Below are positions 1-64,000 of a DNA stretch of 64,000 nucleotides, in pieces. The position numbers and the translations under genes are program-made. The number at the start of each line of letters is the position of its first letter. Within the stretch, counting starts at the first letter, position 1. Origin of the DNA: Perkinsela sp. CCAP 1560/9 (lineage: Eukaryota > Protista > Euglenozoa: Kinetoplastea). The notes beneath the pieces are model-generated. The model worked only from the letters and a program-made list of their open reading frames with translations, searched no databases and was not told the DNA's origin. The stretch spans positions 1 through 64,000 of the forward strand of contig CBFFSA010000010.1 of NCBI GenBank assembly GCA_965644495.1, given 5' to 3'.

Positions 1-107
1 TAAATAGAAGATTTATCCCGCTATACCCATTTCCTTTGTAATCAATAAAATATACTATCACAAGTATCACAAAACAGAGCTCTTTAACCTAGCAAATATT
101 CCCTGTA

Positions 108-160
108 ACTTACGAACGGGCGTTATGCCCACCACGTCGCGAACCAACCCGTTCGCACGT
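108..160 (-). repeat. 3' terminal hairpin segment of a YR retroelement
   Basis: cttacgaacggg...tcgcgaaccaacccgttcgcacgt is homologous to 1201-1252 and to the reverse complement of 31615-31668. Confidence 0.65.
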
Positions 161-589
161 CACCACGCACACCAAGTCTCGTTACACACCTCCACTCTCC
201 TCGCACCCTTCACTCCCTCACTCTCCCTCCCATCCCCTCACGACCACCCAACGCAACTAACCACAGTACAGCACCCTTTCACTCATCAAACACGTGTCCT
301 CGTCGTACACGTGTGCATGAATAACTAAAGAACGTATATATAGTATTTTTTTTTTTGCATATAATTGGGGGGAGTAGTATTGAGTCTAATGTTTTTATGT
401 ACGTTTCGAACTTTCCACCACTTAAAACCCTTCACCCTACTTCCTTCCTTCCCCTACTTCCTTCCTTCCTTCCCCTACTTCCTTCCCCTCACTACATTCA
501 CTTCCCTTCCCCCACTTACTCCCTTCCGACTGACTCGTCCCTACTGACCGACTCGTCCGCACTGTGGCCCATGTGGTCCAGGACCTCCG

Positions 590-898
590 CTCCCACCCCG
601 TTAGCAGTATAAGATACTTTGTGTTGCTGTACGAGGGTGGGAGACGTGGAGGTGACCTGCGCTCCCACCCCGTTAGCAGTATCAGATACTTTAGGTTGCC
701 GTACGAGGGTGGGAGACGTGGAGATGACGAAACGCATAGCCGCCGTCACGCCAAGGGCAAAAAGCGGGAAGAGAGACGAGGCGGAACGGACGCGGGGACA
801 AGGAGAAACGACGCACGAGCCCATCGGTCTGGACCTCTGCCCCCACCCCGTGAGCAAGTATACAATACTTTGGGCTGCTGGCACGGGGGTGGGGGACG
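590..898. repeat. Three related ~55-nt hairpins (first two in 72-bp tandem)
   Basis: ctcccaccc-cgttagcagtat...atac...tgc..tacg-a-gggtgggag at 590 and 662; diverged copy at ~840-895. Confidence 0.85.
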
Positions 899-1079
899 CA
901 AGAGAGGAAAACAGCAGAACGACAAGCGCGCTGAGAGGGAAGGACGAAGTGGGGGAATACGATGCAGGGGGGTGATGGGACGAGAGACGGAGGGGGGGTG
1001 CGGACAAGAGAGAGTGTGATTGAGGGGGGTGCCCTCCCATTGTAGAGGAGATGGTGTATGGAAGAAAAGGGAAATAATT

Positions 1080-1114
1080 CAACAAGGTACAGAAACTGTA
1101 TCTTTATCGTTAAA
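1080..1114 (-). other. Spliced-leader exon copy (trans-spliced junction, not an SL RNA gene)
   Basis: TTTAACGATAAAGATACAGTTTCTGTACCTTGTTG shares TAACG, the GATACAGTTTCTGTAC core and terminal TTG with kinetoplastid SLs; not followed by GT. Confidence 0.85.
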
Positions 1115-1137
1115 GATCTTTATCGCTTTTTTTTTAA

Positions 1138-1320
1138 AGGTACCTGGCCATTTCAATCAAACTTACAGTATTTCAAACAAATCGATAACAAACTCCTTTA
1201 CTTACGAACGGGCATCCCGTCCGCCAACTCCGCGAACCAGCCCGCTCGCACGTAATACTACCACCCGAGCGCATGTGTTTTCAGCAAATGGTGGCGGCCA
1301 CCTACTGAAACACCTACATG
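1138..1320 (-). repeat. 3' non-coding segment of a YR retroelement
   Basis: Homologous to 31560-31727, which lies downstream of the RT/RNaseH stop (ggccgccaccatttgct, cgcggagttgg.ggacgggatgcccgttcgtaag, tggccaggtacctt). Confidence 0.75.
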
Positions 1321-1596
1321 TATAGCCCCGCTATTGCTTATTTGACCAAGTCACTGAGCGCATCTGTTTTTTTTTTTTTTTTTGCAATTAATAAGGGGGG
1401 AGAAGTATGAATCGCGGCATTGCCTCTATATTTTGACCCATTAGACGAACCAAGTAGGTCCATTGGGGGGGTATATGATTTTAAAACAAGCAATCAAATT
1501 AGCAATTTCATATTTTGGAGCCCAAAACTAGCAATTCGATCTCCCGTAAGTATAAGAACAATAAAAACAATAACAATAAAAACAAGCAATCTATGC

Positions 1597-1850
1597 CCAA
1601 TCCATTCGCGCGTTCCGGACCGGGTCTTTCGACCTCTCCACGGCCTGACTTGTGAACCCTTCCCTTGTTATATGGGAGGGCGCAGGCGCGGGCCTGTGTC
1701 GACAGCGACACGGTCGCGAAACAGGATGCTGGCCGACGGGGAGGAAGTTTTAGTTCCCGACCCATGTCCTACCTCACTTGGAGTACCTAGCCCTTGAGGG
1801 TTAGGCGTGAGCATAGACCCTGTCGGCATCGACCAGCATCCAGGCCAGCC
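1597..1850 (-). ncRNA. Large structured RNA in the 3'UTR of an RLE element
   Basis: Homologue at 20918-21170 (+) and a shorter variant at 20540-20652; helices are kept despite substitutions. Confidence 0.6.
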
Positions 1851-1905
1851 ATCTATGAGGGCGCAAACGTGGGTCTGTGCTGACTGCCGTCCGGTCAGGA
1901 AACGT

Positions 1906-2688
1906 TTACTCCCCCAAGCAAGAAAACGGGTCATCAGGGAGAAGGCGATTAACCATCATGCGGGCCTGAAGGCGCATGAGGGTCACGTTTAACTCCGTGA
2001 AGATTCTGCTCGTCGCCCCCCCTTCTGTCAATAACCCGCACGAGGCGTGCGAAAGCCGTTCTCCAACTTTACGGAGTACTGCGGATGCACTGCTGCTCCA
2101 CGCACCGTAGCTCTCCACCACCATGGCGGTGAAGGCACAGCCGGCTTCTTCAGATTCGTGTCTCTGCTGGCCCTTTTGCGTTGATGAATATTGTTCAGCA
2201 AATGACCCCGCGGTTACCCAGCTAGCATTCCGGACTTTGTCCGTATGTTTTAGTTGCTGAGCATGGGTGACCGCGAAGTCAAGTACAATCGGATTCCCCA
2301 ACTGGAGACCGGGCAAATAGACATCGCCGGGTCTGGTGAGGGCGCCCCCTGGGCCTCTGTTGCCAAGACTTTTTTCTCGTTGTGGGGCCAGTTTGGCTCT
2401 GCTGCAAAGGTCGGCGAACTGATCTGCCACGGCATTATGCCTCGTGATAATTCCATTGCCGTGTTTGCAGGACAATGCGTGGTCCCCTTTGGTGTCCAGT
2501 GGGAGAGAACATTTCGGCATAGGGCATTTCCCTTCTTCAGGGTAGACGTCGATCCCTATCCACCAGCGGGCCAAGGTTCGAAACTCTGTAGGAGTAAAGG
2601 AATACCCCATGTCCTTAGACGGGGTTACAAAAGCCCAACTGCTTGCCCCTTTCCCGCATTGAGATATCCATCTTGTTCGTGTTCGCAC
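1906..2688 (-). pseudogene. 5'-truncated non-LTR retrotransposon: Zn finger + RLE, with 3'UTR and poly(A) at 1367-1383
   Basis: CPMPKC...HALSC, RHN, RPGD...LDFAVTH...K, VVESYGAW are typical CRE/R2-group RLE motifs. Confidence 0.85.
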
Positions 2689-2750
2689 ATCTGATATCTC
2701 GTACGTTTTTTTTTTTTTTTTTTGTAAAAACTATTTTCGGCAACAATCAG

Positions 2751-5672
2751 TCAGTGGCGGCTGACCAATTGTTGTAGATTATGAAATTTTGTATGGCTAT
2801 CTAAACGACTCACGGGATCTGCTGGGTTGTCTTCGGACCGTATGTATCGCGCTTTGATGCAAATCCCTTGATTCTGATTCATCAGTAAAACTTTCTTCAG
2901 TTCGCTAGCGATATTATCGGAATTCGCCATACGTTTATTAATGGCGCCCTGACAAGACGTGTTATCTATGTATAAGTCAATACACGTCCCCTTCTCAAAG
3001 TGATGTTTGAAGTCCTTCAAAGCATTGGTTACGGCCATGGCCTCGGCATGATTTACCTCATATTTAAATTCTTTGGGCCAAGAGTCACCTGTAATCTGTA
3101 CCCCCCCGTCATCGAGATATAGCACTGCTCCCCACCCTTTGCTCGATGCGTCGGTATATAGGCGGTGCGTATGGGGCACGACGTCTGGGTGCGGAGGTGG
3201 TTCAATGGGTATATTCTTTAGCACTTCGTCCCGCCAATCGGCTAGGATGCATCTCGTGGGTTTAGGAAGAGGTACCGGCTTATCCGCTAGGTGAAGATTT
3301 CGGTTTAACATATTAATACGGCGCCTCGCAATTTTGAGCGTAAAATGAAAACGCGGAATAACATACCCAAGGACTGCTGAGGCGTAGAGGAGACGCCCCA
3401 CCGCCGTCTCCAATTGGGCGTACGTAATAGTGTTAAATCGATCACGACGTAACTTCAGTAGTACTCGAGGTCCCAGGCTGACCTTGTGCACTATATGATC
3501 GTAGTTTAAGCCATTAAACACATACTCCAGTTCCGGGGGTGAGCCATGCTCCTTAAAGGCTCCATTAGCTTCTCTACAGCGGGAATCAATCCGCTTGGCA
3601 TATCCAATGGCTTCCTCTTTGCTCGCTGTGTAGCGAATCCCGTCGATATATATATCAACACTGCTCTTTGCAAAACTCGCTTCCGGTTTACACACTCCCG
3701 GGTCACCGGCCAGCACGGACGTGATAGTATGCATCACTTCCGGGGCACATCTATGCCCCATGGGCATAACTTTCATCTGATAGAGATTTCCTTGGGAATC
3801 ACGAAACCGAAACTTCGCGCGCGCGCGCTCTGGGACCGGGACCTGATAGAAACCACATTTGAGATCTCTTTTCACCCCGACCTCCATTTCCACACGATGA
3901 AGGTATTTCGCCGGATGGAGCAGCGGCACGAGCGGATCATATTCCTTCAGACGTTCATTGTCATCCTTAGTCCATGAAATAAAACGTCGTCTGGATTTCC
4001 CTGATTCGTCAGCTTCCACCACCGTAAAGGGTACGAGGTACTGTATAGTCGGTATGTCGCGGGCCATTTGATCCGAAACTCGTTGAATAACATTCGCTGT
4101 GATCAGTTCGTTGATGTCCTTCGTAAGAAGATTCCCTTTAATGGATGGTTCAGGCTGTGGTGGTACTTTGGTGCAAAACATTTTATTCATAATGCGCTCT
4201 AGTCGGCTTCGCGTGTCATTCCTCATCCAAGACTTAACTTTATCCAGTTCCATAGTAGGAATTCCCGTCTTAACGTGTAAGGGGTGATGCATGTCCTGCG
4301 CCTTGGCTAAGCGCGAAGTTCTCCTTGCACAAATAATGCTATACCGCTTAACATGTGGGACCTGCTCGAGGCACCTATCTACATCAGCTTGTGTTATTGG
4401 AGTTGCAGGAGAGCCGAAGCTCGCTGTGTACCGAGCGCTCTCGTGGTGGTCACTAGGTTTGCGTTGTACCGTAATAGGGAGGTAATGTGCTGATGTTTTG
4501 CGAGATTTTGAACGTCTGATATTGTTAGTCTTCCTAGAGCAACCTCCTGAAACAGGTACGTTACCGCTCCGCGCTTGATGGAATGTGTTCCGAATTTCGG
4601 GCCCAGAATCTTGCGTATTCGGAGATCCATCTCCCGTACTGTCGTGGCGCTTATGCGCTGCCCTGCAATCATATGCCTGACGTGTTGAGCTATCTCTGGA
4701 GTCCCTGGACCCACTATCGTTGTGCACATGGATAACCGATACGGGTTGAGTCGTGTGGTTTTCGTTTGCCGCCCCCAATACACAATTACTTCGTTGTCGT
4801 CCACCTTGACAAACCGGTCTTTGGTCAATTCGGCTACCTCGGTCCATCGGCCCGCGGCTTTCCAACAGATCAACACCGCTATCGAATCCCTTGGTATGAG
4901 TTTGGCGCGCAACTTTCTGATATGCCATGGGGTCGCGGGCTCCATTTGGCGGGTTGGTTCTAGCGCTCCCTTTGCTTGCAATGCTTTCGCGTATAGCTGT
5001 AGAGGTCCTGTGGGTTTGTGGGCGAGGTTGAATATCGATTGGAGGCTTCGTGCATATGCGAGAAGTGTTGCGGGTGCAAGATTCAGCTGATCGAGGAACA
5101 CTACAGCGTGTAGGGGTTCGAGGGGGGCGTTTCCCGCGTTGCAAAAGCGGGCCAGTCGATCCCACAACCGACTTCGTGTCATCCAGGTGGCTGTCGTCCA
5201 CATGGGGTCTATCGCGCGGCATATCGGTTCGACTACCGGCATTCTCGGTTCCAGTCCCAACAAAGTGCATGTCAGTCTGCGTTTTGCTTGCAGTTCGTTC
5301 ATGTTTTCGCTTCCGACGACGTCGCGGGGATCGGGATTTGGACGCTCCCGCTTCGGCGCGTGGACTACAGACCGTATAATGGTCGGAACACTTGCATCCG
5401 TATTCCCGGATGAAGGCCAAGAACTGTTTGAAAAGTTCACCCGCCGCGTTTTCGGCAGCTGGGCACGTGCAAAAAAGCCTGGTTTTTTCACCCTCCGTTT
5501 GACAAACGGTCGGGCACGAGCGAGATAAGGGGTGGGGGGCCTTCCCTATTGGCCCCTCTTTGCACCAGCGGTGCCGCTCGTCACCCCCGAGCGAAAACCC
5601 GTGGCGAAGCTGCGCTGCTGGGCTTGATTTAAGGTCGGACAGTACGCACGGATGTGGCCCGGCTTGTGGCAT
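2751..5672 (-). CDS. Reverse transcriptase-RNase H (N-terminal frame overlaps YR)
   Basis: RDLKCGFYQ, MPMGHRCAP, YIDG; RNaseH YTDAS, EAMAV, YIDNT, NPADPVSR; true start uncertain. Confidence 0.9.
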   Translation of the reverse strand: MPQAGPHPCVLSDLKSSPAAQLRHGFSLGGDERHRWCKEGPIGKAPHPLSRSCPTVCQTEGEKTRLFCTCPAAENAAGELFKQFLAFIREYGCKCSDHYTVCSPRAEAGASKSRSPRRRRKRKHERTASKTQTDMHFVGTGTENAGSRTDMPRDRPHVDDSHLDDTKSVVGSTGPLLQRGKRPPRTPTRCSVPRSAESCTRNTSRICTKPPIDIQPRPQTHRTSTAIRESIASKGSARTNPPNGARDPMAYQKVARQTHTKGFDSGVDLLESRGPMDRGSRIDQRPVCQGGRQRSNCVLGAANENHTTQPVSVIHVHNDSGSRDSRDSSTRQAYDCRAAHKRHDSTGDGSPNTQDSGPEIRNTFHQARSGNVPVSGGCSRKTNNIRRSKSRKTSAHYLPITVQRKPSDHHESARYTASFGSPATPITQADVDRCLEQVPHVKRYSIICARRTSRLAKAQDMHHPLHVKTGIPTMELDKVKSWMRNDTRSRLERIMNKMFCTKVPPQPEPSIKGNLLTKDINELITANVIQRVSDQMARDIPTIQYLVPFTVVEADESGKSRRRFISWTKDDNERLKEYDPLVPLLHPAKYLHRVEMEVGVKRDLKCGFYQVPVPERARAKFRFRDSQGNLYQMKVMPMGHRCAPEVMHTITSVLAGDPGVCKPEASFAKSSVDIYIDGIRYTASKEEAIGYAKRIDSRCREANGAFKEHGSPPELEYVFNGLNYDHIVHKVSLGPRVLLKLRRDRFNTITYAQLETAVGRLLYASAVLGYVIPRFHFTLKIARRRINMLNRNLHLADKPVPLPKPTRCILADWRDEVLKNIPIEPPPHPDVVPHTHRLYTDASSKGWGAVLYLDDGGVQITGDSWPKEFKYEVNHAEAMAVTNALKDFKHHFEKGTCIDLYIDNTSCQGAINKRMANSDNIASELKKVLLMNQNQGICIKARYIRSEDNPADPVSRLDSHTKFHNLQQLVSRH
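4394..5491 (-). CDS. Tyrosine recombinase
   Basis: WKAAGR (R), HSIKR (HxxR), AKH, LLRY catalytic set; true start uncertain. Confidence 0.9.
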   Translation of the reverse strand: MKKPGFFARAQLPKTRRVNFSNSSWPSSGNTDASVPTIIRSVVHAPKRERPNPDPRDVVGSENMNELQAKRRLTCTLLGLEPRMPVVEPICRAIDPMWTTATWMTRSRLWDRLARFCNAGNAPLEPLHAVVFLDQLNLAPATLLAYARSLQSIFNLAHKPTGPLQLYAKALQAKGALEPTRQMEPATPWHIRKLRAKLIPRDSIAVLICWKAAGRWTEVAELTKDRFVKVDDNEVIVYWGRQTKTTRLNPYRLSMCTTIVGPGTPEIAQHVRHMIAGQRISATTVREMDLRIRKILGPKFGTHSIKRGAVTYLFQEVALGRLTISDVQNLAKHQHITSLLRYNANLVTTTRALGTQRASALLQLQ

Positions 5673-6583
5673 TTGTAGCAGAGTAATGCAGGCTTGGCCG
5701 GCCCCTTGGGAGTACGCAACTGTCGAAGTTTCTCGTCTGCGACAGCCTTCGTATACGCGTCCTTAGCGTCGTCGTGCTTATGCAGCTTTAACTGGAGATT
5801 TTCAATCGGAATGCCTTGAGATGCCCAGTAATGGTTCCGTAGTTCTTCGATTGCTGTTTGGACAATGCTCAGAAAATACTCTTCACGCCATATTGGGTAC
5901 ATACGAGCGGCATACACCCAATCCTGAATAATCTTAAAGAGACGCTCGCGGATGGGCGGGGGGTGAAATAACAAGCCAAACTCCGGTGCCGCCCTAAGAT
6001 CTCGGATGAGATCCCTCACGCGCAGCTCATCTTCGGATTCAAGCCAGGGCCCCCAGGTCAACGGTTCATAAGTCGTGAACTTGGCGGGGTCAGTCACAAG
6101 CTGCGGTGTTGCTTGCCCATCTTCAGTCTTCCGCCCCCCTGGCATGACTGCTCGGACACTAGAGATCTCTAGGGAATAGTAATTAATATCCGGGAAAGGG
6201 AAATCGTATGCCATACCTGGCTCGTCGGACCACTTCGCCTCCAGGGACCCCGATCCATCGCCCTTAAGAGAAATGTTACCCACTACCGTTTGACGATGAG
6301 TTTCCCCTACGTGGCCCCACACGGCCTCAACAGATACCTGGTACCCTCGAGCTACTAAAGATTTAACTTTAGCAGCAAACTCCATCTTCGATTCCTCTGA
6401 CATGGCCTCCGCGCCATCCCCACCTCGAAGCAAAGCCGCCACTTGCTCGGGGTTCAGGGTGTTTCTCTGGTCCCGTCCTTGTCGGAGAGATGGGCTCACA
6501 GGGTCGTTAGGATCAACTGGTGGAGGACTGTCCTGTCTGCCCATAGAGAGTGTTCGGCGCACGGTATTCAAAATACCTGCCAT
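5546..6583 (-). CDS. Gag-like protein with CCHC zinc knuckle
   Basis: C-terminal CYKCHKPGHIRAYC; ATG 37 nt downstream of the SL. Confidence 0.85.
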   Translation of the reverse strand: MAGILNTVRRTLSMGRQDSPPPVDPNDPVSPSLRQGRDQRNTLNPEQVAALLRGGDGAEAMSEESKMEFAAKVKSLVARGYQVSVEAVWGHVGETHRQTVVGNISLKGDGSGSLEAKWSDEPGMAYDFPFPDINYYSLEISSVRAVMPGGRKTEDGQATPQLVTDPAKFTTYEPLTWGPWLESEDELRVRDLIRDLRAAPEFGLLFHPPPIRERLFKIIQDWVYAARMYPIWREEYFLSIVQTAIEELRNHYWASQGIPIENLQLKLHKHDDAKDAYTKAVADEKLRQLRTPKGPAKPALLCYKCHKPGHIRAYCPTLNQAQQRSFATGFRSGVTSGTAGAKRGQ

Positions 6584-6620
6584 GGAAAAACGTTTTTGTT
6601 GTTTATAGGAGGAAATGTCA

Positions 6621-6655
6621 CAACAAGGTACAGAAACTGTATCTTTGTCGTTAAA
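6621..6655 (-). other. Spliced-leader exon copy in the gag 5'UTR
   Basis: TTTAACGACAAAGATACAGTTTCTGTACCTTGTTG, 34/35 identical to 1080-1114; flanked by a 12-bp direct repeat at 6609-6620 and 6656-6667. Confidence 0.85.
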
Positions 6656-6839
6656 GAGGAAATGTCACTAATATACAGTATATTTATAATTACCTCAATC
6701 TATCCCTGGTACATAGATAAATAGTTTAGACCCATTTCGGGGTAGAATTTGAAAACAGTTTAGACCCCTTTCGGGGCACCATCTGCATATCAACAAAATA
6801 AAGTCTCCTAAATTTCTTATCGTAAACTTATACTTTTTC

Positions 6840-8888
6840 ATCGCTCTGGTATCATCAGTGTCGCTCGTGCTTTTCCCGTTATTTTCTTCTCCTGTAACAG
6901 AATCAGGTAAAGGACGTCGTCGCCTTTTTTTCCGCTCAAGTCGCGGATGGTAGCCAGGGAATGCTTCATAGCAGATAGAATGCAATTCCAAATTCGATTT
7001 CGTTGTTCATATGATGAATCCGCGTAGTCGCGGACGATGTCACGATAAATTGCAATTACGCATGGCACAAATTCCGCAGGAATTGTCCGCATGGTGGGCA
7101 TGGGGTTCTTATCCAAATCTTCTTCTGTATGTATCCTGGTTCGCGGTTCTTGGTGCATCCCGATCTCAGGTTGTTTTGCATGTTTTAGCCAAAATATTTC
7201 ATAGACGCGAACGTTCGGATGAGGCGGTAGGAAACCATCGAATTTACTTCCAACCATGTCAAATGGGCATGTGTATGATTGTTCCTAATGCATCGTAATT
7301 TTCAATAGGCAAAAAATTGAATGAAATTATATTTAATTTAATTTGAGGAATTCGCAAAGCATATTTTCAATCAGGAGAAGGTTGAAGAGAGGCGGTACGA
7401 GAAGGAAAAGTGGATGGAGTCGCGTGGGTAGTGTTGTCGCAGCGAGCTTTGTGTTAGGATAAAATGAGAATAATAATAACAAGTAGAGCATTGCTGCGAC
7501 CACTTGCGGACTGATATATATATATATACCATGTGCCCCACGATTCCTTCGTAAGACATTGATAGCTTTCCAACTCCAGCACGTTTTTTTATTGATTTTA
7601 CAGTTCCGTGAGATATATTTAGAAGCGCTTGGTTATCAAAGCTCCACGCCAGTAGGCATTCTTCTTTTGGCCTCGCGTTTTTCGATCTTTCCCATAGCAT
7701 ATCCGTCGCAACTGGAAAGCTAAAAGCCGGATCAATTGACCCTGCCCAACGTTGAACAATGGCCTTGTTGCACGAATTGGGGTCTGGCAAGGAGTTTGCT
7801 TCTGAACTTGCAAGCGTTTCGTGCAGTGTATCTGATGTCGAAGTGTTTCCTTCCGGCACCTGTATCGTGAGCGGGGAAACGCAATCAAAGAAGGTTTCGC
7901 TCGCGTCTGCGGACCTGTGAGACAGACAGGGGGAGTTTTCAGGTTGATGTATTCCGCCAAAGTTGCGCTCTTCGTTTGCAACGCCATTGGAGTCTTCGCG
8001 CAAGATGTTTTCGCTGACTATCTGCGGCATAGATTTGCGGGCACGCCTCAGCACCACCTTATTAGGGTTCTTCACCTCTGTTTCTCGTGTGGTCGAGATC
8101 GTTCGTAATGATTCAGAAATGACATAGCAGTCGGTATTTGTCTCTGGTTGCATCTCTGTTGTGTTCTCTGGTAGCGTCTCTGTTGCGGTTTCTTGTCGCG
8201 TCTCTGTTGCGGTCTCTGGTCGCGTCTCTGTTGCGGCCTCTGGTCGCATCTCAACTCGCTGGATTGGCGACTTGACGGTCGGAGTCGAGAGACCGGTTAA
8301 TGAAGGAAGCGTGCTCGATATCAAGCTTGCAATGGGTTTTAGGGTCTGAACAACAGTAGTTGCCGAAGGAAGCGTGAATCTAGAACTCTCAGTTCGGCGG
8401 ATCCGGATAAATGAGTTGGCTTTCGACTGTTTCGATGCTTCCGCCGCTTTTGCTTCGCTCTCTCTCACTTTTCTTTCTTCCTCCTGTCGCGCCTCGATTT
8501 GCTTTTTGAGCTCATTGAAGGAGATGCGAAAACCCCGTTTGACAGCTTTGTTCCCGGATGGCGGAGGGAGCGGTAGAGGTAAGGTTTTTTCCGTTGGTGA
8601 TTCTGTTGGCGGTGACAGCGTTGTTTGTTTGTCTAGAGGTGCTGTCATCGATACCGGCGGATTGCCAGGTGATGTTGTTCGTGGCCCCTGTTGGGGTGAG
8701 GGTGGTGCGGACAGTGGCGCGGATGAGGGTGCCGGCGAGTTTGGTACGGACAATTCTCTTGGGGTCGGCGATGAAGATTCGTTTGCCTCTCGTAGAATCG
8801 GTTGTTTCTTTGCTCGGCGGGGCGGCAACGGCTGGATGACGGGAGCTACTCCAGTCTCCTTTGCTTTGGCACGCGTGAGCATGCCCAT
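6840..8888 (-). pseudogene. 5' part of an RT-RLE non-LTR element ORF (MGMLTRAKAKE...), interrupted and truncated
   Basis: AWSFD...GFLPPHPNVRVY...MPTMRT..AEFVPC matches the 33522-35960 ORF; interrupted by 7260-7527. Confidence 0.8.
7260..7527 (-). mobile_element. Short insertion (RLE-element 3'UTR piece) with 7-bp TSD
   Basis: accatgt at 7253-7259 and 7528-7534; 7260-7416 is the reverse complement of ~20672-20831; host protein reads through when it is removed (GIVGH-MVGSKF). Confidence 0.8.
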
Positions 8889-9029
8889 GTTTGGACGAAA
8901 AAGATTAGGAAAATAAAACAACAAGATTCGCGCAGATCGATCCCTCTTTTTCGGTGCACGTTGTTGCAATATTTCGTTCGATCGTTATATAGGTTTATAA
9001 GTTCAAGTTACCGTCAGCCACCGCTGTAG

Positions 9030-12015
9030 TTCAGTCTTTAAAGCCCATTGCAAGCCTAATATCAAACACGCTGCCTTCTTTGTCTGCGACGCTGCCCTCA
9101 CTGTCAAGTGACGAGTATTCTGGAGTATGCGTGTCACCTTCGATTTTCCAAACAGGCGTGCAACCAGAATCGCGCTCAGCCTTACAACCAGACGCGGGCC
9201 CAGATTTCGACACGGTTCGCAGAGCCAATTCAGCAACACTAAACACCACCGCGTCCGGAGGAGGTTCCGAATCACAAGAAACAAATCCGTGTGCAGCAAA
9301 ACGCGAGGCAGATTTCAGTGAGGCAAAAACACCTGACGCGGAAGAAATTTCTGAAGGAAAGACACACGAACATTGCCCCGTATTTTCAGAAACACCGGAC
9401 ACACCGTTAACCCCAACTCAAACTTCGGGTATAAGTAAGGAGCCGCAAAGTACGCCGAAATCCGAACGTCCCTTCTTTGACTGCAACTCTACGCCGCGGA
9501 ATTCAGAGGACAGGCAGTTCTCAAACTCAGACAGGTCGAAGGACTCGCAGGAGCTTCCGAGTCCTCTCCAAGTGCCATATGAATTAACTTTTGAAAACAT
9601 GGCAGAAGAGGCGTCGCAGATAAGGGACTCTGCGCATCATTCTTCCGACGGTCCTTCACAGCTTGAAGAACAGCTTGAAGAAAACACGGTAGAAGAGGTG
9701 TCGCAGGTACGAGACTCTGCAAATCACTCTTCCGACGGTTCTCCACAGCTTGATGAAGCGGTGTCTCAGAACCCCCGAGATACACCGATCAGCGTCCAGT
9801 TTGACATGAACACTAAATCGACGGAAATTTGCGAAACACTAGCATCGTGCTCAAATCAGGATTTCCCCATCCCGGCAAGTGAAATCCGATCGTGGTCTGA
9901 ACACATCAGAAAGGGAGCGATGTGTTCTGTCGCGTGGTCGTTTGATAGGCAAGATGAGGTCAACGTCTCATTGGGTAAAGTATCCAGCGTATACCGTAGA
10001 AAAGGAACGTGGAAGTTAAATATCAGAACACACTCAAGCGGTCAAAAGATCATCAAGGAACACTCAATTAAAACATACGGCGGAAACGACTGCATAGGCG
10101 GAAGAGGGGGAAGAGTAGTAGTATGAATGAGAAACCTAAACAACGGTACGATCATCAAGGAAACTAGCAACATTCGTAACTCTCAATGAAATCTAATATT
10201 AGGATTAGGATTCGTGGGAGGAGGAAAGGGGGGAGAGCTCGCTGAGGTCTTTCTCTAGGCAAGAGAAAGAGTAAAGAAAAGAGAGAGAAGGGAAGGGAGA
10301 AAGACAGAAAGCTCTGTTCGCATTTGAGGAACATTTTTGACCTAAGATCGAAGTCCTCCGATCCAGTTCTCCTTCGGGATGTAATGACGAAGTTGCGAAA
10401 CAACCGTGTATGCCGTCATCTTTTCGATTTCGAGCTGAAGGGCTTGCCGTACGTTTTCGTATTTTAACTGGGCTCGGTTCGCCAACGCCTTCAACAGCAC
10501 TTTCGTGTCGTTATGTAGTAGGCCACAATCAGTTGTGGCCAGGCAACGAAAAGAATCGCTATCGACGCCTTTTTCTACGACGTATTTCTTGAACTTCTTA
10601 TCAATAACTTGCTGCATCAGTGCTGTGCTAGTTTGTTTGGCATAGCTGGCGCAGCAAGTGTGAACAACGGTGAAATCGTACAGGACTTCCCCCATGTGGG
10701 GCCACATGATGGCAAGGTCGGGGCCAGAACGAATGCGGCGGGCTTTGCACGGATGTTGCTCGGAAACCTCGGCTGAGATGGTGCATTTACATTTCGTGCA
10801 GAAATAGGAGGAATATATGCGTGGCTCAATGACCGAAGGCAATCCAGCTTTGGAACACAAATCGGCGAGATAACGGACGATGTGGGAGTGATTGCGCGTA
10901 CAGTTCATTCCTGAGCACCGGGAGCATCCTGCGACGTGGGAAATGATACTGGAAGGCGACTCTTGACTGCAGCAGCCCGGACAAGTAATCTTAGCGGGTG
11001 CTTTCGAAAGACCGATTCCCAAGCGCATCATAAGCGTGTAGCGAAAAAGGTATGGATTTATATAATTACTAGTGCTCTCGGGATGAAGATTTGCTTCTTT
11101 CGTGCGCTTCAAGATGTGTTCTATTCGACCGTTTTTCTTCAACTCTGCCAGTTGTTTCTCGTGCTCAGTGGTCATTTTCTTCTTCAGTAGCTTTTGAGCA
11201 ATTTCTCCGCGACTCTGAGCCTTCGCGCTTGTTTTGTTCCCGCCTGTAAGATCTACCGGAGCGTAAGTGGGTTGAAAGTGCTCATCAATAGATGTTTGGG
11301 CGGATTCAAAAAAGAACTTTTGCTTGAGAACGGAGGAAATCAGACCTAAGCCACCAAGCTTTTGCGGGAGTGCTGCAAGTTGAAAGGCGGTTTCATCGGC
11401 GCCGCACCATTTTTCAACAACCTTGTGAACTTGTTTCTCAAATGCTTCTGCAAGTCGTCGGGTAGCATGGGGTCGATGTACCCTTAAATGATAGTCTTGC
11501 CGGGGGATCATACATCGTCGTAGAATGGCCAGAGATAGGTTACTAGGTCCCATGAGCAGGAGGCGACGAAAGAGGCATTGGTGTTTGCTCATTTTCTTGA
11601 TAAGTAGGTCCTCCACAATCTCATCTCCGCCAATATAAGCCCCGAGAATTTTTAGTGCGTCTGGGCGGAAATTGACGCCTAACCCCTCCAATGAAGATTC
11701 GCCAGTGCATGGGGTGTCTTTCTGAAACCATTCACACTTTTCAAACTTAACTTGAAGGTTAATCTCTCCGGTGATTTCCCGTAGGTGCAGGAACGCTGCC
11801 TCGAGCGATTTCACAATCAATTAAAACATACGGCGGAAACGACTGCATAGGCGGAAGAGGGGGAAGAGTAGCATCGATCAGTTTCACAGAAGAAGGATGA
11901 AGAAGCTACCAGTGATATAAAATCAATCAAGAAAGCGCTGCTACATGCTCGAGCCGGGAACTTAAGTAAGGCGTCAAGAATTTTAGATGACATTTATGTT
12001 GGGAACGCATTGAAT
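9030..12015 (+). pseudogene. N-terminal fragment of an RT-RLE element, split by a nested insertion
   Basis: VAWSFDRQDEVNVSLG domain; resumes after 11871 with ARAGNLSKASRILDDIY, homologous to 62770-62982. Confidence 0.7.
10119..11816 (-). mobile_element. 5'-truncated RT-RLE element (ORF 10342-11816) with 55-bp TSD
   Basis: Identical 55-mers at 10064-10118 and 11817-11871; KILGAYIG, GGLGL, CPGC..H..GC, SGPD..YDFTVVH. Confidence 0.9.
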
Positions 12016-12410
12016 TGTGCATCATAAATATTATAAGAAAGAAAGAAAGCACTAAGCAAAACAATATCTTCATTCCCCTCTTCTATCTGATATTTGATAC
12101 GTTCAATTCTATGCACATTCAAAATTCATATGAATACTGTATGACCGGTCATAACATAACAAAATTAAATAATCCCACAACACTTCTGTCCTCTCCCAGC
12201 TTGCGAACGGGTGACGCGGGGACCACCCATTCGCTCGTCCTACTTCCATTTACAACCCAATCGCACGTTGATGTATTTCAGCGGTGCCTACTCCGCCAAA
12301 ATAAATCATAAGGAAATTCCGTATCGCTCACCGTGCCCGTGCTTCTCGATATTCACTGCTACATTTTTTTTTCTTTTTGGTATCGTATCTTCAAATTCAA
12401 AGTAAGTCGA

Positions 12411-14564
12411 CTACATGACATCTGCTTTATCCGAGTCTACCGTGCAGAGTCTACTATAAGGATCGGCCGGATTTTCGCTCGAACAAATATACTGTGCCTG
12501 AACGGCGACACCTTTACGCTTTAAGAAATCTAACAACCGGCGTAGCTCAGAAGTTATACCGTCTGAACGTGACATTTTTCTATTTATCGCAGCAACGCAC
12601 GAAGTATTGTCAACATATAGGTCGACGCATGTATCCGAGTTAAAATGATGACCATATTTTTGAAAGGCCAAGCGAACAGCCCGCGCTTCCGCGCGGTTAA
12701 CTTCATACTCGAAATCAGGGGGCCATTGAGATCCAGTGCACAACATTTGTCCGTAATCCAGATATAAAACTGCCCCCCAACCCTTCGAGGAGGCGTCTGT
12801 ACATAAAATGTGCCGATGCGGAACTGTTTCCGGATGCGGAAGCGGAACCACCGGCGATCGATATAAAAGGGTATCGCGCCACTCAGTTAGCGCAACCCGT
12901 ACTGGCGTTGGCAAGGGCACTATTTGATCGAGCAGTTCGGGTTCTCGATTTAACCTATTGATTCTCCGGCGCACAATTTTTAACTCCAGATGATATTGAG
13001 GTAGATTCACACCCATGACACCTGAGGCAAAAACCAGACGTCCGACACCAGCCTCTAACGATGAATACGTAGCACCAATAAATTCATCATGCTCTAATCT
13101 GCGGGTCAATTTTGGTCCCAGTGATACCTTCCCCTCACGATGGTGATATGTTATACCGTTGAATGTGTACCGCTGCTCAGGTGGAAGACCATGATCCTTA
13201 AACAAGGCATTCACCCGCTCCGCTCTATCGTCCACGAATCGCGCAAAGTCGTTTGTGATCTTGTCATTCCCTGCAAATCGAATTCCATCGATATAAGTAT
13301 CGAGGCCTCCATGAAAAAACGCCATTTTGTTCTCACAATATTCTCTATCTCCAGCCAGCGTTGCAGTTAATGCGTGCATCAGCTCCGGTGCACACCGGTG
13401 GCCCATCGGCATCACCGTTATCTCATACAGGTCCCCCATTTTATTCACGAAACGAAATTTTTGACGGCATGATAACGGAATTGCGACCTGCCAAAATCCG
13501 CACGCAAGATCACGCTTCACCGCACTCTGTTCCTTCGCGCGGTGTAGCTAGAAAGCTGCGTGTCTCACAGGAACATATGGCACGTAACTCTCCTTAATCC
13601 GCTCATTATCCTCCTGTGTCCATGCAATAAAACGTCTTCTCTCGGAGCCATCATCGGCCGGTTCAACAACAGTGAAAGGGATTACCCAATCCATCGTGGG
13701 GCGACTACTCTCCTGTTCTGCATCCACACGCGAAAAGAAACCCGCGTCGACCAACTCCTTTACATCTCCCTCCGGCAAGAAAGATCGATATGTGGGAACC
13801 CGAGATGCCACCCCTGGTAAAGATAACAACGTATTCCACGTCTCATCGAATCGAGCTCCCGCAGTCTCATTCATCATATTCCTGAGGGCTTGCACTTCAA
13901 TGCGTGGAATACCTTTTTTCACATGCAATGGGATGGAAAAATCTTTTGGGAGCGCTACTTTCGAAGTGCGTCGTGTACGTGTGATCGTATGCCGAACTTT
14001 CTCGTGAGGAATGTCCTCCAAAAACTTGCGAAAAACAAAATCAGCGTCTACATTATGTTTAACCGGCTTGTCGCGTTCTGCGTACCCAGCGCTAGCGCCG
14101 TCGTAACGGGGTCTGCATTGTATCTTAGGAGTGACTCCAGCGACTGATGCTTCGCTAACCGCTGTACTTCCTCGAGGCTCGTACCCCCCTTTGCGACCTC
14201 GGCGAACAACTGAGTTATCGCCCCCCTCTTGGCAGAGTGCGTCCCGAATCCTTCCCCCAAAATGCGCCTTATTTGGCGATCCGCTTCGGATACCGTTGTT
14301 CGAGACATTGGCTGGTACCCCCCAAGTCTGGAAATATAGTTCGCCAGCCGGCTCGTTCCCGGACCTTCCACTACCGTATACATTGACGGGCGGTAAGGAT
14401 TGAAGCGAGACGTTTTTGTGTGGCTCCCCCACCAAATCACTATCCTGGTAGGCGATATCTCGTGAAACTTGTCTCGGGTCAACATTGCCGTCTCTGACCA
14501 CCGACTTGCTGCCTTCCAACAAAGTAGCAAGGTATGTCTTTCGCTGTCCGGTAGATGGAGCCAC
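12411..14564 (-). pseudogene. RT-RNase H in two ORF pieces (13548-14564 and 12411-13520)
   Basis: RDLACGFWQ, MPMGHRCAP, YIDG, CTDAS, YVDNT, NPADPYSR. Confidence 0.85.
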
Positions 14565-15136
14565 AGTTGATTTAGATCGGTCAGAGTCAATGGGGTCATC
14601 TGGCGTAGCGGCTCCGTCGCCCCCTCGGCCATCAATGATTTTACGTAGAAGCGCAGAGGATTCACCACTTGCCCTGCCAGGTTGAGAATTGATGCAAGGC
14701 TGCGTGCGTACGTTAACTTTGCTTGGATTCGAATTGGCAAACTTGCGATAAATGCGACCGCGTGAATTGGGTGACCTCTATTCCCCTCCACTGACAAAAC
14801 ATTGTCAGTCTTTCCCACAAGCGAGCCCTCGCTTGCCACGTTGTTGTGCTCCACATCTCTCCCACGGCATCCAATGCGTTTCGTATTTCCGGTGTCAGTG
14901 TGGACACCCCCATTAACAATTTCACCAATTTGAAGCGTGCTGGACACGCCTGCTGTAGACTCAAAGTTCCGCCGTAAATACTCTCGGATTGTACGCACCT
15001 CCCGCTTAAGTTCTGAACATCCTTCACAACCAAATTGCATTCCACTCTCCTCCGCTTCGGGGCTTGCGCAAAAAGGCTTGTTTGTTTTCGTTTGAATGTA
15101 ATTATAATACTGGCCGTTTGGGTGGGGATTAGTCAT
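14048..15136 (-). CDS. Tyrosine recombinase (N-terminal part frameshifted)
   Basis: WKAASR, HSAKR, AKH, LLRY; WSTTTW..R..LW segment is in the 14713-15045 frame. Confidence 0.85.
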   Translation of the reverse strand: MTNPHPNGQYYNYIQTKTNKPFCASPEAEESGMQFGCEGCSELKREVRTIREYLRRNFESTAGVSSTLQIGEIVNGGVHTDTGNTKRIGCRGRDVEHNNVASEGSLVGKTDNVLSVEGNRGHPIHAVAFIASLPIRIQAKLTYARSLASILNLAGQVVNPLRFYVKSLMAEGATEPLRQMTPLTLTDLNQLWLHLPDSERHTLLLCWKAASRWSETAMLTRDKFHEISPTRIVIWWGSHTKTSRFNPYRPSMYTVVEGPGTSRLANYISRLGGYQPMSRTTVSEADRQIRRILGEGFGTHSAKRGAITQLFAEVAKGGTSLEEVQRLAKHQSLESLLRYNADPVTTALALGTQNATSRLNIM

Positions 15137-16259
15137 AAACTCTTACTGCCTGCGGCAGGGCAAGCCACCCGCGAGCGAAAATCCTGATTAAAGCGCTTGG
15201 GACAATTGCGCCAGATATGTTCTGGTGACCGGCAACCGAAACACAACAAATTTCGTCGCTGAAGAGGTCCGGTCTGACGAAAAGGTACTGGATTTGGGCG
15301 TGAAACTTGCGTTCCTAAAGTAGAAAACGATTGGACTCGGGCGTACAGTTTTTGTCGTTCGACTAACTGATCGCTCACATGATGATAAAATTTGTCCTCT
15401 GGGCGTACATCTTTCTCCATTTTCTGGTGGACGAGATCAACGTCAACTCGGCGCGCCGCCAGTAAGCATCCCGAAGGGTTTGAATTATTCCGCGTCCCAT
15501 CTCGAGATAGACCCCTTGGTTCCAATTTGGTATCAACCGAGCAAAAACAATCCACTTGCAAAAAATCGAATTGAACACACGTTCCTGCTGCTTAACGAAG
15601 CTCCGATCATAATAAAATCGGTTACCATGCAAACCAAATTCCGGGGCCTCTCTCAGCTCGCGAATCAAACCTCTGGTACGGAATCCGTCGTCGTCTAACG
15701 CATTAATCCACGGTTCAAAGGTTATCGGTTCATAAGGGTTCAATGCGTTGGGGTCAAGGAGCCTGGGCCTGCCCTCCTGTGGGGCCTCCGGAAGCGTCAA
15801 GGAGGGTCCCTCAATCTGTCTCCCCCCTGCCATTTCTTGGGCGCTACTTGGCAGTTCCCCAGACGATCCCACTGGCTCAGAAATAGGGACTTGCGAATTA
15901 GCAACTGATGACGGCACCTCGCGATCCTCAATAATGTTAATCTCAAAATAGTCCAAATCCGGGTGAGGAAAGGGGTACTCCTTAGACGGCTTATCTTCCC
16001 ACACCCCCCATAAGTCAAGACCTTCCTTGCGCAGCTTGCCCATCAACGTTTGTCGAGCACCATTACGATCATCCTTGCGACGGAAAGATGCTTGCACCTG
16101 CACCGAGGGTTTCACAAATAATCGCTCTCTGGCCACCGTACAAACGAGACTTAATTCCTGCTGCGTGAGCGGCTCGGTAGGCACGAGCGACTCAGCAGTA
16201 GGGGAAGAACTACGCGACGACCGTAAAGCTCGAGTTGAAGGAGCGTCAACCACGGTCAT
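15133..16259 (-). pseudogene. Gag-like ORF split by a frameshift
   Basis: YEPITFEPW..LIRELREAPEFGL matches gag 1; CFGCRSPEHIWRNC knuckle lies in a second frame. Confidence 0.8.
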
Positions 16260-16287
16260 TAAAACTTTAACTGTCGCGAATTAACAA

Positions 16288-17775
16288 ACTCTCAGTTCCA
16301 CCAACGTGCGATCACTCGAAGCGGCGTTCCTGCACTTACGCGAAACCACAGCCGAGCTCAATCTATGCGTTAACTTTCAAAAATGTGAATTCTTTCAGAA
16401 ATGTGCGTCATGCGAACCCTTTTCATTAGAAAACTTAGGCGTTAATCTTTGCACCGAGTCGATAAAGATCCTAGGAGCCTATATCGGCAAAGACAATGTG
16501 GTAGAAGATCTTCTCCTGCGCAAATTGAACAAGCACAAATGCCTATTTCGTCGCCTTCTTCTCATGGGCCCGAGTAACCTCTCTCTGGCGATTTTGCGCC
16601 GCTGTACAATTCCACGCCAAGACTACCATTTAAGAGTTCACCGCCCGGAGGCTACTCTTTACCTAGCCCAATCTTTCGAGCAGCACATACACGAGGTCCT
16701 GCAGAAATGGTGTGGCGCCGATGTCCAGGCACTCAAGCTTGCAGCGCTCCCGCAAAAACTAGGCGGATTAGGCTTGATTTCTTGCACTCTGAAACAACAA
16801 TATTACTTCGCAGCGGCCCGAGAATCTATTGAAGAGCAATTTGAACCCAATAACGCTCCGGTAGATTCAGAGGGCAGCGGCAAGGTCAAAGCTAAAGCTC
16901 AGAGCCGCGCGGAAAAGGCCCGCAAATTTCTTAAAAAGAACTTGAGCCAAGCGCATGACAAGCAATTAATTGAAGTACAAAAAGACTCAACCTTAACAAA
17001 TATCTTGAAGCGCACCAAGGAAGCTAATTTTCACCTCGAACATACAAGTAACTACGTTAACCCGTATCTTTTTAGATACACGCTCATGATGCGCTTGGGA
17101 ATCGGCGTGTCAAAAGCACCGGCCAAAATGATTTGCCCTGGATGTTCGAATCAAGAATCTCCTTCAACCATCCTTCCCCACGTTGCTGGATGTTCCCGTT
17201 GCTCCGGCATGAACTCTACCCGCAAGCATTCACACATAGTCCGTTACCTCGCAGAGTTATGCTCAAAAGCAGGCCTTCCTAGTGTCATCGAACCGCGCAT
17301 TTACTCTTCGTACCACTGCACAAAATGTAAGTGCACGATTTCCGCAGAAGTCGCCGAGCAACATCCTTGCAAAGCCCGCCGCATTCGTTCCGGCCCAGAT
17401 CTTGCCATCATGTGGCCTCACATCGGTGAGGTGCTCTATGATTTTACAGTGGTCCACACGTGCTGTACTAGCTATGCGAAACAAACCAGCTCTGCCCTCA
17501 TGCAACAGGTCGCCGACAGAAAGTACAAGAAATATGTGGTTGAGAAAGGCGTCGACAGCGATTCATTCAAATGTCTGGCCGCAACAGATTGCGGCCTGCT
17601 ACATGTTGATACAAAGGCCCTATTAAAGGCTCTCTCACAAAGAGCGAAGCTGAACTATGATAACGTGCGCAATGCGTTCCAACTCGAGATTGAGAAGATG
17701 TCAGCTTACACGATAGTATCTCAACTCAGAGACTACATCCCGACAGAGAAATGGATGGGAGGACTTCGGTTGTAA
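16288..17775 (+). pseudogene. 5'-truncated RT thumb-Zn finger-RLE ORF
   Basis: Close paralogue of 10342-11816; begins just after the YxDD position. Confidence 0.85.
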
Positions 17776-18116
17776 GAAGTCAGCGGACACGTCTATCTGG
17801 AATATTTATTTATTTATTCATTTATTTATTTATGAGAAGCGAACCCATGTCACAAGCGAAAAGCATTTCTAGAATGCTTAAATCATAATTCGATGCTCCT
17901 TCTTTCCTATCTCCTCCTTTGACACCCTATATTCCCCCTCTTCCTCATTCATTGAATTCATTCCGTTGCTTGTTTCAAAAAAAAAGTTATCTTAACAAAA
18001 AAATTGTTATCTTAATAAAAATTGTTATCCTGCTTTACTCATAACGGACACCCGTTCGCGATAGGGAGGGATGTATATCTCTCTGGGAGGCTAACAATAT
18101 CTCACTAAAGTTGCTA

Positions 18117-20370
18117 TCAAAAAGTGTCAACGTACGGCAAAATTATAACATAAGAGTTCACACCCCTGGGTGCTCGGCATGTAGTGCAGTGAACTGAGCT
18201 GAATCTTCGAGGCTCTTTCTCGCAAGGAATTCCTGCATTTAGACACATCTTGTGTATGTAGCGAACCAGGGTGTTATGTTTGAATGAGGCATTTATTCCC
18301 TTGCATTGAGTGCATCCTGGTAGATGGGTCAGAACCGAATGTTGGTTGAGTTCAGTTTGGCATCCGGGGCATCGAATTTCTTTCATTGACGATTGGAGGG
18401 GCATTCCTAATCTCGGTAATACCGCTAGCCTAAAAAGATGTGACGGTACCAACTTTGCAGTTGACTGCAGCCAGTCGTAATTTCCTTTGAAGGTTGTGGA
18501 CCTTACTATGTGGGATAGCTTCTGGGATCGTTCGCTCGCTTCATTGGTGTCTGTGCTGTTTCGTATTTCTTCTGACGCACGCACAGCATTTCGATTGACA
18601 ATCTGAGCTGAAAAAGAATTATGGCGCTCGAAAATCGTTTGTCGAGATGCTGCGTAAGCTGCGCGTCGTATCGAATTACATGCAGTAAGACCCAACCCGC
18701 CTTCGCTAACGGGGAGTCGTGCTAGCTCCATTTGCTCTTGGTCCAATGGTCCCAACCAATGTTTCAATACATCTCCTACCTCTTTATCGAACTGAAGTGC
18801 CGAATCTTGAGTATTGTCCGGGGCGTGCACGCGCATGAAGTAAGAGTGTCGGATGTTCACTGATTTGGAGAGAAGTCGGAGTGAAATATTGTTCGGACCC
18901 ATTATCTTGAGGCGTCTAAAAATTTCGTTATGTTTCTCAAGCTTCTGCATCAGCTTCTCTTTGATGGTTGCATTGTTACCTATGTACGCTCCAAGAATCT
19001 TGATCGCTTTTTCTTCTGTCTTCACTCTGCACTGTTCCAGTTTTATAGGTATCTGTGCCCCAGATGCCCCCCCGAACCAGACACATTTGGATGAGGAAAG
19101 AACCAACTTTTTATCCTCGATCAATTCTTTGAAACGGAAAAATGCTGATTCGAGTTGGGCTTTATTGGAAGAGCACAGATTCACATCGTCAATGTACGCG
19201 AAAATTTTGACTTCCGGGAATTCCATTGACATTGTCTCCAAGATTGGTTGCATAAGAGTACAGAAGTAAAGGGTAGCCAACGGTGAGCCCTGTCGCACTC
19301 CAGCTGTGCTCGGTACTACTCCCGCAAGCTGCCCATCTGTTCCGTAATACAACAGTTCAGATTCCCTGGAGTACTCAGCATGAAAGAGGCGTTGGAAAGG
19401 TCTCATCGCTGAAAAAGCAAACACGGCTTTTGCGATGTCAATTCTGGATGGGGTGTTAAAGGCGTTCTTGAGATCGAGCGAAAGAATGCACTGTCCTTTT
19501 TCGTACTTGTTATGCAGTGTGTGCACAATCTTTTCGCACCCAGCACGGGAGAGTACCCCATGCTGTATGGGTTCAAATAATGGCGCTAGCGTGTTTTCGT
19601 ACCGCTGTAGGAGAGTTATTCCTGCAAGCTTTGTGATCACTTCACCCATTGCTACCGGTCTGACTTCTGTTTCTGATTTGCTAATTGCGACGAGGCGTGA
19701 TCGATTTAGTCGATTCATAACTCCATCATTCAAGAAACCGTTGACAAGGTCTTCCACCATGATGACAAGACTGTTGCAGCAGATCTCGTCATCTAGTAGC
19801 AATCGTACTACTATGTCTGTGGTACCAGTCGGGCCTGGGTTAGCTCCTCTCGCCAATCGTCGTCCGGCGCTTCTAAGCTCTTCGGCATTTATCCCTGCAA
19901 TGACAGGGGCATCAGTTGGCAGTGGGAAAGCGCAAGGATGCTGGGGATGTAAAGCTAAAAGTTTTTCTAGTGTCTCTTTGTCAGTCAATTTGCTCCGCTT
20001 AAAGCTTTGGCCCATTATCTTGGCGGCCTTCGTCACGCTTCCCTCAAGGGCTAATCGAGTGGCTCGTTTTATAGCACGTAAGTCGCCCGTTAACTGTTCG
20101 TCTTCTATTGCCTCATGTCCGATAATTATAGGTTTGCGGCGCCGTTTTCTGACGTAGCTCTTTCGCGTCTCAGCCAAAGAGAATTTCATAGCCGACAATG
20201 CACGATGCCAGATTCTGTTTCTTTCAAGATAATCGCTTTGTTGATACATTCTGATTATTTCACGATACACTGCAACCACCCTCGGCGCAAATTCTGCCGA
20301 TATGGTTCGGCAGGTCGGAATGGGAAGATGATCGGTGTCTTGCTCTGTCCATTTGGAAAACGAAAAGTTC
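18117..20370 (-). pseudogene. Internal RT-Zn finger fragment of a CRE-like non-LTR element
   Basis: PGPTG, RPVAMGE, DLKNAFN, GVRQGSPL, YIDD, ILGAYIG, CPGC; both ends missing. Confidence 0.9.
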
Positions 20371-20831
20371 GCAGCATACACAATCGTGTCGCAGCTGCGA
20401 AATCACATCAAGGGCGAAAAGTGGCTAGGAGGCCTCAGACTCTGAATGTAGTCGGTTTTCTCGACTCTCCGACAGCACTCCCATCTTATGCCTTTTACTT
20501 TACGACCTGTGCCTCCGAAATGTGGTCGTTACGGTAGTTGATCGTGCCGACAGTGCTTACTCTCACGTCTTGCTCTTTCGAGTGAGGTTCCCCAACGTGA
20601 GGTAGGTAGGATCAGGTTTTTTTCTCGAAAGACCCGGTCCGAAACGTGCAATGATTATAAGTCCACTTTTATCATCCACTTTTCCTTCTCGTACCGCCTC
20701 TCTTCAACCTTCTCCTGATTGAAAATATGCTTTGCGAATTCCTCAAATTAAATTAAATATAATTTCATTAAAATTTTTGCCTATTGAAAATTACAATGCA
20801 TTAGGAACAATCATACACATGCCCATTTGAC
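20371..20831 (+). mobile_element. RLE ORF C-terminus (stop 20445) plus structured 3'UTR
   Basis: AYTIVSQLRNHIKGEKWLGGLRL* matches the end of the 16306 ORF. Confidence 0.75.
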
Positions 20832-20917
20832 TAATCAAATAAAATTGATTGATCTCACAGTAGTATAAAAAAAACCCACGGAACCTATGGTAGTGACATA
20901 GGTCGTGGGCACACAAA

Positions 20918-21170
20918 CTGCCGGTCCGGATGCCGGTCGATGCCGACAGGGTCTACGCTCACGCCTAGTCCGCCAGGTCTAGGTACTCCAAGTGAGGTAG
21001 GACAAGGGCTGGGAACTTTGTTCCCTCCCCGTCGGCCAGCATCATGCTCCGCGACCGTGCCGCTGTCGGCACAGGCCCATTGCTTGCGCCCTCTCGTACA
21101 ACAAGAGAAGGGTTAACAAGGAAAGCTGGGAGAGGTCGAAAGACCCGGTCCGGAACGCGCGAATGGTTAG
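20918..21170 (+). ncRNA. Second copy of the large structured 3'UTR RNA
   Basis: Reverse-complement homologue of 1597-1850. Confidence 0.6.
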
Positions 21171-21379
21171 GGGAAAGTCTGCCCCTCCTAGCAGAGGGAG
21201 ACCTCACCCTCCCTGGAAAGCTGAAAAGATTGGTAAAGGGAAGTGGGTAAGATGGGAAAGCATATATTTACTAGTTTTATATTTTTCTCGTTTTCAAAAT
21301 GGGGGGAAGTGAGGGAAAGAAGTTGAGCAAGTAGGAAAGTAAGTGAGAAAGTCATACCGTACATACATATATAAAAAAA

Positions 21380-21669
21380 ACTGTCCATTGATTGCGTGAA
21401 TTTTCATTCGATGCGAGGCTTGACTCTTGATGGGGTTCGTTTGGATATCCGATTGGACTTTCGGAAGTGTTGCGGTCTTGCGATATCTTCCATCGTATCA
21501 TGTAGACTCTAACATTTGCTTGTGGCGGTAAGAAACCTTGAAACGTGTGTCCCTGCTTGTGTCCAGCAATGCCAATGTACTGCAGCGTGCTTTTCTTGCA
21601 TCCTCCACGGGATCGTATTCCAATGACTGTGCCTTCGGATACATTTAGCGAAGTTTGGTTCTGAAAGCT
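21380..21669 (-). pseudogene. Fragment of the non-LTR N-terminal domain
   Basis: SFQNQTSLNVSEG...GFLPPQANVRVYMIRW. Confidence 0.7.
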
Positions 21670-21938
21670 CCCGTGTGGGATGCTAATCCCCAAGTGGGAC
21701 GTACGAAAACATGTAGTCCTTTTTCAGCCCATGATGAAAATTTTAGAAAATGCCCGTATTATTTTATTTATAACATTTATTTATAACATTTAGTATTGCA
21801 GGAACTCTTTGAGTAATACATGTAAAAATGTGAAATCGTTTTAATGCACCGTATTCATACATGTATGGAAGTAAACGATGGATAATTATGTGTAACTCAT
21901 TGTAATCCTAGCCGTATTTTCAAAGCAAAAAACGCACA

Positions 21939-22686
21939 ATGAATGACCTCCCCCCACTATCTGACTCTCGCATTGGACGGTTTGTGGCCGAGAGTCAGGT
22001 TGGCGACACTATCGCGGTTTTATGGTCCTCAGACAAAGTGCCACGTGGAGAAATGTGGAAGGGAGTGGTGAAGAAGATTGGCGAAGAGAAAACAACTATG
22101 TTGGTGGACTATGCGAAATTTGGCGAGCTTACGTTTCCTCCGACGAATGCTCGATTACATGGGGTGGAGAAACTCGCCACTGACCCTTACTCCGCTGCGA
22201 TGGAGCGTGTTGAAGGCCGAGAGACTGGAACGTTCGAACCGCTTGAGTTATCTACGTAGGCGATGTTCATCGAGGCACCCTCGGAGACGTAGTTTTGTGG
22301 AATTGGACGCTCATTTGCGTCGCTACTTTGGTATTGGAGCTGCCGAACGCAATGCCCCACGCTATCACCAAGACGAGCATCGGAAGAACGATTTGTTGCT
22401 AGCATTTTTGGCTTGGGTGCGAAACTCAATGAAAATGGGACTTGTATGGAAATCAGACGGGAACATGGCGGTCGGGGACAACATATTGGCGGCGTTGGTT
22501 GCTTACAAAGTTCGCGTTCAACATGGGGACTGCCGCGTCTTCGCACAGGCTCTTGAAGAAGCAAAAACGACCGGGGGACTGCGGGGAAAAATTCTACCTG
22601 CAATGATCAAAGCCATGGAGACAGAAAACGACCGAACAGGGCGAAACGCGGGCCCGATGACAAAACCGCAAGGGAAAAAATTCTGA
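21939..22686 (+). pseudogene. Gag-like ORF in two frames, no zinc knuckle
   Basis: Position before YR; FPP and FEPL motifs parallel gag 1/2; break near 22259. Confidence 0.6.
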
Positions 22687-22782
22687 CTCGAAGAATTCAA
22701 CAGAAATTTAGTCCAAGAAACAATAGATTATATAAGGGGCAATATAATAGAACTATCAACATTAGGGGCAATAATCTTTACA

Positions 22783-23931
22783 GTGAAGAATATTCTGGAA
22801 ATATATTTATTAAGGGGCATAAAAAATCAATTTCAAGAAGAGGGAAACGAAACATACGGAAATCAAACGGAAACCACAACCGGCGCCGGCACTACCAGTC
22901 ATGTCCGAAGTACTCAGTACAAGCAACCTTCCACGAGCAACAGGGCTGTTACAAGGATAGTAACAAGATCAAGAGCAAAGAGCTTACTGGAGATCGAAGA
23001 CCTCTTCCTCGACCGCGTGGAAGGCAACAGAGAAACAAGAGCCGCGATTCCTACAGTCGACGTTCAACAAATGATCGTTCTAGGCCAGGATCGTCTATTA
23101 GAAGAGAAATCCAACTCGCGCTGGAATCACCTTTCCAGCGTGTACAAACAGTATACAGTTTGGAAGGAAAATCTCGGAAACGACGTTCCAAGCGAAGATT
23201 GGTGTATAATATGCTTCTTGGAGTCGAAAATGAGACTAATCAATCCGCAAACTCAACGGGGTACCATCAGCATCCAAACCGCACATACGTATGCAAAGAG
23301 TCTGATACAAATCATATTCCGATCTGGGGGTCAATTGCAAAAGTCGACTGTAACAGCCTATATGCGATCCCTTCAGCGTCAAGGGGCTCAAATACCGGAG
23401 CATCAGGCGCCCCCGGCTACACGCGAACAAGTATTGGAGGCGTGCGAATGGCTGCTTCCGGACGAAGCCGCGGGCCTGACCTTGGCGTGGAAGACATGCA
23501 GCAGAATAGACGATGTCAAACATCTGAGGAAATTAGATTTACAAGTGGTAGATCTCGAGCGGAGAATACTGGGAGTAACGTTTCCGACTCACAAAGGGGA
23601 TCCCTTCAGAGTAGGGACTGCTATTCCAATGACTTGCAACTTGACGGAGTGGAAAATCTTCATGGACCAATTGGACAAGCTGAAGCCAGAAGACAAGTTC
23701 ACGACTTTAACGACGCTGAGAGCCAATGCCGTGCTGAAGCGGGTGAAAGCAGAGTTGTCGGCACATTCTGTAAAAAGAGGGGCTCTAGTATCACTCCTCA
23801 GAGAGGGAGTTCCACTGTCGGTAATACAGCTGTTGGCCAAGCACAAAGATCTGGAGACATTGTGGATATATCTCCCTCGACTGGAAGTGGCCTTGTCCCT
23901 AGGGCTACAGGACGCGACAAAATTACTGTGA
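22783..23931 (+). CDS. Tyrosine recombinase
   Basis: WKTCSR, HSVKR, AKH, WIY; start uncertain. Confidence 0.85.
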   Translation: MKNILEIYLLRGIKNQFQEEGNETYGNQTETTTGAGTTSHVRSTQYKQPSTSNRAVTRIVTRSRAKSLLEIEDLFLDRVEGNRETRAAIPTVDVQQMIVLGQDRLLEEKSNSRWNHLSSVYKQYTVWKENLGNDVPSEDWCIICFLESKMRLINPQTQRGTISIQTAHTYAKSLIQIIFRSGGQLQKSTVTAYMRSLQRQGAQIPEHQAPPATREQVLEACEWLLPDEAAGLTLAWKTCSRIDDVKHLRKLDLQVVDLERRILGVTFPTHKGDPFRVGTAIPMTCNLTEWKIFMDQLDKLKPEDKFTTLTTLRANAVLKRVKAELSAHSVKRGALVSLLREGVPLSVIQLLAKHKDLETLWIYLPRLEVALSLGLQDATKLL

Positions 23932-25685
23932 ACCCAGAAAACACCAAAGGACATGACAAGAAAACTAATTCAGCTGTTTACATACTAAAACGTCAATTAC
24001 AAGGTAGGTTCCCCTTGCACATCGGTAAGATCACGCTAGACAGCGATAACATTATAGGCGAACCGAATCCCGAACCTATCTACGTGCATAATTCAACGGA
24101 CATTGCTAACATTGCAACGAAGAAAATTGAAGACACAAACAATCAGTCTATGTCTCACGGGCAGCTCACCCGACCACCGAGCGTGCGAGCGTACAAAAAT
24201 CAGGGAATAATAGCTCCTATCACAACCACAAGACTGTCATATTCTATACTGAACAATATGAATGACGATGGCAGTCTAGACGTTTTACATCTACTACAGA
24301 ACGTCAACGCCTTTCACGCGCACATGCTGCGTGCACCTAAAGGCAATCGACCAGTATCTCGATTTATGAGACATCATTTACCAGACTTATTACGCATGGG
24401 GGTTGTAGAGAAGACCGAAGGACCGATAGTAGTACATCGTACCTTTACAGTTCCGAAGAAAGACTCCACACTTCGTCTAATCTGCGATTGTAGGAAACTC
24501 AACCGAGTTTTCGAATGCCCCCCCGCAATGCACCTACCATCCATACATAACGTGATTGAAAATCTGCTAGATTCGGAATGGATGGCTCACGCGGACGCAC
24601 GGAGTTACTTTTACCAATTTTCCCTCACTCCCGAGATCCGATCCTACTTTGGAGCGGTTTTAGGTCACGCTAGAGGAGAAACATGCAGTATTCAATTTTC
24701 TTCCATGCCCATGGGATGGTCATGGGCCCCGGCTATTGCACAGCGAGTTTCAAATTGCATTGTCCGGGACATTGGATTGGCCTGGGTAGACAATTTTCTT
24801 TTGTTCGGAAAATCCAAGTCAGAAGTAGAAAACCATGCAAAAGAATTTCGCGCCCGAGTCCACGCAGTTCAACTAGAAGTAGATGATCTCACCATGAAGC
24901 CACTACAGGAAGCGTGCGTACTTGGTATTGAATTTGATCTAAAAAATAAGAAGTACTGCATGTCAGAAAAGTGGACTGAAAAGGCGTATTCAAGATACAA
25001 TGACATAATCGGGAATGGGACGTGGACAGCTGTGGAACTGTATACGCTTTCTGGTTTACTAATGTGGAGGGCAACGGTTATGAAAATCCCACTATGCACT
25101 TTTGCACACCTTCTTCAAACACTAGGAAAAGTTGCCAGAAAAGTGCACGACGAAAAGTCTTGGGAGATCTCCTTCTCTCCGACCGACCACCTGTTAGGCG
25201 AACTGACTGATGCATTTTCCGCACTCAAGCGAAATGTTTGGTTAAAAAAGATAGGTCATACACCCAAAGAAGAAAAGGTGGAAGTTTGGACTGATGCCAG
25301 TTCAATCGTATGGGCTATTCTGTTGTTCAATCAAGGCATTCCCGAAACTGCAAAACAAGGCATGACAAAGCCCGGAGCCCATATATTCTACTCAGAGCTG
25401 AGTGCGGCTCTTGGTGGAATTATGGCAGCAGTCAGAAAAGGACATCGGGACATTCTATTGAACGTCGACAACGCGCCTGTAGCCATGGCCCTCCAGAGGC
25501 GTGCAAGCACTAACTTCACTGCCAATAGGTGGATGCAGTACATCCCATCAAACACTAACCTGAAAGTAAAGTGGGTACCTACCAACGCCCAAATAGCAGA
25601 TCCCTTCACGAGAAAATCCAGCGCTGAAGACTTGACACCACTGCCCTCCATCGGTACTTATATTGAGAGCCTACGGCGCCCGTAG
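23160..25685 (+). CDS. RT-RNase H
   Basis: VPKKDSTLRLICDCR, DARSYFYQ, MPMGWSWAP, WVDN, WTDAS, VDNA, QIADPFTR; start uncertain. Confidence 0.9.
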   Translation: MEGKSRKRRSKRRLVYNMLLGVENETNQSANSTGYHQHPNRTYVCKESDTNHIPIWGSIAKVDCNSLYAIPSASRGSNTGASGAPGYTRTSIGGVRMAASGRSRGPDLGVEDMQQNRRCQTSEEIRFTSGRSRAENTGSNVSDSQRGSLQSRDCYSNDLQLDGVENLHGPIGQAEARRQVHDFNDAESQCRAEAGESRVVGTFCKKRGSSITPQRGSSTVGNTAVGQAQRSGDIVDISPSTGSGLVPRATGRDKITVNPENTKGHDKKTNSAVYILKRQLQGRFPLHIGKITLDSDNIIGEPNPEPIYVHNSTDIANIATKKIEDTNNQSMSHGQLTRPPSVRAYKNQGIIAPITTTRLSYSILNNMNDDGSLDVLHLLQNVNAFHAHMLRAPKGNRPVSRFMRHHLPDLLRMGVVEKTEGPIVVHRTFTVPKKDSTLRLICDCRKLNRVFECPPAMHLPSIHNVIENLLDSEWMAHADARSYFYQFSLTPEIRSYFGAVLGHARGETCSIQFSSMPMGWSWAPAIAQRVSNCIVRDIGLAWVDNFLLFGKSKSEVENHAKEFRARVHAVQLEVDDLTMKPLQEACVLGIEFDLKNKKYCMSEKWTEKAYSRYNDIIGNGTWTAVELYTLSGLLMWRATVMKIPLCTFAHLLQTLGKVARKVHDEKSWEISFSPTDHLLGELTDAFSALKRNVWLKKIGHTPKEEKVEVWTDASSIVWAILLFNQGIPETAKQGMTKPGAHIFYSELSAALGGIMAAVRKGHRDILLNVDNAPVAMALQRRASTNFTANRWMQYIPSNTNLKVKWVPTNAQIADPFTRKSSAEDLTPLPSIGTYIESLRRP

Positions 25686-25945
25686 GGAATTCCGTATTTT
25701 CAAAGCAAATCATACTTAGCCCTCATCTAGTTTGCCCATTAGAAGAAAATAGAAGAACGTATAGCACATGGAATGAGTCTAATATTTAATGAGTTACACT
25801 TCTGCAAGAATTGAAGAGTTTAGTTTATCCTATTTTCTAAAACAGACGAAATTAAAATGTATGTCCCCGTGTGGGATGCTAATCCCCAAGTGGGACGTAC
25901 GAAAACATGTAGTACTTTTTCAGCCCATGATGAAAATTTTAGAAA

Positions 25946-26198
25946 GCAAGTAACGTACGTCAATTCGGGTTTAATACCGGGAAACAAATTTGAATGCCTT
26001 CCCTTGCTTTCCGGTGGAGCGCTGCATCGCAATACAGAAAATCTTCTCAAGACGCTGGCGGATAGGGGCCAACTTCCGCGTATGTCCGTGATTTCAGAAT
26101 TCAAATTGTATCTACAGGAGTTAAACGGGGCAGCTGCCCACTCGCAGCTTCGGCAATACCTTCCTCACAAGAACAGTGGGGAGGACTACGGGTTTTAA
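25946..26198 (+). pseudogene. RLE C-terminal fragment
   Basis: TYVNSGLIP...CLPLLSGG...LQELNG matches 36549-37106. Confidence 0.7.
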
Positions 26199-26838
26199 AG
26201 GTTTTTCAAAGTTCAAGGTCATAGTGGTTGGCAGATTTGGATGGAGAGGTAGGATTGAGAGTTTTCAAAGTTTTGTAGCTCATAAGAGCTTTTGCCGTTC
26301 TAAAGATCTGAGAGCGGAAAGGAAGCTATGACTGGTTACAGTCTAATGCTAAATTTGTACCCACGCGTGCATTTCAGATTGCAATCATGACACGCCTTGG
26401 GATGCCTCACCCTCGACTCCCGAAATCGCTGCTGTGCCCCGGCTGTCGTATGTTACTCGACAACAAAACAGCTTTGCAGCACATCCCCGGATGCGTCCAA
26501 TGTACAGGGCTTAATACCACAATGAAGCACAATCGGCTGGTTAAGTATATCTTCGATTTGGCACAAAAGGCCGGTATACAATGCGAGAAAGAACCGCGAT
26601 CTTTTTCGACTTGGCAATGCGGAATTTGCAAGAATAAAGTGTTTCCAAGCAACAAAATGATTCATGACAAAACATGTGCCGGACGTCAGCTGTTTCGCTC
26701 AGGGCCTGATTTGGTGATATATTGGTCAACCGGGGAAATATTTTACGATCTAACTGTGGTGCACGAGCTATCGAACTCCAATCAAGCGAAATCTTGTTCC
26801 CAGCTTCTTACTGATGCAATCAAGCGGAAACGGGATAC

Positions 26839-28760
26839 ATACGTCGTATGCTCGTATTGCGGCTGCCTACATCATCCCCCGACGCGATTATTAATGGATA
26901 CGGAATTGAAGAGTAATGTTCATGCGAAATGGGTTTTCTACTCGCGAGCTCAACCGGTACGAGCTGGGATTTAATTGTGGGGGGTAGGGCACAGTGTGGG
27001 GGGGTAGGAAAAACCCCCGGGTGTTTTTACCTTCCGGGTGTCACTTTTTCACTGCATTTCTCTTCAGGGAGGCGGCTTCGTGGGGGGAAATTGTTTGCTA
27101 GTTTGGGGTGGGCTGATTGCTTGTGGAAGGAGGAAAAACTAAGAAATTTACATACCAAAAAAAAGAATGATACTCCATATATTCATATAGAAAAAAAAAA
27201 GGACGACAGCGACAAGGGAAGTGATGAGGGCGGCAGAGATGGCGACAAGGAGGGCAGCGAGGATGCGGGGGAGGAGCACGGTGAGCAAGACCGCCAGGAG
27301 AGCGGCGAAGAGGGAGGGCAGAGGGCAATATTATCGTTTGGGGCCTGATCTGGTGGTATTCTGGAACACGGGAGAAATTTTCTATGACCTATCGGTAGTC
27401 CATGAATTATCATCATCCAACCAAAACAAGACTTGCACGAAACTTCTGCAAGATGTCATCGCACGCAAGAATGAAACGTACGTCGCCACTGGAATGATTC
27501 CTGATTACGCCCTCCAGTGTCTACCTGTGCTTTCTTGCGGATCTCTCCACCAAAACACAAGGTTCGTACTTCACGCGTTGGCGGATGCTGGATCGAGGGA
27601 GAGTGGAAATGGAATTCAAATTGATTCTTCAAGACTTAAATGGAAACGAAGTCTATGCCCAGATGCCTAGCTATTTGTCAAATCGGCAGACGCAGAAAAT
27701 TAGTCTCTAATCATCAGAAAAAAAATAAAAGTATTAGCTTATTATAGTTTACGGAAAGAATTGATCAAAGAAGATACTTTTGATTCTGTATGAGATCTGA
27801 CCGTGGCCCTACGGGGCACATGATAAAAAAATAAAAAAAAAGATAAAAAAATTCGTCAGCGTCACACCATTTCACTAAGACCTGCCGGATCTCCTTATCG
27901 AATTCCTGCGCAGCACAAAGGGAGGCGGAGGAGGGGGCGGCAAAGAGGGTGGAGGAGGAGGCGTAATAGGGCGGCAAAGCGAGTCGCGAACGAGAATGCG
28001 TTGTTGATTTTTTTACTTTCTACATTTCTATGGGAGTGGTCACCCGCTCCAAGGCGAAATTCTTACTGATGCAATAATAATAATATGCAATAATAATATG
28101 GTCACCCGCTCCAAGGCGAAATTCTTACTGATGCAAAAATAAAGTTCGCAAAAAGAACCCGTGTCAAGACCGCTTATTTTCTCTGCGTAAAGTTGCAACT
28201 AAAAGAACATACCGCAAAATAATAATAGTGAGAGATTCGTTTTTATGCAATATACATATGGTATATATATATGCGCAAGTCCACGTCAATTCCAACAACA
28301 ACGCCTAAAGTCGAAAACAATCATGCGGTAAATTATTCCCTAAAAATCTGTGAATAAAACCTCCAAAAAAAAGCAACGAGCAAACAAACTACAACCTAAA
28401 ACCGGATGGATTAGATGATCTTTGCTTTTATTAAGACCTTTGTTTTTATTAACTTTTGACTGGGTATACTCCTTAGGTCTTCTATGACTTGATTTGTATA
28501 TAACATTAGAAACAATTTCCATATGTTAAAACTTTTTGCAAAAGTTAATAAAGCTTTTGCTCTACTTTGCAACTCGAAAATTTTGGACCACCAAAAAAAA
28601 AAACTATCCCAAAAATGATATTCTATGTATTTTACAAGCTGACTCAGCTTATCGTGAATTTGTGTTTGAATTTATATACTATATTCTTGAGTTTGCGTGC
28701 AGCCGTCTAAGTATTTCTTTAGCTGCGCATAAATCCCTAATACATTAAGCAAAAAAAAAA
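26839..28760 (+). mobile_element. Composite poly(A)-tailed insertion with 26-bp TSD
   Basis: gatgcaatcaagcggaaacgggatac at 26813-26838 and 28761-28786; A10 at 28751-28760; contains an RLE piece (~27335-27710) and an element 5' end (28030). Confidence 0.8.
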
Positions 28761-29026
28761 GATGCAATCAAGCGGAAACGGGATACGTATGTGACATCCG
28801 GAAAAATTCCCGACTTCGCATTTCAGTGCATCCCAGTGCTGTCCTGCGGCTCTCTTCATCAAAATACGAGATCTCTGTTGCATGTCCTATCCGACGCGAC
28901 TCTCTTAAATTGTCGAGCAACTGAAATGGAGTTCAAGCTCCTACTTCAGGAACTGAATGGGACGGAAGTGTACGCCCAGTTGCGGAACCACTTATCCCCG
29001 GAAGGCAGCAGTAGGTACAGCATTTG

Positions 29027-29638
29027 TTGTTGTTGTTTAACCCGTTTGGCCATGACTGGCTATGGGTTCAGAGTACACCCTAGTTATTTAGTGCTCGTGT
29101 GAAACGGCACCGGGTATTACCGTACTCCGTGGGTGGTACGCTGTCAGTCGCGCGCAGACTTTCCCAGTGGGATGCCGCACTCGCAGATAGACAAGCAATA
29201 CCTGTCAGGTTGCGTGGTCTGACTTGTCATCCGTGACTTCAATGCCCGATGGATTCGCATCCTGGGGCAAAGAAGTAGTGGAACAGTCGTTATATTCTGT
29301 TCCACCACCAGGGATGACTCACGCTAGGGTGTGTGGAGCTTGCGAGGCTCTCTCACCAGCGGGGCTCACAATGGAGCTCGACCAGTGCCCTTCACAATTT
29401 AACAGCATCTGTGTGGGCTCGTTCGGTTCATCCTTCCTGCGAAATACCGCACGAACTCTTACACTTGGTCTTTCACCTTGAGCAACAAGTAACTTTTCTC
29501 TCACAACCGTACATAGTTGATTCAAAGCCTGTGCAGGCAGCGGCTCGGTAGGCGCGAGCTCGTCTGCACCGGGTGACACACTCCGTAAATTCCGTAAAGA
29601 ACGCGTCGATGAAGTCATAGCAACTTTCCTTACGCGAA
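29027..29638 (-). mobile_element. Chimeric insertion: YR gag 5' fragment fused to a (CAA)n-tailed structured element, 15-bp TSD
   Basis: taggtacagcatttg at 29012-29026 and 29639-29653; ~29400-29620 is homologous to gag 2; 29027-29400 is the reverse complement of 32403-32779. Confidence 0.85.
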
Positions 29639-29942
29639 TAGGTACAGCATTTGAGCCAAACGTATCAACATAGTTTCGTTTGTTCAATGCCAATATGTAT
29701 TATTATATACATAATATCTATAGATACCCATATAGGAAAAAGCTTATAAAGTCCACCCCCCTTAACAAAAGAAAGGTCAAGAAAACCTCCTTCTATGACA
29801 CCCTGGATAGTTTAAAAAAAAACGAGAAGGTCTCCAAGGATAGGGGTGAAGGGGCACATGGGGAATACAAGTATATTTCAAGTATATTTCATTGTTGACT
29901 TGTTGACTTTTTGTTTTATATCCCCTTTATTCTTACTTTCCC

Positions 29943-30400
29943 ATGGGAGTGGTCACCCGCTCTAAGGCGAAGGAATCGGGAGTATCTCCCGAAATTTTGC
30001 CTCTCCCCTCCACCCGGCGAAAGAAGAAAGCAACCGAGGTGCGATCTCCGCCGCCTCCGCCGCCAACATCAGAGAAATCACCGCAACCTGAACCATCCTC
30101 CTCTGCACTACGCTCGCAACCATCGCCCGGCCTGCGGCCTTCATCGCCTTCACTGCATTGCGCATCCACACCTTATCGGTCGAGAATACAAACTCCTACA
30201 GTGCCACTTGCCAAAAGAACGTGCGCTGTCGCAGCTGATGCTATAAGAACGGCATCAAGCGCCATGTCCGGTGCAGCATTGAATTCTGTAGACGTGCAAA
30301 TTCCGGAAACAGGAGGGGAGCCCGGTCGATCTCTCGGGTCTCCGCCATTTGACGATGGAATAGCCGCTGCATCTGGAGATACGGAGGATCACACAGCACA
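29943..30400 (+). pseudogene. 5' end of an RT-RLE ORF (MGVVTRSKAKE)
   Basis: Homologous to the starts at 8888 (-) and 28030. Confidence 0.65.
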
Positions 30401-30619
30401 CCTTGTTGAATTTCCCCCATGCACCCCCATCAATTTCCCCCATGCACCCCTTCACCCCTGGGGAAATTAAGCCCCCCTTCCGCCGCCCACTTCACCCCCT
30501 AGCGCCGCCCCCTTCGCCGTCCCCTCCACCCTGCTGCGTCGCCCTTCCCGCGACCTGTTTCGCCCCCCCTCTTGGGGAGGGAGCTTGAGCTACCCCATGC
30601 GTCGCCGCCGCCGCGCTCC

Positions 30620-31394
30620 CCGCCGTGGTTTGTTCAAGGAGGCTGGTTTTGACCCCTCCACTGAATATGTTTTTAACGGCGTCTTCTATAATCACGTAAC
30701 CCATAAGGTCAACCTGGGGCCTAGGGTTATACGGAAAATGTCACGAGATCGGTTTCGTAATATTACGTACTCTCAATTGGAGACGGCGGTGGGGCTCCTC
30801 CTCTATGCAGCAGCGGTCTTGGGTCATATTATTCCAGACTATCATTTCCCCTTAAAGATTGTTAGACGACGTATCAATGAGTTAAACCGATGCCCCGAAC
30901 TCGCACATCAACCGGTTCCTCTTCCGACAGCCACCCGATCGATTCTCGCGAATTGGCGTGATATCATTTTGGTAAATGAGCCTATATCACCACCTCCGCA
31001 TCCTGACGTTGTCCCGCATAAACACCGACTGTACACAGATGCGTCAGCTAAAGGATGGGGCGCGGTTCTTTACCGGGACGACGGACAAGTGATTATTGTT
31101 GGCGATAAATGGCAACCTGAGTTCAAATACGAAGTGAATCACGCTGAGGCGATGGCCGTTCGACTTGCGTTTGAAAAACTGACACACCACTTTCAAAAAG
31201 GAACCTGTGTTGATTAGTTTATTGACAACACCTCTTGCCAAGCAGCATTCAACCGCAAGATCGCGAAATCCGACAGTATTGCCGGAGAGCTCAAGCGTGT
31301 GTTGAAGACAAATCAGAACCTTGGCGTATGTATCATGGCACGTTATGTGAGATCTGCCGAAAACCCAGCGGACCCTATCAGCCGCACCGGATAA
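30620..31394 (+). pseudogene. YR-element RT thumb/RNase H fragment with a nonsense codon at 31215
   Basis: Close paralogue of the C-terminus of 2751-5672. Confidence 0.9.
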
Positions 31395-31632
31395 GCATGT
31401 ATACATACATGTATGGAAACTCGCATAGGTATGAATGTACCATTAATTAGTAAAACTCATTATATAGAATCAAAAAAAAATAAAAAAATTAGCTATATAG
31501 AAAATATATACTATTCAATTTCATTACGCGGTAGGAATTCTTGAAAAACGTTACGAGTTTTTAGTAATTGGCCGCCACCATTTGCTACAAACACGTGCGC
31601 GCGGGAGTTTGGATTACGGGCGAACGGGTTGG

Positions 31633-32365
31633 TTCGCGGAGTTGGTGGACGGGATGCCCGTTCGTAAGTTTGAGGAGTTGTTGACTGGGTTTCTGTGATT
31701 GTTTTTATTATATTGGCCAGGTACCTTGATAATTCGTCAGATAGATATAGCTTATTGGAAACTAAAAACAGTCGGGATGATTGGACTGAAACTTTCATTG
31801 AAGCGATATATTACTAGGAAAATTGGTTTTAACATGGTTTACTTTCATTATGATGCAGGGGAGAGAAGACGTTGATTTCTAGAAGTATACGTTTAGAAAT
31901 TTAGGATGATTGACATAATGGCCCTTCGGGGCACATAATATTTATATTATGATTTGTTTTTACAGATTGTGGCCCCGAAAGGGGCACCCGTTGTTAGATG
32001 TAATGAGATTTATAATTTAGTAGTACTCGGGATGAAGTAATATATATTGTTTTTGTGTATAGCGACACTCCTTCTTTTACCCTTTTCAAATTGCGCCCAC
32101 CCACCAACCCCCAACCATTTCGCGGAGTTGGTGGACGGGATGCCCGTTCGTAAGTTTGAGGAGTTGTTGACTGGGTTTCTGTGATTGTTTTTATTATATT
32201 GGCCAGGTACCTTGATAATTCGTCAGATAGATATAGTTTATTGGAAACAAAAAATGGTCGGGATGATTGGACTGAAACTTTCATTGAAGCGATATATTAC
32301 TAGGAAAATTGGTTTTAACATGGTTTACTTTCATTATGATGCAGGGGAGAGAAGACGTTGATTTC
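31633..32365 (+). repeat. 247-bp direct repeats (31633-31879 and 32119-32365), likely split terminal repeats of the YR element
   Basis: Near-identical copies downstream of the RNaseH stop. Confidence 0.85.
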
Positions 32366-32402
32366 GCTAAGAAACTAGGGTAGTCTCCATATGCAAAAAT
32401 TT

Positions 32403-32779
32403 AAATTGTGAAGGGCACTGGTCGAGCTCCATTGTGAGCCCCGCTGGTGAGAGAGCCTCGCAAGCTCCACACACCCTAGCGTGAGTCATCCCTGGTGGTG
32501 GAACAGAATATAACGACTGTTCCACTACTTCTTTGCCCCAGGATGCGAATCCATCGGGCATTGAAGTCACGGATGACAAGCCAGACCACGCAACCTGACA
32601 GGTATTGCTTGTCTATCTGCGAGTGCGGCATCCCACTGGGAAAGTCTGCGCGCGACTGACAGCGTACCACCCACGGAGTACGGTAATACCCGGTGCCGTT
32701 TCACACGAGCACTAAATAACTAGGGTGTACTCTGAACCCATAGCCAGTCATGGCCAAACGGGTTAAACAACAACAACAA
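32403..32779 (+). mobile_element. Structured non-coding element with (CAA)n tail
   Basis: Near-identical inverted copy at 29027-29400; bulged hairpin at 32689-32725; distant relative at 42864-43125. Confidence 0.75.
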
Positions 32780-35700
32780 GAACCTTATCTGTCGCAGGCG
32801 CAATCAGCAGTACCGCCATCGCTATCGTCCCCTCCGGCGACGAAGTCCCCTGCAGCAGATTCCTCGTCGGCCGAAAACGCAATAGAGCTTAGGTTCCCCA
32901 GTCTACTCCCGCTGCCGACCGGAAAAGATGATACAGAAAGAAATTTTCGCATGTCATTCAGTGAGTTGAAAAAGCAGTTGGACGCACGCGCAGAGGAAGA
33001 AAAGAAAACAAAAGAGAAAGCAGCTGAAACGTCACGTAGGCAGTGCGAAGACTCAGTGACCACGGCAATCCCCTCTACCCCTGTACCTTGTTGCCTAAAA
33101 GTTTACGTTATGAAATTAGGCGAGGGCTCTCATTTACGTTAATACCATAAATTGGCCTCCCTTTTCGCCCCGGTGCGCCGCCCTCGCCAACACCCCCATC
33201 GCCACGCGCTTTGCATGGGTCGCCCGGTATCAAGATACCAAGACACTAAACAACTAGGGCATGACACCTCATTCTCCCGGAGGAGGCAAGTCGGGTGTCT
33301 ACATGCTGCGGTTGAGCCTAGGCTCTCGCACTGTAGATTTACTCCCCGCGTGGAGCACCCGCACCGCTACTTACGCGGAAAGTGAGGAGGCCACATCTCT
33401 TCGGAGACAAACGGCCCGGACCCAACAACAACAACAACGGCAATCCCCTCACGCAAACCTCGCATAAAAGTGATCATTGGAAAACAGCGACAAGAAAATC
33501 ACACAACGATAAGCTCAAGTAATGAAGTTCCCCACTCTGAACCATCTTCGCGTCTTCAAACACTCGGTAAGGTTGCTGGAGTGGTCGGAAAGACTGTGGA
33601 ATGGGCTGCTGACACTGCACGGTGTTCCTACAGCCGAGGAGCGTGAGACAAGGGAACGCCAAATTGCAGAAACCGCTCGAGGAAAAGAAAGAAGAACGAT
33701 ATCAAAGTTAGATTGCCTCCCGATCACTACGATAAATACAGAATCTTCAGCGGAACAAACGTTAGGGATGCAGGACGTCAATACCGAGTCTCAGGCAAGC
33801 GTCGTTTGGCCAGGCACTACGACGACTGAGTCGATCACTGCGACGAATGATGAAACTTCAGCCGAACAGCCGACGCAGGACGCAGATGTCGAATGTCAGA
33901 CATACGCCGACTGTTTAACTCCTGAGGACACCCCATTGAGCACGGGAAGGGTTGACGGGTCTACGACACTGCACGAGGTAGTTGACGAAAACAATATCAC
34001 GATGCCGAACTTTGAACTTCCTGCTGAAACAGAGTCTGTCATAGAAGTTGCCAAGGAGGCCGAGATGATAGAGAAGTTGAATAAGTCGATAAACCCAACG
34101 GAGCAGTTTCCACTGGCACCGGATACCATCTGGGATTCATCAAAAACGGCGAAACAAGGGGACTCGTGCTTGATGGCATGGTGCTTCAGCGATTCCTCGC
34201 AGATGAATATATCGAAAGGTGTGGTTAAGTCAGTTAAGAAGCGTTCCGGAATCGGACGGATGTCTCTCCAGTACGAAGGTATAGAAGGGTACAAATGCGG
34301 CGAGCAATTTCGTGGGTTCATTCCTCCAAACTCTAATGTGAGAGTTTATTCAATACAATGGCTAAATCGAAAGGATTCAAAAAGCAGCATTGATGTGGAC
34401 GCTAAAGGAATTCCAAGTAATCAAGGATTTTCTCATACGGAAGCAGACTTGGATTTCGATCCAATGCCAACCATGCGGACTGTCAGTGCAGAGTTTGTGC
34501 CCTGTGTTGTCTCTATCTATCGTGACATAATGCGGGATTACGCAGATTCTTCTTACGACCAACGAAATCAAATCTGGCACAGAACCATGTCGGCAATGAA
34601 ACATTCGTTAGCTACAGTGCGCCATCTCATTGGAAAAAAGCGTCGTCGCCGCCCAATTCAAACTCAGGAGACGAACGCAGGAAACAGTGAAGTGGAGAAA
34701 AAGGCTAAAGATCTGAGAGCAGGCAAAAAAGCGACACGACTGGTTTTGGAAGGAGCGATTAAGAAAGCGACGCGCGTGTTAGATCAAGACATCACCGAAA
34801 CATCATTAGGGGATGAAGAAAAATTGTCTCAATTACAAAAACTACACCCATCTTTACCGATTTCTTTTGAGCTTCCCACCGACGCCCCGAAGGTAGCATG
34901 TATCCCGCCCCATGAACTCCGAGAAGCAGGAAAGAGACTCGCAAAAGGCGCCGCCCCAGGTCCATCCGGTACCACAGAGGCCATCATTCGTCTGCTCTTG
35001 GACGATGAGATCTGTTGCACGAGTCTAAGCCACATGATGTGCGATTTAATTAACGGAATGCTGTCCAAGGATGTAATGCGCAGACTGCGGAGAGCACGCT
35101 TAGTTGCACTCCCTAAAACAGCTCATGCCGTTCGACCGGTGGCAATGGGAGAAATTTTTCTCAAGTTGGCTGGACTAATCCTTCTTCTGCGTAACGAACA
35201 TAAATTTGAAAAGCTTTTCCTGCCGATGCAGCATGGGGTAATGAGTCGCGCTGGCTGCGAGACTATTGTTCACGAACTCAATCGACGATATATGGAAGGG
35301 TGTGCTATCCTCTCGTTGGATATGAAGAACGCTTTTAATAGCCCTTCACGCGGCGAGATTGCAAAAGCAATTTTTGCTTTGAGCGCCCTTCGGCCTTTTC
35401 AGCGACTATTTGTTGCCGAATATGGGACAGCGTCTGAACTCCTCTTTTACGGAAAGAACGGGGAACTGTTTTCAACAGTTGAAAGTTCGGCTGGAGTTCG
35501 CCAAGGGTCGCCGTTGTCGACTCTATACTTCTGCTCCTTTCTTCAGCCAATACTGGAGACAATTGCACAAGAATTTCCCATGCTACATATATACGCTTAT
35601 GTTGATGATATCAATATTGCGTCAACTGAGGAAGATCTTGTTGCAGCTGCCTATGTTCGCCTCAAAGAACTTCTTCTAAGCAAAGAAATCTGCCTTGCCC

Positions 35701-37106
35701 CTCAAAAGTGTGTATGGTTTAGCGGTCTGAACAATATTCGCCTACCCGAAAGTCTAGCGAATGAAGGCGTTCAGATAGCGGAGAAGGCAGTCAAAACATT
35801 AGGAGCCTACGTAGGGGAAGCAGCCCGAGTCAGTGAGCTGCTTCTTGCCAAGCTTGAAAAGCATCTAACGATTTTCGGCGGCTTTGTGACATGGGAGCAA
35901 ACAACGTTTCGCTTCTCCTCCTGTCGCGATGTGTTAATGTACGACATCGATACCATATAAGGGTGCATCGACCGGAAGAAACTTTTGAAATGGCAAAATC
36001 TTTTGACAAGCAAGTGCAAGAAGTTCTTACTGCATGGTTTGGATCGATGACACCAAAGCAAATTGCTTGGGCGCGTCTACCTGTGAAGAGCGGAGGATTG
36101 GGGTTAACGCCCACTGATCTCTTGCGAAAATCGGCGTATGAAGCATCAAGGCACAGTACTCTTGAACGACTTAATTCCTATTCAGTTCGAGCACCCAGTC
36201 TCACGTCTCCATCGCCGGTGGGAAATGAAGGTCAGATAACCCCTCCCCACGATGAATTTGTAACTGAAGCAAAGCTTAACAGAGCCATTAAAGAATCGTT
36301 GAGTAAGGACCCGAAAATTGCACCAGTGCTGAGAGCAGCAAGTGAAAAAGTGAACTCCGCGTGGCTTCATTCTACGGCAAAGTTAGTGCCTTCCAAATTC
36401 TTCACATTAGCTTTGATGCCGTCTTGGTCTAAGCCACCCCCGTATTCCCGAAAGTCTGCAATGCCCAGGATGCCGCACCCTTCTGGATTCTTCATCAGCC
36501 TTTTCGCACATAGCTGGATGCGTCCAGTGTTCCGGAAATAATACAACAATGAAACATAATAATCTGGTGCGTATTATCTATGAACTGTGCATGAAGGCGG
36601 GTGTGCCATGCGAAAGGGAACCTCGACAGTTTACTTCTTATAAATGCTCTACATGCGGGGAATCGTTCCCACAATGGCGAAAAAGTGATCATCAAAAAGT
36701 TTGTAGAAATGCGAGCCTCCATCGGTCAGGACCTGACATTGTAATACATTGGGCAACTGGGGAAATCTTTTATGACCTAACAATAATTCACGAGCTGGCG
36801 CCCACTAATGTACGGAAACGTAGCGGTACCTTGATGAGAGAGGCCATTACGCGCAAGCACAGCACATACGTGGCTTCCGGGATGATACCTCAAGAGCGTT
36901 TCGTATGCCTCCCAGTCCTCTCCGGTGGTGCTATGCATCACGGGCTCCGGCACTTGTTGCATACGTTGGCGGACTGCAGCGGACTTGATAGGGTCCGAAC
37001 ACTGAACGAATTTTCGCTGCGCCTGCAGGAGTTAAATGGGTCGATTGTATTCTCTCAGCTGAGAAATTATTTATCTAATGACGATTCACAAAACATGGGC
37101 CTCTAG
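32780..37106 (+). mobile_element. Near full-length CRE/SLACS-like non-LTR retrotransposon (frameshifted)
   Basis: ORFs 33522-35960 (DMKNAFN, GVRQGSPL, YVDD), 35891-36541 and 36549-37106 (SGPD..FYD RLE). Confidence 0.9.
33076..33436 (+). mobile_element. 361-bp SL-headed SINE-like element with 14-bp TSD
   Basis: TSD acggcaatcccctc at 33062-33075 and 33437-33450; SL remnant ctgtaccttgttg at 33081-33093; hairpin at 33222-33260; (CAA)n tail. Confidence 0.9.
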
Positions 37107-37250
37107 AATTTGACTTTAAAAACAAAAACCTTGGTAACATGTTTACAAATGAGAGAGTAGATACAAAAAAGAAGTGTATATAATATACTGTGAGAATGTT
37201 CATGTATATCATTATTCATTCCGTGTTCAAGTGACTATGATGATGATGAT

Positions 37251-37969
37251 TTGGGCCTTTTGACTCCGAAAAGTTATGGCCCCTCAACTCCCCAAACGGG
37301 CAGTCTGAATACGTCTTGCGACGTATCCGGAGAGACAGCCATAGCAAGCTATGGCTGACCTCCGCTTGGAGAGGAGTTAGTTTTCCAATATTATCCTCCA
37401 ATGAAGGAAGCCAATAATTAACAGCTCCAGGGTAGGAGGGGTTCGCTACTCCCCAGCGTGGTTTAACAAGTTAATCCACTACCCTGCCTAAATTTGAATT
37501 GTTGCGTGGATACTACCCTAGTTTTTTGACGTCTTGTTTTACTGACGCCGGGTAGCTCCACAACATGGGACAGTGAGACAAGGAAGGGGCCGGTGAGAGG
37601 GAGCGGGGCGGGGAGCGCAGTAAATAGCGCAGCGGAGGGAGAGAGCGATGTGGAGAACGGGAAGAGCGGCGGGAACGGCGGCGGGAAGGGTGGCGGGAAG
37701 GGCGGCGGGAAGGACGGCGGGATGCGCGGCGAGGAACCTGGCGGGGAGCGCGGCTGGGAGCGCGGCAGGCAAAGGGGTCATAATGGGGGGCGTCGAGGAG
37801 GGCAACCGGAAGGGCGACCCGGAGGACGGTGCGGGAGGGCGATTTCTTCTTTCGTCCAGGAGGGGTCTCCCCGCGGCGGGGAGAGCGGCGGGGGGGACAA
37901 TGGAAATAGCAGTGGGGGGGGACAAATCAACAAGGTACAGAACCCAACAAGGTACAGAAAACAACAAGG
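37251..37969 (-). mobile_element. SL-headed structured non-coding element
   Basis: In order on the minus strand: stacked SL relics 37969-37928, C-rich repeats, hairpin 37562-37506, junction motif 37488-37421, 130-bp module 37380-37251. Confidence 0.75.
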
Positions 37970-38253
37970 GGCGCAGTATTATTCCCTTCAATAGACCCAA
38001 TGACGGCCACAGGCAGCTTATGGGAAGAACCCTATGAAATAAACAAACCGGAAATTTTGGCGGTCGAGCGCGCCTTACATACGTTTGAGGCAAGTGACTA
38101 TACAGGGGGGTAAAACAGTAAGAGAGATCGATCTGAAGATTTTTGACGGGTGTGTTGAAGTAATTTATTTTATTTATTATAAAATGGATCTTGGGAATTT
38201 TTTTTTTTACATTTTAACAGGGTAATTCATCTTTACAAGGGCATAAAATCCGC

Positions 38254-38580
38254 TACCTTGTTGGTCCCTTGTCGACTTTTCTGCCCCACCCACCAGCCCA
38301 TCTGGTACCTTGTTCTTGTTTTGATTCTGTACCTTGTTGCTTGTTGTTGACTTTTGTTAAGACCTATCTACCCCATGTACCCCTTCCCCCCTTCACCCCC
38401 CTTTCACCGCGCCTTTCGCAGACTGCCGGCCGTGCTCCCCACCGCCCTCCCCGCCGTGTTCCCCGCCGTGCGCCCCGCCGTTCAGCCCGCCGTGCGCCCC
38501 GTCGTGCTCCCCGCAGTGCGCCCCGCCGTTCTCCCCGTCGTGCGCCCCGGCGTGCACCCTGACGCCGTACCCCCTTTGCC
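38254..38580 (+). mobile_element. 5' part of another SL-headed element
   Basis: SL relics at 38254-38263, 38305-38314 and 38325-38339, then (ccccgccgtg)-type repeats. Confidence 0.6.
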
Positions 38581-38630
38581 CGTATACCCCCTTTTTGTTT
38601 AATACCCCCTTTTTGTTTAATACCCCCTTT

Positions 38631-39847
38631 GGGTACGAGGACACTTCCGTGAGTACTCATCGAAACGCCCACGTGTCAAAACGAAAATCATCGAAACGAA
38701 AGAAACTCATCGAAGGTGATTTTAATTACTTTTGAGGTGGTAGCTGCATTTTCGACTCGGGAGCAAACTCAGCACAACCTGGACATACACGAACTGACGG
38801 AAGCAAAGTACGTGCAGCAGCTTCGGCCCCAACCAAGGGGCTAAAAATAAGTCTGTCATCCCAGGCACCAGGAGTTCGTAATTCCTCTGGAGTGCGAGGT
38901 AACTCTTCTTCTTCCTCTTGTTCTTGAGTGCGACGCATTTCGCTGTCTACGAAACGCACAAAACTATTCAAAAGAGCTTCGCGTGCACATGATGTATTGG
39001 GCCTTTTGACTCCGAAAAGTTATGGCCCCTCAACTCCCCAAACGGGCAGTCCGAATACGTCTTGCGACGTATCCGGAGAGCCAGCCATAGCAAGCTACGG
39101 TTGACCTCCGCTTGGAGAGGAGTTAGGTTACAGCTAGGGAGGTGAGGTGCGCTATACCCCTGCGCCTTAGGTAATGCAAATAAGGCGCCCCTTGACCAAA
39201 AAAAACCACTCTATCTTTTGAGGGTGGATAAAAAAAACACAAACACATTCCAAAGATTAGCCCGAATGGCACCCACCCTAGTTTCTTAGTACCTTGTTAT
39301 ATTCGGTACCGGGCGGTGCCACCCATTCTACGTTGCCAGAATGACATCCACCCTAATTATTTAGTGCCTCGTTTTACTGGCACCGGGTAGTGTCATCCAG
39401 GTCTCGAAGTATAGGAAAACAAATACGCAATCCTGCGGAAGTGCCAGACATAGGTTCTCAGTGCGCGACCCGCGCGCTGGAGCGCGCGGGTCGCCAAAAA
39501 ATATAATTCTGTCCCAGGGCTACGCTCACAGTTGGGCCTTGCTCGCAAACGGGGGCTTTTGCCTCCAGAAGTGGGCTTCGCTCAAAGTTGGGCCTTGCCT
39601 CCAGACACGTAAACTAGGTGTCGTAGTATAGGAAAACAAATACACAAACCTGCGGAAGTGGCAGACACAGATTCTCAGTGTCGCCGCTTTCTTATTTTCA
39701 TGTTCTCGATTTTTTTCTTTCCAAAGCAATTAAAATCACCTTCGATGAGAAGATTGACGTTTCGATGAGTCACCCTGTGACACGTAGGCACTTCGATGAG
39801 AAATCATCGAAGTGTCTCAAAAACTCACGGAAGTGCCCGTGGAGCGC
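38631..39847. mobile_element. ~1.2-kb element with imperfect long TIRs inside the 18-bp satellite
   Basis: ctcatcgaaggtgattttaatt (ends 38728) is inverted at 39729; cacttccgtgagt also inverted; satellite on both sides in the same orientation. Confidence 0.6.
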
Positions 39848-39994
39848 CCCCTTTTTGTTTAATACCCCCTTTTTGTTTAATACCCCCATTTTGTTTAATA
39901 CCCCCTTTTTGTTTAATACCCCCTTTTTGTTTAATACCCCCTTTTTATTAGTATACGATTTGAAATTTAGACGACTTTTATTATACGTGATGAG

Positions 39995-40225
39995 TGGTGG
40001 CCCTTCGGGGCACATAGTATGATTACTATGATCTTAATAATAAATTATCGGAGGGAATGTTTTATTTGATCTAGTTATTATTGAATTTTCTAGTTTGATC
40101 GGATTATATCAAATATTATTTCTTGTGTTATAGAGACATTCAATTTCAAACAGTTACAAAATCGTTCCCACCCACCAACCCCCAGCCATTTCGCGGGTTG
40201 GTGGGCAATGCCCATTCGTAAGTTA
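39995..40225 (+). repeat. YR-element terminal junction segment
   Basis: tggcccttcggggcacata...cccacccaccaacccccagccatttcgcgg.ttggtgg parallels 31919-32153. Confidence 0.7.
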
Positions 40226-40410
40226 CTTGAATTTGGAATAAGGATTATACTATAGTATGAAAGACGAATATGAGGGAAGGCGTATTAAGGAATAAGGGAT
40301 TTAGAGTAAGTGTATTTTGTGAATGTTGATTTTATTCAAGTTTCATGTGTTATTTACCTAATTTATTGATTCTATGTCGGGAAGGGAAAAGACGACGTGA
40401 ATTTCTGTAT

Positions 40411-41280
40411 AATGCCCCCTTTTTGTTTAATACCCCCTTTTTGTTTAATACCCCCTTTTTGTTTAATACCCCCTTTTTGTTTAATACCCCCTTTTTGTTT
40501 AATACCCCCTTTTTGTTTAATACCCCCTTTTTGTTTAATACCCCCCTTTTTTTTAATACCCCCCTTTTCTTTAATACCCCCTTTTTGTTTAATATCCCCT
40601 TTTTGTTTAATACCCCGTTTTTGTTTAATACCCCCTTTTTGTTTAATACCCCCTTTTTGTTTAATACCCCCTTTTTGTTTAATACCCCCCTTTTTGTTTA
40701 ATACCCCCTTTTTGTTTAATACCCCCTTTTTGTTTATACCCCCTTTTTGTTTATACCCCCTTTTTGTTTAATACCCCCTTTTTGTTTAATACCCCCTTTT
40801 TGTTTAATACCCCCTTTTTGTTTAATACCCCCTTTTTGTTTAATACCCCCTTTTTGTTTAATACCCCCTTTTTGTTTAATACCCCCCTTTTTTTTAATAC
40901 CCCGCTTTTCTTTAATACCCCCTTTTTTTTAATACCCCCTTTTTGTTTAATACCCCCTTTTTGTTTAATACCCCCTTTTTGTTTAATACCCCCTTTTTGT
41001 TTAATACCCCCTTTTGTTTATATCCCCTTTTTGTTTAATACCCCCTTTTTGTTTAATACCCCCTTTTTGTTTAATACCCCCTTTTTGTTTAATACCCCCT
41101 TTTTGTTTAATACCCCCTTTTTGTTTAATACCCCCTTTTTGTTTAATACCCCCTTTTTGTTTAATACCCCCTTTTTGATTAATACCCCCTTTTTGATTAA
41201 TACCCCCTTTTTGATTAATACACCCTTTTTGTTTAATACCCCCTTTTCGTTTAATACCTCCTTTTGTTTAATACCCCCTT
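40411..41280. repeat. 18-bp minisatellite (AATACCCCCTTTTTGTTT)n
   Basis: Direct inspection; shorter arrays at 38583-38630 and 39848-39945. Confidence 0.95.
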
Positions 41281-41629
41281 TCCCCTCCCCATCTCCCGGA
41301 GAAGCGAAGGGACTAGATCCTTTTTTCTAGGCAAGACCCTTCGTTTCTCCACGCTAGGAGCGCTCCTGGACTAACAATCCGGAGCAGTGGAGTTTTTAGC
41401 GAGTGAGCTACCAGAGTCTCTGACGCAATCCGAGATTCAACGAAACTCTGGTATGCAAGTCTCGCACTACCCTGTAATGGGGTGTCTCCCCTGAGGTGCG
41501 TGGGTGGAAACACCCGTTCATTTGCCACTGGAAGGTGGCCAGCTCACTCGACCAAGAAAAGCCTGCCGGTTGGACACCGGGTGGCGGTCGAGGCGGTTGA
41601 GGCAAAGATTTTCTCCATGTAGGAAAAAA

Positions 41630-42740
41630 AAACCCCGACGCCGTTCCCCCCGTGCTCCCTGCTGCCCTCCCCGCTGTCCAACCGCCTCACTCCCACCTCG
41701 CTCCCCGCCTTGATCTCCGCCGCGCCCATGGTGTGGATCTACCCGGCGTCAACACAACAAGACGTCAAGAAACTAGGCTAGTATCCACAAAAAATTTAAG
41801 GCAGGGTCGTGGATTAACTTGTTAAACCAAGCTGGGGAGTAGCGAACCCCTCCTACCCTGGAGCTGTAATCATTGGCTTCCTTTTATAGGAGGATAAGTC
41901 GGATGTGTGCCTTCTATGGTTGAGGTACTCTCATGTCGGCACAGATGCTTCGAGCATCGGCATCCGCACTAGGGAGCCATATCTCCTCGGAGACAAACTG
42001 CTCTGTGAACCAACCAACCAACCGCTTTTTGTTAAACACCCCCTTTTTGTTGTACCTGTACCTTGTTCCCTCACTCCCTGCTTCGCTCTCTGCCGAGCTC
42101 CCCGCCCCATGTACCCCTTCACCCCCGTTCGCCGTGCCCTTCGCCGTCTTTCCGCCGTGCTCCCCGCCGTGCCCCCCGCCGCGCTCTCCCACCGCTCTCC
42201 CGCCGCTCTCCCGCCACTCTCCCGCCGCGCTCCCGCCGCGCTCCCGCCGCTCTCCCACCGCTCTCCCGCCGCGCTCCCGCCGCTCTCCCGCCGCTCTCCC
42301 GCCGCTCTCCCGCCACTCTCCCGCCGCGCTCCCGCCGCTCTCCCGCCGCTCTCCCGCTGCTCTCCCGCCGCTCTCCCGCCGCGCTCCTGCCGCGCTCCCG
42401 CCGCGCTGCCCGCCTCACTCTCCGCTTCGCTCTCCGCCGCGCTCCCCACCTCTTTCTCCATCGCCATAGTGTGGACCTACACGGCGTCAACACAACAAGA
42501 CGTCAAGAAACTAGGGTGGCATCCGCACAAAAAAATTAAGGCAGGGTCGTGGATTAACTTGTTAAACCACGCTGGGGAGTAGCGAACCCCTCCTACCCTG
42601 GAGCTGTAATTATTGGCTTATAGGGGGATAAGTCAGATGTGTGCCTTCTATGGTTGAGGTACTCTCATGTCGGCACAGATGCTTCGAGCATCGGCATCCG
42701 CACAGCGCACCTAGGCTGAAACTAGGGAGCCATATCTCTC
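41630..42740 (+). mobile_element. Two tandem copies of the structured non-coding element
   Basis: Hairpin + junction motif at 41733-41867 and 42469-42607; SL relic at 42056-42067; (ccgccgctctc)n between. Confidence 0.75.
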
Positions 42741-43367
42741 TGTCCCAACCCAACCCAACCCAACCCACCAGCCCATAAACATACCCCCTCTATGCCCCCC
42801 TTCACCCCAGAGGAAACTCCCTTGTTTCCCCCACCGTGCACCAGCTCCTGATAAGATAAGATATCCCGTTTGGCCGACTAGGGCTATGGGATCGTAGCAG
42901 GAATCTCCGTTACAGAGATACCTCTACGTCGGCCTGAGTGTCTTTTTAAGTGGGGCTGAGCATCCTCTCCGTTTCCGGAAGAGTACAGGCGTCAGAATCT
43001 CACCACCGAGGACTCATCAAGGGACGTTGAGTGAGGACGCACTCGTTCACTAGAGATCCCGGTGGGACGACCAGTGCCCTGAACGGGCCTAGTTATTTAG
43101 CGCTTTGTTTTGCTAGCGCCGGCCTTAGCTCGGGAGGCTGGGATCGCTAAGTCCCATCGTCCGGTGTTAATCGGACGCCCCGACCTTATAATCAATAGAT
43201 ATGCCCATCATCACATTGTCCGATACATGTACTTAAGCGTCGTAACTTACAGACGCTTCCGGCTCTACAGTAGCTAAATAAAACGACGCCGTTGATTCGG
43301 AAGACCATAGTGATGAGGGTGAAGAGTAGTGTGATGCTTCTGGCTCACCTGGAACTGATTTTGGCCA

Positions 43368-44612
43368 GGGGGGCGTTCGATGATTACTCACCGAACGGGC
43401 AGCCGTTCGATGAGTACTCACTGAACGGGCAGCCCCTTCGGTGAGTAACGTCCCGTTCGATGAAACTCACGGAATGGGCTGTCCGTTCCGTGAGTAATTC
43501 ATTGAATCGACGGTCAACCACAAAAAGAACGTTTAATGCTTTTCCAGATGCGACAGTTGCGTCCTAGTTTATGTGTATGGAGGTAAAGCCCAACTGTGAG
43601 CGTAGCCCACTTCTGGAGGCAAAAGCCCCCGTTTGCGAGCAAGGCCCAACTTTGAGCGTAGCCCTGGGACATAATTATATTTTTTGGCGACCCGCGCGCT
43701 CCAGCGCGCGGGTCGCGCACTGAGAACCTATGTCTGGCACTTCCGCAGGATTGTGAACTCGTTTTCCTATGCTGCGACACCTAGTTTACCTGTCTAGAGG
43801 CAAGGCCCAACTGTGAGCTGAAAAGGGGGGTACGAATACAGCTATCTGCCGTAAAGATTCAGTTTCTGTACAGCCTCCTCAAGTCGATCGAATTCCATGA
43901 CGCGCGTTTAATGCACGTTTTTCCCCCAAAATGTTGCAGCAAATTATTTTTCTCAAGCAACAGGGCGTCCCGTTCGATGAGTACTCTTCGAACGGGTCGT
44001 TCTGCAAATTGATGATGATTAATAGGCATTATATCTCCGAGGAGATGTTACCTCCCTAGAACAAGCCCCCCCTTATCGCTTGCTAGGAGCTGTGCCACGC
44101 AGCACGCAAGTCAAATCCGAAGATTTGACCAGATCGAGCGCGAGCAGCCAGCTTATCTTTTTTTAACCCCTTTTATATACTACAAGAAAATATTCTTTAT
44201 TAAAAAACACTTCTTTTGAAGTGAAAAAACACTCCAAAGATTATGCTGAATGACACCCGCCCTAGTTCCTTAGTACCTTGTTATAACCGGTACCGGGCGG
44301 TGTCATTCTCACGCTGCGATGTCTGGGTGACCGTTACCCTAGTTAATTTGTGCCTTGTTTTGCTGGCACCGGGTAGTGTCATCCTCGGGACCTTGATCGT
44401 ACCCACCCTAGGTATGTAGCGTCTTGTTGTGCGACGCCGGGTGAGTTAGCTAGGGAAGCTGGGGTCGCTACGCCCCATCATCCGACAAAAGTCGAATGCC
44501 CTGACTGATTCTGCCCTGACTGGTTCTGCAAATTACTCACCGAAGGGGCTGCCCGTTCAGTGAGTACTCATCGAACGGGCTGCCCGTTCGGTGAGTACTC
44601 ATCGAACGCCCC
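43368..44612. mobile_element. ~1.25-kb non-autonomous TIR element
   Basis: ~80-bp near-perfect inverted repeats at 43368-43448 and 44532-44612; ~43550-43750 is an inverted homologue of ~39430-39620. Confidence 0.75.
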
Positions 44613-44751
44613 CCCCCCTCCCCCTGATTTTTTTATCCCCTCGAGCCTGTAACGTATGTCGGGAAGTAAAAACGGTTCCTCGTCGCTCGTGAAGGAATCC
44701 TCAGAAAAATCAGAGGGGCTCCAATCTTCATCTGTTTCACACTCACACACA

Positions 44752-44920
44752 GAAGAGGAAGAAGAAGAAGAAGAAGAAGAAGAAGAAGAAGAAGAAGAAG
44801 AAGAAGAAGAAGAAGAAGAAGAAGAAGAAGAAGAAGAAGAAGAAGAAGAAGAAGAAGAAAGGAGAAGAAGAGGAAGAAGAAGAAGAAGAAGAGGAGGAGG
44901 AGGAGGAGGAGGAGGAAGAA
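44752..44920. repeat. (GAA)n/(GGA)n microsatellite
   Basis: Direct inspection. Confidence 0.95.
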
Positions 44921-45138
44921 GAGTCAAAAGAGCTGTACTCGGAAGCCTCATCGGACGAGTCACTTCTCATCGTTGAAATCAGTTTCTTGAAGTTAAGAAA
45001 AATCGCAGGTCTTTCATTTCAAAGATAATCACTCAACAAAATATTTTTTCATAACAGTGAGATATTTTTTAACGTTGCTGTATTATTATTTTTTCATGAA
45101 TTTTTGAAGCCTTCTTTACCCATATCTTTCTTGCCTTA

Positions 45139-46536
45139 ATGAAAAAGTTACCCCAAAATCGACTGTTACAAGAGCAAGATTCCGCAGTCTATGACATTCT
45201 TGAAAAAGAAAAAGCGCGGCAGTACTTCGGTTTGGAGATGATTGCGTCCGAGAACTTTACTTCATCAGCAGTGCTAGAATGTTTAGGTTCACATCTAACT
45301 AATAAGTATGCTGAAGGGGAGATCGGAGCTAGATATTACGGAGGAACACAATTTATTGACCAAATCGAAGGACTGTGCCAATCACGTGCGTTGGAGGCAT
45401 TTCATTTGGATGCGAAGGAGTGGGGGGTCAATGTTCAACCTTATTCTGGATCACCGGCCAATTTCGCCGTGTACACTGGCCTTTTACAACCACATGACCG
45501 TATCATGGGTATGGATCTTCCTGCGGGGGGACATCTTACACATGGCTACTATACAGCTAAAAAGCGAATCAGTGCGACCTCAATATTTTTTGAATCGCTT
45601 CCGTATTCCCTTGATTCTGATGGAATCATTGACTACGAAGAATTGAAGAAAATTGCTGAAATATACCTTCCAAAAGTAATTATTTGCGGTGGATCCGCTT
45701 ACCCACGCGATATTGACTACGGACGATTTCGGGAAATTGCGGACAAAACAGAATCTCTGTTAATGTGTGATATGGCGCATGTCTCAGGTCTGGTGGCCAG
45801 CGGATTACTGCGCTCTCCTTTTACACATTGTGACATAGTGACTACAACAACTCATAAAACCCTTCGTGGACCAAGAGCTGGCATGATATTTTACCGTAAG
45901 CTCGGGCGCGATGGTAACTCAACTAATTTTGCTCAGCGGATCAATATGGCAGTCTTTCCTGGCCTTCAAGGCGGTCCCCATCAAAATGTTATCGCTGCCA
46001 TTGCAGTACAGTTGAAAGAGGTAGCCACAGAAGATTTTAAGGAGTACAGTCGCCAAATCATTCGCAACGCTCAGGAGCTGTCCAAAGCTTTGATAGATAA
46101 AGGTTATACGTTGATTACCGGTGGGACTGACAATCACTTACTACTTTGGGATTTACGCCCACTAGGCCTGACAGGTTCGAAATATGAGAAGATACTAGAA
46201 AAATCATCGATCAGCATAAATAAAAACACTGTTGTGGGTGATAAAAGTGCTGCTTCTCCAGGTGGTGTTCGCATTGGGACACCAGCGCTTACTTCTCGAG
46301 GAATGAAAGAAGCGGAAATGAGACTTATTGCCGTCTTTATGGAACGCGCCGTGAAGATTGCGTTGGACATTCAGCTCCGTGCTGGTAAACGATTGGTTGA
46401 TTTTGTAGCCAAGCTATCCGAGAATGCTGAGATAGAGAGTCTTCGAAATGATGTGGAAGGGTTTGCAGGTCAGTATCCAATCCCAGGTTTCAGTATTGAC
46501 GGGATGAAATATCGTGATCATGTACCAGAGGTATGA
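45139..46536 (+). CDS. SHMT: Serine hydroxymethyltransferase, eukaryotic cytosolic type, intronless
   Basis: [43 protein letters not shown] (PLP lysine), FPGLQGGP. Confidence 0.98.
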
Positions 46537-47160
46537 ACTAGATCTCTACGAAAGTTCTATGTTCTTGTGATGGAGTAATACAACAAAATATTAACTGATC
46601 TTTATATGGTTTGTTATACACAAGAATTTGTGCAGAATACCGTGAAACTCAACTAGATGAAAATGCGCATACATGCATAAAATAGTGAAAGGAATGATTT
46701 TGGCATAGTAATAGAAGAAAAAAATATGCTGAGCTTACGAAAATTTGTTCTGGACATATTATTTATGGTCGTACGTACATACACTGAAGTAGGAACTTGA
46801 TTTACTTGATGTTGCAATCAATAAACTATTTAGTTAAAAACTTCCTGTATTCTAATGTTATTTTAGATAGTTTATGAAATTCTGAATGGCTCATTGATAT
46901 GTATATTCGTGGTTTTTAGATATTTATGAATATTCATAGATAGGAAAACCAACATTGGATGTATAGGACGCCTATTCAAGATATGACAAGCTATGATTGT
47001 GGACTAAGAAAAGAAGACAGAGTTTTACATGAATAACGTGTTTTACCAAATAAATACAATGCAGTATTACGGAAGGTTCTATATACTAGTACATGTATTT
47101 AGCATATCCAGAAAAGACTGTATGTACAAATCTTCTGGTTGAGGTATCCCAGCGCCAAAA

Positions 47161-47630
47161 GTGATTCTTATGAGGATCGATCACAAGCAACGTCGTCTGG
47201 GGGTTCAAGCAATGCTTTGGTTACATTTTTTGCATTCGTGCTTGTGTACAGTAAACTATGTTGATTGGGTACAATACCAAAAAAATACCCCCGGTATCGG
47301 ACCCTTTGTGATACTTTTATATTTGATAGCAACGTGCTCCAGTGTGCTTATGTTCACTTTAGTTTGCTCAGCGTGTTATTCGTGGGCCTATCGGTACGAA
47401 TCTGCACCAGGATTGGTTGTTCGTCGGTGTGTATATGGTATTTTGACACACCTTTTGTTCAGTGACGCTCCAATTTTTGTGCTTGAAACGATGATCGTTT
47501 GGCGCAGTGGCATATTATGTCTTATTCAAGCACTATCGTTTGCATCTACATGTCTTAGCCTTGTATGCAGTACGACCCGAGTCTGGACTTATACCGTTCG
47601 GAAAATTGTAGGAAAGTCGATGAAAACTTA
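47161..47630 (+). CDS. Hypothetical multi-pass membrane protein
   Basis: 156-aa ORF with about 4 hydrophobic segments in AT-rich flanks, co-directional with SHMT; start uncertain. Confidence 0.55.
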
Positions 47631-48816
47631 GTCAAACCTCTATGATTAACAGAATTCTCAACAATATAATTTAAGTACTGTTACGCACCTAGCTACATAC
47701 CCTGGAATTAGCTCAGAATAAATTAAGCACAACTAAACATTTTTCTCTTCCATGGCTATTTTTACCCCATAATGATATTTTTACCCCTTAAAGTCTCTTC
47801 GTTAAACGCGGTGGTTGTTTTCAACTTAGAAGTCACTCATGCTGCGCGCTTCGCGTTGAAAACTACCACCGCGTTTAACGAGGAGACTAAAAAAGAAAAT
47901 TCGGCTTCGAAAGCTGGAGAAAACGGAAAGATTATAGCCAAAAACAGCCGATTTTCGGGTAAAAATGGGGTGATTTTTGGATATTTTGCTCTCAGAGCAC
48001 TAAATCCGACATTCGCGTTAGGGAAATCACTCGTAGGCATGAGTCAAAGCCTCCCGGACGTATTGGGTAGAGAATACGACTCCAATCACACCATTCTTTG
48101 GACACAAAAAGATCCCTTGGGGTCCGAAAAATACATTTTCACCTTTTTTGGTCAAAAATGGGTCATATTAGGAGGCATACCACGGCTACAAGAAGGGATA
48201 TCTTGCGAAAACAAAGGCGTAGAAAGCTAGTATAGGCCCCACACTAACAAAATACAATAGGGGAAAGGAATTCGAAAAAAATACTTTTTTTACCATTTTT
48301 TTCGCCAAGTTGAATTTTTTTTCATTTTTTTTCCCGAAAAAACCCGAACTTGTCGGACACGTCCTGCGCATACGAAGGGGGGTCACCCCCGGGTGGGGGG
48401 GTGGAAAATGCGTGCCGAAACCCCGACAACCCCTTCCGCGCTTTTTTTCTAAAAATATTTTTTTTCAAAAAAAATTCATGCGGTATGCCCCCCCTGGACC
48501 CCCCCCCCCCTGGAGCCCCCAATGGCCCGATTATTTTGAAAATTTTTGGACCACCGGAGCCCTTTTTATATATTTTTCTTCTATTAAATTTTCTTCTATT
48601 ATATGCAGGGGGGATCAGCTAATGCTGGGGGGGTCTAAAATTTGTAAAACTTGGCCAATTTTGGAAAATAATAGCGCATTCGAGAGATCTCACACAACCC
48701 TCCTGTGGAGGATATATCGGTTACCGGATAAATTCCATTTTTTTAAAATGGCAGGTGGCTTAAAAACGTCAATTGCAAATTTTTCTAGAAATTTGCAAAA
48801 AAATGAAATGACAAAC

Positions 48817-49659
48817 CTAGTACCCACAGTGCCCCCCTTCCTTCTCTATAACAATACGCATTCTGTTTGGCACGCTCTTTAGAGTGCGTTCCACGAAACC
48901 GACTTCATTAAGCAGCTCATTGTAAGAAGCTGTGATGGATTCTTTTAAGAATTCACGGTTTAATGGTTTTTTTCTACATTTTATGGCATCCATCACTGAC
49001 CATAAATTCTCAATAGGCGTCATGTCTGGAGATTTGGGGGGGCAATCCAACATTTTGACCCCGCGCTCCTTAAAATAAGTACGTGTTGTGTTGTGGATAG
49101 TTGCGTTGTCCATCACAACAACAGCTGCAGAATGACGCCTAAGAAAGGAAAGAAAACCCCCACGCTTTGTCATTGCGTTCTTAAAATTATTCCCTTTCAG
49201 AGATGAATCTTCTTCGAAAATGTGGATGAACCCCCCATACCTGAGACTTACCCCCATCCACACCATAATACCCTTCCCCCCCACCCAACGGTCCATTCCA
49301 GGGGTCGAGTACTTGTCGATGTCGCTTTCGCGACCAATAAACGTTCGACTCCCGCGGCAACCGCACCGAAAAAGCTTCTCATCACACCAAATGATCGGAA
49401 ATCTGGAGAAACCAAGCACGAAACTATGATCCACACGATAACAAATACTGCTCATTTGATTTTCCAGGGAAAAGAAGTTACCCCACCTGGGTTCTTGAAA
49501 ATGAAGATATTCTAAGACCCGACGGGATAATCTTGGAGAGTACGCGGTCTTCGGTCGTGACTGATGCTTGGCGCGGATAGTTGGGTATGGAGGAGTTCTG
49601 TCGGCACTTCGCCGTGAACCATTCGAGAGAGTTCGTTTTGTAATCATTCTGCGAAGCAA
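48817..49659 (-). pseudogene. IS630/Tc1-family transposase
   Basis: IIWCDEK, VMDNATIH, PPKSPDMTPIENLW (32 residues between D and E), GGHCGY; N-terminus looks disrupted. Confidence 0.85.
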
Positions 49660-49855
49660 CGGTTTAGGTGTTATAAATTTAAGTCTACAATTCTACCCCT
49701 CTGTATTTTCTGTGCATACTTCTTTTCATGGCCACTGTAAAGTGGCCATAGGCCAGTGATATTCATAGAATATCAGAATCCCTCGTCTAAGCCACACGTA
49801 CACTTTTACCAGTTGTAGGAAGGAAAACAGTGTTCCTGTATTCATAATCTATATA

Positions 49856-50400
49856 CTGTGACCCCCCCCTTTATACTTCGCTGGTCAGACCCCCCCCCTT
49901 TATATTGTACCCCCCTTGTTTATAATAGCCTCGACCCCTCCCCCCTTTATAGATTCTTTTTTTGGCAAACTGGGGATTTTTTTTTAATTTTCTTGCACCG
50001 TCTTTAATATTTTGATATTTATTTTCATATGGTTCTTCGAGGTATGGCGCGTGTTCTTGCTGGACATTTTACTTTGGAAGAGCGCCGGGGCCCACTTAGC
50101 GATTGAATAATTCCTGGTTCCTCGCTCCCGAATGTATGGCGATTTCTGTGCCAACTCTTAATCTGCAATCGCCCTCCCCCATTTATAGGTTCATTTGGGC
50201 AAAAGCGAGGCTATTATAAACGGGGGGGTACAGTACTTCGTTTTTTGTGTGGCGCCCCCGAAGGGGGGACGATTTTTCTTTAATTTTTCGCAATTTTTCT
50301 AAAAGTTAAAAAAAAAAACAAGAACGTTCTAAGCCTTCCCTTCTAGAAATGGAAAATCAGAAAATTCAGCCGGAGAAAAAGCCTAGCACTGATACTTCTT
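49856..50400. mobile_element. MITE-like copy with a nested 329-bp MITE (49905-50233) at a duplicated TA
   Basis: Outer sequence matches 55232 onward; inner TIRs tgtacccccc..gtttataatagcctcg. Confidence 0.8.
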
Positions 50401-50473
50401 AGACATAACAAATGACACGAATACAGTACCGTCCATTGTAAAGGGGGGGTACACCCACTATTGGCAAAAAAGT

Positions 50474-52035
<1,562 letters not shown>

Positions 52036-52323
52036 ATACAGTCAGCAAAAAAACCGTTCGAATGTTTCGGTTTTTTTTCTTTTTGTATAGAGCTATTGAT
52101 TAAATATCACCGTTGCGCTGGTAATGTGTGCTAGTAGTGTAGGCATGAGTGTCACCTAATAGTACCCGTAGATAGTTCACCTCAGTTCGTTCTACCAAAG
52201 AAATAAGAATGAATATAAAAAAGTTCAGCATTCGAAAGGTTTTTTTGCTACCTATTATAGAGAAAATCTTGTCCCAAAAAATAGATGAAACGTAATCGCC
52301 CAAGAGAGATTATGCCCGTAAAA

Positions 52324-53200
52324 TTAGTATTTAGTATTCCCCCCACGAGCCTTCAGCACTGCCTTCATACGGGCAGGCATACTGTCCACCTGGGCACGAC
52401 ATACTGAGGGTGGTATGTTCGCCCATTCCATTTTTACCCTCTCCCACAACTCTCGGACCCCGCTTGGTGGATCATCGTGCGCTGCAAGGCGCCGCTTGAG
52501 TTCCCCCCAAACGTTTTCGATTGGATTTAAGTCAGGGGACTGCGGGGGCCACCGCATGACTTCAAACCCGGTACCCCGGAGGTGCCGTTGCGCACAATGG
52601 CTTGTGTGCTTGGGGTCACTATCTTGTTGGAAGATGACCATTGGGGGGTCTAGACCCATAGTTTCGATGGAGGGGGCAAGATTCTCTTCAAGAATCTCGA
52701 CGTACTGTGTGGCGTTCAGGTTCCCTTGAACTAGACGCACATGCCCCACACCGCTTCGGGACATGCACGCCCAAATCATGATGTGCCCCTCTCCGTACTT
52801 TACCGTGGGAATTACCCCTTTTTCACCCAGTTCCTCCCCCGGGGTCCCCCATGTCCAAAGACTTCCCCCCGTTTCAAAGCGCGAGATCTTCGTCTCGTCC
52901 GACCATACAACTGGAGCCCAGTCGTGCACTGTCGAGTGCTCATGGGCCGTGGCAAAGTCCATCCGAAGCTTGCGATGGCGCTTGGACAAGTAGGGCTTGC
53001 GGACACGCTTTCTACCTTTGTGTCCGAAGCGGTGCATCGAAACTCGGATAGACTGAGGAACAACATCAGCAACGCCCTCGCGGCGCAGCTGAGATGATAC
53101 CTCTCGCGCAGAATTTCCGGAGAACACAAGTCGTCGCACACGGCGTGTGCACGGCTCGGAAAGCTTTCGAGGGCGTCCACCTCCGAGGGCCTGATACTCT
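52324..53200 (-). CDS. Tc1 DD34E transposase (N-terminus lost)
   Basis: GRPRKLS, WSDETK, FQQDSDPKH, WPPQSPDLNPIENVW, GGNTKY; TA-CAGT terminus at 52037. Confidence 0.9.
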
Positions 53201-53657
53201 CAGGATGCAGGGTGGACGCCCTCGAAGGGGAAGTTTCGAAGATTACGAAGTTTTTCTATGAAAAATTTTGACACCTGCGGGCACTCAGGCGTTCCAATTT
53301 CGCTTCTCGCTTGTTCGAGCAAGCGACGACATGCAGTTCCCAATGACCTTTCATGTCGTTCTCGAGCTTTTTCCTTCTTAATATCTTCCTTTTGACGGCG
53401 TTCGCTACGGGTTGAACTCCGCGAGAACGAACAAGTGGAATTTAAGTAAGACGGGAAACGAGACCCTCGACGAGTTCGACGCGGCCGCTCTGGGGAGGGG
53501 GAAGGGACCCTGTGCATCGAACTTCGCCGGCGGCGGCTCGTCGGACATTCGCGAGGTTTTTCCATGGGGTCACTCTGGGAGGAAGTGCCGGAAGACCGGT
53601 CTCGCCAATCATACCCTTCGTAGTAATGCCCCTCGTAGTACAGTGTACGTAAGTAGT

Positions 53658-54216
53658 ATTTTCCCCGGGCACAAGTCCCGATGTCTTCCCCGGGCACACG
53701 TCCCGATGTCTTCCCCGGGCACAAGTCCCGATGTCTTCCCCGGGCACACGTCCCGATGTTTTCCCCGGGCACAAGTCCCGATATCTTCCCCGGTCAAAAA
53801 TCCCGATATTTTCCCCGGGCACAAGTCCCGATGCCTTGCCCGGGCACATGTCCCCATATCTTCCCCGGGCACAAATCCCGATATCTTCCCCGGTCAAAAA
53901 TCCCGATATTTTCCCCCGGCACACGTCCCGATATCTTCCCCGGGCACAAGTCCGGATATCTTCCCCGGGCACAAATCCCGATGTCTTCCCCGGGCACACG
54001 TCCCGATATCATCCCCGGGCACAAGTCCCGATATCTTCCCCGGGTACAAGTCCCGATATCTTCCCCGAGCACAAGTCCCGATATCTTCCCCGGGTACAAG
54101 TCCCGATATCTTCCCCGGGCACAAGTCCCGATATTTTCCCCGGGCACAAGTCCCGATATCTTCCCCGGGCACAAGTCCCGATATTTTCCCCGGGCACAAG
54201 TCCCGATATTTTCCCG
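53658..54216. repeat. 25-bp minisatellite (CCCCGGGCACAAGTCCCGATATCTT)n, ~22 copies
   Basis: Direct inspection; 25-aa period in translations. Confidence 0.95.
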
Positions 54217-54779
54217 TGGCAAAAATCCCCACAACTTCCCGGGGTATATGTCCCGATAACTTCTTCCACCCTCCTCCCCCGGACCATGTGTATACGTTTA
54301 TGTATGCACGTGGTCCTTCCCCAGGCTTGGGACTGGGTAATGCGGAGTTATGGAAGTCACATAAGTCGGGTATGTGAAGCCAACTTTATCCGAATGCTTT
54401 GGAGATTCCCAAAATAAAGAAAAAAGTTTGGGACTTTTGTTTCATCTAACCAAATAAATTGTTCTGTTTTCGAAAAAGTGGTGACAAATAAGTGGGGGGG
54501 GCACAATATATTTTCAGACCCCTGTTTTTTGGATAAAAACGCTCGATTTTTCGGCGAAAATTGGGAAATTTTACCCCGAATTTGGGGCGTTTTTGATGCC
54601 TTACCAGTAGGGGTAGGAGGCGAATCTATAAAAACAAACGTCGTAGAATGGTAGCTGAGGTCTCAAGCTCTGAAAATACGTTTTAGGAGTCGATTTTGGA
54701 AACATATTTTTACTTTTTTTTGGGTCAATTGTTTTTTGATAATCCTAAAAATTTCAAAAATTTTGACTTTGTCGGACCC

Positions 54780-55229
54780 CGAATTAAAATCCGGAGAATC
54801 CGCAGGCCAAAACGGCAGAGGGTTTCCATTGACAGAAACGTATCGCCTCAAGCAAGAGGAAGTTCTCGATCTGGCGAACATACTTTCCCACCACAAAGAA
54901 GTAAGCTTAGAACGATGCGGAGGAGCTCCATCGTCCATGTAGATCGCCTGGGGATTTTTCCTGGGATATGGAATCCAATGATCCCGAAGAATCACCTTTC
55001 TATAGTACTATTTCTATGCTACTTTTACGAATTTTTGAGCACCAGGTACTTCCCTCTGAAAAGGGGCCGTTCCTACAATACGGTGATCTATCCGGCGCAC
55101 AATGTTTCACGTACGTCGAAAAGGCCTTCATCTTCTTTAAGCAGTGCGCGACAGAAATTCACACGGGCCTCCCTTTTCTCGGGAGAAAGATGAAGCGTAC
55201 TTCTTTTGGACCGAAACTTGTAATCATAA
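54780..55229 (-). pseudogene. Tc1/mariner-like transposase fragment
   Basis: YMDDGAPPH, WPADSPDFN. Confidence 0.7.
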
Positions 55230-55231
55230 TA

Positions 55232-55565
55232 CTGTGACCCCCCCCTTTATACCTCGCTGGTCAGACCCCCCCCCTTTATACTTCGTTTTTCGTGTGCCCC
55301 CCCGAAGGGGGGGGCGGGCGATTTTTTTTTAATTTTTCATAATTCTTCTAAAACCTTTGGAAAAAAAATAAGAACGTTCCCATTCTTTCCTTCCAGAAAT
55401 GGAAGGTGAGATAGAAGGAAAGACAGGAAAACTGGATGAGCCGCGCCGCGAAGCGGCACGGCCTTTTTCTTACACTCGTTTTTACAGCGGGGAAAAAATT
55501 CAGACCCCCCCCTTTATACTTCGTTACTGCTCAAAATGGGCGAAGTATAAAGGGGGGGGTCACAG
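55232..55565. mobile_element. 334-bp MITE with TA TSD
   Basis: TIR ctgtgacccccccctttatac at both ends, flanked by TA. Confidence 0.85.
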
Positions 55566-55664
55566 TATGTTAGAAGAGCACGCATGCGATATTTCTCTTT
55601 TATACTTCTCTTAGAAGATTGTACTGTGACCCCCCCTTTAATATGCACACGTTTTTGGAGTTTG

Positions 55665-55775
55665 TGCATAATAAAGGGGGGTGCATAATAAAGGGGGGGT
55701 GCATAATAAAGGGGGGTGCATAATAAAGGGGGGGGGGTGCATAATAAGGGGGGGGGTACATAATAAAGGGGGGAA
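55665..55775. repeat. Short tandem repeat (GCATAATAAAGGGGGGT) behind another ctgtgacc TIR at 55624
   Basis: Direct inspection. Confidence 0.8.
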
Positions 55776-56232
55776 GAAAAGGGTGAAACAAGGGGGATGG
55801 TGGAAAGTGCGTACATGGTGCCAATGACATCGGTAGCGAAGCAAGGGTCGATGACGGAGGGGAAGAGAGTGAAGGAATTGTTCTCGAGCAAAGATTTTTT
55901 TCATGAAGCCTGTGTAACACTAATAAACAAGAAAGTGCTTAAAGTAAAAAATATAAAAAATGTGTATACCTAAATACTAGTTACTAATGTAACTGATTCA
56001 TAGGATACTATAATATTATTTCGAGTTTGTTGAACGCCCATAGTAGAATATGCCTGGAGAAGCACTCCGAGGACTTACACGACACCGAGTAAAAACCACA
56101 GAAAAACCCAGTTCCGTGGTAAAAACTAATATTACAATATGAACCGTTGCTGTGGACGGAAATAAAGCTCGGGAGGTGAGGTTCGCTAAGCCCCAACATT
56201 TGCTTGACAATGTCCCTGACCCCATAAAGTTT

Positions 56233-56760
56233 TCAACTGTTAACGGACTCATCTTCAAAGTTCAAATCATTCACTAAATTCGCAATTATAGAACAATCAG
56301 AATCAGAATCATCTTCCGACACGTTCTCCACGGACACTTCTCCAAGGGTTTCTTCGGAATTTGTTGTTCGTTCAGGGGGTAGAGGAATTCCTGGACCACG
56401 AGGCCACCAGGACCTGGAAAGATTTTTTCTGACAAGCACATTGTCAACCCTAGAAAAAGTTGCAGGGTAGAATAACAAAGAGCATAAGTTGTTAACAACA
56501 TGCAATCCGCATTCATTTAGCATAGGCTCCTGTTGTAAGATCTTTTCATATTTAACACGAATGTTCCCACTTTCTTGCCCAAGAAGAGGAGTTGCCCGTT
56601 CCAAGAATAGTTTTAAAAAGTCGCTTCGGGCGAATGGAGAATACGCCTCATAGCTGTCATACACTGTGAGCAGGGACCTTCGGAGTTCTACCAAAATAAA
56701 GTGATTGTTAAAGAAGAGAACGGCAACAATGCTAAAACTGCTCTGTACGTACACGAGTAC
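56233..56760 (-). pseudogene. Ulp1/C48-like protease fragment
   Basis: NNHFILV, VYDS, QQ....ECGLHV give the H-D-Q-C order. Confidence 0.65.
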
Positions 56761-57575
56761 GTACTCGCATGTACTCGGCAAATCGTACGTACACTCCGTG
56801 CTCGCTAAGGTATGTCCATAGAACGGTTTCAAAAATTTGGGATGGAGTTGTAAATATAGTACTACTGTATAAACCTAGGGACACGATAAGTCACCCCCCT
56901 CTAAAATTTGTGTAAAGTCTTCGTTTGGGCTAATTTTTATTGCATTTTGCAGATCTCGGTGACGCTTGTTTGCGCATATCATATACAGTAGTGTTCAGCC
57001 TCTTTTACCCCCCCCTACAGGTCTTGCATTTTGTTCGATTTTGGAAATATTTTGTATGGGGCTGTTTTTCAACCCAATCGTTCCGAATCCGAGGTCCTTT
57101 TCACTCGTGGACACCTGTATCATACCTAAACCGGGAAAAAAACCGCAAAAAAGTCGATTTGTTTTCCACAGAGTACATTTTTTTAAAAATTGGTACATTT
57201 GTTGGTGATTCACGACGAAGAAACACCGCCCCCTGTGCTTACCTTCCTGCCTCGTGTGCCCCGAGAAGCGCACGGCACTCGCGATCGATTGAGAGCGACT
57301 TAAGTCCTATAAGACACTCGAAAAATTTCATAAACTTAGCCCCGGGTCCATCATTGAAACTTTTCGCTTTTTTCTGAAGATTAACCGGAAACGTTTAGGA
57401 ATGCCTTCCGGGACTATAGTAAACTTTTTCTTTCGGTCAAGGAGGCTAAAGTGCATATGGCTAAATACTAGAGATTACTTTGCACTCCTTTTCCACGTCT
57501 TCTAACCTACTTTACTACTGTTCCTCATCCGAAACATTCAAAAAAATGAACCCAAAAAAGTTGTAATTAGCTTTT

Positions 57576-58064
57576 TTGACCCCTACCTGGCTAGGGGGGG
57601 TAGGGGGTCGAGTGAAAATGCTTCCCCTACGAAATGCCCTTGACCTCTTCTCTGATGACAAGCGAAAACCAATGTCAACTTCGGTGGCTCCTATCTTGGC
57701 GCAGTTGAAGGACGAAGCAAAAAAAAGCAACTCCTTAGAAAACTCATTGCGCTATCACCTGCAACGTCTCGAAAAACAGCATGCTATGAAATTTTTTAGT
57801 AATGTGATGTGGTTGAGTCCACCGTACATCACTTTTCGCGACAAAAGTATTTATCCCCCATCGGTTGATACTATGAACGACATGCTTGGCAACACCCTTC
57901 CCATGTTTCTTTGCACCGCAGAAGCATGGGAAGACTACGTGTATTGCACCAATTTTAACTGGCCAGGAGGACGATGCTGTGACGTTACGTGGTGGGAAAG
58001 CGTGGGCAAGATCCAATTCCCTCAGGTCTATGAATTGGCCAGATGCTACCTGCGGGTCACATGA
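57576..58064 (+). pseudogene. hAT-like transposase C-terminal fragment
   Basis: WWESVGKIQFPQVYELARCYL resembles the hAT dimerisation motif. Confidence 0.55.
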
Positions 58065-58214
58065 CACGTAACTCTGCGAGAGCTCTCGAATGCGGTGCTA
58101 CTTTCCAAAATTGTCCAAGTTATAGAAATTTTAACCCCCCCCCCCACATTTTCGTGCCCACCCCTGTATATCGTTTCCCGTATATTTAGCAGTATCATAA
58201 ATTGGTAAGAGGGT

Positions 58215-58422
58215 CAAAAACGTCAATTGCAAGTTTTTTAAGAAATTTCACCTTTTTGGCATAAACTTGAGCAGACGAACCTAGTACCCACAGTGCCACC
58301 CCTCCTTCTCTAGAACAATCCTCATTTTGTTTGGCACACTTTTTAATGTGCGTTCAACGAAACCAACTTCACTGAGCAGCTTATTGTACGAAGCTGTGAT
58401 GGATTCTTTCAATAAAATGACC
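58215..58422 (-). pseudogene. Second copy of the 3' end of the 48817 transposase element
   Basis: Homologous to ~48760-48945. Confidence 0.8.
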
Positions 58423-58622
58423 NNNNNNNNNNNNNNNNNNNNNNNNNNNNNNNNNNNNNNNNNNNNNNNNNNNNNNNNNNNNNNNNNNNNNNNNNNNNNN
58501 NNNNNNNNNNNNNNNNNNNNNNNNNNNNNNNNNNNNNNNNNNNNNNNNNNNNNNNNNNNNNNNNNNNNNNNNNNNNNNNNNNNNNNNNNNNNNNNNNNNN
58601 NNNNNNNNNNNNNNNNNNNNNN
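58423..58622. other. Assembly gap (200 N)
   Basis: N run. Confidence 1.
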
Positions 58623-59968
58623 CCTCTTTCTTCCTCTTTCTTCCTCTTTCTTCCTCTTTCTCTTTCTTCCTCTTTCTTCCTCTTTCTTCCTCTTTCTTCC
58701 TCTTTCTTCCTCTTTCTTCCTCTTTCTTCCTCTTTCTTCCTCTTTTCTTCCTCTTTTCTCCTCTTTCTTCCTCTTTCTTCCTCTTTCTTCCTCTTTCTTC
58801 CTCTTTCTTCCTCTTTCTTCCTCTTTCTTCCTCTTTCTTCCTCTTTCTTCCTCTTTCTTCCTCTTTCTTCCTCTTTCTTCCTCTTTCTTCCTCTTTCTTC
58901 CTTTTCTTCCTCTTTCTTCCTCTTTCTTCCTCTTTCTTCCTCTTTCTTCCTCTTTCTTCCTCTTTCTTCCTCTTTCTTCCTCTTTCTTCCTCTTTCTTCC
59001 TCTTTCTTCCTCTTTCTTCCTCTTTCTTCCTCTTTCTTCCTCTTTCTTCCTCTTTCTTCCTCTTTCTTCCTCTTTCTTCCTCTTTCTTCCTCTTTCTTCC
59101 TCTTTCTTCCTCTTTCTTCCTCTTTCTTCCTCTTTCTTCCTCTTTCTTCCTCTTTCTTCCTCTTTCTTCCTCTTTCTTCCTCTTTCTTCCTCTTTCTTCC
59201 TCTTTCTTCCTCTTTCTTCCTCTTTCTTCCTCTTTCTTCCTCTTTCTTCCTCTTTCTTCCTCTTTCTTCCTCTTTCTTCCTCTTTCTTCCTCTTTCTTCC
59301 TCTTTCTTCCTCTTTCTTCCTCTTTCTTCCTCTTTCTTCCTCTTTCTTCCTCTTTCTTCCTCTTTCTTCCTCTTTCTTCCTCTTTCTTCCTCTTTCTTCC
59401 TCTTTCTTCCTCTTTCTTCCTCTTTCTTCCTCTTTCTTCCTCTTTCTTCCTCTTTCTTCCTCTTTCTTCCTCTTTCTTCCTCTTTCTTCCTCTTTCTTCC
59501 TCTTTCTTCCTCTTTCTTCCTCTTTCTTCCTCTTTCTTCCTCTTTCTTCCTCTTTCTTCCTCTTTCTTCCTCTTTCTTCCTCTTTCTTCCTCTTTCTTCC
59601 TCTTTCTTCCTCTTTCTTCCTCTTTCTTCCTCTTTCTTCCTCTTTCTTCCTCTTTCTTCCTCTTTCTTCCTCTTTCTTCCTCTTTCTTCCTCTTTCTTCC
59701 TCTTTCTTCCTCTTTCTTCCTCTTTCTTCCTCTTTCTTCCTCTTTCTTCCTCTTTCTTCCTCTTTCTTCCTCTTTCTTCCTCTTTCTTCCTCTTTCTTCC
59801 TCTTTCTTCCTCTTTCTTCCTCTTTCTTCCTCTTTCTTCCTCTTTCTTCCTCTTTCTTCCTCTTTCTTCCTCTTTCTTCCTCTTTCTTCCTCTATCTTCC
59901 TCTTTCTTCCTCTTTCTTCCTCTTTCTTCCTCTTTCTTCCTCTTTCTTCCTCTTTCTTCCTCTTTCTT
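58623..59968. repeat. 10-bp satellite (TCTTTCTTCC)n
   Basis: Direct inspection. Confidence 0.97.
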
Positions 59969-60380
59969 GCGGACCTTCATCCGCAAAACCCGTATCATAT
60001 AAACCTCCCTGAGGACGCACCGCTGCTGACAGCGCTAGGGCCTGATGAATTAAAAGCGGCGAGCCAGAAATTGGCTAAGGGTGCCAGCCCGGGGCCCACA
60101 GGAACAACCGACGGATTGGTAAGGCTGTTGATCGACGACCCGGTGTGTACACACCCTAAATGATCTGTATCTTGCTGGCTCAAACATTGTATCCATTGAC
60201 GTCAAAAACGCATTCAATTCCCCTTCGCGCACAAAGATAGCCAAAGCAGTTTTTGGGTTGGCCACTTTAAAACCTTTTCATCGCTTCTTCTATGCAGAGT
60301 ACTCGGAGGCGTCGGAGCTGTGTTATTACGGATCGTGGGGTCGACTCACCGGGGTTCTTTCGAGCACAAACGGTGTACGT
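59969..60380 (+). pseudogene. Deleted RT fragment
   Basis: GASPGPTGTTD..RLLIDD, SIDVKNAFNSPSR, NGVR. Confidence 0.75.
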
Positions 60381-60540
60381 GACATTCCTGATGTAATGCC
60401 AATGCACCAATTGGAATCTCTTTTTTTTTTTTAGAACTTCAGTTATAGTATCCTAAATTTCATATCGTAAACTCATATTTCGCATTTCTGAAACACCAAC
60501 AAAAAAGATTATCACGCAAACTTGTGTCCTATCGTCCTTT

Positions 60541-62982
60541 TCAAGCTTTCATGGAACCGAGCCATGAAGCTCGCGGTAGGAGGTCACGGAGCTGTGAGAC
60601 AATTGTATAAGCGTTGAGTTTTTCAATCTCAAGCTGAAATGCCTCACGAACTTCAGGAACGTTAAGGTTCGCTCTCTTAGCGAGGGAGGCTATGAGATTC
60701 CGTGTGTGTTCGTGCAAAGAACCACTTTCGGTCATTGCAATGCACTTAAAGTAATCTTCTTCGATCCCGCCGGATTCAACGTACTTTTTCCTTTTCCTCT
60801 CAATCGCATTTTGCAACAGCTGTGTTTCAGTCATCTTCCGATAGCTTAAGCTTCCGGTGTGAACTGCGGTGATGTCATACAGTACTTCACCCATGTGTGG
60901 CCACATAATACCGAGGTCGGGGCCAGAGCGTATTCTTCGGGCACGACAACGGTGCTTCTCAATCGATTCTGGAGAAATGTGCGCTTTGCATTTTGTGCAG
61001 TAAAAGGAAGCATGCATGCGCGGTTCAATCACAGAGGGGAGGCCCGCTTTAGAGCACAGATCTGCTAGGAACCGTACAAGAGATGAATGCTTTCTTGTTG
61101 CGTTCATTCCTGCGCATTTTGTGCATCCGATTATATGTTGGAAGATTTCGTCCGATCTCATCTCAGCAGCACAACCCGGGCACTCGGCTCTTTCCGGCAT
61201 CGAAGGAAGCTTGATTCCCAACCTGGTCATAATGGTATATCGGAAAAGGTAGGGATTCACATATCCGCTAGTGGATTGTAGGTGGCGAAATGACGTCGTG
61301 GTTCGCTTCAGAATGGAGTCCAATCGTGGGTCTTTGCGTAGGTCTGTTGCTAGATCTTTTTGTTCTTTTTTTATGGCTTTGGATGCATGTACTCGAGCTG
61401 TTTGCTGCATGGGTTTCGTGTCTCTGTTTTGATCTTTCGACATGCGAATACCTACCGGAGCTTTAGGGGTAATTAGTTGCTCATCAATAGATTTTCGTGC
61501 GGTGTCAAAATAGTATCGCTGCTTCAGAGTAGAAGGAGTTAGCCCAAGGCCACCCAAGTGTTGCGGTAGTGACGCTAGTTGAATGGAAGTGTCATCTGCG
61601 AAGAACCAATATTTTACAATATCAGCAATTTCTGTGTCAAATCTTTGTGCCATATCCATGGACTCTGCCGGTCGGTGAACTCGAAGGTGATAATCGTTTC
61701 GCGGGAGTGCACATCGTTGCAGCATGGCGAGGGAGATGTTGCTAGGACCCATTTTTCGTAGCCTGCGGAATAAACATTGATGTTTCTCAAGTTTTCGGAC
61801 GAGAAGAGCACTTATCTCTGCACGTTGCCCAATGTAGGCGCCGAGAATTTTGATAGTTTTGTCACACTTGGATACCCCTAAAGAACTGAGAGCCAATGAT
61901 TGTTCGTTGTTTTGCTTAGTAGCTTCGTGATCAAACCATTCTGATTTCGAGAAGTTGATATTGAGGCCAATGTCGGATGATAATTCACGCAGCTGCAGGA
62001 AGGCTGCTTCTAGGGAAAGACGGTTTTTCGACGACATCGTCACATCATCCATATAGGCGCGGATTTTAACCTCGGGGAATAACTCGGCGACTTCCACCAA
62101 CGCTCCTTGTAGTAGTGCACAAAAGTAAAGAGAGGAAAGCGCAGAGCCTTGCCGTACCCCGGACGTGCTCTTTATCGTAGTGTGGAGGCGGTTGTTCGCA
62201 AAGAAAAGCAAGTCCGAGGGGTCGCCGTATTCGCAGTAGAACATCCGCATGAATGGTTTGAAAGCGCTGTTTTGCTGCAGTGCCCGTGCAATGGCCGCTC
62301 TGTGTGGAGTGTTATACGCGTTCGAGTAGTCTACTGTCAGGATAGTGTGTCCGGAATCGCGGTCCTTGAGGAGTTCGTGAACAATGCTTTCGCACGCGTT
62401 TTTCTGTAGGACTCCACGTTGGATGGGATAGAAGAAGCCTTTTAGAGATGCCTCGTGGCGTTGCAACAGAATGGAACCGCATATTTTTAGCACTGTATCA
62501 CCCATCGCGATTGGTCGTATGCCGTTTTGTGGTTTCGCAAGGGCAATAATTCTACATCGAGTTAATCTGTTGCGTACCGATGCGCATACATCACCATTGA
62601 TGACGTCCCTGAGCATGTGACATAGCGCGGTACAGGATTCGTTGTCGTCGGCTAATAGGCGGAGGATATTCTCACCGAGGCCTGTCGGCCCCGGGGCCGC
62701 TCCATGGGCAAGCTTGCTTATAGCCATCCGGACTTCTTCCAACTCAACCACACCGGCTGGCGGATATTCCTAAGTAGGTGCAGGGGGCGGGTCGCCAGGA
62801 GGGTGTAATTCTTTCAGCCGTCGTACCTTGTCGTCCAAACTTAGTGAGGAGTCGAGATAGACGTTGTCCAGAACCCTGGTTGCTTTGCCAAGATTCCCTG
62901 CGCGAGCTGCCTTTAGAGCGTTCCGGATTGAGCGCCGGTCAATTTCGAGTTCCTTCTGTTCTTCTTCGGTCAGATTGTCCAC
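60541..62982 (-). pseudogene. RT-Zn finger-RLE ORF of a CRE-like element (break near 62760)
   Basis: PGPTG, RPIAMGD, DYSNAYN, GVRQGSAL, YMDD, CPGC, SGPD..YDITAVH; 60541-62751 is intact. Confidence 0.92.
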
Positions 62983-63528
62983 TGCTTCGGGTTTGCCTCC
63001 GTGTCCAACTCGGGGCAGTGGCGCGACAATGTTTCTTTGGCAGAGGGTTTCTGTTCATCGCACCGCTTTTTTGACATGGATTTATGAGCTTGTGATTCTT
63101 TCTTCGAGTGGGTGTTCGGGCCGTTTGTGAGTTGGCAGGGGTTATGAACAAAGGATCTTCGTTCGTTTTTCAGTGCGTAGCTCGCTTTATCTTGGGAAAG
63201 CGAGATCTTGGCAGGTTCATGACGTTGGGCCTCACGGCTCTGGGAGACTTTCCGTGGCGGATCGCGCTTCTCGCTTTCGGAGCCGGATGATTCGCCTTCC
63301 TGTTTCGCTTGAATCAAACGGCGCCAGGTTGGACGTCGATGCTTCTTTTTGCGTCTACCAAAGCCGATATCGTCTAGCGTTTCAACAACTATGGGTCCGG
63401 AACTTCGGGTGTGTGGTTTGGATGACTTTCGGGCTTCGCTTTCGAGGCGCTCCTTCGATGTTGTATCTGGCTCCGTGGGCTTTTCTTCGGCCTGTCCAAA
63501 GGTGAATACTGGTGCACTGAATACTGGT

Positions 63529-63910
63529 GGTAGGAAGTCTGCAATGCTGAATCTTTGAAGTTACTCCGGAAATCGTGCCAAAAGCACACAAGATAACACA
63601 CAAAAAAAACAGTGATGACGGCACATAAGCTAAAATGCTAGATGATGATTTGGTTTTAATCTCAAGACGTTGCAACATCTTAGGACAGACATTGGTGATA
63701 AAGATAGATAAAAAGTGGAACTGAGTATGTGCAATGGTTATCAATTTTATCAAGTTCTAAAAGTTTATATATATGGCCCAAGAACATTGGGTAGGAAGTC
63801 TACAATGCTGAATCTTTGAAGTTACTCCGGAAATCGGGCCAAAAGCACACAAGATAACACAAAAAAAAACAGTAATGACGGCTCATAAGATAAAAATACC
63901 AGATGATGTT
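63529..63910 (+). repeat. ~118-bp diverged direct repeat (from ~63529 and ~63790)
   Basis: ggtaggaagtct.caatgctgaatctttgaagttactccggaaatcg occurs twice. Confidence 0.85.
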
Positions 63911-64000
63911 GGGTAGTGGGGACCTTCGATGAAGAGAACACCGGCGAGGACCTTTAGGAGATGGCCCGGCAGTACTTCCTGACCCACGTTACCTCAAGTT

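What the first reader, a model, noticed from the sequence alone, without database searches (positions are those of the whole stretch)
6609..6669. SL exon written into DNA exactly at an apparent splice acceptor of the YR element
Seen on the minus strand: ...tattAG|tgacatttcctc-[35-nt SL ending TTG]|tgacatttcctc...ATG(gag). The unspliced junction (AG) and the spliced junction (SL) precede the same 12 nt. Inference: RT copied a trans-spliced mRNA through the SL and then switched to an unspliced copy of the 5' repeat. This would show how a YR element restores a 5' end removed by trans-splicing. Alternative: an SL-only retrocopy with a 12-bp TSD.
Basis: partly seen in the sequence, partly recalled or inferred. 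Interest (0 to 1): 0.8.

Follow-up and report, generated by a model that had tools for sequence, protein, structure and literature searches.

The report
Spliced-leader scar in recombinase retrotransposon
A young jumping gene of the VIPER type in a kinetoplastid-like protist carries a DNA copy of the cell's own mRNA cap sequence (the spliced leader) exactly where a splice site predicts it, and at least eleven sister cases in three related families indicate that these elements are copied from trans-spliced mRNA and then completed from a second copy of their end repeat.

Summary
Confirmed and extended. On the minus strand, 6669-6609 reads AG | 12 nt | 35-nt spliced-leader (SL) exon | the same 12 nt, 37 nt before the gag ATG. 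The SL matches the exon of this genome's tandem SL RNA genes at 34/35 positions. Every other copy of this repeat that I found in the 21 Mb (3 five-prime copies, 7 others) has AG + one 12-mer and no SL. The nearest full copy is 99.5% identical apart from these 47 nt.

The same AG-x-SL-x layout recurs in three related families with the gag-YR-RT/RNaseH order: 11 more SL|x joints, with x of about 9 to 175 nt. x follows an AG in all four families. Every SL-bearing repeat is the 5' one. In about half of the events the upstream part ends exactly at the 3' edge of the repeat.

Not tested: RNA use of the AG and raw DNA reads, because only assembled contigs were served and none bridges the joint. The scan has already reported this kind of scar on another piece of this genome (s1-686837).

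The parts
6668..6832 (-). 5' part of terminal repeat A1 (element start at 6832) down to the AG at 6669-6668. It corresponds to the outron side of the inferred trans-splice site.
   Evidence: Homology to sister copies starts at 6832. This part is identical to ten other A copies over the last 60 nt.
6656..6667 (-). First copy of x (12 nt), in unspliced context directly after the AG.
6621..6655 (-). DNA copy of the spliced-leader exon, positions 4-38 of the 38-nt exon (3-38 if the C at 6656 is counted). There is one variant base at 6647.
6609..6620 (-). Second copy of x, joined to the exact 3' end of the SL exon. This is the inferred trans-splice joint.
6590..6608 (-). Remaining 19 nt of repeat A. 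The repeat ends at 6590, 31 nt after the AG in the ancestral form.
   Evidence: In the 3' copies (A2) homology ends here and a C-rich linker follows.
5546..6583 (-). ORF1, gag-like, 345 aa.
   Evidence: It is 44% identical to ORF1 of family 2, which carries a CCHC zinc knuckle.
4394..5491 (-). Tyrosine recombinase ORF, 365 aa.
   Evidence: Weak Pfam Phage_integrase match, E 0.008. The nearest ESM Atlas feature clusters are almost all Phage_integrase, score 0.98. R, K, H-x-x-R, H and Y positions are invariant across three families.
2751..5672 (-). Long ORF carrying the RT and RNase H domains, 973 aa.
   Evidence: Pfam RVT_1 and RT_RNaseH. 46-61% identical to sister families.
2700..2724 (-). Internal (A)n tract after the RT/RNase H ORF. 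Here and in sister copies it is a nest for unrelated poly(A) retrocopies (window 2700-357).
1..356 (-). Internal 3' region of the same element, ending in the first 143 nt of repeat B1. The contig starts here, so the rest of B1, A2 and B2 of this copy are not visible.

Best explanation
The element is a VIPER-like tyrosine-recombinase retrotransposon: gag, YR, RT/RNase H, with split direct repeats A1 ... B1-A2-linker-B2. Its transcript is trans-spliced at an AG that lies 31 nt before the end of repeat A. In the event recorded here, reverse transcriptase copied such a spliced, capped mRNA through the leader to about its third nucleotide. The leader end of the cDNA was then continued on, or joined to, another copy of repeat A, 12 nt downstream of the same AG, with at most 1 nt of microhomology. 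This rebuilt the 165 nt of repeat that splicing had removed and trapped the leader between two copies of the 12 nt. The product integrated as an otherwise normal copy.

Shown: the anatomy; the identity of the leader; the ancestral state in sister copies; recurrence of the same layout in four families; the 5'-only location; and the preference of the upstream part to end at the edge of repeat A. Inferred: that the AG is used in RNA; that the joint was made by template switching or end-joining of the element's own cDNA; and that normal copies arise the same way but through the homology of x, which discards the leader.
For: The leader ends exactly at the exon's 3' end and is followed by the sequence that follows an AG in all sister copies. 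The nearest sister is 99.48% identical and lacks only the 47 nt, apart from two 2-3-nt indels.

Recurrence:
- Family 2: C33:43788 and C17:228471.
- Family 3: C4:399457 and C21:4612.
- Family 4: C36 three times, C52, C21:14524, C8:75352, C103.

The AG precedes x in each family. The families are related YR elements with the same gene order. The split repeats are seen in C16 and C3.

The upstream part ends exactly at the end of A in C33, C4 and C36, and at the end of A plus 3-13 filler nt in C65, C52 and C21:4612. In C33 the first x shares a 7-T run with that element's own A2, while the second x has 6 T. The leader copies start at position 3, often preceded by AT or GAT, as in the poly(A)-linked retrocopies of this genome. 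This points to capped RNA templates. No SL-bearing A2 copy was found.
Against: There is no RNA evidence that the AG is an acceptor. The only putative RNA run has no contig on the element. The tract upstream of the AG in this family is AT-rich rather than pyrimidine-rich. No public contig bridges the joint, so the insertion rests on the assembly alone. In the window the upstream part ends 12 nt after the AG and not at the repeat edge (+31), so it is an atypical member of the series, and its microhomology is no better than chance. A few SL-body joints elsewhere in the genome do not follow an AG (C26:54507; SL+TACCTTGTTG relics), so not every leader joint here is a simple splice product. A2 of this copy lies beyond the contig start.
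Confidence: 0.75

Rival explanations
1. cDNA-mediated conversion of a resident copy. A cDNA of the trans-spliced element mRNA, made by any reverse transcriptase in the cell (for example the abundant endonuclease-bearing LINE-like elements), recombined with an element already at this locus. The 3' side was resolved by homology and the leader end was joined non-homologously 12 nt after the AG.
For: The genome is full of leader-headed retrocopies made in trans: 521 leader cores in 21 Mb and chains at poly(A) tracts. Foreign leader-headed units are found joined to repeat A, for example at C22, 2-5 nt before the same AG. For the window's own event, nothing separates this model from a switch during the element's own replication.
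Against: It does not explain why about half of the sister events end exactly at the 3' edge of repeat A, which is a discontinuity only in the A2 context. It also does not explain why SL-bearing family-2 copies sit at two loci with unrelated flanks.
Confidence: 0.15
2. A leader-only retrocopy (35 nt) inserted by target-primed reverse transcription, with a 12-bp target-site duplication that happens to follow an AG.
For: The layout x-insert-x formally resembles a target duplication. Endonuclease-bearing non-LTR elements are present in the genome.
Against: The inserted piece ends exactly at the exon boundary and has no poly(A). Among roughly 190 leader contexts inspected, every x-SL-x case lies in a YR element's 5' repeat directly after an AG. 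The 'duplication' ranges from about 9 to about 175 nt and often reaches exactly to the repeat edge.
Confidence: 0.03
3. An assembly or library artefact, such as a chimeric read or cDNA contamination placed into a repeat near a contig end.
For: The site is 6.6 kb from the contig start, in nested repeats. Public contigs show only the form without the 47 nt.
Against: Sequencing error cannot create an exact leader exon with a precise duplication. The same layout occurs on at least eight other contigs. Assembled contigs drop minority variants of multi-copy repeats.
Confidence: 0.03

Closest known systems
VIPER / TATE (VIPER-like) tyrosine-recombinase retrotransposons of kinetoplastids (PMC6681497; PMC5814959)
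   Same: Same gene order gag-like, YR, RT/RNase H. Same split direct repeats: A1 at the 5' end and B1-A2-B2 at the 3' end. Solo A-B units comparable to SIRE. The host has kinetoplastid-type SL trans-splicing.
   Different: I found no report of a spliced-leader copy inside VIPER or TATE DNA in the papers searched. Phylogenetic placement of these families within the VIPER-like group was not tested.
Relict spliced leaders in dinoflagellate retrogenes (PMC5585692, PMC6050394, PMC12014239)
   Same: The DNA-encoded leader at the 5' end of a retrocopied, trans-spliced mRNA serves as a fossil of reverse transcription. This genome also shows repeated re-splicing at the leader's own AG.
   Different: Here the leader is not at the 5' end of the copy. 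It is internal to a transposon's terminal repeat, flanked by a duplication that begins at the acceptor, and it sits in an autonomous YR element rather than a cellular gene.
DIRS-1 end-restoration model (Cappello et al.; tested in PMC7192593)
   Same: A sub-genomic transcript lacks most of the left repeat, and the missing part is rebuilt from the other repeat before integration by the YR.
   Different: DIRS-1 has inverted repeats and an internal complementary region, and its 5' truncation comes from the transcription start. Here the repeats are direct and the truncation comes from trans-splicing. The scar gives the positions of both cDNA ends.
SLACS / CZAR / CRE site-specific non-LTR elements in SL RNA genes
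   Same: A retroelement lies next to spliced-leader sequence in a kinetoplastid.
   Different: Those elements insert into the SL RNA gene between leader nucleotides 11 and 12 (PMC5814959) and are flanked by gene sequence that includes the intron. Here only the exon is present, it ends exactly at the splice donor position, and it lies inside another element.

Membership tests
VIPER-like YR retrotransposon | ORF order gag-like, tyrosine recombinase, RT/RNase H | tested here: met
   ORFs at 6583-5546, 5491-4394 and 5672-2751. RVT_1 and RT_RNaseH matches. YR supported by a weak Pfam hit, Atlas features and the motif set R, K, HxxR, H, Y. CCHC knuckle in the family-2 ORF1.
VIPER-like YR retrotransposon | Split direct repeats A1 ... 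B1-A2-B2 | tested here: met
   Seen complete in the sister copy on C16 and in the diverged copy on C3. In the window copy only A1 and part of B1 are visible, because the contig starts inside B1. The C24 copy has A-internal-B only.
VIPER-like YR retrotransposon | Phylogenetic grouping of RT/RH and YR with VIPER/TATE | not tested
The big protein searches were not spent on this.
Retrocopy of a trans-spliced RNA (relict SL) | DNA copy of the SL exon identical to the organism's SL RNA gene exon and ending at the splice donor position | tested here: met
   34/35 identity to the exon of the tandem SL RNA genes. The copy ends at TTG, where the genes continue gtatgag.
Retrocopy of a trans-spliced RNA (relict SL) | The sequence after the SL follows an AG in the unspliced parent | tested here: met
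   Ten unspliced copies read tattag + x. The same holds in families 2, 3 and 4.
Retrocopy of a trans-spliced RNA (relict SL) | The joint is observed in RNA | not testable with these tools
   No run on record as RNA holds the stretch. The one putative RNA run, served as contigs, has no piece on the element.
Target-site duplication of a TPRT insertion | Duplication of roughly constant length at sites unrelated to splice signals, with a poly(A) at the 3' end of the insert | tested here: not met
   There is no poly(A). x varies from about 9 to 175 nt, always starts after an AG, and often ends at the repeat edge.

The most novel reading that the evidence does not exclude
Trans-spliced mRNA is the regular replication template of these VIPER-like elements. 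First-strand synthesis starts exactly at the 3' edge of the internal repeat A2, perhaps primed by the conserved hairpin formed by the C-rich linker and the G-rich start of B2. The 24-31 nt between the acceptor AG and the repeat edge act as a terminal redundancy, analogous to a retroviral R region, and this redundancy lets the cDNA be closed or extended so that the leader is discarded. SL-bearing copies would then be the cases where the two cDNA ends were joined without using that homology, so they mark both termini of the replication intermediate.
Probability: 0.35. Interest if true: 0.85.

Novelty: new variant of a known kind. Interest (0 to 1): 0.66.

Why it matters
How tyrosine-recombinase retrotransposons with split direct repeats (VIPER, Ngaro, PAT) rebuild complete ends from incomplete transcripts is known only as a model. 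The primer and the cDNA ends are unknown even for DIRS-1 (PMC7192593). In an organism where every Pol II transcript is cut by trans-splicing, the problem is sharper still. These scars are natural records of the template (a capped, spliced mRNA), of how far the cDNA ran (to leader position 3 plus cap-associated extras), and of where it was joined (most often the exact 3' edge of the repeat). That turns the model into something testable with RNA-seq, 5' RACE and cDNA sequencing in a culturable protist. The scars also supply an internal marker, the leader, for dating and counting replication events.

Tried and rejected
- Raw-read and RNA checks. The look-up of sequencing runs gave five runs, all stored as contigs. 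Read laying showed only the form without the 47 nt and no piece across either joint, and the putative RNA run does not cover the element. This is uninformative rather than negative.
- Microhomology as the cause of the +12 joint. The leader's 5' end matches the repeat no better there than elsewhere (9/16 ungapped; a local alignment at least as good arose in 44 of 500 shuffles). Rejected as an explanation.
- The idea that the variant C at 6647 came from heteroduplex repair against the repeat. It rests on a single base, and the same variant occurs in an unrelated retrocopy. Dropped.
- Searching for an unspliced parent of a leader-headed SINE-like family, to learn what acceptors look like. All copies carry the leader.
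- A TPRT model in which the whole element is an mRNA retrocopy inserted at the A|B edge of a solo A-B unit. The internal (A)n tract is not adjacent to B1 (213 nt lie between them) and A2 follows B1. Rejected.
- PDB sequence searches with the YR ORF and with a three-family profile found nothing. NCBIfam found nothing.
Those families are documented only by 66-80-nt pattern read-outs.
- A literature search for the leader core sequence gave no relevant paper.

Full report
THE OBSERVATION. Read on the minus strand, the stretch is: AG (6669-6668), a 12-mer (6667-6656), 35 nt ending TTG (6655-6621), the same 12-mer (6620-6609), 25 more nt, and then the ATG of a 345-aa ORF (6583). The 35 nt are a copy of this organism's spliced leader. 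Tandem genes 297 bp apart on contig 1 read AAC plus these 35 nt followed by gtatgag. A metagenome contig carries an SL RNA gene with the same 38-nt exon behind a different upstream sequence, which fixes the exon start. The core ACAGTTTCTGTAC is the kinetoplastid/diplonemid leader core; that identification is from my own knowledge. The window copy differs from the genes at one base (6647), a variant found at only one other place in the 21 Mb. Because the C at 6656 could belong to either part, the copy starts at leader position 3 or 4.

THE ELEMENT. Homology to sister copies starts at 6832. The element encodes a gag-like ORF, a tyrosine recombinase and RT/RNase H, in that order. The recombinase call rests on a weak Pfam hit, on ESM Atlas neighbours that are nearly all Phage_integrase, and on invariant R, K, HxxR, H and Y positions across three families. 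This is the VIPER gene order (PMC5814959).

A sister copy on contig 16 and a 71%-identical relative on contig 3 show the full layout: A1, ORFs, an (A)n tract, about 210 nt, B1 directly abutting A2, a 25-nt C-rich linker, then B2. These are the split direct repeats described for VIPER (PMC6681497). Repeat A is 196 nt, and the AG lies 31 nt before its end. In the window copy the (A)n tract has collected unrelated poly(A) retrocopies, and the contig begins inside B1, so A2 and B2 of this copy cannot be seen.

THE INSERTION IS PRIVATE TO THIS COPY. Three other 5' copies and seven other A copies all read AG + one 12-mer + the rest of A. The leader|12-mer joint is unique in the 21 Mb. The copy is 99.48% identical to the contig-24 copy over 4076 nt, with evenly spread mismatches, and the 47-nt gap is the only structural difference apart from two 2-3-nt indels. 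The event is therefore recent.

READS. The runs that hold the stretch are stored only as assembled contigs. They show the 47-nt-less form, and their break points are explained by the repeat edge at 6590. No contig crosses either leader joint. The one possibly-RNA run has leader contigs but nothing on the element.

GENOME-WIDE SURVEY. The leader core occurs 521 times in 21 Mb. These include SL RNA genes, many retrocopies of the form poly(A) + (G)AT + leader from position 3 + body, re-spliced relicts, and stuttered 5' joints. I read about 190 leader contexts by partitioning on the bases after TTG. Every case in which the sequence after the leader is also found directly before it lies in a YR element:
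- Family 2: C33:43788 and C17:228471.
- Family 3: C4:399457 and C21:4612.
- Family 4: C36 (three copies), C52:2572, C21:14524, C8:75352, and probably C103:8389.
- Joint counts by family are 1, 2, 2 and 7.

Family 2 is a true relative: gag 44%, YR 55% and RT 46% amino-acid identity, the same gene order, and a CCHC knuckle. Its two SL-bearing copies are 99.5% identical over 4 kb but have unrelated flanks. Families 3 and 4 could not be fetched. They share the A / C-rich linker / ORF1 layout in the pattern read-outs.

WHAT THE SERIES SHOWS.
(i) In each of the four families the unspliced x is preceded by AG: tattAG, ttgtAG, actcAG, tgttAG. The leader|x joint is therefore a trans-splice joint, not a coincidence.
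(ii) x is not a fixed-length target duplication. It is 12 nt here, 19-27 nt in family 2, 24 nt (plus filler in one copy) in family 3, and 24, 30 or about 175 nt in family 4.
(iii) In C33, C4 and C36 the upstream part runs exactly to the last base of repeat A and then the leader begins. In C65, C52 and C21:4612 the same edge is followed by 3-13 filler nt (GAT, or stuttered leader starts) and then the leader. That edge is a discontinuity only in the A2 context, so in these events the upstream partner was A2-derived. In C33 the first x shares a 7-T run with that element's own A2, while the second x has 6 T.
(iv) All SL-bearing repeats are 5' copies followed by the ORF1 ATG. No A2 carries a leader.
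(v) The leader copies begin at position 3, often preceded by AT or GAT, exactly as in the poly(A)-linked retrocopies. This suggests cDNA made on capped RNA and stopping at the modified cap-proximal bases. The cap chemistry is inferred from kinetoplastid cap 4 and not shown here.

MECHANISM. The best reading is as follows. A trans-spliced, capped element mRNA served as the template. The cDNA ran through the leader. Its leader end was then continued on, or joined to, a second copy of repeat A. This restored the 165 nt removed by splicing and trapped the leader. When the join uses the homology of x, the leader is lost and a normal copy results. When it does not, an AG-x-SL-x scar remains. This is the DIRS-type idea of rebuilding the left repeat from the other repeat (PMC7192593), adapted to trans-splicing.

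For the window's own event the join is at +12, with at most 1 nt of microhomology, which is no better than chance. It could be a template switch, a nibbled end-join, or recombination of a cDNA with a resident copy. I cannot separate these alternatives for this copy. A leader-only insertion with a target duplication is excluded by points (i) to (iv).

A FURTHER LEAD. Right after the A2 edge, the C-rich linker pairs with the G-rich start of B2 in families 1, 2 and 4. The core pairs are invariant, and only one pair in the family-specific extension is compensatory, so the covariation evidence is weak. A fold-back primer there would start cDNA exactly at the repeat edge, which would explain the preferred joint. 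This is speculation, and it forms the basis of the novel reading.

COMPARISON AND NOVELTY. DNA-encoded leader relics are well known in dinoflagellate retrogenes (PMC5585692, PMC6050394). VIPER-like elements with split repeats are known in kinetoplastids, including Bodo (PMC6681497). I found no report of a leader trapped inside such an element, or of its use to infer the replication template. The survey here was done independently and agrees with both.

Noticed in passing
G000 C22 around 108435, minus strand (L040, L071, L072): A second, independent joint between repeat A of this same family and a leader. B1-A2 runs to 2-5 nt before the same AG and is then followed by a leader copy heading a different ORF-bearing unit with its own poly(A). 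The rest of A2 and B2 are missing.
   Followed up: partly
G000 C2:1477459, C13:378745, C36:33535, C42:58080, C52:50189: Relict leaders. A full leader is followed by the leader's own last 16 nt (re-splicing at the leader's internal AG), as in dinoflagellates, with up to three relicts in series. Some relicts (last 7-10 nt) do not follow an AG.
   Followed up: partly
G000 C9:675852, C1:3103765, C4:369008, C92:6928, C9:712330-712520: Stuttered 5' joints of the form [flank + partial leader][same flank + full leader], and runs of aborted leader starts. These suggest repeated template jumps at the capped end.
   Followed up: no
window 2700-357, minus strand; also L061 and C22: The (A)n tract after the RT/RNase H ORF of the YR element is a nest for co-oriented poly(A) retrocopies. 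These include 3' ends of an endonuclease-type LINE with a structured 3' UTR, and a leader-headed unit at 1114-357.
   Followed up: partly
L061:2660-2729 (-), L073:818-887 (+), L077:1548-1617 (+): Directly after the 3' edge of A2, a C-rich linker (CCCACCCACC...) pairs with a G-rich segment at the start of B2, giving stable hairpins in three families. The family-specific stem extensions differ, with one compensatory pair.
   Followed up: partly
L062 (G000 C24:4000-12500): The closest sister copy ends at the end of B1 and has no A2-linker-B2, so it is a unit-length A-internal-B form. Solo A-linker-B units also occur in tandem at 419-bp spacing (C34:57947, 58366 and 58785; C21:19061 and 19480), comparable to SIRE of T. 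cruzi.
   Followed up: no
G000, 30 or more loci, e.g. C1:1468238, C16:201054: A family in which the full leader always sits behind the same non-poly(A) upstream sequence (...CACGTACAATAAT) and ahead of an ORF. The leader is thus embedded inside a larger propagating element. A second leader-headed ORF lies 1.2 kb downstream (L011, L012).
   Followed up: no
G000 C82:712-815 and C1:3218565: Head-to-head inverted leader copies: the reverse complement of the leader's 3' part is joined to the leader's 5' part. These look like snap-back cDNA products.
   Followed up: no
G000 C65:37285-37410, minus strand: Family 4: complete repeat A + GAT + leader, but the leader is joined to repeat sequence starting 23 nt upstream of the usual AG. 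This could be an alternative acceptor or a second kind of joint.
   Followed up: partly

What the first reader, a model, noticed from the sequence alone, without database searches (positions are those of the whole stretch)
33062..33450. Family of spliced-leader-headed, structured, non-coding retroelements (type specimen has a 14-bp TSD)
Seen: TSD acggcaatcccctc, then SL 3' remnant CTGTACCTTGTTG, a C-rich tract, a bulged hairpin, a (CAA)n tail and the TSD again. The same order (SL relic, C-rich repeats, RNA motifs) recurs at 37969-37251 (-), 42056-42740 (+) and partly at 38254 (+). In the three complete cases the SL and the motifs point the same way, and most G-U pairs across motif copies favour that strand. 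Known: the trypanosomatid short elements SIDER/RIME/NARTc derive from ingi/L1Tc and SIRE from VIPER; I do not recognise this architecture. Inference: trans-spliced modular RNA parasites mobilised by the CRE-like RT-RLE enzymes.
Basis: partly seen in the sequence, partly recalled or inferred. Interest (0 to 1): 0.9.

Follow-up and report, generated by a model that had tools for sequence, protein, structure and literature searches.

The report
Spliced-leader-headed SINE-like retroposon insertion
A 361-base non-coding mobile element has been copied into this kinetoplastid genome from a trans-spliced RNA: it keeps the end of the cell's spliced leader at its head and borrows its structured tail from a LINE retrotransposon, which makes it an interesting variant of a known kind of parasite rather than a new kind.

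Summary
An exact 14-bp target-site duplication (33062-33075 and 33437-33450) brackets a 361-bp insert. The insert consists of 5 extra bases, a 13-nt spliced-leader (SL) 3' end, an AT-rich leader, a C-rich tract, structured motifs and a (CAA)5 tail. A transcript of the window's SHMT gene shows that the 13-mer is the organism's authentic SL. Removing the insert restores a 134-codon ORF.

The "RNA motifs" are two hairpins supported by covariation. They are not unique to these elements. They are the 3'UTR modules of an APE-endonuclease, RTE-like LINE family of the same genome, seen at six LINE 3' ends and one variant. The type element's 3' half is 82% identical to one such 3'UTR.

So this is a SINE-like, LINE-tailed non-autonomous retroposon. 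Its head comes from a trans-spliced Pol II RNA instead of a Pol III gene. The proposed CRE-like RLE partner is not supported.

SL heads are general in this genome. Autonomous elements carry full SLs, and tandem relics cut at the SL's internal AG show repeated rounds of splicing and retroposition, as in dinoflagellates.

Verdict: a new variant of a known kind, partly foreshadowed by Perkinsela's scattered SL fragments.

The parts
33062..33075 (+). Left target-site duplication, ACGGCAATCCCCTC
   Evidence: Exact 14-mer, repeated at 33437-33450.
33076..33080 (+). Five extra bases (TACCC) between the TSD and the SL relic. They may be a truncated SL piece (TACC) or untemplated bases.
   Evidence: Read directly. 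Similar partial SL pieces are seen at L004 7405-7455.
33081..33093 (+). Spliced-leader relic: the last 13 nt of the SL exon
   Evidence: Identical to the 3' end of the SL on SHMT transcript L002 and to the full genomic SL copies at window 1080-1115(-) and 6621-6656(-).
33094..33154 (+). AT-rich leader unique to this copy, non-coding
   Evidence: No match in about 174 kb of the same genome by blastn or tblastx. Stops occur in all frames.
33155..33214 (+). C-rich tract
   Evidence: Weak similarity to the C-rich tracts of the copies at 42412-42516 and 30482-30528. It sits directly upstream of hairpin A, as in those copies.
33215..33268 (+). Hairpin A (CCCGG ... AACTAGGG module)
   Evidence: 18-copy alignment A2: 86.6% of cells are paired, against about 38% when the partners are slid. 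11 pairs show compensatory changes and there are many G-U pairs. 83% identical to L004 8838-8884 in a LINE 3'UTR.
33312..33387 (+). Middle 3'UTR-derived module with small conserved stems
   Evidence: 82% identical to L004 8976-9080. Alignable with the LINE 3'UTRs of L008 and L009, with compensatory pairs.
33388..33417 (+). 3'-terminal bulged hairpin C: an outer 5-bp stem, an AYA bulge, an inner stem with a UUCG loop, and a CAAAC bulge
   Evidence: Alignment A1: 95.8% of cells are paired and 7 of 9 pairs show compensatory changes. Model R1 scores 52.7 bits here, and also hits LINE 3' ends in L004, L005, L007, L008, L009 and L012.
33423..33438 (+). (CAA)n microsatellite tail
   Evidence: TRF: 5.3 copies, 100% matches.
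33437..33450 (+). Right target-site duplication
   Evidence: Exact copy of 33062-33075. Deleting 33076-33450 restores a 134-codon ORF that overlaps the RT ORF start at 33522.
37239..38090 (-). Related copy Z. It has about 120 nt of upstream sequence, tandem SL relics (37925-37969), a C-rich 12-mer array, hairpin A, further modules, hairpin C and a (CAT)n tail. An 11-bp TSD lies at 37228-37238 and 38091-38101.
42056..42768 (+). Related copy Y. It has an SL relic (12 of 13 bases), the head motif CCCCATGTACCCCTTCACCCC, an 11-mer C-rich array of about 26 units, hairpin A, further modules, a degraded hairpin C and a (CCCAA)n tail.
41633..42025 (+). Copy X. It is 5'-truncated and has no SL. It has a C-rich tract, hairpin A, further modules, hairpin C and a (CCAA)n tail, and is 89% identical to Y. 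Its 5' limit is approximate.
38251..38640 (+). Partial copy. It has several SL relics, the head motif and a C-rich 12-mer array. It then runs into the 18-mer satellite and has no 3' modules.
30403..30627 (+). SL relic (CCTTGTTG) plus C-rich head, 96% identical to L004 7467-7660, lodged inside a DIRS-like coding region
44011..44522 (-). Copy c44. It has no SL and a distinct 120-nt head. The rest is 95% identical to the end of ORF2 plus the 3'UTR of the L007 LINE. A 12-bp TSD lies at 43999-44010 and 44523-44534.
29027..29638 (-). Chimera w29. The 5' 238 nt of an ORF-bearing RNA (98.7% identical to L006 8777-8543) is fused to a 379-nt 3' module with hairpin A, hairpin C and (CAA)n. A 15-bp repeat lies at 29012-29026 and 29639-29653.
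32366..32783 (+). Copy of the same 3' module, 99.7% identical to w29 and 98.8% to L004 7802-8220, ending in (CAA)n
38990..39400 (-). Copy c39 with two hairpin A units, hairpin C and a short (CAT) tail. Its limits are approximate.
6621..6656 (-). Full-length genomic SL heading an autonomous element (ORF1 at 5546-6583, RT/RNase H ORF at 2751-5672)
1080..1115 (-). A second full-length genomic SL, heading an ORF-bearing element and preceded by an A-run

Best explanation
The interval 33076-33436 is a non-autonomous, non-LTR retroposon. It is SINE-like and was inserted by target-primed reverse transcription into ORF1 of an unrelated LINE, leaving a 14-bp TSD.

Its RNA template was a Pol II read-through transcript that had been processed like an mRNA, so the organism's spliced leader had been trans-spliced onto its 5' end. 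The cDNA reached into the SL and fixed the last 13 nt of it in the genome.

Its 3' 215 nt are derived from the 3'UTR of an APE-endonuclease, RTE-like LINE family of the same genome. That region carries hairpin A, hairpin C and a microsatellite tail. I infer that this LINE's reverse transcriptase recognises the terminal hairpin and tail (stringent 3' recognition) and copies the element in trans.

Shown:
- the insertion and its TSD;
- the authenticity of the SL;
- the conserved RNA structures;
- homology to LINE 3'UTRs;
- the APE/RT nature of that LINE;
- genome-wide SL heading and SL-relic recycling.

Inferred:
- that the hairpin is the RT recognition signal;
- that this LINE, rather than another, did the copying;
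- that SL-headed copies are re-transcribed and re-spliced as a regular life cycle.
For: - Exact 14-bp TSD. An ORF is restored when the insert is removed.
- SL authenticity comes from transcript L002 compared with the genome. The 13-mer is enriched in the window.
- Hairpin C: 95.8% of cells paired, with compensatory changes at 7 of 9 pairs.
- Hairpin A: 86.6% paired, against about 38% for slid controls.
- Model R1 hits lie 140-340 nt after the stop codon of RTE-like ORF2 C-termini, or about 410 nt in L005 (a weak 13-bit hit). The hits are in L004 8239-9107, L005, L007, L008, L009 and L012, and each is followed by a simple-repeat tail.
- The type's 3' half is 82-83% identical to the 3'UTR at L004 8838-9080 and aligns with the L008 and L009 3'UTRs.
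- The partner LINE is P0135. It aligns end to end with APE plus RVT_1 proteins and keeps the GDFNA and SDH motifs.
- Other copies have TSDs of 11-16 bp, as APE-type LINEs give.
- Recycled SLs: at L007 3730-3785 a full SL is followed by the 16 nt that lie after the SL's internal CAG. Units of 16-17 nt occur in Z and at L004 8239.
- Four copies share an SL relic followed by the same head motif.
- The element is non-coding.
Against: - No second copy of the type element's own head was found in about 174 kb, so this particular copy could be a one-off.
- No full-length partner LINE of the type's own subfamily was recovered. The closest 3'UTR is 82% identical.
- No empty site was found.
- No transcript evidence for the elements was found.
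- Not all TSD-bounded relatives start with an SL. c44 and w29 do not, and Z has 120 nt upstream of its relics.
- SL/body junctions differ between copies, which template switching could also produce.
- Single-sequence folding of the sense strand is not better than shuffles (z = -0.95). The case for structure rests on covariation.
Confidence: 0.7

Rival explanations
1. One-off chimeric retrocopy. During reverse transcription of a LINE RNA, the RT switched template from the 3'UTR onto an unrelated SL-capped cellular RNA and ran to its 5' end. On this reading the type element is a dead-on-arrival mosaic, not a member of a propagating family.
For: - Mosaics are common here. One 379-nt 3' module is joined at 99.5% identity to three different heads, one of them the 5' end of an ORF-bearing RNA.
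- An SL relic plus C-rich head sits at an internal junction of a DIRS-like element.
- The type's head is unique in 174 kb.
- Partial, out-of-register SL pieces at L004 7405-7455 look like template jumping.
Against: - The type shares the order C-rich tract, then hairpin A, then modules, then hairpin C with at least four other copies.
- Tandem relics cut at the SL's internal AG in related copies need at least two rounds of transcription, splicing and retroposition.
Confidence: 0.22
2. One reading: the elements are mobilised by the CRE/R2-like RT-RLE enzymes encoded next to them in the window.
For: An R2/L1-like RT ORF (33522-35960) lies beside the type element, with a CCHC-like zinc finger downstream of it. 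Such LINEs are abundant in the loci.
Against: - The adjacent LINE is the target of the insertion, since its ORF1 is interrupted.
- Model R1 finds no hairpin C at this LINE family's 3' ends in the window, L003 or L005.
- The hairpins and tails follow the ORF2 of a different, APE-type LINE.
- TSDs of 11-16 bp fit APE-type TPRT.
Confidence: 0.05
3. SL-gene association of the SLACS/CRE/CZAR kind, or a dispersed SL RNA gene fragment. On this reading the SL piece marks an SL RNA gene into which something inserted.
For: [quoted passage not shown]
Against: - The relic is the 3' end of the exon. It lies inside the TSD and is followed by element sequence, not by a common intron.
- About a dozen full SL copies are each followed by a different sequence and ORF.
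- The flanks of the type element are a LINE ORF, not an SL gene.
Confidence: 0.02

Closest known systems
SINEs with a LINE-derived 3' tail and stringent 3' recognition, such as UnaSINE1/UnaL2 and the RTE/BovB-dependent SINEs (from general knowledge of the field)
   Same: Short and non-coding, flanked by a TSD. The 3' end is shared with a partner LINE and includes a conserved terminal stem-loop and a simple-repeat tail. Mobilisation would be in trans.
   Different: There is no tRNA, 7SL or 5S-derived Pol III head. The 5' end is instead a relic of the trans-spliced leader, which implies a Pol II, mRNA-like template.
Dinoflagellate retrogenes with relic DinoSL (PMC5585692, PMC6050394, PMC12014239)
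   Same: A genomic SL relic sits at the 5' end of retrocopies. Tandem relics truncated at an AG inside the SL show repeated splicing and retroposition.
   Different: The SL is kinetoplastid. The carriers here are transposable elements and their non-coding derivatives rather than protein-coding retrogenes. The tails are microsatellites tied to a LINE 3' hairpin rather than poly(A).
RIME/ingi, NARTc/L1Tc and SIDER of trypanosomatids (PMC1874656, PMC3383444, PMC8190864)
   Same: Kinetoplastid non-autonomous elements that depend on an APE-type LINE and share sequence with it.
   Different: Those elements carry the Pr77 signature at the 5' end, give unspliced transcripts and end in poly(A). The element here has an SL relic at the 5' end, a microsatellite tail, and a partner whose closest relatives are RTE-like rather than named ingi or L1Tc.
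Perkinsela sp. scattered SL RNA gene fragments and SL-bearing L1Tc-like transcripts (PMC5601477 and its Supplementary Notes 1.2 and 1.3)
   Same: A related deep-branching kinetoplastid whose genome is littered with SL-derived pieces, some next to retrotransposons. A retrotransposon RNA with an SL at its 5' end was amplified. Non-AG acceptors are used, and a TG acceptor is seen here too.
   Different: That paper describes SL RNA gene and intron fragments and proximity to retrotransposons. It does not describe TSD-bounded elements whose 5' end is a spliced SL exon, recycled relic arrays, or a LINE-tailed non-coding family.
SLACS / CRE1 / CRE2 / CZAR
   Same: Kinetoplastid retroelements associated with SL sequence.
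   Different: Those elements insert site-specifically into SL RNA genes and encode a restriction-like endonuclease. Here the SL is part of the transposed RNA and the insertion sites are diverse.

Membership tests
Classical SINE | Pol III promoter head derived from tRNA, 7SL or 5S RNA | tested here: not met
   ARAGORN finds no tRNA in the window. Rfam gives no hit at gathering scores or at E<=5 over 32000-45200. The head is an SL relic plus a unique leader.
Classical SINE | 3' region shared with a partner LINE | tested here: met
   The type's 3' half is 82-83% identical to the LINE 3'UTR at L004 8838-9080. Hairpin C is found at six LINE 3' ends.
Classical SINE | Short, non-coding, flanked by target-site duplications | tested here: met
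   361 bp with stops in all frames. The TSD is 14 bp.
LINE-dependent non-autonomous element of an APE-type (RTE-like) LINE | The partner encodes an APE endonuclease plus RT and carries the same 3' end | tested here: met
   P0135 aligns over 99% of its length with Exo_endo_phos plus RVT_1 proteins and keeps GDFNA and SDH. There is a weak Pfam APE hit. The 3'UTRs carry hairpins A and C. Assignment to the RTE clade itself rests on unnamed relatives and ORF size, so clade membership is provisional.
LINE-dependent non-autonomous element of an APE-type (RTE-like) LINE | Trans-mobilisation by the partner's RT through the 3' hairpin | not testable with these tools
   This needs a retrotransposition assay.
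RIME / NARTc / SIDER (ingi/L1Tc derivatives) | Pr77 signature at the 5' end | not testable with these tools
   No reference sequence was available in the tools. The 5' end here is an SL relic directly inside the TSD.
RIME / NARTc / SIDER (ingi/L1Tc derivatives) | Poly(A) tail | tested here: not met
   The tail is (CAA)5. Relatives carry (CAT)n, (CCAA)n, (CCCAA)n or (TAAC)n.
SLACS/CRE/CZAR site-specific elements | Insertion within an SL RNA gene, with SL gene sequence on both flanks | tested here: not met
   The flanks are a LINE ORF1, which is restored on excision. The SL relic lies inside the TSD.
SL-relic retrocopies with recycled SL (dinoflagellate type) | An SL relic at the 5' end of a retroposed copy | tested here: met
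   A 13-nt relic lies 5 nt inside the TSD. The SL is validated by a transcript.
SL-relic retrocopies with recycled SL (dinoflagellate type) | Tandem relics truncated at the SL's internal acceptor | tested here: inconclusive
   Met in relatives (L007 3730-3785, Z at 37925-37969, L004 8239-8262). The type element itself has a single relic plus 5 unexplained bases.

The most novel reading that the evidence does not exclude
In this polycistronically transcribed genome, retroposons may use the SL relic as a self-renewing 5' end in place of a promoter.

- Any read-through transcript would be re-spliced at the acceptor inside or next to the relic, which would regenerate a capped, full-length template every generation.
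- The conserved loop of hairpin A is complementary to the SL 3' end in 13 of 18 copies. It might pair with the SL, either in cis to bring the RNA ends together or in trans with SL-capped RNAs, to favour complete copying or template switching.

If so, this would be a trans-splicing-dependent class of SINE/LINE life cycle.
Probability: 0.2. Interest if true: 0.8.

Novelty: new variant of a known kind. Interest (0 to 1): 0.55.

Why it matters
It shows that in a deep-branching kinetoplastid, mature trans-spliced RNAs are the templates of retrotransposition. Autonomous LINEs, DIRS-like elements, chimeras and short non-coding derivatives all carry SL heads.

As in dinoflagellates, the SL then becomes a built-in marker. 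It can be used to recognise retrocopies, count rounds of retroposition and map trans-splice sites from DNA alone.

It also documents an RTE-like LINE family with conserved 3' RNA hairpins, together with its parasites, in kinetoplastids. The catalogued trypanosomatid elements (ingi/L1Tc, CRE/SLACS, VIPER and their derivatives) work differently.

Finally, it offers a concrete explanation for the SL fragments reported to litter the Perkinsela genome.

Tried and rejected
- Rfam, at gathering scores on the whole window and at E<=5 on 32000-45200: no known RNA family, including ribozymes, despite hammerhead-like strings nearby.
- tRNA scan: no tRNA found.
- Two scans of JGI metagenome contigs, one for the SL/type-head junction and one for the hairpin of the 379-nt module: no hits, so element expression is untested.
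- Empty-site search among related LINE copies: none are similar enough at the nucleotide level.
- Single-sequence folding: not informative.
- tblastx of the type head against all loci: no coding origin found.
- Literature search for the SL string and for SL-headed kinetoplastid retroposons: nothing specific apart from the Perkinsela notes.
- The SLACS-type explanation and the CRE-like partner were rejected for the reasons given under the rival explanations.
- L010 and L011, from other samples, carry related ORF2 C-termini but neither the hairpins nor the SL, and were not used further.
- Because of the length window of the search for homologous proteins, the ORF2 C-terminal piece was searched with the search of protein representatives instead.
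Full report
**Source and organism.** The window is contig ctg3871l of ENA assembly ERZ24900291. Its SHMT gene (45139-46536) is about 70% identical to the SHMT of Perkinsela and of the free-living prokinetoplastids PhF-6 and PhM-4, and about 61% identical to trypanosomatid SHMTs. The organism is therefore a deep-branching kinetoplastid. The window is dominated by retroelements: five RT ORFs, and a tyrosine-recombinase ORF that overlaps one of them.

- ACGGCAATCCCCTC occurs at 33062-33075 and again at 33437-33450.
- Between the two copies lie, in order: TACCC; CTGTACCTTGTTG (33081-33093); an AT-rich leader; a C-rich tract; structured motifs; and (CAA)5.3.
- The 13-mer occurs 7 times exactly in the window. 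Allowing up to 2 mismatches there are 12 matches, where 1.2 are expected by chance.
- A metatranscriptome contig (L002) encodes the identical SHMT protein. It starts with GTTTCTGTACCTTGTTG and then continues with the genomic 5'UTR from 45099, while the genome upstream of that point reads differently. The 13-mer is therefore the real 3' end of this organism's spliced leader.
- The acceptor dinucleotide at that splice site is TG. This fits the relaxed acceptor usage reported for Perkinsela (PMC5601477).
- Removing 33076-33450 joins the flanks into a 134-codon ORF. That ORF ends by overlapping the start of the RT ORF at 33522. The element therefore sits inside ORF1 of another LINE.

**Structures.** Two modules are supported by covariation.
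- Hairpin C lies at the 3' end (33388-33417). In eight copies it has an outer 5-bp stem, an AYA bulge, an inner 4-bp stem-loop and a CAAAC-type bulge. 95.8% of cells are paired, against 10-50% when the partners are slid. Seven of nine pairs show compensatory changes.
- Hairpin A (33215-33268) runs from CCCGG to AACTAGGG. In 18 copies, 86.6% of cells are paired, against about 38% for the slid controls. Eleven pairs show compensatory changes. One pair is G-U in 11 copies, which fixes the strand.
- Folding the single sequence is no better than folding shuffles. The case for structure rests on comparison between copies.
- Rfam has no matching family.

**What the motifs are.** A covariance model of hairpin C (R1) hits the short elements. 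It also hits sites 140-340 nt downstream of the stop codon of a LINE ORF2 (about 410 nt in L005, a weak 13-bit hit).
- These sites are in L004 8239-9107, L005, L007 (ORF 6001-8529), L008, L009 and L012. Each is followed by a simple-repeat tail. L006 carries a variant.
- Hairpin A occurs in one to three copies in those same 3'UTRs. In L007 it overlaps the stop codon.
- The type element's 3' half is 82-83% identical to the 3'UTR at L004 8838-9080. It aligns with the L008 and L009 3'UTRs, and the L008 tail is also (CAA)n.
- The ORF2 C-terminal domain contains a GH(V/I)ARM motif. I searched it as a separate piece because of the length window of the word-based search. It leads to full-length proteins P0131 and P0135 from the same assembly.
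- P0135 aligns end to end with roughly 1000-residue proteins that carry Exo_endo_phos plus RVT_1, and it keeps the GDFNA and SDH endonuclease motifs. Among solved structures its best matches are LINE-1 ORF2p entries (8c8j, 8sxt and others).
- The partner is therefore an APE-type LINE with RTE-like relatives.
- The R2/CRE-like LINE beside the type element has no hairpin C. It is the target of the insertion.

**Relatives and their ends.** Other copies have TSDs of 11-16 bp:

| Copy | TSD |
|---|---|
| Z | 11 bp, at 37228-37238 and 38091-38101 |
| c44 | 12 bp |
| w29 | 15 bp |
| L004 7405-8222 | 13 bp, one mismatch |
| L004 8239-9107 | 16 bp, one mismatch |

- Tails differ even between close copies: (CAA)n, (CAT)n, (CCAA)n, (CCCAA)n and (TAAC)n.
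- Four copies share an SL relic followed by the head motif CCCCATGYACCCCTTCACCCC and a C-rich repeat array. This subset is a true family.
- The type element shares the order C-rich tract, hairpin A, modules, hairpin C. Its head, however, has no second copy in about 174 kb.
- Mosaics are frequent. One 379-nt 3' module is joined at 99.5% identity to three different heads, one of them the 5' end of an ORF-bearing RNA.

**SL heads are general.**
- About a dozen near-complete SL copies (for example window:1080-1115:- and window:6621-6656:-) head autonomous elements of several classes. Each is followed by a different 5'UTR and ORF, so they are not SL RNA genes.
- They start about 2-3 nt short of the expected SL 5' end. 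That is where the cap-4 modifications of kinetoplastid SLs lie. The link is an inference from general knowledge.
- At L007 3730-3785 a full SL is followed by exactly the 16 nt that lie after the SL's internal CAG. Copy Z and L004 8239 carry units of 16-17 nt of the same kind. This is the signature of repeated transcription, trans-splicing at the relic, and retroposition, as known from dinoflagellates (PMC5585692, PMC6050394).

**Mechanism.** The steps below separate what is shown from what is inferred.
1. A genomic copy is transcribed by read-through. This is inferred.
2. The RNA is trans-spliced. The SL relics show this.
3. The RTE-like LINE's RT binds hairpin C and the tail and primes at a nicked target. 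This is inferred from the shared 3' ends, the TSDs and the tails.
4. The cDNA runs into the SL. This is shown.
5. Template switching adds mosaics. This is inferred from the chimeras.

The main rival for the type copy itself is a one-off template-switch chimera.

**Prior knowledge.**
- I found no description of TSD-bounded, SL-exon-headed elements, or of this LINE-tailed non-coding family, in kinetoplastids.
- Trypanosomatid short elements differ. They carry the Pr77 head, give unspliced transcripts and end in poly(A) (PMC1874656, PMC3383444).

**Verdict.** This is a new variant of a known kind: a LINE-tailed non-autonomous retroposon whose head is a spliced-leader relic.

Noticed in passing
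window 6621-6668 (-): The full SL that heads the RT/RNase H element is flanked on both sides by the same 12-mer, TGACATTTCCTC. This is either a duplication of the start of the 5'UTR or a TSD-like repeat around the SL alone. It is unexplained.
   Followed up: partly
L007 3730-3785; window 37925-37969 (-); L004 8239-8262: A full or partial SL is followed by relic units that start just after the SL's internal CAG. This is the signature of a recycled SL.
   Followed up: yes
L003 3191-3222 and 10043-10074: An exact 32-bp direct repeat flanks a 6.8-kb SL-headed element that contains two RT ORFs. The element is inserted in another RT ORF.
   Followed up: partly
window 1116-1135 (-); L003 15498 (-); L004 22275 (-); L005 1826 (-); L007 3700-3729 and 10690-10715: Poly(A) runs lie directly upstream of many full-length genomic SLs. 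This suggests head-to-tail joining of retrocopies or insertion into A-rich sites.
   Followed up: no
Hairpin A loops, for example window 39276-39313 (-), 44260-44297 (-), L007 8571-8608: The conserved loop AACAAGG (extended to AACAAGGTAC in five copies) is complementary to the SL 3' end. 13 of 18 copies have at least 6 nt of complementarity.
   Followed up: partly
window 45090-45100 compared with L002 1-20: The SHMT mRNA is trans-spliced at a TG dinucleotide, not AG. This fits the relaxed acceptor usage reported for Perkinsela.
   Followed up: partly
window 40402-41281 (also 38584-38630 and 39847-39946): An 18-bp satellite, TTTTTGTTTAATACCCCC, is present in 49 copies. Copies X and Y are inserted in or next to it.
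   Followed up: no
window 58623-59968; 51568-52038; 53657-54263; 44751-44922: Large simple repeats: (CCTCTTTCTT)135, (ATAG)118, a 25-mer repeated 24 times, and (AGA)57.
   Followed up: no
window 43374-43497, 44534-44608, 38640-38735 and 39720-39816: Hairpin-forming repeats of 30-31 nt (unit starting TACTCATCGAACGGG) occur in direct and inverted arrangement. Copy c44 is inserted into one of them. Their nature is unknown; a foldback or MITE-like element is possible.
   Followed up: no
window 22783-25685 (+) and 29943-31217 (+): DIRS/VIPER-like elements. One has overlapping ORFs: a tyrosine-recombinase ORF (22783-23931) and an RT plus RNase H ORF (23160-25685). The second is internally rearranged, with an SL relic plus C-rich head at the junction (30403-30627).
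   Followed up: partly
window 44011-44025 (-) compared with L007 8850-8880; window 42008-42023 compared with 42744-42767: The tail repeat unit differs between copies that are otherwise 89-95% identical. The tails seem to be made anew at each insertion.
   Followed up: no
L009 149-1069, 2036-2653, 11903-12531: Tc1/mariner-type DDE transposase fragments occur in the same genome.
   Followed up: no

What the first reader, a model, noticed from the sequence alone, without database searches (positions are those of the whole stretch)
37421..44505. Conserved three-way-junction/pseudoknot RNA, a candidate new self-cleaving ribozyme
Seen: five copies in three divergent types at 37421-37488(-), 39126-39197(-), 41800-41867(+), 42540-42607(+) and 44445-44505(-). 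Shared pattern: G(U/G)C(A)AGGG-[variable hairpin]-GGGG-NN-UAGCG(A/C)-CCYC-N-CCCU-(GG)AGCU(A/G). The variable hairpin differs entirely in sequence but always pairs, and G-U wobbles fix the strand. Loop UAGC can pair with the downstream GCUA/GCUG. It always lies near the bulged hairpin. Known: retroelements often carry small ribozymes, and loop-to-internal-loop pseudoknots occur in twister. It does not match the consensus bases I recall for hammerhead, HDV, twister, twister-sister, pistol or hatchet. Catalysis is inference.
Basis: partly seen in the sequence, partly recalled or inferred. Interest (0 to 1): 0.82.

Follow-up and report, generated by a model that had tools for sequence, protein, structure and literature searches.

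The report
Virus-type exonuclease-blocking RNA in retroelements
The repeated RNA motif is real, but it is not a new ribozyme: it has the fold that flavivirus-family viruses use to stop the cell's 5'-to-3' RNA-degrading enzyme, and here it sits at the 5' end of small mobile elements in a eukaryotic genome, a setting in which I found no published report of this fold.

Summary
The window holds 7 copies, not 5, and a sixth sequence type lies on another contig of the same organism. A second pseudoknot also exists, between the 3 nt before P1 and the P3-P1 junction.

The ribozyme reading is not supported. The architecture matches subclass 1b exoribonuclease-resistant RNAs (xrRNAs) of Flaviviridae almost feature for feature:
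- S1, an invariant C, and a short P1;
- a variable P2;
- a GGGG/CCCC P3 with a 3-3-3 loop and a U before Pk2;
- an unpaired A before S4.

Both pseudoknots covary across 13 viral and eukaryotic sequences (38/39 and 39/39 cells paired).

The copies form the 5' terminus of short non-autonomous retroelements. These carry 10-12 bp target-site duplications and microsatellite 3' tails. In two copies the element starts 5-6 nt before P1, where Xrn1 is reported to halt.

Most likely function: a mechanical block to 5'-3' decay that protects, and may define, the element RNA's 5' end. This is inferred and not assayed. I found no paper reporting a natural xrRNA in a retroelement.

The parts
37421..37489 (-). 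xrRNA-type motif, copy A1 (S1 AGG, C, P1 AGGG, P2, P3 GGGG/CCCC with loop AGU-AGC-GAA, junction uCCUa, P1', S4 GCUGU)
   Evidence: Hit by virus-only models R1 (23 bits, E=0.001-0.007) and R3 (22.3 bits, E=0.0011).
39130..39197 (-). xrRNA-type motif, copy B (S1 GGU pairs with ACC; loop UAU-AGC-GCA; extended Pk2 UAUAGC:GCUGUA; G-U in P3)
   Evidence: Only 7.6 bits with virus-only model R3. Linked to the other types by the joint model R2 (42.8 bits).
41799..41867 (+). xrRNA-type motif, copy A2
42539..42607 (+). xrRNA-type motif, copy A3 (the most intact P2 of the A type)
   Evidence: R3 10.8 bits
44447..44506 (-). xrRNA-type motif, copy C (S1 AGU pairs with GCU; loop CGU-AGC-GA)
   Evidence: R3 14.8 bits, E=0.1
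It starts about 10 nt after the stop codon of a 199-aa ORF on the same strand and is the most virus-like copy.
   Evidence: R3 30 bits, E=1e-5
44011..44522 (-). C element: a ~500-nt non-autonomous retroelement. On its own strand it reads 5' extra nucleotides, xrRNA C, three bulged hairpins, a hairpin plus U6, body, (AUC)n tail. It is flanked by the 12-bp target-site duplication GTTCTGCAAATT at 43999-44010 and 44523-44534.
   Evidence: sequence. An independent second insertion in L001 17508-18005 has the 11-bp TSD ACGTATCCGGT and a different tail.
42849..43185 (-). D element: ~335 nt, made of xrRNA D, one bulged hairpin, body and a (CUUAU)2 tail
   Evidence: A second copy in L015 (12019-11161) has the same ends and the 10-bp TSD CTTCGCCTCT.
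38988..39197 (-). B element: xrRNA B, a ~140-nt body and a short AUACAUCAU tail. The body is 95% identical to that of the A1 element although the heads differ.
   Evidence: (repeat D8)
37237..37489 (-). A1 element, downstream part: xrRNA A1, a 37-nt linker, the same body as B, and an (AUC)4 tail at 37237-37250. The tail abuts the (GAU)n end of the + strand LINE at 33522-37106.
44260..44442 (-). Three bulged hairpins directly 3' of xrRNA C. Further copies lie at 37516-37553, 39276-39318, 39351-39388, 41741-41778, 42479-42516 and 43087-43123, always in the same relative orientation to the xrRNA.
   Evidence: By my reading, a G-U in the stem of the 37516-37553 copy places the hairpin on the xrRNA strand.

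Best explanation
The motif is a class 1, subclass-1b-type exoribonuclease-resistant RNA (xrRNA).

Fold: a three-way junction (short P1, variable P2, 4-5 bp P3) is locked by two pseudoknots. Pk1 joins the 3 nt upstream of P1 (S1) to the P3-P1 junction. Pk2 joins the P3 loop to the 3 nt that follow an unpaired A after P1. In the viral structures this fold makes a ring around the RNA's own 5' end and mechanically stalls Xrn1-type 5'-3' exonucleases.

Setting: the fold forms the 5' terminus of short non-autonomous non-LTR retroelements of a eukaryote, probably a marine protist.

Proposed mechanism: element RNA is made from its own start or as part of longer transcripts. It is attacked from the 5' end, and the exonuclease stops a few nucleotides before P1. 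The protected RNA (xrRNA, body and microsatellite tail) survives and is reverse-transcribed into new sites.

Shown here: the fold features and their covariation; profile similarity to viral xrRNAs; the position at element 5' ends; target-site duplications; and an insertion polymorphism.

Inferred: actual exonuclease resistance, which enzyme is involved, and that trimming rather than transcription initiation sets the 5' end.
For: 1. Literature definition of subclass 1b: a three-way junction; P1 of 3-5 bp with non-Watson-Crick pairs at its base; variable P2; P3 of 4-8 bp; L3 in a 3-3-3 layout with U before Pk2; Pk1 of 2-3 bp; an A before S4; and a conserved C that forms a base triple.

2. Validated pestivirus and pegivirus constructs (Table S3) read AGG-C-AGGG-[P2]-GGGG-CUU-GAC-GAA-CCCC-CCUA-CCCG-A-GUC. 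Type A here reads AGG-C-AGGG-[P2]-GGGG-AGU-AGC-GAA-CCCC-uCCUA-CCCug-gA-GCU.

3. Virus-only covariance models recover the motif copies:
- R3 (8 viral sequences) gives E 30 bits (E=1e-5), A 21-22 bits (E about 1e-3) and C 14.8 bits.

4. Pair counts on alignment A6, with pseudoknots that were not part of the model:
- 94.4% of cells pair, against 82.8 +/- 1.4% in shuffles (0 of 500 shuffles reach it).
- The covariation score is 0.395 against 0.156.
- All three Pk1 pairs change on both sides.
- Pk2 is 100% paired and two of its three pairs covary.
- Slid controls reach at most 71.6%.

5. Rule-based parse: the six eukaryotic types pair 18/18 in Pk1 and 18/18 in Pk2 (joint shuffle p=0.003). All 13 sequences pair 38/39 and 39/39.

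6. Compensatory change in type F: loop UGC with GCA, against AGC with GCU elsewhere.

7. Mobile-element context:
- Three TSD-flanked insertions have the xrRNA at one end and a variable microsatellite at the other.
- One insertion is present in L001 but absent from the window.
- After the TSD, the L001 C copy starts 6 nt before P1. B starts 5 nt before P1, judged from where homology ends after a U8 run. In mosquito-borne flaviviruses Xrn1 halts 5-6 nt before P1.
Against: - There is no biochemical or RNA-end evidence.
- Only one organism and six sequence types are available, and within-genome copies are related by descent.
- Types B and D score at noise level with virus-only models. They are tied to the family only through the other types.
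- Most types have 1-2 unpaired nucleotides between P2 and P3. Subclass 1b is defined by having none, and TABV does not tolerate an insertion there.
- In types A and F the motif is not at the start of the repeated unit, because a bulged hairpin lies upstream.
- Element orientation rests on tails, junction features and wobbles, not on transcripts.
- E-values from the short calibration are rough.
Confidence: 0.72

Rival explanations
1. A new self-cleaving ribozyme. The three-way junction with its pseudoknot would cleave itself, as HDV-like ribozymes do at the 5' ends of R2 or L1Tc elements, and so release the element's 5' end.
For: The position at the 5' end of retroelements resembles that of HDV-like ribozymes (established knowledge of R2 and L1Tc). 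The motif is structured, conserved and carries a pseudoknot.
Against: No ribozyme family matches, even at E<=10 in 91-nt search windows. The topology (S1 with the junction, loop with the 3' tail) is not that of HDV, twister, pistol, hatchet or hammerhead. Every conserved feature is accounted for by the xrRNA fold, for which the papers read here describe a mechanical block and report no catalysis.
Confidence: 0.03
2. Relics of virus RNA without a role in the host. The elements would be retro-copies of Xrn1-trimmed subgenomic RNAs (sfRNA-like) of RNA viruses that infected this organism, or fragments captured from such viruses, and the fold would merely be inherited.
For: An sfRNA starts at its xrRNA, as these elements do. 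The same fold occurs in diverse environmental RNA viruses, including non-Flaviviridae contigs L028, L039, L043 and L044. The C element, with an xrRNA followed by repeated hairpins, resembles a viral 3' UTR in layout.
Against: Six diverged types in one genome keep both pseudoknots through compensatory changes. The same ~140-nt body carries two different heads, A and B. The microsatellite tails and bulged-hairpin modules are shared with other repeats of this genome. No viral protein remnant was seen next to the copies. There are several insertions, one of them polymorphic.
Confidence: 0.12
3. A structured 5' head with another job, such as a binding site for the reverse transcriptase or another protein, or a promoter element. 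Its resemblance to xrRNAs would not entail exonuclease blocking.
For: SINE heads usually carry promoters (established knowledge). The head types are exchangeable on one body. Types B and D are poorly recognised by viral models.
Against: No tRNA, 7SL or 5S similarity was found. Selection preserves exactly the two pseudoknots, the loop layout, the invariant C and the unpaired A that build the ring in solved xrRNA structures.
Confidence: 0.1

Closest known systems
Subclass 1b xrRNAs of Flaviviridae (Tamana bat virus, insect-specific flaviviruses, pestiviruses, pegiviruses, hepaciviruses; PMC7527734, bioRxiv 10.1101/2020.06.25.172429)
   Same: Three-way junction; S1-junction pseudoknot of 3 bp; invariant C after S1; short P1 with non-standard pairs at its base; variable P2; GGGG/CCCC-type P3; 8-10 nt loop laid out as 3 nt, Pk2 triplet, G-A/C-(N), with U before the triplet; unpaired A before S4. 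Types A and E are found by virus-only profiles.
   Different: - It lies in TSD-flanked retroelements of a eukaryotic genome, not in a viral 3' UTR.
- It sits at the 5' end of the mobile unit.
- The Pk2 triplet is AGC:GCU (UGC:GCA in F).
- Pk2 can extend to 5-6 bp in A, B and D.
- There are 1-2 unpaired nucleotides between P2 and P3 in most types.
- The loop's 5' side is not always pyrimidine.
- Resistance is untested.
HDV-like ribozymes at the 5' ends of non-LTR retrotransposons (R2, RTE, L1Tc/NARTc); from established knowledge, not tested here
   Same: A compact double-pseudoknotted RNA at the extreme 5' end of a retroelement, retained in new copies, thought to define the element's 5' end when it is co-transcribed with upstream sequence.
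   Different: Different topology and no sequence or profile match. HDV-like RNAs cut the chain themselves, whereas an xrRNA leaves the cutting to a cellular exonuclease and only stops it.
Subgenomic flavivirus RNAs (sfRNAs) and xrRNA-derived coding subgenomic RNAs of plant viruses
   Same: A stable RNA whose 5' end is set by exonuclease stalling at the structure. Copy E sits just after a stop codon, as in flaviviruses.
   Different: Here the protected RNA would be a retrotransposition template rather than a viral decoy or messenger. Plant-virus xrRNAs use a different fold.

Membership tests
Class 1 / subclass 1b xrRNA | Three-way junction with short P1 (3-5 bp), P2 of variable length and P3 of 4-8 bp | tested here: met
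   MFE folds of every type. P2 forms 5-13 bp hairpins of unrelated sequence. P1 and P3 are 92-96% paired across 15 sequences.
Class 1 / subclass 1b xrRNA | Pk1: 2-3 Watson-Crick pairs between the 5' tail (S1) and the P3-P1 junction | tested here: met
   All 3 pairs change on both sides, and 91% of cells pair despite a one-column misalignment of type A. With the rule-based register, 18/18 cells pair in the six eukaryotic types.
Class 1 / subclass 1b xrRNA | Pk2: P3 loop triplet paired with S4 just after P1 | tested here: met
   100% paired and 2 of 3 pairs covary. Type F carries a compensatory UGC:GCA.
Class 1 / subclass 1b xrRNA | L3 layout 3-3-3 (or 4-3-3), with U before the Pk2 triplet | tested here: met
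   A, B and E are 3-3-3; C and D are 3-3-2; F is 4-3-3. The U before the triplet is invariant in all 14 aligned sequences.
Class 1 / subclass 1b xrRNA | Conserved C after S1 (the base-triple C) and an unpaired A before S4 | tested here: met
   C8 and A68 are invariant columns in alignment A4. Whether the triple itself forms cannot be tested with these tools.
Class 1 / subclass 1b xrRNA | No nucleotide between P2 and P3 (this separates 1b from 1a) | tested here: not met
   The folds leave 1-2 unpaired nucleotides in most types. In C, D and E one of these can join P3. The helix ends are predictions.
Class 1 / subclass 1b xrRNA | Recognition by a profile built from viral members only | tested here: inconclusive
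   Met for E (30 bits, E=1e-5) and A (21-23 bits, E about 1e-3). Weak for C (14.8 bits). Not met for B and D.
Class 1 / subclass 1b xrRNA | Blocks Xrn1 in vitro without protein cofactors | not testable with these tools
   Needs the RppH/Xrn1 assay described in PMC7527734.
Class 1 / subclass 1b xrRNA | Located in the 3' UTR of a positive-strand RNA virus | tested here: not met
   The copies lie in TSD-flanked repeats on a long eukaryote-like contig with LINEs and an intronless SHMT gene.
Known self-cleaving ribozyme classes (hammerhead, HDV-like, twister, twister-sister, pistol, hatchet, hairpin, VS, hovlinc) | Match to the family covariance model or conserved catalytic core | tested here: not met
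   No ribozyme hit at gathering score or at E<=10, even in 91-nt search windows.
Known self-cleaving ribozyme classes (hammerhead, HDV-like, twister, twister-sister, pistol, hatchet, hairpin, VS, hovlinc) | Site-specific self-cleavage | not testable with these tools
   Needs in vitro transcription and incubation with Mg2+.
SINE-like non-autonomous non-LTR retroelement | Target-site duplications, a 3' simple-repeat tail and several dispersed copies | tested here: met
   TSDs of 12, 11 and 10 bp; tails (AUC)n, (AAAAUC)n and (CUUAU)n; the C element at 3 sites and the D element at 2.
SINE-like non-autonomous non-LTR retroelement | Head derived from tRNA, 7SL or 5S RNA with an internal Pol III promoter | tested here: not met
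   ARAGORN finds 0 tRNAs and Rfam finds no small-RNA match. The head is the xrRNA.
SINE-like non-autonomous non-LTR retroelement | 3' end shared with a partner LINE | tested here: inconclusive
   No LINE 3' end similar to the element bodies was found in 220 kb of this genome. The nearby LINE's (GAU)n tail is the complement of the (AUC)n tails.

The most novel reading that the evidence does not exclude
This is a natural, functional class-1 xrRNA family outside viruses. A eukaryotic retroelement lineage uses a Flaviviridae-type ring fold as its 5' head, so that a cellular 5'-3' exonuclease sets and protects the 5' end of the retrotransposition template. That would imply either exchange of this RNA module between RNA viruses and retroelements or a much older, wider distribution of the fold.
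Probability: 0.6. Interest if true: 0.9.

Novelty: new variant of a known kind. Interest (0 to 1): 0.85.

Why it matters
A 2021 review states that xrRNAs had been characterised only in viruses and poses 'xrRNAs within eukaryotic genomes?' as an open question (PMC8374639, section 7). My searches of the held library up to 2026 found no report of a natural xrRNA in a retroelement.

If these copies resist Xrn1, they would:
- show the fold operating in a cellular mobile element;
- give a second, non-catalytic way for retroelements to define their 5' ends, beside HDV-like ribozymes;
- provide six naturally diverged variants with compensatory changes for structure-function work;
- link RNA-virus and retroelement evolution.

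The work also shows that Rfam cannot currently detect this subclass, so other genomes may hold unnoticed copies.

Tried and rejected
**Database scans with the copy-derived pattern**
- JGI metagenomes: 3 hits, all chance matches in coding-like sequence.
- GTDB genomes: 1 hit, not inspected and presumed chance.
- IMG/VR: 0 hits.

**Look-ups**
- Exact-protein look-ups returned only contigs of one ENA assembly (ERZ24900291) and one JGI transcript of SHMT.
- Cluster look-up gave no names.
- A literature search for the ENA accession found nothing.

**Readings considered by eye and dropped**
- HDV-like threading: two hairpins lie inside P1, which is the wrong topology.
- A tRNA-like T-arm or B box on the opposite strand: only 2 of 5 types fit, and wobbles favour the other strand.
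- A resemblance of the opposite strand of copy D to 7SL/Alu sequence recalled from memory: not tested beyond Rfam, which found nothing.
- A poly(A) tail after copy B on the + strand: the A-run is homologous to an internal run of the C element.

**Steps that failed or fell short**
- Table S1 of PMC7527734 is held only as garbled text, so the published alignment could not be used. Viral examples were fetched by reference from IMG/VR instead.
- A search for an empty-site copy of the LINE that carries the L001 insertion found nothing.
- MAFFT and model-based alignments misplace type A's junction by one column and type F's loop by one column. The tool-based pair counts are therefore conservative, and F was scored only in the rule-based parse.
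- R3's 16-bit hit at 48383-48442(-) is a G/C-run false positive.


Full report
**Setting.** The window looks eukaryotic and is rich in transposable elements.
- It holds several reverse-transcriptase ORFs, DDE transposases and an intronless serine hydroxymethyltransferase gene.
- The same locus occurs at 97-99.5% identity on contig ctg3871l of ENA assembly ERZ24900291 (L001). The SHMT transcript occurs in JGI sample 3300017035.
- I did not take any contig for human. L037 is a pegivirus-like viral contig, not host DNA.

**Observation.** All five reported copies are there, and two more were missed: D at 43124-43185(-) and E at 56166-56221(-).
- A pattern derived from the copies hits exactly these seven sites, with none expected by chance.
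- Each type folds as a three-way junction.
- The segment between P1 and P3 always forms a 5-13 bp hairpin whose sequence is unrelated between types.
- More contigs of the same organism were fetched through relatives of a neighbouring reverse transcriptase. They add a sixth type, F (L007 12820-12904(-)), and three decayed copies in L015.

| Type | S1 : junction |
|---|---|
| A | AGG:CCU |
| B, E | GGU:ACC |
| C | AGU:GCU |
| D | GGU:GCC |
| F | GGC:GCC |

Type F also changes both partners of the loop-to-tail pairing, to UGC:GCA against AGC:GCU elsewhere.

**Identification.** This topology is the hallmark of class 1 exoribonuclease-resistant RNAs.
- The papers that define subclass 1b list the features: P1 of 3-5 bp with non-standard pairs at its base, variable P2, P3 of 4-8 bp, a 3-3-3 loop with U before Pk2, Pk1 of 2-3 bp, an A before S4, and a conserved C in a base triple.
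- The validated pestivirus, pegivirus and hepacivirus constructs in Table S3 of PMC7527734 read almost like type A here.
- Two pattern scans of IMG/VR gave viral examples that can be cited by reference.
  - a pestivirus-like genome, nearly identical in the motif region to the tested Norway rat pestivirus element (L026);
  - a pegivirus-like genome (L037);
  - a hepacivirus (L024);
  - four contigs that are not Flaviviridae by their Pfam domains (L028, L039, L043, L044).

**Membership tests.**
- A covariance model built from five viral sequences only (R1) takes copies A1-A3 and E as its top four hits in the window.
- A model built from eight viral sequences (R3) gives E 30 bits (E=1e-5), A 21-22 bits, C 14.8 bits, D 10.8 bits and B 7.6 bits. 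Types A and E therefore pass an independent profile test. B, C, D and F are tied in through within-genome homology.
- On a 15-sequence alignment fitted only to the nested helices, I added both pseudoknots by hand:
  - 94.4% of cells pair, against 82.8% in shuffles (0 of 500 reach it).
  - The covariation score is 0.395 against 0.156.
  - All Pk1 pairs change on both sides.
  - Pk2 is fully paired.
  - Slid controls are far lower.
- A rule-based parse that fixes the registers from conserved anchors gives 38/39 and 39/39 paired cells over 13 sequences. For the six eukaryotic types alone it gives 18/18 and 18/18, with a joint shuffle p of 0.003.
- One defining feature of subclass 1b is not met: most types have one or two unpaired nucleotides between P2 and P3.
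- Rfam finds nothing here. It also misses the authentic viral elements, so that negative result carries no weight.
- The viral profiles were used only for searching.

**Genomic context.** The copies belong to short mobile elements read on the motif's strand.
- The C element (window 44011-44522) is flanked by a 12-bp duplication.
- A second C insertion in L001, absent from the window, has an 11-bp duplication and a different tail.
- The D element recurs in L015 with the same ends and a 10-bp duplication.
- In each case the xrRNA is at one terminus, with a few irregular extra nucleotides. The other terminus is a variable microsatellite: (AUC)n, (AAAAUC)n or (CUUAU)n. This is the pattern expected for the 5' and 3' junctions of target-primed reverse transcription.
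- The A1 and B elements share a 95%-identical body but carry different heads.
- After its duplication, the L001 C copy starts 6 nt before P1. B starts 5 nt before P1, judged from where homology ends after a U8 run. In mosquito-borne flaviviruses Xrn1 halts 5-6 nt before P1.
- In types A and F a bulged hairpin lies upstream, so there the motif is internal to the repeated unit.
- E follows a stop codon by about 10 nt.

**Interpretation.** The best-supported reading is that this fold stalls a 5'-3' exonuclease. [quoted passage not shown]
- Fold, covariation, profile similarity and element structure are shown.
- Resistance and in vivo RNA ends are inferred.
- Self-cleavage has no support.
- Retro-copied viral RNAs and some other role for the head remain possible but fit the diversity and the compensatory changes less well.

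**Novelty.** The fold is known. Its presence as the head of retroelements in a cellular genome is not reported in the library I could search. A 2021 review lists xrRNAs in eukaryotic genomes as an open question.

Noticed in passing
window 29078-29115, 32688-32725, 33222-33259, 37516-37553, 39276-39388, 41741-41778, 42479-42516, 43087-43123, 44260-44442: A family of 12 'bulged hairpins' (on the xrRNA strand: ACCCGG, stem, ACAACAAG-type loop, stem, about 6 nt, CUAGGG). Nine lie within about 190 nt of xrRNA copies, always in the same relative orientation. Three have no xrRNA nearby, and two of those sit in the 100%-identical inverted repeat 29024-29402 / 32401-32779. A G-U in one stem favours the xrRNA strand. 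Function unknown.
   Followed up: partly
L028 4398-4457, L039 3559-3609, L043 2256-2312, L044 2734-2786 and 2792-2840: Subclass-1b-type xrRNA folds in IMG/VR RNA-virus contigs that are not Flaviviridae. L028, L039 and L043 carry RdRP_2, RdRP_1 and RdRP_4 domains, L039 and L043 carry S-domain coat proteins, and L044 has no Pfam hit. In L028, L039 and L044 the element lies between the replicase ORF and a downstream ORF (a coat protein in L039), which suggests an exonuclease-made subgenomic messenger. L044 has two in tandem.
   Followed up: partly
L026 12480-12983; L024, L028, L037, L039, L043, L044: Rfam 15 does not recognise these viral xrRNAs. The best match for the pestivirus-like element is 15 bits (gathering score 50) to the insect-specific flavivirus Ra/Rb repeat family, so cmscan-based screens miss this subclass.
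   Followed up: yes
window 37107-37250; L007 12647-12720: Two LINE copies that are 74% identical end in (GAU)n. Each abuts, tail to tail, the (AUC)n tail of an xrRNA-headed element of a different type (A1 and F). This suggests insertion into, or priming on, the microsatellite tail.
   Followed up: partly
window 49443/49444 versus L001 14308-18739: L001 carries a 4.4-kb insertion absent from the window. It holds a reverse-transcriptase ORF that is itself interrupted by the extra C element, which points to recent mobile-element activity in this population.
   Followed up: partly
window 56233-56832 (-): A 199-aa ORF with a His / Asp / Gln...Cys-Gly pattern reminiscent of Ulp1-type (C48) cysteine proteases (my reading; no Pfam hit at E<=0.1). 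It ends about 10 nt before xrRNA copy E.
   Followed up: partly
window 40327-41260, 42116-42467, 51459-51926, 53557-54381: Long minisatellite arrays with units of 18, 11, 8 and 25 bp. The 18-bp unit (TTTAATACCCCCTTTTTG) also flanks the xrRNA region at 38532-38653 and 39810-39985.
   Followed up: no
window 43366-43480, 43960-44000, 44534-44618: Palindromic repeats of the type GAGTACTCATCGAACGGGC/GCCCGTTCGGTGAGTACTC give weak microRNA-like Rfam hits (E 0.07-8). The C element is inserted into one of them.
   Followed up: no
L015 11399-11928: The second D element is split inside its bulged hairpin by a ~530-bp insert with terminal inverted repeats (CCGGGTGTTACTTAATTACGG ... CCGTAATTAAGTAACGCCCGG), probably a miniature DNA transposon.
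   Followed up: no
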